Part shown: positions 1-20,277 of the stretch, piece by piece
Position numbering within the stretch: position 1 is the stretch's first letter
How the letters are laid out: the number at the start of each line of letters is the position of its first letter
From: a virus
IMG/VR virus record: IMGVR_UViG_3300025480_000017
Length of the DNA: 20,277 nt
Direction: 5' to 3' (one strand)
Translations under genes and position numbers: made by a program
The notes under the pieces: model-generated
Told to the model about the DNA's origin: nothing
Database searches by the model: none
What the model saw: the letters and a program-made list of their open reading frames with translations, nothing else

Positions 1-72
1 GGCGATGTGAGTGGGCTGACCGGCGATGTGAGTGGGCTGACCGGCAATGTGAGTGGGCTGACCGGCAATGTG
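1..72 (+). repeat. 21-bp coding tandem repeat, 3 full copies plus 1 partial
   Basis: GGC(G/A)ATGTGAGTGGGCTGACC at 1-21, 22-42, 43-63, partial at 64-72. No spacers. Confidence 0.95.
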
Positions 73-141
73 GACGAATGCGAAATCACTTCGACAGAGC
101 GCAAAAGCGGCATATTTGTATCTGATCTTGTCTCAAAATAA
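1..141 (+). CDS. C-terminal part (5'-truncated by the window) of a heptapeptide-repeat hypothetical protein
   Basis: Frame 1 reads GDVSGLT GDVSGLT GNVSGLT GNVDECEITSTERKSGIFVSDLVSK, stop TAA at 139-141. Not in the ORF track because the start is outside the window. Confidence 0.8.
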   Translation, partial: GDVSGLTGDVSGLTGNVSGLTGNVDECEITSTERKSGIFVSDLVSK

Positions 142-147
142 CCACCC

Positions 148-293
148 GGCAGACCTGCTCTGCCAAGGCCGCTGATAGGGAGTTCTGAGGGTATTGCTGA
201 CACAGTATATCCTCGGAGATCTACGCCGCATGAATATCCTGCAATGCGGAGCGGCCTTGGGAGCGCAGGATGCTCCACAACCAGGGGCGCTTC
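148..293 (+). ncRNA. Putative structured RNA: three-way junction with complementary loops, unknown class
   Basis: P1 163-173/250-260 (11 bp perfect). P2 185-194/207-216 (10 bp, two G-U). P3 226-231/244-249. Hairpin 260-264/272-276 with loop GCAGGAT (265-271) complementary to ATCCTGC (236-242) in the P3 loop. Confidence 0.55.
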
Positions 294-309
294 AACTAGG
301 AGAAAAACA

Positions 310-513
310 ATGAAAATCGACTTCCAAGACGGCCCAGATCACCTCAACATTCAACCCATGCCCAACCCGAAACCCTTGACCGTAGAACGAGTTATTATCA
401 AAGAGGATCACACAGACAAAGGCGGAGCAGGAGAAGAGTACGGGTACATCCGTAATGCTTCTATTCATCCTAGCGCGATTGCGGAAAGGCGGGCCTCTAT
501 CTGCGCGCCCTGA
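310..513 (+). CDS. Hypothetical protein whose 3' end runs into the foreign high-GC insert
   Basis: SD AGGAGA at 298-303 precedes ATG 310 (MKIDFQDGPD...). The last ~10 codons lie inside the GC-rich segment. Confidence 0.55.
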   Translation: MKIDFQDGPDHLNIQPMPNPKPLTVERVIIKEDHTDKGGAGEEYGYIRNASIHPSAIAERRASICAP

Positions 514-563
514 CCGAGGGACTCTTCGCCGGATCGGAGCGGCAGCCGGAGCTGCGCGCGCGT
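492..563 (+). pseudogene. miaA: Internal fragment of tRNA dimethylallyltransferase (miaA)
   Basis: Reads GLYLRALTEGLFAGSERQPELRAR, matching the MiaA GGTGLYLRAL..GL segment. About 70% GC, no start or stop. Confidence 0.75.
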
Positions 564-704
564 CAGGAACTCGTTGGCCGAGTAGACGCCATTCAGGTGC
601 TCGCCGGGCACATTGAGGAAGACCGGCAGACCGGCGCCGGTGGCCACAAAGACCGCGTCATAGCCCTCGTCGCGCATCAGCTCGTCCAGCGTGACGCTCT
701 TTCC
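558..704 (-). pseudogene. gltD: Internal fragment of NADPH-dependent glutamate synthase small subunit / SudA-like flavoprotein
   Basis: Reads GKSVTLDELMRDEGYDAVFVATGAGLPVFLNVPGEHLNGVYSANEFLTR, a hallmark GltD/SudA segment. Similarity stops after EFLTR, where VNL is expected. Codons have high GC at third positions. Confidence 0.9.
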
Positions 705-763
705 GGTGGCGGGGGCATTCGCGGGCAGGATGTTTAGGCAACTAATTTTGATAGGGGACCAAT

Positions 764-1078
764 TTGATTACGAAGACAACAAAAACGACTCTGCAATGCA
801 CGTGCGAGAAACCAAAGTGTGGAAAGTCTTGGGAATCGCAAGGTGAGGATATTCCTGAGCGCTGCCGATGGTGCGGAAGTCACACATGGAACGGCCAAGA
901 TTTGAGAAACAGCAAGATTTTCCTGTCCGCCTTTGGAATAACCCAGTCTATCTCTGACTGGTCAAAACAAACAGGTATCAACAGCCAAGTCATTCGCGCT
1001 AGAATAAGGCTAGGGTGGAAGGAAGATGATATTGTCACTCTTCCTGTCGGGCAAGTGAAAAAATCAAAGAAGGGATGA
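764..1078 (+). CDS. Zn-ribbon protein with a C-terminal HTH-like module of the type appended to phage endonucleases
   Basis: CTCEKPKC..W......PERCRWCGSHTWNG, then FGITQSISDWSKQTGINSQVIRARIRLGW. TTG start with AGGGGA SD. Confidence 0.7.
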   Translation: MITKTTKTTLQCTCEKPKCGKSWESQGEDIPERCRWCGSHTWNGQDLRNSKIFLSAFGITQSISDWSKQTGINSQVIRARIRLGWKEDDIVTLPVGQVKKSKKG

Positions 1079-1082
1079 GTCT

Positions 1083-1268
1083 ATGTTCACTCCTGAACAT
1101 CTTTTCACATTTCTCGGTTGGACGATGGTAACTTGTGTTGCTGTTTTCTACCTTGCCGATCCCGTGATCCCTTGGGAGAAAATAGCAAAAAGAGTTGTCT
1201 TGTTTCTTGCTGTCGGAATCATTGTTCTGTTTCTAGGATCATTGATTGTTGATTTTCCCGTAAAGTGA
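1083..1268 (+). CDS. Small membrane protein with two hydrophobic segments
   Basis: Hydrophobic runs LFTFLGWTMVTCVAVFYL and VVLFLAVGIIVLFLGSLIV. Tightly packed with neighbouring genes. Confidence 0.65.
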   Translation: MFTPEHLFTFLGWTMVTCVAVFYLADPVIPWEKIAKRVVLFLAVGIIVLFLGSLIVDFPVK

Positions 1269-1576
1269 GGTCAATCATGCACTTTGTCAAGGAAATAGCA
1301 AGGAACCTCGTAGCTGAGTTGGAGTATGAACCTCTTTCCTGTGATCCTGATGCCGCTAGGAACTTCAAGAAGATTGCAGTACAAGACTACGTGAACTTTT
1401 TGAAACAGGCTCCTGAACGTTCACCCGCAACCAATAACTGTGCCTTGGAGACTGTCTATATTTATTTCCATCGCGCAGTCAAAGCTGGAATACCAGAATC
1501 ACGTATGGATAAGTATTTCTATCTCCTACGCGCCTACTGGATTCCGAAACTAAGGTACAACAATGTTGCCACCTGA
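1265..1576 (+). CDS. Hypothetical protein (start may be ATG 1277)
   Basis: GTGA overlap with the previous stop, and overlaps the next gene. Confidence 0.65.
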   Translation: MRSIMHFVKEIARNLVAELEYEPLSCDPDAARNFKKIAVQDYVNFLKQAPERSPATNNCALETVYIYFHRAVKAGIPESRMDKYFYLLRAYWIPKLRYNNVAT

Positions 1577-1904
1577 AATCAACATCCCCATCGAATGCTC
1601 AAAGCCCGGATGCACCGTAATCCGAAGAACAGTCAACAACTGGTTTGTAGTTGAGAAAACCAAGAGCGGAGCACACATCCACCGCTGGCACGACTGCCCC
1701 GACAAGGCAATGATGAATGGAAAACACGTCTGCGGGTTGGAACACGCATTCTACTGTGCATCGAACATGATGACTCCCGACACTACAGACGCTAACCGTG
1801 AGTCTACGCTTGTCCTAGCGCCTCCCCTAACGCGGGAAGGTGTCGCAACACCACCACCGGCTCCTGTTGCGGTCGTAGAGGAAACAGAGGAGAAGCAAGC
1901 ATGA
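1563..1904 (+). CDS. Cys/His-rich hypothetical phage protein, probably Zn-binding
   Basis: CSKPGC...NNWF...HVCGLEH..C. Ends in an ATGA overlap with the next gene. Confidence 0.7.
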   Translation: MLPPEINIPIECSKPGCTVIRRTVNNWFVVEKTKSGAHIHRWHDCPDKAMMNGKHVCGLEHAFYCASNMMTPDTTDANRESTLVLAPPLTREGVATPPPAPVAVVEETEEKQA

Positions 1905-2128
1905 TCCTCGGTCAAGTCAATATGCTTGCTAATCATTACCAGTGTAATCTTTGTGCTTACGATTGGTATAGCATTGCAAAACGTATTCCTGATTCCTGTC
2001 CGAATAGGGATTGCCGCAGCCGTGAGTGGAACGGGAAGAAAAAGAAGCGCATTCCCGCTCCGAAACCAAAAATTGAACTTCCCAAACCGACTAGGAAACG
2101 AATAGAGGATGTAGATGATGAATTCTGA
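1901..2128 (+). CDS. Small Zn-ribbon protein with basic then acidic tail
   Basis: CNLC..DW......PDSCPNRDCRSREWNG, tail ...EDVDDEF. Confidence 0.75.
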   Translation: MILGQVNMLANHYQCNLCAYDWYSIAKRIPDSCPNRDCRSREWNGKKKKRIPAPKPKIELPKPTRKRIEDVDDEF

Positions 2129-2200
2129 AAGTAGATTTAGCTGGTGGGATGTTTTTCTCCTTATCGGATGTGTGATTTTCCTTGTTTGTATGGAGGCGCT

Positions 2201-2365
2201 ATGACATTCGACGAAATAGAAAAACTAAATAACGAGGCATGGCATAGAGGATGTCCGTTTATTCAAACAGACCACACAACTCTAAAAACTGTTTCTCCTA
2301 CGGTGTTCCAAGAAGAGCGGCAAAGGATAGAGTTGTTGAAAAGTTCTAAAATCCTATCCGAATAA
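2201..2365 (+). CDS. Hypothetical protein
   Basis: GGAGG at 2192-2196 before ATG 2201, preferred over GTG 2144. Confidence 0.6.
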   Translation: MTFDEIEKLNNEAWHRGCPFIQTDHTTLKTVSPTVFQEERQRIELLKSSKILSE

Positions 2366-2374
2366 GGAAAATCT

Positions 2375-3025
2375 ATGACAAAATGCTTTGTCTACCTCAG
2401 AGTGAGCGGAAAGAGCCAAGTTAAGGGCGACGGCTGGCTAAGGCAGTTCATCGCTTGCCGTGAAATTGCCAAGTCCAAGAACCTCCAGATTATCCGCATC
2501 TTCCGTGAAAAAGGAGTCTCAGGGACCACGGAACTTGAGGATCGCCCCGCTCTCTCCGCCCTCTTTGCTGCTCTGGAAGAAAACGGAGTAAAGACAGTTG
2601 TAATCGAGAAAGTCGATAGGTTGGCTCGTGACCTCATGATCCAGGAGACCATCATCGGCGATATGCTCAAAAATGGCTATGCGCTGATTTCATCCTGTGA
2701 GCCTGATCTTTGCTCTTCCGATCCTAGCCGCGTCCTAATCCGGCAAATCTTTGGCGCACTGGCGCAATACGACCGTGCCATGATTACATTGAAGCTACGC
2801 AGCGCAAGAGAACGCATTAGGGCAAGAGAGGGGAAATGTGAAGGCCGTCGAGCTTTTGGTTATCACGAAAAGGAAAAACCCCTTCTCGCTAGGATGATTC
2901 AGCTTAAATCTGAGGGACTTAATCCTGAACAGATTTCTATAATTCTGAATAACGACGGAATCCTAACGCGATACAGAAAAATATGGTATCCGGCAACTGT
3001 GGCAAAGATTCTCAAAAGGAATTGA
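2375..3025 (+). CDS. Serine recombinase (resolvase/invertase family) with a short C-terminal recombinase-type DNA-binding region
   Basis: YLRVS catalytic motif, EKGVSG, VEKVDRLAR-like motif (IEKVDRLARD), FGALAQYDR helix, and C-terminal LN..GI.TR....W..ATV..IL. Confidence 0.92.
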   Translation: MTKCFVYLRVSGKSQVKGDGWLRQFIACREIAKSKNLQIIRIFREKGVSGTTELEDRPALSALFAALEENGVKTVVIEKVDRLARDLMIQETIIGDMLKNGYALISSCEPDLCSSDPSRVLIRQIFGALAQYDRAMITLKLRSARERIRAREGKCEGRRAFGYHEKEKPLLARMIQLKSEGLNPEQISIILNNDGILTRYRKIWYPATVAKILKRN

Positions 3026-3068
3026 AAACTTCGGCAGATTCCTGCGCTTTAACATTTGTACACATTTG

Positions 3069-3107
3069 AAAATTGAGGGACCAGAGATTAACCGGCCCCT
3101 CAATTTT
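3069..3107. terminator. Bidirectional intrinsic terminator between convergent blocks
   Basis: AAAATTGAGGG (3069-3079) and CCCTCAATTTT (3097-3107) form an 11-bp inverted repeat with A/T runs on both sides. Confidence 0.75.
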
Positions 3108-3110
3108 TCC

Positions 3111-3860
3111 CTAAAACGGCTGCAATTCATCTTCCTCAACTGGCTCAGGAACCAATTTCTTTGGACGACCGCGCTTCTTTTCTTCCTTTGCGCCCTCAGA
3201 TTCGTGAAACGCTTTCAATTCTTTTGGACCGCTCTTTCCTTTTGGCTCTTCTTCCCACTCTGGTTCCTCTGGAGTGTCCAATTCAGGATCGAATTCCTCT
3301 CCCTCTGGAATTAAATCTGCCGTCAATTCAATCAAAGTTGGATCGGCTGGCAATTCCAATTCAGGGAAAACCGGATTCTTCTTCTTAACCAGAGATTCCG
3401 CAAACATTTGTAAATCCCTTTTCCAAGTCCCATTACGGCGCACAACATCAATAAACTCGCTTACGTCGTGAGCGCGTATCCTCCACACTCTACGGTTCTT
3501 TTCGTCAATCTTAGGCTCACCCTCAGAATCGTAGGCCATTGCCGCGTGGGACATTTCGTGATCGATAAGTGCTTTCTTCATATCCGCAGTGAATTGCAAA
3601 TCTCTCCAGATTTCCTTATTGAGAAGGATAATGAAGTCCAGATCGACAAATTCCCTCTGCAAATCGGACGCTTTCACGCATTGCCCAAGGACAATATGAC
3701 CCTCTGGGTCCGGTTTGTACCCTTTCCTCCACGCTAAGGCAATTCGTGCCTCTGCGGTGTCTGGATGGTAGTCTCTGCGAACTTCCCGTAGAATCCTGTA
3801 CGGTTCGGTTTCTGGTTCGCGCTCAATCAATTCAAATGCGATTTTCTTTGGCTGTCCCAA
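3111..3860 (-). CDS. Putative phage metallopeptidase with acidic tail and AT-hook-like motif
   Basis: ALIDHEMSH (HExxH) followed by WRIRAHDVSEF, typical of the putative phage metallopeptidase family. KKRGRPKK near the C-terminus. Confidence 0.8.
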   Translation of the reverse strand: MGQPKKIAFELIEREPETEPYRILREVRRDYHPDTAEARIALAWRKGYKPDPEGHIVLGQCVKASDLQREFVDLDFIILLNKEIWRDLQFTADMKKALIDHEMSHAAMAYDSEGEPKIDEKNRRVWRIRAHDVSEFIDVVRRNGTWKRDLQMFAESLVKKKNPVFPELELPADPTLIELTADLIPEGEEFDPELDTPEEPEWEEEPKGKSGPKELKAFHESEGAKEEKKRGRPKKLVPEPVEEDELQPF

Positions 3861-3883
3861 TTTTTTATCCTTTCAATTTCAGA

Positions 3884-4009
3884 TTACACGAAACGACAAA
3901 CACCAGCACCACGGATTCGATGACACAGTTCGCATAGATCAATACTTTCAACCCATCTTTCAAACTGACCAACTTTGCCAAAAAACCACCTCTTAATACG
4001 TGTGAACAT
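3884..4009 (-). CDS. 41-aa hypothetical protein, absent from the ORF track
   Basis: GGGGAGGGGAA SD then MFTRIKRWFFGKVGQFERWVESIDLCELCHRIRGAGVCRFV*. Fills the operon gap. Confidence 0.6.
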   Translation of the reverse strand: MFTRIKRWFFGKVGQFERWVESIDLCELCHRIRGAGVCRFV

Positions 4010-4020
4010 TTCCCCTCCCC

Positions 4021-4581
4021 TCAAAATCTCCCCAAACCGCTCTCTTTCGCCTTTTTCCTATCGCGCCTAGCTTTTTGCACTTGACCCCACGCGCCTGACT
4101 TCTTCAATTCGTTTTTCACGGCCATATCCGCTCTTGCCCCGGCTGCTAGTGCTACTGCCTTTTGTAACCTTGAGAGAACGTCCTGACGCGCTAAGGGAAT
4201 CTCTTTTTCCAAGAACTCAATCAGCTTTAGGAACTCGTCAACAGTTAGAGAACCTTTACATTGATTGCAGCGCTGGCACGGGTAATCAAGGTTTGATAAT
4301 CCTGTCTTCCCACCACGACTTAACGGTTGAGCATGATCGACTGCAACATCCTCGATTCCAAAGAACATTTTGCAGTACCGGCATACAACGACCCCATCTT
4401 CCTTCCCGCCCAATACTCCCAAAACATCTTCTCTAAAAGCGTCAAGATCGAAGTCTAAAGGCGGTAATCCTTTTTTCTTCAACCTCTCAACCATTCCAGA
4501 ATAACGGGAGCGCGTAACGTCCATAAACGTCTTATGAGCGTCCCTTGGAAATAAAATTCCTATGCCGATAAGTTTTGCCAT
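4021..4581 (-). CDS. HNH endonuclease (McrA-like, Zn-binding)
   Basis: CRYC...DHAQPLSRGG.....NL...CQRCN..KG. Confidence 0.9.
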   Translation of the reverse strand: MAKLIGIGILFPRDAHKTFMDVTRSRYSGMVERLKKKGLPPLDFDLDAFREDVLGVLGGKEDGVVVCRYCKMFFGIEDVAVDHAQPLSRGGKTGLSNLDYPCQRCNQCKGSLTVDEFLKLIEFLEKEIPLARQDVLSRLQKAVALAAGARADMAVKNELKKSGAWGQVQKARRDRKKAKESGLGRF

Positions 4582-4590
4582 GAAAACAGT

Positions 4591-6498
4591 TTAGCACGGA
4601 TTAACCAATTCCTCCACTGTGCCGTTCTCCACATAAAAGTACCGGCTTCCAGGCGCTTGCGGACTCGGAAGCGTCTTGTCCAAACTGAAGCCAATCATAA
4701 TGGCTTGCTCCAACTTTTTTGACTGGATTAGCCGGTAGCAAGTAGAGTAAAGATTTTGACGGATGTCCTCACCCAACTCCTCGACCTCATCAATCACCAC
4801 CAAACCGATTCCTGCCGCGATAGATACCGCACACTGGAAAGCAACCTTGAAGATATGTTCCTCAGCCCCAGATAGTTCCTTTACAGGACCAGCGTAGCCC
4901 CTCTTAGTCGTGACCTCAAAGGCAAACGGGTCCATCGTTAGAGAAGCCTTGTACCCCCAAGCCGATAGGACAGAGTTGATTTTATCCTCGAATCCTCCAA
5001 TATGTTTCTTAATCAACTCTGCCTTGATTCCGTCCTTGTCAAACCATTTAACTAGCATATCCAGCGTAGTAGCCTTCTTTTGCAACTTTCCTAGTTGCTC
5101 AGTCAGACGCTCTCGTTCCTTCGATCTCTCCTCAGCCGCAATTACAGGACGCAACTGCTCACTTACTTTATCCTCTTCGCTTTGGAGTTTTACCAAAGGA
5201 TCGTTAAACGGTAGAGTAGCGTTTACCGCCTCTCCTAGCGCGTTAAGTTCCGCTCTGGTAGCCTTACCCGTCTCGACTGTCTCAGACAAAGACTTCTCAA
5301 TCTCAGATTTTTCCTTGACAGCCTCGTTGTGCCTTTGAATGGACGATAAAGCACTTCCTACGTCTCCTATCGACTCAATTTTCTTATCGGTATCCTGAAT
5401 CTTTGCATCGGCGTCGGCATACTCTTTCTTCAAATCGGCTATCAGTGATGCAATCTTTACACTGTCAATGTCTTGATCGCACGTCGGGCAAGTAGAGCCT
5501 TGCTCGGATATTCTCTCAAAACGTCCTATCTGCACGTCTATAGCAGAGAGCAAGTTTCTCAAATCTGTGTGACTCTTTTGGAGTGTTGCCAACTCATCTT
5601 TCCTCGCCGCCAATAACGAGTATCCTGCCAACTTCTCAGGCGCAAGGATGCGAGTCTCTACAGAAGCAAGTTTTTCCTTGTTCCTCTTCAAATCCGCTTG
5701 CAGACCTTCGATCTTGGTCTGTAGCTTTCCGCGTTTAACCTCAATCTCGTTAGCCGCCGCTACCGCCGCGTCCCTCTCCGCTTGCAGTTTCGTCCGCTGT
5801 TCACGAATATCTGTTAGCTTGGTTTGAAGAGATACTGAGTCAACTCCTTGCGGAATAGGTAAAGCGTCAGGAATCGTAAAATCCTTAACTTGTCTATTTA
5901 CGGTTTCACGCATCTTATACAGTGCTTTGTATGCAGCGGTGATTACATCGAACGGCGCACCATTGAAGTCTATTGGCGTGTCAAGTAATCCGTTTACCGC
6001 TGTTACTTTGTCTTCGGGGAAGTCGTGATGTGCAGGAAGCACCAGTTTCGCAATAAGGTTCGTCTGTTCCTTATCGTCTTGACGGCTAAAATGGTCCGTA
6101 TTTGTCGCAATCAGAAGAGCAGGTTTTCTGTCCTTCAGGAAGTTACTAAACCCATTGACAATCTTGTTATCATCGGGTTCGTCCAAGCACTCTACATCTG
6201 ATGTACGGCCCGAAGTGTTGGTATTCAAAATTACTGTGTTCCGCAGAAGATGCTTTCCCTGAATCTCTGCCGTGATTACCGCTTTCGCGTCTCCAGTCCT
6301 AATCTTGGACACAAACCCCTTACCTTGGTTATCTAACCCCATTGTAGTGTTTGTGAGGTTTACCGAAATACTCTGTCCGATAGACGATTTTCCTGATGCG
6401 TTAGCGCCCCGGACCACGACCAGCGATGCTCCCGTAAAATCAAGCAATGTATCGGCGTGATTTCTGTACGACTGGATACGTAGTTTTCCAATTTTCAT
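4591..6498 (-). CDS. Rad50/SbcC-like SMC-family ATPase with zinc hook
   Basis: Walker A GANASGKSS, long coiled coils, central CPTC hook, LSGAE signature, VVIDE Walker B. Confidence 0.9.
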   Translation of the reverse strand: MKIGKLRIQSYRNHADTLLDFTGASLVVVRGANASGKSSIGQSISVNLTNTTMGLDNQGKGFVSKIRTGDAKAVITAEIQGKHLLRNTVILNTNTSGRTSDVECLDEPDDNKIVNGFSNFLKDRKPALLIATNTDHFSRQDDKEQTNLIAKLVLPAHHDFPEDKVTAVNGLLDTPIDFNGAPFDVITAAYKALYKMRETVNRQVKDFTIPDALPIPQGVDSVSLQTKLTDIREQRTKLQAERDAAVAAANEIEVKRGKLQTKIEGLQADLKRNKEKLASVETRILAPEKLAGYSLLAARKDELATLQKSHTDLRNLLSAIDVQIGRFERISEQGSTCPTCDQDIDSVKIASLIADLKKEYADADAKIQDTDKKIESIGDVGSALSSIQRHNEAVKEKSEIEKSLSETVETGKATRAELNALGEAVNATLPFNDPLVKLQSEEDKVSEQLRPVIAAEERSKERERLTEQLGKLQKKATTLDMLVKWFDKDGIKAELIKKHIGGFEDKINSVLSAWGYKASLTMDPFAFEVTTKRGYAGPVKELSGAEEHIFKVAFQCAVSIAAGIGLVVIDEVEELGEDIRQNLYSTCYRLIQSKKLEQAIMIGFSLDKTLPSPQAPGSRYFYVENGTVEELVNPC

Positions 6499-6513
6499 AG
6501 TTCCCTCTCCATA

Positions 6514-7587
6514 TTAAAACTCAAGAAACGAACGGTAATTAAATCCTTTTTCTTTGATACGCGTAAGATACGCAATTATCTCATCCTTGTTTTTGAAAAC
6601 AAAAACTCCTTTTTCTGCTTCTAGCTTAACAATGTTTTCTCTCGCAAACATCGCTTCCTTGTAATCTCGTCCTCCATCATTGTCTGGAATATAGTATCCA
6701 AGATCAAACGTGTCTTGAAGCGGATTTCCTGTCCATACTCCATTTTCATATAGATCGTCACGAGGAATATCTTTACCGTTAATCTGTAAAGAATACTCAT
6801 ACCTACTACTCTCTTGCATTTCAGGCTTTGTATTCAACATCCTCATAGAATCGCTTGGAGATTCATCATAGCGATTCATCTCCTCTACAATCGCTTGAAG
6901 CATATCGAACGTAAAACTGTCGAACATTACAGATAAAGTGTATAGCTGATCTATATATTGTTTATTATTTAGTCTTTCTTCGCAGTATTCTCTGATGAAC
7001 TCTGCGCTAATACCATTATACTCCAGTAGATAGAATATCCTACCGGGACGGTTTCTCATGTGAACATCAATACGCCATTTATCGTTTGTCGTTAGAATAT
7101 ATAGCTTCTTTCCTCCATAAACACCGTCCAAGAGCGTCAATATATTTTCCTGATCGTCTTTGTCAAACACCTTCTCAAATTCATCAAATAAAATAATGCA
7201 AGGTTGCGTGATGGTGTCCAAAAACGTATTGAAAGCATCTCCACTGTGCGGAGCGTTGACAATAATAGTAGGAATTCCTTTCTCTGATCCTTTACTGCTA
7301 ATTAGTTTCGATAGCATTGTCTTTCCGCTGCCCTTACTCCCGCACAACAATACTCCCGTCGTTCCACTCCGTTGAGCAAACGTATTTAGAATACGTTTTG
7401 CATCTTTTGTATGAGTTCCATATATCTTACTCGGAATGGTAAAATTTTCCATCCCTTCAAGATAAAATGCACCATATTGATCTTTTTTCACAACATAGTT
7501 AGCTGGTGGTAGTAATTCGTGTAGGTCCATAGCCTCACTAGAACTTACACGAAATTCATTTCCATGCTTCAAAAAATAAGTAGCCAT
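6514..7587 (-). CDS. AAA+ family ATPase
   Basis: Walker A GSKGSGKT, Walker B ILFDEFEK, LLTLLDG-like region, ILTTN sensor 1, RPGR arginine finger. Confidence 0.9.
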   Translation of the reverse strand: MATYFLKHGNEFRVSSSEAMDLHELLPPANYVVKKDQYGAFYLEGMENFTIPSKIYGTHTKDAKRILNTFAQRSGTTGVLLCGSKGSGKTMLSKLISSKGSEKGIPTIIVNAPHSGDAFNTFLDTITQPCIILFDEFEKVFDKDDQENILTLLDGVYGGKKLYILTTNDKWRIDVHMRNRPGRIFYLLEYNGISAEFIREYCEERLNNKQYIDQLYTLSVMFDSFTFDMLQAIVEEMNRYDESPSDSMRMLNTKPEMQESSRYEYSLQINGKDIPRDDLYENGVWTGNPLQDTFDLGYYIPDNDGGRDYKEAMFARENIVKLEAEKGVFVFKNKDEIIAYLTRIKEKGFNYRSFLEF

Positions 7588-7596
7588 TTCCTCTCC

Positions 7597-8976
7597 CTAA
7601 AACTCTTCATCAAATTCGTTATCGCCATCCTCATCAAACTCTTCCGGCAAACTATCAAGTGGCTTGGAAACTTTCATCTTCACCTTCGGTACTTTGTCGG
7701 CCTTATCTTGAACACTTTGGTCGAGAAAACTTCTTTTCTTCGCTCCTAGTTTGCTGTTAAGCTCCGTAGACGAAATTACCAGTTTCCCAAACCAGTCTGT
7801 ATCCTTTACGTTCCCCTCTGCGTAACTCATCAATTCATCGACGATTGGAAGGATTGGAACTACCTTACGATCTTGGCAGGTAGGGCATAGACCGTCTTCG
7901 GGGACATAGTCAAATACCCCTCCACAATCGCACCGCGTTGCTATGCTCTTCCCTGTACCGTGGAACAATGGGTAGACACTGGACTCGGTTTCGTTTGGAC
8001 CATAAACATACGCCTTTCCGTTGTAGTCACGAAGCGTAATGTTCTTTCCCGTACCCTGCACAAGTGCTTTCATCCTAGCGCGATTGACCTTGCTAAACGC
8101 CGAATAAAACAGATCGAACTTAACCCACTCTTCTGGCGACAATTGCATCATCGGATTAAAACTGGCGATAGGACACTTGAGGTTCGATAACAAAGGGCAG
8201 TAGATGCAGTTGTCATTCGAGATAGCCTCTATTTCCTCGCCGTTATCAAACTTTTGGTGTATCAACTTCTGACGCTCACGCGCAGCTTTCAATCCTTCGA
8301 TAAGTTTTGGTAAATCCTCTCGCGTGTAGATCGATTCCCTGTGGAGATTTTTATATCGAACGAAGGTTAGACGGAATACAACCGTCTGTACCCACGGGAA
8401 ATGAATCAAAATAAAAGTTGCATACTCATCACCCTGAGCTTTATACTTCGGATCGCTCGGATCATAAGGTTTAATATGGGATTTGAAGTCCGATATAACT
8501 ATCTTCGATTCCTCGCGGAACACATAAAACCCGTCGAGCGTTCCCTGATAAACAGCCGGTAAACCGCTGCTCTTGACAACCCCTTCCATCACCTTAGCTA
8601 TGTCGGTAGGACGGAAATACTCATCCAACGCCATACTAATTTCCGTTGCAAACAAATGCTGATGGTCCACAATGTAGCCGTCACGGAGTCCTGAAAGAAT
8701 CTTGTACGCTTGCGTTCCTGCTCCATGCGAAAACTTTTCAAAGGCGTATAAATCCATCCCCACTTGCTTCCTAGCGCAATGAGACAGGTACTCAGCCATC
8801 GTCTTATGGATTTCAGTTCCTCGCGCCGCATCTAAGCCGCTAGGAGGTTTGTTGCCTTTAATAAATATCTCCGCATACATTAACGGACACGACATTGTAG
8901 AAATTGTCGATTGTCTCAAAGGAGGAATGGGACTCGGTGTAATCTGTACCAATTCGGATGATTTTCTCTTTGGCAT
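7597..8976 (-). CDS. PD-(D/E)XK nuclease of Cas4/RecB/AddB type with probable Fe-S cysteines and an extra Zn ribbon
   Basis: SCP near the N-terminus, RGTEIH, GTLD, ISDFKS, CIYCP....KC. Additional CDC...CPTC, and an acidic tail. Confidence 0.85.
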   Translation of the reverse strand: MPKRKSSELVQITPSPIPPLRQSTISTMSCPLMYAEIFIKGNKPPSGLDAARGTEIHKTMAEYLSHCARKQVGMDLYAFEKFSHGAGTQAYKILSGLRDGYIVDHQHLFATEISMALDEYFRPTDIAKVMEGVVKSSGLPAVYQGTLDGFYVFREESKIVISDFKSHIKPYDPSDPKYKAQGDEYATFILIHFPWVQTVVFRLTFVRYKNLHRESIYTREDLPKLIEGLKAARERQKLIHQKFDNGEEIEAISNDNCIYCPLLSNLKCPIASFNPMMQLSPEEWVKFDLFYSAFSKVNRARMKALVQGTGKNITLRDYNGKAYVYGPNETESSVYPLFHGTGKSIATRCDCGGVFDYVPEDGLCPTCQDRKVVPILPIVDELMSYAEGNVKDTDWFGKLVISSTELNSKLGAKKRSFLDQSVQDKADKVPKVKMKVSKPLDSLPEEFDEDGDNEFDEEF

Positions 8977-9191
8977 TATGCAACTCTCCTAATCATCTTC
9001 ACACCCCTAAACGGAGTAATCGTTATTCTCCGGTCCTGATGCGAACGGGAAAAATCGTCTATTCTGCTACGGATGTTCGCGTAGGTACGTGACGTGCAGA
9101 ATAATCCTCCATCCCCTATTACTAGGTTCCTGAGTGCTACCTCTACCATACCCTTCGGCTTACGGGGTGTCGCTGGCTTGCGGTGTCTCAT
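8976..9191 (-). CDS. Small basic hypothetical protein
   Basis: TAATG overlaps with both neighbouring genes. Confidence 0.7.
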   Translation of the reverse strand: MRHRKPATPRKPKGMVEVALRNLVIGDGGLFCTSRTYANIRSRIDDFSRSHQDRRITITPFRGVKMIRRVA

Positions 9192-9721
9192 TATTCCTCC
9201 AATACTACCCTGTCTTCATTATCTCGTTCGCAGTCATCCATTCGCCAAAACCTGAAACTCAAACCAGGATGCTGATTCGCTAGTTCTATGTGGGTATCTT
9301 GAGCGTGAAACCTTACAGAAACAGGCAATCCCTTGAATGAATCCCACACCTTACGAATCAGCGTATGAAATGTTTTTGGTTCATGTAGTCCTACGTTTAC
9401 TGCATTGACTCCCCACTCTGTCAAGTCTCCTGCTATATGTGGAGTCATCCTAGTTCCATTCGTGTAGAGTACGATAAACTTTCCTTTAGACCTCATGCAA
9501 ATTTCTCTCACGCGGTCAAGAAATAGAAGCGGTTCACCTCCAGATATACAAACCACTTTGTATTGATCGAAGTCCAATTCATCTAAGTTTACAGGACGAA
9601 TAGACTGTCTAATCTCAGGAAGTGTATCGTTGCAGCAGTATGAGCATTTAAGATTACACTTCCATGAGACAAGAACTCGAAGAGTGTCCTTTTTTACGAT
9701 TGGAAGAACATCACCCATCAC
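9191..9721 (-). CDS. Small radical SAM protein (NrdG/QueE-like size)
   Basis: CNLKCSYC (CxxxCxxC), SGGEP, YTNG. GTGA/TGATG overlap with the upstream stop. Confidence 0.9.
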   Translation of the reverse strand: MMGDVLPIVKKDTLRVLVSWKCNLKCSYCCNDTLPEIRQSIRPVNLDELDFDQYKVVCISGGEPLLFLDRVREICMRSKGKFIVLYTNGTRMTPHIAGDLTEWGVNAVNVGLHEPKTFHTLIRKVWDSFKGLPVSVRFHAQDTHIELANQHPGLSFRFWRMDDCERDNEDRVVLEE

Positions 9722-11190
9722 TTTCCTCCATGCAACCGATTCCTAATCTCCGCAAGAGTTTCGTTGCGAACCATCTTCCCATTGAGGAATACCGGCTTTA
9801 ACTCTCCACCATTTTCCTGTTCTTTCGTTTGATGGTCATAAAGAACATAGTGATCGTTTTCTTTCTCCACTCGAATCAATCCACACGCAGACTTCTTAGT
9901 TCCATTATCCGTCTTCGGGTCTTTGAAAAGCTCTCTTTCCTCTCCGTTCACAACTCCCCATGTAGCCTTAATAGCTGTTCCGAAAGTGTCACGGCTTACC
10001 ATCTGGTAGGTAAATGATCCTATGCCGAATACGATATTCGCAGAGGAAAACCCTTTGAGTGCTAAACCTTTCAAGATAGCCTGTGCGCGTTCAAGAGAGA
10101 TAGAGTCACCATAAATCAATCCAACGTGACTGTCAAGGGTTTTATATCCTGTCGGCGTAGTGGTTCCTCCAAATACTTCCCAAAGACATTCGACGGCTCC
10201 CTTGTACTCTGGAGAACCTACTGGTTCGCTTGCATCCCCAACGATGATCTTTACAGGATCGCCGGAGTCAGGACGAAATACAACTTTTCCGTCACGCGCA
10301 AGAATAACGTATTTCAGTTGAGCAGCAGTATCAGCGAGTACGTGCCAAAAATCCCATGTGTCGCTCACAATACTGACAATCCCGTTTGGATATGTTTTTG
10401 TAATCAATCTCCTGTATGTTTCAAACTCTCCGTCTTCTCCACCCATGCACATCACTGAATGCTCTGTTGCTGGTACGCTACCACCAATTAGACCTTCACC
10501 ACTGTAGTAATTTTCAAGGTAGTCGATTGCCGCAATGGTGTCTGTTCCCGTAAAAGAAAGTAAATGTCCTGCCCCAGACTGAGAAGCATCCGTAATTCCA
10601 GACATTCCACGGAAAGAGAAATCGTGTCCCTGCCACTGGACAAAACTCTTGTCGATTCCTGTTTCCTCTGCATAAAAGTCAAACAATCTACGATACTCAT
10701 AGGCCGTAGTCGCCGAAGTCATTGCCTTCCATAACTCTGCCGATAACTGAGTCTCCACATAGTTAGTCATCCAAAAGAAACGTGGATCAGTATTGATAAT
10801 CGTAAACATAGGAACACGAATATCAACCCTTGATCCTTCTGGCAATGCCTTAATCAGTAATGGCAAGTATCCTAAATCGTGCAAATCGGCAATGTGTTGC
10901 ACATCCACTGCTCCCGGTCCAAGGCAAGAATCCATGCGCCGCTTGTAATACGCAACGACTTCATCCTTTGGCCTCTCGAAAAACTCTCGTTTCCATAAGT
11001 CAATCAACAGCCATTGGCAAACACCTTGCAAACCAAAGAACACTACTTTGTGATCGAAGTCTGGTAGTGTATGCGCCCATCGGTCACTGCGGCACGTCCA
11101 GTTAGAATATACGTATTCCGTAAACTGAGGATATTGCGCGTAGTGGCCGGATTTATAAAAATCTGTGGCGTGAAGTGGATTGATTCTCAT
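9718..11190 (-). CDS. nadV: Nicotinamide phosphoribosyltransferase-family protein; likely the Namat of NARP1
   Basis: TDFYKSGH, HDFSFRG, SVPATEHSVM, SIVSDTWD, FRPDSGDP, IYGDSI, FGIGS, FKDPKTD. True start ATG 11190 with AGGAGA SD. Confidence 0.93.
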   Translation of the reverse strand: MRINPLHATDFYKSGHYAQYPQFTEYVYSNWTCRSDRWAHTLPDFDHKVVFFGLQGVCQWLLIDLWKREFFERPKDEVVAYYKRRMDSCLGPGAVDVQHIADLHDLGYLPLLIKALPEGSRVDIRVPMFTIINTDPRFFWMTNYVETQLSAELWKAMTSATTAYEYRRLFDFYAEETGIDKSFVQWQGHDFSFRGMSGITDASQSGAGHLLSFTGTDTIAAIDYLENYYSGEGLIGGSVPATEHSVMCMGGEDGEFETYRRLITKTYPNGIVSIVSDTWDFWHVLADTAAQLKYVILARDGKVVFRPDSGDPVKIIVGDASEPVGSPEYKGAVECLWEVFGGTTTPTGYKTLDSHVGLIYGDSISLERAQAILKGLALKGFSSANIVFGIGSFTYQMVSRDTFGTAIKATWGVVNGEERELFKDPKTDNGTKKSACGLIRVEKENDHYVLYDHQTKEQENGGELKPVFLNGKMVRNETLAEIRNRLHGGK

Positions 11191-11607
11191 TTGTTCTCCT
11201 TTTTCGATACCGTTGTTCTTGCCACTCACTTTGACAAATGCCGGGTAGTTGTTGGCAATAGGCAAAAGAATACTCCCAAAGTAACGTGCCCACATTGCGG
11301 GTTTATTGGACAAAAAGGTGGGGCGATGAACTTGTTTCATTTTGAGAACTGCCCTTCAATCACCGGAGAAAAACGAACCCCGAATCGAGATTACGATAGA
11401 ACTATTGGAACCTGTCCTCATTGCGGTTTCATAGGGTCGGAACACGGTTTACAATCTCGCCATTACGACCGATGCCCTAGCCTTAAACCACATCTACCAA
11501 AAATTCAATGCCCTCACTGCCTCAAAGAAGGAAACGATAACAATTACTTCAGATGGTGGCATTTCGATAATTGCAAAATGCGTCAAATGACAGTTAACAA
11601 CGGGTGA
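11191..11607 (+). CDS. Antisense protein with tandem CPHC-x(11-13)-H-x3-C zinc fingers; start uncertain, possibly 5'-truncated
   Basis: Three full fingers (11287-11352, 11413-11475, 11509-11574) plus an orphan HFDKC (11227-11241). CPHCGFIG is encoded twice with six third-position differences and no amino-acid change. Confidence 0.7.
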   Translation: MFSFFDTVVLATHFDKCRVVVGNRQKNTPKVTCPHCGFIGQKGGAMNLFHFENCPSITGEKRTPNRDYDRTIGTCPHCGFIGSEHGLQSRHYDRCPSLKPHLPKIQCPHCLKEGNDNNYFRWWHFDNCKMRQMTVNNG

Positions 11608-12383
11608 TTGAGGTCCACGGTCGGCCACGGATTAGCCGTGTAAATACCATCTATCAATCCAGTGCAGACATCTAATCCCTTACTGGCGATCAGATGAGTT
11701 ACATACAAGTAGATTTTCCCATTCGTCTTTTTTCTTAATTCTTTTGAGAGTTCCAGAAATGTTCGTAATCCGTCCCCTATATCATCTACCATCAAAAAGT
11801 CTTTATCTCCAATATGTTCCGAGTAAACCGTTGTTCCGGTAATTGAACCATCCTCTACGCTGCGTATCTTGTCAGCCCTAACCATAGGTAATCCTAGCGC
11901 CTTGGCCGTTTCCATAGTCTTCTTAATTGCTCCTGCATCTGGAGCAACAAGAACCGTGTTCTTCCAGTTGATTCGGCCAACAAATACCCTCTGATGCGTG
12001 TTGTAGACGTTATTCAAAAGAGCTAAAGATACGTCACTGTGAACGTCCCAAACCGTCACTGCTGCAAACTTTAGGCCATTCATAATATCGCACATCACCT
12101 TGAGTGCTAGGGACTCTCCTGACGCGCACACACGATCCTGACGCGCATAAGGAAGATAAGGACATATCAAATCAATCTCAATCTCTCCCCCTGCTGTACG
12201 ACGCAGCGCATCTACCAATAGGACAAGCTCCATGATGTTGTCGGATGAGGTTAGGTCGGCACGGATATAAACCAGTTCTCCGTTGCCAACCACATCTAAC
12301 ACTTTAGGCTGGAGTTCTCCACCAGAAAACCTAAGCAGAGAATACGGTACTATTCTTTTCTCTTCTGTTGTGATTTCAAACAT
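11583..12383 (-). CDS. prs: Ribose-phosphate pyrophosphokinase-like protein; likely the ADPR-PP synthetase (Adps) of NARP1
   Basis: RFSGGE, PYLPYARQDR, DVHS, VAPDAGA, KIRS, MVDDIGDGLRTF, VTH. Short (266 aa) and directly upstream of the Nampt homologue. Confidence 0.9.
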   Translation of the reverse strand: MFEITTEEKRIVPYSLLRFSGGELQPKVLDVVGNGELVYIRADLTSSDNIMELVLLVDALRRTAGGEIEIDLICPYLPYARQDRVCASGESLALKVMCDIMNGLKFAAVTVWDVHSDVSLALLNNVYNTHQRVFVGRINWKNTVLVAPDAGAIKKTMETAKALGLPMVRADKIRSVEDGSITGTTVYSEHIGDKDFLMVDDIGDGLRTFLELSKELRKKTNGKIYLYVTHLIASKGLDVCTGLIDGIYTANPWPTVDLNHPLLTVI

Positions 12384-12406
12384 TTTTCCTCTCCCTATCT
12401 CTTTTT

Positions 12407-12466
12407 AATGCGCGGCCCAGAAACGTATCTCAGAGCCACCTTCGACCAATGTCCAGACCGCGCATT
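12407..12466 (-). promoter_or_regulatory. 15-bp RNA hairpin in the leader of the prs-like gene
   Basis: AATGCGCGGTCTGGA pairs with TCTGGGCCGCGCATT using three G-U pairs that form only on the sense (-) strand. Confidence 0.55.
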
Positions 12467-12496
12467 TCTCCCTCTTCCGCCGAAGATGGAAGGTCG

Positions 12497-12583
12497 TTAT
12501 CGTTGACGGTAGTAGTCGTACAACCCGTACATAAATACCAGATAGCCGAATACTAACAACCCACCAATGATGTTATCAACCAT
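12497..12583 (-). CDS. 28-aa single-pass membrane peptide, absent from the ORF track
   Basis: TGATG overlap with the SPFH stop. MVDNIIGGLLVFGYLVFMYGLYDYYRQR*. Confidence 0.55.
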   Translation of the reverse strand: MVDNIIGGLLVFGYLVFMYGLYDYYRQR

Positions 12584-13446
12584 CAATGTCTCCCCACATC
12601 AACTACCGGAGATGGACCATTGCCTATAAAGAATGTGCAGTTTCCTTTTTGCCATGCACAAACGTCGCGCTGCATCTTGATCCGCTCCAGTTGCAGGAAC
12701 TGGTCGGGAGAAAGTTGCATAGCTTCTCGGTATGCGTTATCCGCAGCGGCTCTACTTTGCTCTGCCGCTTTGCGCTGGTCCTCAGCGAGTTTCGTCTGCT
12801 GCTCGGTAATGGCTCGTTGCTCCTGAGCGGCAGTCTCAATACGCTGATTCTTGATTGCATCAGGAGGGTTGACTTTTCCTACGTTCAATCCTCCCGGAAT
12901 AAATACAATCGGAACTCCTGTTTGCTGGACAATCTTGATTGCAGCAGCGGAAATCTCGTTCCCTACTTGATCGGCAGCAGTCTGCGAGATAGCCATCTCC
13001 TGCATATCGCGCTTCTTTACGGCATCACGCACAGCAGTACGAAGTGGTTGGTCAATGTTACGTGTCCAAAACTCCCACCCTCCAAGATTTCCATTGGAAT
13101 CCTTGTAGCGATCTGCTCCAAATTGACTTACCAATTTTACGGCGTCAATCACACGAAATGTGGCTACGACGTGAAAACTGACCGGAACACCGCTGCTGGT
13201 CATCATGTCGTCAAATTCCATGTCAACCCGCTGCGGAAGCATATCAACATCAACCGCATCCGTCGTGATTGCCGCGTAAGAACGTCCCGCAGTAACCGGC
13301 TCCTGATCTACTCCGCCATGCCCGAAAAACATGGGCTTCTCAACCCACACTTGCTGGTGTCCTGCATCTGGAGACGCAACCGAAAAACATCCAGTCATTC
13401 CAAATACAAACACTGCTGATAACATCAAAACAAATACTGTTCTCAT
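12583..13446 (-). CDS. SPFH/band 7/prohibitin-family lipoprotein
   Basis: Signal peptide with lipobox (FGMTGC), DMMTSSGVPVSFHV, a coiled-coil AxxAE-rich tail and a typical ...IERIK C-terminus (LQLERIKMQ). Confidence 0.85.
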   Translation of the reverse strand: MRTVFVLMLSAVFVFGMTGCFSVASPDAGHQQVWVEKPMFFGHGGVDQEPVTAGRSYAAITTDAVDVDMLPQRVDMEFDDMMTSSGVPVSFHVVATFRVIDAVKLVSQFGADRYKDSNGNLGGWEFWTRNIDQPLRTAVRDAVKKRDMQEMAISQTAADQVGNEISAAAIKIVQQTGVPIVFIPGGLNVGKVNPPDAIKNQRIETAAQEQRAITEQQTKLAEDQRKAAEQSRAAADNAYREAMQLSPDQFLQLERIKMQRDVCAWQKGNCTFFIGNGPSPVVDVGRH

Positions 13447-13472
13447 TTTCCTCTCCCGGTTAATGGTTTTCG

Positions 13473-14639
13473 TTAAAACGCAAATTGTGTAGATTGTCCT
13501 GTTTGCTCTGGTTCACTCTCTTGCACGGTTTGTACAGGTTGTGCTTGCGCCTCAGGTTGTGCTTGCGCTGCCGCTTCTTCTCTCGCCTTACGTGCAGCCA
13601 TCTCTTCCCTTGAAGGCCGTCCAGGTCCACGCTTTTTTTCTACTTCCTGTGCGCTCTCGGTTTTTGCTTGCTCTGTGCTTACCGATGCTTGCTGTTTCGG
13701 CGGGTCTGCTTGCGTGGTAATCGTAATCGTAGGAGCCAACTTGTTCTTCAGTGAGTTTACAAGCTCTTGCCGTGCGCCGCGAGGAATATAACTCTCTCGC
13801 AATGCTTTCCTCTCAGCAGAATTCTTGCCTAGCTTGTCAAACAAATCCTCAAGCTCTTGCTCTGCCGGATCATTCACGTTAAACGCCGACGAATCCCCAC
13901 CGGATTCCAAGTCTCCCTTGAGCGCCATGTCAATCGTAAGATTCTGACGGCCTTCCGTAGCTGTAATATCAAGCGCAGATGCACTTGCAAGTTCAATAGA
14001 CGAAGGAAGGTATTTGATGACTTGAAGAAGGGGAATCTTTCGTGCATACATTTCTGGATGCGCGTAGGAATAATGCCTGTCTCCTACCTTGTTCTGTTTA
14101 TTCCTATGCGCCCATATCTTATCAATATCCCATACATCAACTTCTGGCCATGTTTCAGATTGGGAAATCCCTTTGATATATATTCTTCCTACAGCGTAGG
14201 TATACATCATCGCGCCTTTTTCACCTGACCACTTTCCGGGCTTATGATGGACAAATGGTTTATCACCCTTTGCGTAATCAAATTCATCCCCATCATAAAC
14301 CGCCCCTGTACCTGCCCATGCTCTTTCGGTGCGGTTTACAAGGTCCATATACCCTCTCCAACCAGGAACCAATGTACATACGTTACCATAGGGGATCAAA
14401 TAGCACTGACCGTTAATCCCCGGCTCAAATCCCAACTGTGATGCTGCCATCATTGAACCAAAGAACGACTCACGAGTGCAGTTCATCAGCTTTGGGTTAA
14501 TGCGCAAGGACGTAAGGGCTATTCTTGCCATCCTGTCCGCTGTCATGTGTTTGGGAAGGGCTGCTTCCATCTGAGTCTTGTACTTTTGAAGTTCTGATCC
14601 AATTGTTTTAGGATCAATGATTGCCAAATCAGTTGCCAT
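13473..14639 (-). CDS. recT: RecT-family single-strand annealing protein with a long disordered C-terminal extension
   Basis: ALPKHMTADRMARIALT, CTRESF..SMM.ASQLGFEP, CYLIPY, GWRGY..L, V..GDEF.Y, MYARK. Confidence 0.93.
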   Translation of the reverse strand: MATDLAIIDPKTIGSELQKYKTQMEAALPKHMTADRMARIALTSLRINPKLMNCTRESFFGSMMAASQLGFEPGINGQCYLIPYGNVCTLVPGWRGYMDLVNRTERAWAGTGAVYDGDEFDYAKGDKPFVHHKPGKWSGEKGAMMYTYAVGRIYIKGISQSETWPEVDVWDIDKIWAHRNKQNKVGDRHYSYAHPEMYARKIPLLQVIKYLPSSIELASASALDITATEGRQNLTIDMALKGDLESGGDSSAFNVNDPAEQELEDLFDKLGKNSAERKALRESYIPRGARQELVNSLKNKLAPTITITTQADPPKQQASVSTEQAKTESAQEVEKKRGPGRPSREEMAARKAREEAAAQAQPEAQAQPVQTVQESEPEQTGQSTQFAF

Positions 14640-14730
14640 TTATTTCTGCTACCTTTCTAGTGTGCAAAAGTGAGCACACTGGTTAGTTCCTGCTTCTTCC
14701 AAACCGCAGTACACCTATTTTAGACCAGAG

Positions 14731-14988
14731 TCAAACTCCTACCCATACGTTAGGAGTGTCTGTTACGCGCTGCTGGATTTCGGCTAGCGCCTTGTCACTC
14801 TCTGCTGCCAAAAGCCATTGAAAGTAATCACGCAAGGCGCAGATCGCGTCTTGGTGCGACAGTTTGTTCCACTGTTCTACTTTATCAAGCACAATACTTA
14901 TCGCTTGACAGGTTGTCGCACACCTTATCAGTTGCTCTTGCAGTGGCGTCTGTGCCTTCTCCGCCTCAGTCTGTTGTTTTCTTGGCAT
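14731..14988 (-). CDS. Hypothetical protein
   Basis: SD GGAGAGG upstream, and co-directional packing with neighbours. Confidence 0.65.
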   Translation of the reverse strand: MPRKQQTEAEKAQTPLQEQLIRCATTCQAISIVLDKVEQWNKLSHQDAICALRDYFQWLLAAESDKALAEIQQRVTDTPNVWVGV

Positions 14989-15211
14989 TGTTCCTCTCCC
15001 GATTGACTACCTTACAAGACTCTTGCGGATTTAATCCCAAGGATTCCCTAATAGCGTTTACAATCGAAATCGCTCCAATCAAAGAAGATGGAACCGTGTT
15101 TCCACTCAGGTCTATTGTTTTCAAAATAGTTCCACTGCTCGTATGGACTTCAAGAGTCGCTACACACGTCTCTCCGTGATGCTGATAATACATTTGAACG
15201 TTGTCTATCAC
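14966..15211 (-). CDS. Hypothetical protein, first gene of the leftward operon
   Basis: GTG start preceded by GGGAGAGG. No HTH signature. Confidence 0.65.
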   Translation of the reverse strand: MIDNVQMYYQHHGETCVATLEVHTSSGTILKTIDLSGNTVPSSLIGAISIVNAIRESLGLNPQESCKVVNRERNNAKKTTD

Positions 15212-15237
15212 GTTATCCTCTCCCGATTGCTAAAAAC

Positions 15238-15265
15238 ACTCTAAACCTTTTTTTTGCGCTTGTCA
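15238..15265 (-). promoter_or_regulatory. Leftward sigma70-type promoter
   Basis: TTGACA (15265-15260), 16-bp spacer, TAGAGT (15243-15238). Confidence 0.55.
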
Positions 15266-15419
15266 AGCATTATTTTCAGAAAATCCATGAATTTTTATGT
15301 CGTTTGTTTTCTACTACTTACGATTTTTACGGATTTTTCAAAGATCGTTTTTCCTGGCCGCATAGGAATTTCTAGAAAGCGCAGAATAATGATTCTAAAT
15401 GGCTTGCGAAAGATTTTGC

Positions 15420-15448
15420 TTGACAAACGGACAGCAGTTCGGTATGGT
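15420..15448 (+). promoter_or_regulatory. Rightward sigma70-type promoter
   Basis: TTGACA (15420-15425), 17-bp spacer, TATGGT (15443-15448). Confidence 0.6.
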
Positions 15449-15464
15449 TGATTTGTCTAACAAT

Positions 15465-15720
15465 CCCTGCGCAGGGGGCGTTAGATGTCCTTGTTGACTA
15501 TTCGCATCCGCAAAAGGTATAGGGGCCGTTCCTCAAGCGGCCCCACCCGCCGCATCGAATATCTATAAGGATTTCGGCTAGAGGCGGATTTAAGCGTAAT
15601 AGTCGGCTTATCACCGACAGAAAATTGAGGTTTTACTATGTCTGTCGCTCTATATGGGGCGGCGCAGACCGTTGTTATTTCTGCGTCTAAAATAGCTATT
15701 ACTTTAGGAGGAGATAGATA
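15465..15720 (+). promoter_or_regulatory. Structured 5' leader of the replication operon
   Basis: Hairpins at 15522-15544, 15547-15587, 15602-15618, 15615-15647 and 15662-15686, plus a 12-bp palindrome at 15465-15476. Confidence 0.55.
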
Positions 15721-15721
15721 A
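15638..15721 (+). CDS. Putative 27-aa leader peptide coupled to the initiator
   Basis: TGAGG SD at 15626-15630. MSVALYGAAQTVVISASKIAITLGGDR*, with the stop overlapping the initiator start as TAATG. Confidence 0.4.
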   Translation: MSVALYGAAQTVVISASKIAITLGGDR

Positions 15722-16545
15722 TGCCTCCTGCAAAATGGCGTGATTGGTATCCACACAAAATTGACAAGTGGCGCGGCTCTCTTGCCGTGCAGGGAATGAG
15801 TGACGGCGCTTATCGTGGCTATCACAATTTACTAATGTCTCAATGGCAGAGTTTTGATGGAAAACTTCCAACCACTGATAAAGAATTGGCGCGTCTTTCT
15901 GGTTTATTTTCCCGTTGGAACGAATTCAAAGAAGAGATCATGGAGAATTTTATCGAAGAGGAAGAAGGGGATCGTCTTTTGAATGTCGTTCAGTATGTAG
16001 AATGGCAGAGAGCTAAACAAGTTTCCGAGAAAAAAGGAAGAAAATCTCCAGAGTCAGGAGAGAGTCTGGATTTTTATAACCAGAGTGAGGACACAGAGTG
16101 GACACACGCGCGTGTGGATGTATCTGTACCTGTATTTGTAGAAGATAAACTACCTTTAGAAAATACATCTAAAGAAAATAAACCTGAATTATGGGTTCGT
16201 CTTTGGAATGAAAACCGAGGAATTTTGCCAGAGGTTAGAAAAATAACCAAAGACACATCCAAGGAAATTTTATCCAGAGCAAAAGAGTATTCCGATGATG
16301 AATTTATCGAAGCAGTGCAAATGTGTTCCCTGCTTCCGTTTTTACGGGGAGAAAACGACCGAAAATGGAAAGCGAGTCTTGGATGGCTACTGCGCGGTAA
16401 AACGTCAAGAAACGATGGTTCGATCATCGGGCAAGTTCTAAACGGAAAATACGGTGAGCGTCCTGCTCGTCAACCAGAATACGAAATTGTAGAAGTAAGC
16501 CCAGAACGATGGTGGAAAAAGGATTTGGCCGATGGCGCTCTCTGA
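15721..16545 (+). CDS. Phage replication initiator / replisome organiser (DUF1376/YdaU-like N-terminus)
   Basis: WYP....W......MS....G.Y..LL...W...G.LP.....LARL, a repeat-rich linker, a C-terminal W.ASLGWLLR....VLNGKY domain, and position just before the primase-helicase. Confidence 0.75.
   Translation: MPPAKWRDWYPHKIDKWRGSLAVQGMSDGAYRGYHNLLMSQWQSFDGKLPTTDKELARLSGLFSRWNEFKEEIMENFIEEEEGDRLLNVVQYVEWQRAKQVSEKKGRKSPESGESLDFYNQSEDTEWTHARVDVSVPVFVEDKLPLENTSKENKPELWVRLWNENRGILPEVRKITKDTSKEILSRAKEYSDDEFIEAVQMCSLLPFLRGENDRKWKASLGWLLRGKTSRNDGSIIGQVLNGKYGERPARQPEYEIVEVSPERWWKKDLADGAL
16044..16140. repeat. Candidate replication origin inside the initiator gene
   Basis: CCAGAGTCAGG (16048-16058), CCAGAGTGAGG (16080-16090), ACAGAGTG (16093-16100), palindrome CACACGCGCGTGTG (16103-16116), TGTAyy x3 (16119-16136). 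A-rich sequence follows. Confidence 0.4.
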
Positions 16546-18397
16546 GTTTACCCAATCCGAAATTGAGCAATACTACCGTATCCGCCTAGACCGTGCAGGG
16601 TTCCACCACGTCAAAGGAAACGAGTGGAGGTCAAAGTGTATCCTGCATGGCGGGGATAATCCTAATTCGCTATGGGTAGATTTAGAGAAAGGTGGTTTTT
16701 GCTGTTTTTCCTGCAACGAAAAAGGTGGAGGAATATACACATTTGAGCAAATACTTCTTCGTCATGAAAGCACTTCAGGACAAGCGCCGGAGACTGGGAA
16801 GGTCACAGAGTCGATTCACGGAGTTCTAGGTACTCCTTTCGTTCATCGGGTTTATCAGGAAGACGTTATCACGAAACCGAAAGGTTCGGGATGGGACCGC
16901 AAACGAGCGCAGGATTACTACATTTACCAAGATGAATTAGGTCGTGAACTTTACCGTGTTTGGAGGTTTGTAGACCGCAGTGGAAATAAAGTTACTCCAC
17001 CGGATCATCCCTGTCGTTGCCAAAAGAATCCAGATACAGAGTGCGAGGAAGGATGCGCAGATGGGCGTGTATGGGGCGCTAAGGACGTTAGGCGCGTTCT
17101 CTACCGGCTTCCAGATGTAATACAGTCGAGCTTTTGTTTTATTGTCGAAGGCGAAAAAGATGTAAATAACTTGAGTCGCGCTTTAGCTCTTTATATTTCA
17201 CGCACTAATGGTTTCAAGGTTGCGAATCTTTTACTTGACCGCGTAGGAGTAACTACAAACATGGGAGGATCGTCAGGATGGAAACCTGAGTACGAGTACG
17301 GGAAATACTTTACGGGAAAGATCGTTGTAAAACTAGGAGACAACGACGAAGCAGGTAGGTTACACGACGCGGCTGTATGCAAAGATGTTTCTAAGTACGC
17401 TCATCAACTTTACACGCTTGCTTTGCCTGTCGAAGAAAAGGGAGATATTACTGATTATCTAAAAAATCACTCGATAGAAGACTTGATTAAACTTATGGAG
17501 ACTGATCTAAAAAAGTGGAACGTAGTTAAGCCGAAAGAAACAAAGGTTGGAGAAAAAAACGAAGAAAGAATTGTGCTTGTCCATCCGGTTGATTTGACAG
17601 GGAAAGACAATAAGCCGCAGTGTGATTGGTTGGTAGAAGGGTTGATTGAACGAGGTCAACGTGGGCTAATCGTTGCTCCTCCAAAAGTAGGCAAGTCCCT
17701 AATGCTTCTTGATATGTGTGTATCTCTTGCTTCTATGACTCGTTTCCTTGGCGCTAACCCGTATCCGCGCCCTGTTAAGACAGCTATCATTAGCCGAGAG
17801 GATGGACCTGAGTTAGTAAAGAGGCGTCTTACACAACTTGCAGCAGGTCGCGGGTTAAGTTTACAGGATGTGAACTCTAATATATTAGTTAATACAGTGA
17901 AACAGTCTACCAGTTTTCATATTGACTCACAAAAAGAACGTGAAGAGATGGCAGAGTGGTTAAAAGCGTCTCATGTGGAGTTTTGCGTGATTGACGTTCT
18001 TAATAGACTTCACTACCAAAACGAAAACTCAACAGACGATATGACTAAAGTGATGTTGTTGTTTGACGAATTAGCTACTTTGTCAGGAGCGCAAGTCTGC
18101 GTAATTCATCACCTTGGACGAACAGGAAATTCGAGAGGTTCTACAACCATTGAAGGGTGGGCTGATTTTATTTGCAAATTAGAGCAAGACGCTCTTGACG
18201 ATTCGTTGAAAACTGTTACAATAAAGACAAAATCACGCGGGGCTATTGAACCGAGAACTGTCAAATACTGGCAATCTGATGACAAGGAACAGTCTAGGAT
18301 TCTTCTGGTGGAAAAGGTTGACAAACAAAGTAACTATAAAAAAACTACTCCACCGCCACAAGCGAACAAACCTTACAGTGACGACGATGACGACTAG
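16532..18397 (+). CDS. Primase-helicase: Zn-binding domain, TOPRIM, and RecA/RepA (AAA_25)-type helicase
   Basis: CILH...CCFSC, RRVLYRLP, IVEGEKD, LGDNDEAG, KGDITDY, WLVEGLI, APPKVGKS, ISRED, VIDVL, IHH, SRGST. Confidence 0.92.
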   Translation: MALSEFTQSEIEQYYRIRLDRAGFHHVKGNEWRSKCILHGGDNPNSLWVDLEKGGFCCFSCNEKGGGIYTFEQILLRHESTSGQAPETGKVTESIHGVLGTPFVHRVYQEDVITKPKGSGWDRKRAQDYYIYQDELGRELYRVWRFVDRSGNKVTPPDHPCRCQKNPDTECEEGCADGRVWGAKDVRRVLYRLPDVIQSSFCFIVEGEKDVNNLSRALALYISRTNGFKVANLLLDRVGVTTNMGGSSGWKPEYEYGKYFTGKIVVKLGDNDEAGRLHDAAVCKDVSKYAHQLYTLALPVEEKGDITDYLKNHSIEDLIKLMETDLKKWNVVKPKETKVGEKNEERIVLVHPVDLTGKDNKPQCDWLVEGLIERGQRGLIVAPPKVGKSLMLLDMCVSLASMTRFLGANPYPRPVKTAIISREDGPELVKRRLTQLAAGRGLSLQDVNSNILVNTVKQSTSFHIDSQKEREEMAEWLKASHVEFCVIDVLNRLHYQNENSTDDMTKVMLLFDELATLSGAQVCVIHHLGRTGNSRGSTTIEGWADFICKLEQDALDDSLKTVTIKTKSRGAIEPRTVKYWQSDDKEQSRILLVEKVDKQSNYKKTTPPPQANKPYSDDDDD

Positions 18398-18407
18398 GAG
18401 AGGAAAC

Positions 18408-18605
18408 ATGGAAGATACAACAATTTCACGCGACAGAGATTGTATGCCTAACGCCCGCGAAATTGCGAGCGAAAGCGATTTTCAAAAAGCGAAGGAACGA
18501 GGAGAAAGATTAGGCTTCAAAGATATTTTTCTTGACTCTTTTATTGAAAGAGAGTTGATAATGATGCAGAAGTGGAATAATCGAAGGTTGTACGAAAAAG
18601 GATAA
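18408..18605 (+). CDS. Hypothetical protein
   Basis: GGAGAGG SD before ATG 18408. The longer ORF-track call overlaps the helicase. Confidence 0.6.
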   Translation: MEDTTISRDRDCMPNAREIASESDFQKAKERGERLGFKDIFLDSFIERELIMMQKWNNRRLYEKG

Positions 18606-18610
18606 CCACA

Positions 18611-18790
18611 ATGCCAATTATCCGTCGCAAGAAAACAGGTGGACGAATAACGCATCCCATCATTAAAGCGTTCGTTCAAAGGTATAACTTGACAGAAAAA
18701 CAGAAAGAGTTTTTAATAAAGAATATCGTCCAAATATCGCTTTGTCATGGGGAAGAAGAAAGACGCTTAATTCTGGGAGTAAGCGCCTAA
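18611..18790 (+). CDS. 59-aa basic hypothetical protein, absent from the ORF track
   Basis: AAGGA SD, MPIIRRKKTGG...LGVSA*. Fills the gap. Confidence 0.55.
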   Translation: MPIIRRKKTGGRITHPIIKAFVQRYNLTEKQKEFLIKNIVQISLCHGEEERRLILGVSA

Positions 18791-18823
18791 TATACGGGAA
18801 CTATGATTCAAGGGAGAGAAAAA

Positions 18824-19318
18824 ATGAGCGCAATCGAGGTAAACGAAGCAGGTTTGATGAAGAGGCCGACACAGTACGACGAGTGTGTTAAGCGGAGAGC
18901 AGCAGAGTTAGCATTGCCAGAAGTTAAGGGATGGAATTTAGATATAGGTTCGGATGAGGATGTGATTAAATTTCTCATGAAACACATTAACCGTCTCGGA
19001 GGATATGAAATTGTAAAATCCATGGAATCCGATGGATGGGATAATGCCGATTCAGAGTTAGTTGAAATTATGGATGAAGATTTCATCGGAACAGCCGAGC
19101 GTGAACTTGTCAAGCAGTGGGTAAAGTGCTTAGGTGTGAAGTTGGAAATTCCTATTGGCACTCAGGTTCGCATCAAGAAACCACGGAAGGCTACGGAAGG
19201 TACTGGCGAAGTGGTCAATCACTATCCAGAAGAGGCGAAGTACGGTGTACGGACTCCAGATCTGGATAAAATGTCGAACTGGATTCTACTGCCAGAAGAT
19301 ATTGAGGTGGTGGAATGA
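18824..19318 (+). CDS. Hypothetical phage protein with a possible C-terminal SH3/KOW-like barrel
   Basis: AGGGAG SD before ATG 18824. C-terminal IPIGTQVRI...GTGEV...YGV. Confidence 0.75.
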   Translation: MSAIEVNEAGLMKRPTQYDECVKRRAAELALPEVKGWNLDIGSDEDVIKFLMKHINRLGGYEIVKSMESDGWDNADSELVEIMDEDFIGTAERELVKQWVKCLGVKLEIPIGTQVRIKKPRKATEGTGEVVNHYPEEAKYGVRTPDLDKMSNWILLPEDIEVVE

Positions 19319-19551
19319 TTGAACTTTACCGGCCACAACTCAAGGAAGAACTGCTGGAGTTGGTTCATAAACCAATTATCCAAAACCTTTTATACGACGC
19401 CGATCTTTTACCTGAGCAGCTTTCTGCGCAAAAGGAAATGACGGTAGGACTATTTGCAGCGTACAATCGACTTGAGGGCGTCCTGTTGGCGTTTAAGTAC
19501 CTTGAGTTGCAGGGTATCAATATCGAATCAGATAGTGAGGTGTCCGCATGA
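19315..19551 (+). CDS. Hypothetical protein
   Basis: ATGA overlaps at both ends. Confidence 0.7.
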   Translation: MIELYRPQLKEELLELVHKPIIQNLLYDADLLPEQLSAQKEMTVGLFAAYNRLEGVLLAFKYLELQGINIESDSEVSA

Positions 19552-19838
19552 AAGCATTTGTCAGCCAGCTCTACTCAAACGGAAAAAGTATTTCTAGCGA
19601 AAAGAAGATTCCTATTCACGTGGGTGATCTTAATGTCTCAGACGGCAAGCATCCTGTCTTGGGAAGACTCTGCATGGAAGCTGTTCTTTTGGCAGACAAC
19701 GGCCAAAACGCAATTCAACCACTCTACGATGCTCACCTGATTTTCATTGCTGCGAAAGGATTAAGGTTGCGCGGTTTTGAAGTAAACGCAGGTCGGGAGA
19801 CGGCGCAGGAGTGGTGGGTACGTTTTGAATTGGAGTAA
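19548..19838 (+). CDS. Hypothetical protein
   Basis: ATGA coupling and GAGGT SD. PLYDA.L....GLRLRGFE....QEW pattern. Confidence 0.7.
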   Translation: MKAFVSQLYSNGKSISSEKKIPIHVGDLNVSDGKHPVLGRLCMEAVLLADNGQNAIQPLYDAHLIFIAAKGLRLRGFEVNAGRETAQEWWVRFELE

Positions 19839-19840
19839 TT

Positions 19841-20032
19841 ATGGGTGAATCAACAACAATGCGGCAATGGTCATCGGCAGAGATTGCAAAGCCGACAGGA
19901 ACTCTTTGCGGACACCGGCAATGGAAGTTTCCCTATAAGACTTGCAACGAGCAACAGGGACACACTGGAGACCACTGCAGCACATCTCAGTGTGGAACTC
20001 AAGTAGTCAGAGTTTGGTGGTCTAAAGATTAA
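19841..20032 (+). CDS. Small Cys/His protein
   Basis: GGAG SD. C-x9-C-x4-GH-x-G-x-H motif. Confidence 0.6.
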   Translation: MGESTTMRQWSSAEIAKPTGTLCGHRQWKFPYKTCNEQQGHTGDHCSTSQCGTQVVRVWWSKD

Positions 20033-20034
20033 CG

Positions 20035-20277
20035 ATGAAACGTAGCTATATCCAGCGAAAACCTAAGAAGCAAAGGATTGAACGTATTCCTCTACCTTTT
20101 GCGAGGCCGAACGAAATGAAGAAAGAGCAACCAGCAGTAAAAGTAATGCGGGACAGAAGAGAAATCTGCAACCAGCTTACAAAGGCCGGAAGGGATGAGT
20201 ACGTGGCACGCAAGAAAGCAATGTGGGAGCGTCAAGGACGTAAATGTGGATTCCAGATTTCCCCACAGTGCAAGGAA
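20035..20277 (+). CDS. 5' part of a basic protein, possibly an HNH-type nuclease (runs off the window)
   Basis: MKRSYIQRK...EYVARKKAMWERQGRKCGFQISPQC, resembling the helix-plus-Cys lead-in of phage HNH proteins. Confidence 0.55.
   Translation, partial: MKRSYIQRKPKKQRIERIPLPFARPNEMKKEQPAVKVMRDRREICNQLTKAGRDEYVARKKAMWERQGRKCGFQISPQCKE

Follow-up and report, generated by a model that had tools for sequence, protein, structure and literature searches.

The locus and its phage

The window, a 20,277-nucleotide stretch of IMG/VR virus record IMGVR_UViG_3300025480_000017, is phage DNA. It encodes RecT-like and SbcC-like proteins, a nicotinamide phosphoribosyltransferase, a ribose-phosphate pyrophosphokinase and primase/helicase proteins, together with a small serine recombinase, an HNH endonuclease and numerous small unannotated genes. 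The element described here occupies a 168-nt intergenic gap that extends from the TAA at 139–141 to the ATG at 310 (Table 1). The window phage is represented by ten near-identical assemblies from independent samples, all of which carry an identical element. INPHARED contains no close relative of this phage; its sole matches were full-length gltD-like genes, which aligned with a neighbouring high-GC insert.

The protein encoded upstream of the element is built from tandem 21-nt repeats (7 aa, GDVSGLT/GNVSGLT; window 1–72 and L141 2398–2610), the copy number of which varies among assemblies, and several contigs end within this array. Other repeat proteins lie nearby in the related phage record G001 (L003 3514–4065 and 691–999), namely a long 7-aa ENSSVVA(R/W) array and a 20-aa repeat protein. 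The setting suggests that a hypervariable repeat-protein region surrounds the element. The downstream gene comprises 67 codons; the sequence 5′ of its homologue in L003 is different.

Two further features were noted in this part of the window. Positions 493–740 form a block of ~68% GC within a phage of 45% GC, which starts exactly at the stop position of the homologous gene in L003 and carries an antisense gltD-like fragment. Independent assemblies contain two alleles of this block, with and without a 49-nt piece (the window and L144 versus L141, L137 and L146), joined at a CGCGCG run; the block is thus real and polymorphic rather than an assembly chimera. The window contains a single copy of a 15-nt motif, TTGATAGGnnAnCAA, at 748–762, 5′ of the open reading frame at 764; eight more lie on the + strand of the last 10 kb of G001 (L102–L104; 39168–48248), each G001 copy being situated 10–35 nt 5′ of the start of a small gene. 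With at most one mismatch allowed, eight copies are observed in the last 9.3 kb of G001 versus 0.06 expected. The motif is probably a phage-specific promoter or regulatory box, and it is absent from the records G002–G005. Positions 171–184 in the interior of the window element, CTGATAGGGAGTTC, resemble it.

Table 1. Coordinates of the element and its flanks in the window.
Feature	Position	Strand	Basis or remark
TAA stop codon of upstream gene	139–141	+	70-aa heptad-repeat protein; gene complete in relative L141
C/A-rich spacer CCACCC, conserved; family pattern (C)(A)ACC(C)	142–147	+	Flank comparison
5′ hairpin: segment 1 (148–153), loop (154–158), 159–164	148–164	+	Sequence; 153:159 covariation
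P1 inner stem, 5′ strand	165–173	+	Changes on both sides in 8/9 pairs, 100% of cells paired; found independently by RNAalifold
Hypervariable top; in the window P2 (about 183–218) and P3 (226–249)	174–249	+	Interior comparison
P1 inner stem, 3′ strand	250–258	+	Covariation
3′ module: segment 3 (259–269); local hairpin 260–265/271–276 (or 260–264/272–276); segment 4 (271–276)	259–276	+	155:268 covariation; 260:276 is GC, GU or AU
3′ extension ACAACCAGGGGCGC	277–290	+	Shared only by the L009/L071 subfamily; holds the alternative stem partner 287–293
Shine-Dalgarno (SD) AGGAG (298–302) and ATG (310–312) of downstream gene	298–312	+	Sequence inspection

A family of structured elements in environmental phages

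Positions 148–293 of the + strand fold with a minimum free energy of −72.9 kcal/mol (z = −5.45), a value that none of 200 dinucleotide shuffles equalled. The z-score of the − strand is −0.86, so the fold excess is limited to the + strand. The inverted repeat 154–173/250–269 is the longest within the first 3.2 kb of the window. No Rfam 15 family matched the whole window at the gathering threshold and none matched 13 other element-bearing loci; at a permissive threshold, window 1–1200 returned only a spurious snoRNA match (E = 10). A literature search by sequence, using conserved 17-mers, found no paper. An earlier, sequence-only reading had proposed that an uncharacterised structured RNA lies here, and had named comparison with dinucleotide-shuffled controls as a check; the proposal was borne out.

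We gathered 24 distinct relatives from phage and metagenome contigs. The first was found on an IMG/VR contig that carries a homologue of the downstream gene: two genes 5′ of this homologue, the same element ends enclose a different, shorter interior. Scanning for exact patterns of either end motif, and then of both, afforded 19 distinct sequences. A covariance model built on 18 distinct sequences, together with a scan anchored solely on the commonest inner stem, recovered the divergent members L045, L120, L122, L147 and L148 and the second copy of L023. All 16 pattern matches in JGI metagenome contigs proved to be true members, versus 1 of 24 matches in 185,579 species genomes (one genome per species). 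This single real match, which does not differ from a copy on a viral contig, lies on a phage-like contig of 3.4 kb that was binned with a Terracidiphilus MAG; 150 further genomes of the MAG's family contained no element. The element is a member of a previously undescribed family of 100–145-nt structured elements in uncultivated environmental phages.

A genome normally carries a single member, placed after a stop codon and ahead of the next ribosome-binding site. The covariance model detects one copy in the window and one in each of five whole phage records (G001–G005), including a complete 99.6-kb genome in which the element lies at 51.7 kb. G002–G005 are mutually related, and several small genes are common to the window phage and G001. 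Between these two sets no shared protein or DNA was detected besides the element, and the family spans at least two phage groups without detected common proteins. Flanking genes vary by locus, and neither Pfam nor PHROG annotated them informatively. An upstream frame of 50–156 codons terminates 2–6 nt 5′ of the 5′ hairpin in 17 of 23 contexts, and the next SD is situated ~5–30 nt 3′ of the element.

In every context examined the element is co-oriented with the neighbouring genes. The + strand of the window holds no terminator-like site, and no U-tract lies 3′ of the element. On the − strand, by contrast, the 5′ hairpin (window 145–167) precedes TGGTTATTTT and has a terminator-like score. Transcription would probably stop at an element inserted the other way round, and this could be one reason why all members point in the same direction.

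Several copies are partial or decayed (L118/L119, L122, L134 and the second copy of L023). The 3′ hairpin has been lost from L122 and L147, and the entire 3′ half from L118/L119. The half-element of L118 (7987–8254), present also in L119, keeps an L004-type 5′ hairpin, the P1 5′ strand and the interior, and its 3′ half has been swapped for unrelated sequence that still contains GCAAGG, the complement of the 5′ loop. L023 is the only contig with a second, diverged copy (2545–2678 and 4292–4408, 1.7 kb apart). Its upstream copy has an L077-like interior, and because the 3′ strand of this copy is a perfect complement of the copy's 5′ hairpin, the rod described below is the sole fold open to it.

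The main rival to the RNA reading developed below, which we consider unlikely, is that the hairpin is mobile at the level of DNA, as an element of the MITE or IS200/IS605-PATE type. The terminal hairpins would then serve as recognition sites on single-stranded DNA for a trans enzyme encoded by the host or a helper, the element would insert into short intergenic spacers, and the RNA fold would be a by-product that renders the insertion harmless. This reading is consistent with the 26-nt imperfect inverted-repeat ends around a variable interior, with the recurrence of near-identical ends in unrelated gene contexts and in phage groups without common proteins, and with the partial and decayed copies. 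Adjacency to a stop codon and an SD is natural for insertion into short spacers, and TAAC precedes the element in about half of contexts. G-U usage fails to separate the strands over the whole family and does not prove an RNA form; the counts being indecisive on strand, a single-stranded DNA form stays compatible. Several observations argue against mobility, however. The distance between TAAC and the hairpin is variable, flank comparison revealed no target-site duplication at the 3′ end, and two protein-anchored scans of relatives returned occupied or decayed sites only and no empty site. The orientation is always that of transcription, and the element is normally single copy, even in the complete genome. 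Reverse transcriptase (PF00078), tyrosine integrase (PF00589), serine recombinase/resolvase and Y1 transposase (PF01797) are all absent from G001–G005, and the searches of species genomes and of the Terracidiphilus MAG's family described above gave one true match and none, respectively.

The element was also compared with known mobile and recombination elements. Like the miniature inverted repeats (Correia elements of Neisseria, ERIC and IS200/IS605-derived PATEs), the element measures about 100–150 nt, is intergenic, has inverted-repeat ends and would be transcribed as an mRNA hairpin; unlike them it is single copy, shows no target-site duplication in the flanks compared, has no cognate transposase in G001–G005 and shares no interior between copies. 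A multi-copy MITE was rejected, with one copy per record and no host reservoir in the genomes searched. Integron attC sites likewise have imperfect inverted ends, conserved unpaired bases, a variable-length centre and a position directly past the preceding stop codon, but the element contains no RYYYAAC/GTTRRRY core sites and is accompanied neither by an IntI integrase (PF00589 is absent) nor by a cassette array. Retron or DGR RNA, phage attP, a resolvase site, an IS200/605 end, parS and bacterial Y RNA were each rejected, the matching protein families, including ParB_N and TROVE/Ro (PF05731), being absent from the five element-bearing records. In addition, no duplicate of the interior, such as a DGR template would have, was found in its own genome above shuffled controls; no host-context match, as for attP, was found in species genomes; and no Rfam match to a Y RNA was obtained.

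Two alternative folds of a conserved base

Members share one order of parts: the C/A-rich spacer, the 5′ hairpin, the inner stem P1, the interior, the P1 3′ strand and the 3′ motif. The 5′ hairpin typically reads GGCAGA-CYTGC-TCTGCC (GGCAGA-CCTGC-TCTGCC in the window), although L148 has a 7-bp stem and a 13-nt loop, and the typical form of the 3′ motif is GGGAGCGCARGATGCTC. P1, which is 9–16 bp long across the family, clamps a conserved base module composed of four segments: 1 (148–153), 2 (154–164), 3 (259–269) and 4 (271–276). These segments can pair in two ways. In the two-hairpin fold, 1:2 (148–153/159–164) and 3:4 (260–265/271–276) form hairpins of 6 bp each that flank P1. In the rod fold, 2:3 (154–164/259–269) and 1:4 (148–151/271–274) form an imperfect helix stacked on P1.

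In the minimum-energy fold of the window element, the two terminal hairpins of the sequence-only reading are merged into a single rod (148–173/250–274) with P2 and P3 atop, and hairpins 148–164 and 260–276 are alternative local folds of the two rod strands. The rod is favoured over the two-hairpin fold by 4–13 kcal/mol, loop-loop contacts being left out of the count. It contains three defects, in which G152 and A153 face A270, U159 faces C264, and G162 faces G261; in the local hairpins all three defects give way to Watson-Crick pairs (152:160, 153:159, 150:162, 261:275 and 264:272). The downstream SD is unpaired in both folds. Every helix named by the sequence-only reading is present, namely the 148–164 hairpin, P1 (163–173/250–260), P2 (185–194/207–216), P3 (226–231/244–249), the 260–276 hairpin (GGAGC-GCAGGAT-GCTCC) and the stem 260–266/287–293, and its proposal of mutually exclusive helices holds.

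Covariation supports both mutually exclusive folds. Across the 24 sequences, 97.7% of cells in the rod model are paired, changes occur on both sides in 10 of 22 pairs, and the covariation score is 0.336, compared with 0.097 for shuffled data; none of 500 shuffles scored as high. All of these measures collapse when the partner column is slid, and RNAalifold, run unguided, returned the same rod. Most of the covariation signal comes from P1. Elsewhere in the rod, pair 164:259 is UA in L120, five lineages have GC, CG or UA in place of the defect 159:264, and 155:268, which forms only in the rod and otherwise lies in the loops of the two hairpins, is UA, CG or GC. Pair 153:159, which exists only in the hairpin form and falls in a mismatch region of the rod, is AU in 11, GC in 3, UG in 2 and CG in 1 of 18 sequences, with one unpaired; it is CG in L120. 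The 3′ hairpin has also been rebuilt with other letters or in another register, as AGAGCG/CGCTCT with a 12-nt loop in L120 and as GAGAGC/GCTTTC in L148. Single-partner positions covary and two-partner positions are frozen, which is the pattern predicted by selection on both folds, with the qualification that the exact-pattern scans fixed many two-partner positions, so that invariance there is partly built in by the way members were collected.

These pairings bear on another explanation, an ordinary intercistronic stabiliser or terminator-like hairpin without a switch, in which the local hairpins would be incidental. A long, stable hairpin right after a stop codon does occupy the usual place of 3′ stabilisers and I-shaped terminators. 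Such a hairpin does not need sequence conservation, yet the base is near-invariant across unrelated phages while P1 varies freely, and the local hairpins are themselves under selection, as is shown by the covariation of 153:159 and by the rebuilding of the 3′ hairpin. Given also the lack of a U-tract after the element and its single copy per genome, we give this explanation very little chance of being correct.

Above P1, the interiors (47–85 nt) are unalignable between subfamilies and are not shared between them, recent relatives excepted; folded alone, they have a mean z-score of −1.16 and no common architecture. The three-way junction of the sequence-only reading is therefore lineage-specific: P2 and P3 are present in the window but are peculiar to its phage lineage, as is the stem 260–266/287–293, the alternative to the 260–276 hairpin. 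Covariation among homologues, strong for P1, lends no support to P2, P3 or a contact of the P3 loop. A short loop replaces the interior only in the degenerate L050.

Every canonical member thus retains an interior despite complete sequence turnover, and this retention is what a processing cassette for a variable small RNA would display. The rod would be cut on both strands, in the style of rRNA or pri-miRNA precursors, freeing a 70–110-nt hairpin of P1 plus the top that would act in trans on targets in the host or a competitor, or bind a host protein as Y RNA does. A conserved base with a variable top is the design of a precursor RNA, and accessory or counter-defence cargo is often single copy and shared by unrelated phages. 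We nevertheless regard this reading as decidedly unlikely, because the interiors lack a common architecture and are weakly structured alone, no complement or duplicate of the interior was found in its own phage genome above shuffled controls, and the phage records encode no TROVE/Ro protein. The same absence of matches led us to reject the interior as an antisense RNA or a template.

The loop of the 260–276 hairpin had been proposed to pair with the P3 loop. ATCCTGC at 236–242 does complement 265–271, and loop complementarity is under selection, but the P3 loop is not the conserved partner: an interior complement of at least 5 nt is present in 2 of 17 members versus 1.3 expected by chance. The conserved partner is instead the loop of the 148–164 hairpin, which had been cast as a competitor. 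Two 6-bp hairpins that share a junction seem unlikely, on steric grounds, to kiss within one molecule, and the complementarity therefore more likely reflects alternation between the hairpins and the rod.

The sequence-only reading had also offered a cis-regulatory switch, a ribozyme or an RNA multimerising by loop-loop pairing in the manner of phi29 pRNA; we weighed these as a ligand-sensing riboswitch, a self-cleaving ribozyme and a pRNA-like RNA. The complementary terminal loops, the covariation of 155:268 and the conservation of nucleotides beside the internal defects are compatible with these options, and, given the steric objection to intramolecular kissing, the loops might pair between molecules. 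No signature of a ribozyme or riboswitch was found, however, and no Rfam model of either kind matches at E values up to 10. The interior, which would have to hold a ligand pocket, is not conserved. The hammerhead core (CUGANGA plus GAAA) is not present, the closest sequence in the window being CUGAUAG at 172–178 in the non-conserved interior, with no GAAA strand and no counterpart in other members. Like phi29 pRNA, the element combines a junction with two loops whose complementarity is kept by covariation; unlike it, the element lies mid-genome, its loops belong to hairpins adjoining the 5′ and 3′ ends, its central domain is unconserved, and its relative L047, from the G002–G005 group, encodes a conventional terminase (large subunit). 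We assign these options very little chance indeed.

Two explanations based on translation were also rejected. The sequence of the 3′ motif, GGGAG-N6-ATG-CTC with a stop codon often coming next, recalls a start-stop leader mini-ORF; this was discarded as a general feature, the ATG being missing in L045, L120, L122, L147 and L148. As for recoding or readthrough, frame 1 of the window is open from 142 to 513, but across 17 members the extensions, whether in frame or shifted by −1 or +1, are short and random-looking.

A two-state reading of the element in phage mRNA

We propose that the element is a cis-acting two-state RNA module that is co-transcribed in polycistronic phage mRNA and operates with attenuator-like logic, a reading drawn from sequence comparison to which we assign a probability somewhat short of even (about 0.45). 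The closeness of the stop codon and SD is also expected from insertion into short spacers, which holds the reading to that level, and the loss of the 3′ hairpin or 3′ half in several lineages counts against it.

In the proposed mechanism, the 5′ hairpin (1:2) would form first during transcription, and P1 would then bring segment 3 next to it. Segment 3 could either fold locally with segment 4 or displace segment 1 by strand invasion, generating the rod. A ribosome finishing the upstream gene, which would be positioned 2–6 nt from segment 1 or directly against it, could tip the choice of fold. RNase III cuts duplexes like the 26-bp-plus rod in phage mRNAs. The rod together with P1 (at least 26 bp) may be recognised by a double-strand-specific factor of this kind; the two-hairpin form contains no helix as long as the rod plus P1 in most members. 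The element would in this way set where or when the operon mRNA is cut or stabilised. This output step is the weakest link of the proposed mechanism: with the SD free in both folds and no terminator, the regulatory output is not readable from sequence.

Among the systems compared, trp-type attenuators and phage RNase III sites perhaps come closest to the element in its working, and Correia/PATE elements and attC sites in its look; from each of them it departs in one or more defining features. As in the trp and his leader attenuators, four segments engage in mutually exclusive 1:2, 2:3 and 3:4 pairings, and segment 1 starts a few nt past the stop codon of a translated frame. In contrast to those attenuators, the 3:4 hairpin is not a terminator with a U-tract, the 3′ flanks being A-rich or carrying an SD. 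The upstream frames are ordinary genes of 50–156 codons that vary by locus, rather than leader peptides with regulatory codons, segments 2 and 3 are parted by a stem-clamped insert of 65–105 nt, and the setting is a phage operon.

The RNase III hairpins of phage mRNAs (the R sites of T7, and sib and the N-leader of lambda) are likewise long, imperfect intercistronic hairpins with conserved internal defects, situated just 5′ of the next ribosome-binding site. An imperfect intercistronic duplex of ~20 bp or more, the hallmark of such sites, is present as the rod (148–173/250–274) in all members. The element differs in that it occurs once per genome rather than many times, is near-invariant in sequence across unrelated phages and has a selected alternative two-hairpin fold.

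An extension of the two-state reading, which we regard as very doubtful, would make the element a single-copy RNA cassette exchanged horizontally among environmental phages. Its invariant two-state base would be read by a terminating ribosome or a double-strand RNase, and its hypervariable top would be a phage-specific small RNA released only upon translation of the upstream gene. Such a cassette would correspond, among viruses of bacteria, to a pri-miRNA-like precursor coupled to a sensor of translation.

The element is a genuine, conserved and previously undescribed structured element with a two-state base. Should it prove to be mobile as DNA, it would offer a rare case of a non-autonomous element that passes between virulent phages. 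Should it prove to be an RNA switch, it would represent a new class of cis-acting element in phage operons, and an unusual one, in that its alternative pairings are joined across a stem-clamped insert, its conserved base is common to phages without shared genes, and its covariation pattern is the one that a two-state design predicts. The family offers a compact and testable system of ~130 nt for the coupling of translation termination, co-transcriptional folding and RNA processing in the phages of uncultivated soil or peat bacteria.

Follow-up and report, generated by a model that had tools for sequence, protein, structure and literature searches.

An island of bacterial DNA (490–729) lies between two phage genes, ORF310 and ORF764, near the start of the analysed window, which is the whole 20,277 nt stretch of IMG/VR virus record IMGVR_UViG_3300025480_000017. 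ORF310 (310–513, plus strand) consists of 61 native codons (310–492) followed by six codons and a stop that are supplied by the host patch. ORF764 (764–1078, plus strand) comes next after the scar; this conserved phage gene encodes 104 aa from a TTG start, and its product resembles the zinc-ribbon and DNA-binding tail of HNH endonucleases (PHROG 3377 at 1.4e-9) and is 64% identical in amino acids to a 110-aa gene of the related contig L045. The phage genes of the window include a RecT-like annealing protein, a PD-(D/E)XK exonuclease, an SbcC-like ATPase, an HNH endonuclease, a primase/helicase, a replication initiator, a small serine recombinase and Nampt-like and Prs-like genes. The only recombinase among them is a 216-aa protein of the resolvase/invertase type encoded 1.6 kb from the patch. 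No ligase or polymerase is encoded in the window, and a scan of its whole length gave no Rfam matches and no tRNA.

The phage population derives from peat soil. The window starts (1–141) inside a 21-bp tandem repeat that encodes the 7-residue repeat GDVSGLT, and sister contigs break at the same position within it. The contig of the relative L001 (5680–5845) also ends in a 21-bp repeat, one that encodes a different peptide (ENSSVVA), and repeat number is probably variable or limiting for assembly. Upstream of ORF310 lies a structured RNA whose base arms (139–164 and 259–290) match contig C308 (L135) of the bacterial metagenome-assembled genome (MAG) introduced below. The matching C308 segments, 2722–2753 and 2820–2845, are identical to the arms at 32/32 and 26/26 positions and enclose a different middle part. 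C308 is 3.4 kb long with 53% GC, contains small ORFs only, gave no Pfam or PHROG matches and looks like another phage or prophage fragment that was binned with the host.

The island is set apart by its base composition. GC content is 69.2% at 490–729 and 45.5% over the whole window, while other 240-nt sliding segments average 45.1% (sd 3.9, maximum 57%), placing the island at z = 6.1. A GC-rich island had been called at 482–705 in a first-pass annotation made from the sequence alone. The island itself is borne out but both of its edges were shifted: the left edge lies at 490/493, positions 482–492 being the phage's own ORF310 codons outside the host patch, and the right edge lies at 729. Frame 3 of the plus strand encodes a MiaA-like peptide (containing GLYLRALTEGLF and, further along, PELRAR), and the minus strand encodes a GltD/SudA-like peptide (GKSVTLDELMRDEGYDAVFVATGAGLPVFLNVPGEHLNGVYSANEFLTR). 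Three host fragments make up the island. Fragment 1 (490–562, plus strand, sense) is a 73-nt internal piece of miaA, the gene for tRNA isopentenyltransferase. Fragment 2 (557–698, minus strand) is 142 nt long and corresponds to codons 226–273 of nfnB, a gltD/sudA-like NADPH oxidoreductase gene. Fragment 3 (694–729, minus strand) has the same orientation as fragment 2 and comprises 36 nt from codons 141–153 of nfnB, 217 bp further along the donor gene. The two genes of the mosaic had been named correctly at first; the third piece at 694–729 was overlooked, and the number of junctions is four rather than three. Repeats inside the patch amount to three 8-nt pairs, none of which flanks a host piece. 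A 51-aa piece of the island gave no Pfam match, and among INPHARED phages the gltD-like piece matched three unrelated "Bacteriophage sp." faecal contigs at an uninformative 74–77%.

All three pieces were traced to a single donor, the Terracidiphilus-like Acidobacteriaceae MAG GCA_964450895.1 (G002). Searching proteins with the gltD-like piece gave several thousand matches, the best at 94–98% amino acid identity, and the named top matches were NADPH-dependent glutamate synthase (small-chain-like) from Terracidiphilus sp. or Acidobacteriota. The donor nfnB was then located through the DNA of the top protein match and the donor miaA by searching the whole MAG with the island. Positions 490–562 match, at 72/73, an ORF on G002 contig C40 that carries an IPPT domain (Pfam, 4.8e-79), and positions 557–698 match, at 142/142, a gene of 484 aa on contig C118, in agreement with the initial reading of a miaA piece on the plus strand and a gltD/sudA-like piece on the minus strand. 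Fragment 3 matches the same C118 gene at 35/36 in the window and at 36/36 in most sister contigs. The 484-aa protein contains Fer4_20 and Pyr_redox_2 domains and is encoded after a DHODB_Fe-S_bind gene, which is an arrangement of the NfnAB/SudAB type. Its nearest named relatives are in Terracidiphilus/Acidobacteriaceae MAGs (79–90% amino acid identity), several of which have isolate names referring to bog or peat; the donor MAG itself was not returned when a genome collection was scanned with NfnB. Because the two donor genes are intact, full-length and situated on different contigs, the direction of transfer was from host to phage.

Other genomes were considerably more distant. Among 30 relatives of G002 that were searched, the best identities were 86% for nfnB and 84% for miaA, and one metagenome contig reached 88%; one of the 30, the unpublished MAG G031, gave a weak 38-nt match only, which supports no claim. 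As the pieces match G002 at 72/73 to 142/142 and other species at 86–88% at most, the donor belonged to the G002 species or was a strain very close to it. The donor strain itself was not recovered, since position 534, in the miaA piece, differs from the MAG by one base in every phage contig. At 99.6–100% identity to one MAG, the pieces are recent host DNA, as had been supposed, whereas the accompanying expectation of a high-GC host was only loosely right, the donor contigs having 58–61% GC. No other match to the donor genome was found anywhere in 730–20277. Metagenome scans with a miaA 38-mer (Y at the variant base) and with an nfnB 55-mer able to detect phage-host hybrids both gave 0 matches.

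The junctions were defined at nucleotide resolution. The register of J1, from phage to miaA, was set by aligning the window, the donor and the relative L001, which placed a CGG overlap at 490–492 with an imperfect GCGGAA match just upstream. At J2 the sequence passes from miaA to the first nfnB piece with inversion of orientation across CGCGCG at 557–562, an overlap between miaA and the gltD-like gene that the first-pass annotation had placed exactly. J3 joins the first nfnB piece to the second through an ACGCT overlap at 694–698, where 217 bp of the donor gene are skipped. J4 (729/730) returns from nfnB to an AT-rich phage spacer that reaches 763 and includes the ribosome-binding site of ORF764. 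The first 17 nt after J4 (730–746, 29% GC) are unplaced in origin and are probably diverged phage spacer. When random joins were simulated with the actual donor and phage sequences, chance produced an overlap of 6 nt or more in only 0.3% of joins, of 5 nt or more in 0.9% and of 3 nt or more in 5% (p ~0.003, ~0.009 and ~0.05). With overlaps of 3, 6 and 5 nt at J1, J2 and J3, the joins are therefore taken to be microhomology-mediated, as had been proposed.

The junctions recur across assemblies. An assembly collection lists two ORFs that cross them, the exact 67-aa ORF310 product in 29 blocks and an exact 70-aa antisense ORF in 27, and 20 and 23 contigs, respectively, were inspected from these blocks. 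The contigs come from different samples in ENA and JGI and were built by MEGAHIT and SPAdes, so that the joins are not confined to one assembly but are found with two assemblers and in three sources. A neighbouring gene of 61 aa is listed in 83 blocks, and one contig with that gene was binned in an NCBI MAG. All 12 of the 12 loci fetched were >99.7% identical to the window over 1–1300. In IMG/VR, a junction 30-mer and ORF764 were not found and only one ORF310 relative was recovered. The alternative raised at first, that amplification by MDA or assembly had produced a chimera, drew on the fact that inverted microhomology joins are typical of MDA artefacts. The recurrence of the same junctions in these contigs, the binned contig and the polymorphism of the patch described below refute a chimera at the assembly level and leave it a practically negligible probability.

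The patch varies within the phage population and is already decaying. A deletion of 51 bp (502–552) segregates between 8-bp direct repeats of CTGCGCGC at 501–508 and 552–559; alignment placed it in four loci, the sister contigs L034, L035, L040 and L042. At position 702 most sister contigs have the donor base G where the window has T, from which it follows that the ancestral patch matched the MAG at 178/178 positions in nfnB and 72/73 in miaA, that is, with one difference in 251 bases. All four combinations of deletion state and the state of position 702 occur. The population is almost clonal (about 99.8%), and ubiquity or conservation of the patch is consequently no evidence for or against selection on it. 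A rough timing is given by the presence of the patch in every variant and by its ancestral form being one base off the MAG in 251.

Further variation was noted around the patch. At the start of ORF310, five linked SNPs within 40 nt (330, 333, 339, 363 and 369) are common to L034 and L037, and at position 315 the window has a base found in none of the seven sister contigs. These differences, together with the four combinations of deletion and position 702, suggest recombination within the phage population. Some sister contigs (L002/L034–L039) also have an extra gene of 121 aa between genes of 113/115 aa and 75 aa. It is absent from the window (1563–2128) and constitutes another indel polymorphism in the run of early genes.

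Comparison with related phages shows what normally occupies the site. Ten relatives of ORF310 are intact, encode 53–61 aa ending in HPSAIAERR, AEGR or similar before the stop, and lack host DNA. The patch had been described as interrupting ORF310, but it starts after the last native codon, codon 61, and replaces the stop only, adding six residues; in the deletion sub-lineage ORF310 extends to 74 aa (P0122), a gain of 13 residues. Homology to the relatives ends at 492 and resumes at about 747. In the relatives the next gene begins 4–5 nt after the ORF310 stop and opens a variable cassette of 2–3 kb, which is followed by the ORF764 homologue. This layout was read in the relatives with enough downstream data (L045, L046, L047 and a contig of ERZ1426849), the contigs of L001 and L044 ending soon after the first downstream gene. 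Cassette genes comprise a 125-aa gene, a NucA/NucB-like gene, DUF7666 and GmrSD_N. The cassette spans 4167–6482 in L045, 4167–6229 in L046 and 5181–5558 in L001; the 125-aa gene is conserved, the NucA/NucB-like gene lies on the opposite strand, a 251-aa protein and GmrSD_N (DUF262) are also encoded, and the content varies between relatives. No homologue of the cassette proteins was found anywhere in the window. The relatives that bear the cassette are only 67–82% identical to the window (80–82% for the closest), and no near-identical ancestor, whether empty or cassette-bearing, was found. As the cassette is present in relatives and absent here, the patch probably marks the junction of a deletion in a part of the genome that is plastic in this phage group: it stands in place of the 2–3 kb cassette, probably as filler. 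That the change was a deletion in this lineage, not an insertion in the relatives, is the direction we infer from this comparison.

Taken together, the island is best explained as the scar of an illegitimate, microhomology-mediated recombination between the phage and the host chromosome, to which we assign a probability of roughly 80%. Short templated pieces from two unlinked loci, a flip in orientation, overlaps at the joints and a probable loss of recipient DNA are the combination expected when microhomology-mediated repair inserts templated or filler DNA. The event would have begun with loss of the accessory cassette between ORF310 and ORF764 in an ancestor of the phage population, probably set off when a fork collapsed or a double-strand break arose in this non-essential region. 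The gap would then have been bridged by copies of host sequence, 73 nt of miaA and then, facing the other way, 142 and 36 nt of nfnB, presumably all within a single episode of break repair. Serial template switching of a 3' end across the 3–6 nt overlaps, in a process like MMBIR/FoSTeS, could have formed the joins; alternatively, fragments of host DNA released during infection may have been joined end to end. The joint between the two nfnB pieces (J3) possibly arose later, by slippage deletion within one longer captured piece. Afterwards the patch would have been passively carried and fixed in the population while eroding, and it is probably non-functional.

Which enzymes made the joins can be suggested only in outline. 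The RecT protein or the Cas4-like nuclease (PD-(D/E)XK) of the phage may, judging by the gene content of the window, have taken part. Overlaps of 3–6 nt are far below what annealing proteins normally require. The Ku family was not found in the donor MAG, which is weak evidence given that the MAG is incomplete. Templated or filler insertion is known mainly from eukaryotic and cancer genomes, with A-EJ in E. coli reportedly described by Chayot et al. in 2010, and a literature search on filler DNA, bacteriophage and microhomology returned nothing relevant.

A stepwise history is possible, though we hold it to be distinctly less probable than an even chance. The phage would first have acquired longer stretches of host DNA, one or two in number (395 bp or more of nfnB, for instance), and these would later have been trimmed by slippage deletions between short direct repeats, such that not all joints date from the original event. 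The same type of deletion segregates today, 51 bp having been lost between the CTGCGCGC repeats, and the two nfnB pieces are colinear, share one orientation and meet at a 5-nt direct repeat of the donor gene. Trimming accounts for J3 only, however, as the inverted J2 and the joints between phage and host still need illegitimate joining, and none of the 22 loci examined had a longer nfnB insert. More doubtful is that the patch has been retained for a function, either as a source of antisense RNA to host nfnB or as a 142-bp homology patch for recombination with the host, both of which the first-pass annotation had put forward. Between 310 and 3025 every gene lies on the plus strand, so the patch is probably co-transcribed, and read-through RNA would hold 178 nt (142 + 36) perfectly antisense to the donor nfnB mRNA. 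No contig of the population lacks the patch, the Nampt-like and Prs-like genes reflect an investment of the phage in nucleotide-cofactor metabolism, and a 142-bp match is longer than homologous recombination usually needs. Yet ubiquity in a near-clonal population is not evidence of selection, the 51-bp deletion and the SNP are tolerated, a scan for promoter and terminator consensus sequences found none inside the patch, and nothing comparable exists in any of the ten relatives. The miaA part is in sense orientation with no obvious use, and the one metagenome scan able to show a phage-host hybrid contig, that with the nfnB 55-mer, showed none. A functional patch of either kind is accordingly regarded as improbable. 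The narrower proposal, by which the patch is kept as a host-targeting antisense RNA against the message of nfnB (NADPH/ferredoxin oxidoreductase), transcribed by read-through from ORF310, is more improbable still. If it were true, a phage that rebuilds NAD+ would be tuning the redox-cofactor metabolism of its host, and this would be a natural phage antisense RNA against the host made from captured host DNA.

It had also been suggested that variable cargo at this site might reveal a dedicated capture system or a spacer-like memory. In such a system RecT, the PD-(D/E)XK nuclease and the SbcC-like protein would repeatedly load host fragments, and these recombination genes are indeed present in the window. 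One cargo only was seen, however, shared by descent in all contigs either intact or as its 51-bp deletion derivative; no repeats flank the pieces; their sizes (73, 142 and 36 nt) are heterogeneous and not those of spacers; the ORF310 relatives have no host DNA at the site; and the window contains no further DNA of host origin. We consider a system of this kind very unlikely indeed. Other classes of element were rejected on their layout. A CRISPR mini-array or spacer record would have a repeat-spacer-repeat layout, which is absent from a patch containing only three 8-nt pairs. An attP core does not fit matches that are internal to two unlinked genes, with no tRNA and with the resolvase/invertase-type protein as sole recombinase. 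An auxiliary metabolic gene or moron does not fit either, given that only codons 226–273 and 141–153 of the 484 in nfnB are present along with 24 codons of miaA.

The preferred reading, a microhomology-mediated recombination scar, was compared with known systems. MMBIR is polymerase template switching at microhomology that yields templated insertions (PMC8421209). The scar resembles the products of MMBIR/FoSTeS, or the filler DNA of alternative end joining, in having several short copies of distant sequence with a change in orientation, in the 3–6 nt overlaps at the joints and in a probable deletion at the recipient site. Copied segments, overlaps beyond chance at J1–J3 and several templates with a flip were all found here. 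The difference is that the recipient is a phage genome and the templates are host chromosome; copying and ligation leave sequences that are indistinguishable. Deletions at microhomologies are well known from non-essential parts of phage genomes, lambda under Cas12a being one example (PMC10132644), and are alike in the loss, probable here, of a non-essential block between conserved genes with short overlaps. The lambda deletions join phage to phage directly, whereas in the present case the joint is occupied by about 240 bp of host DNA; the secondary 51-bp deletion is in turn a textbook case of microhomology-mediated deletion in a phage. In morons, auxiliary metabolic genes and specialised transduction, host chromosomal DNA likewise enters a phage genome by illegitimate recombination. 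The captured pieces in this case contain no intact gene, being internal segments of 24, 47 and 12 codons that derive from two unlinked genes, one in antisense orientation, and cannot encode a working enzyme. The type of event, illegitimate capture of host DNA, is already known, and what is unusual is the host-derived filler and the unusually clear junctions.

The scar also has value for host assignment. As in host prediction by sequence match, a 142-nt exact and two near-exact matches link the phage to one MAG, but the shared stretch is a datable recombination scar and not a prophage remnant, tRNA or CRISPR spacer. The 142-nt exact match and the two further pieces connect this lineage of uncultivated peat phages with a Terracidiphilus-like species of the Acidobacteriaceae; to our knowledge, few or no cultured phages exist for such bacteria. 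Host gene fragments in viral contigs are, on this example, neither automatically assembly chimeras nor automatically metabolic genes. The locus provides a clean natural example of multi-template, microhomology-joined filler DNA in a phage, and indicates that phage genomes can be patched with fragments of the host chromosome and that such patches decay by slippage deletions.
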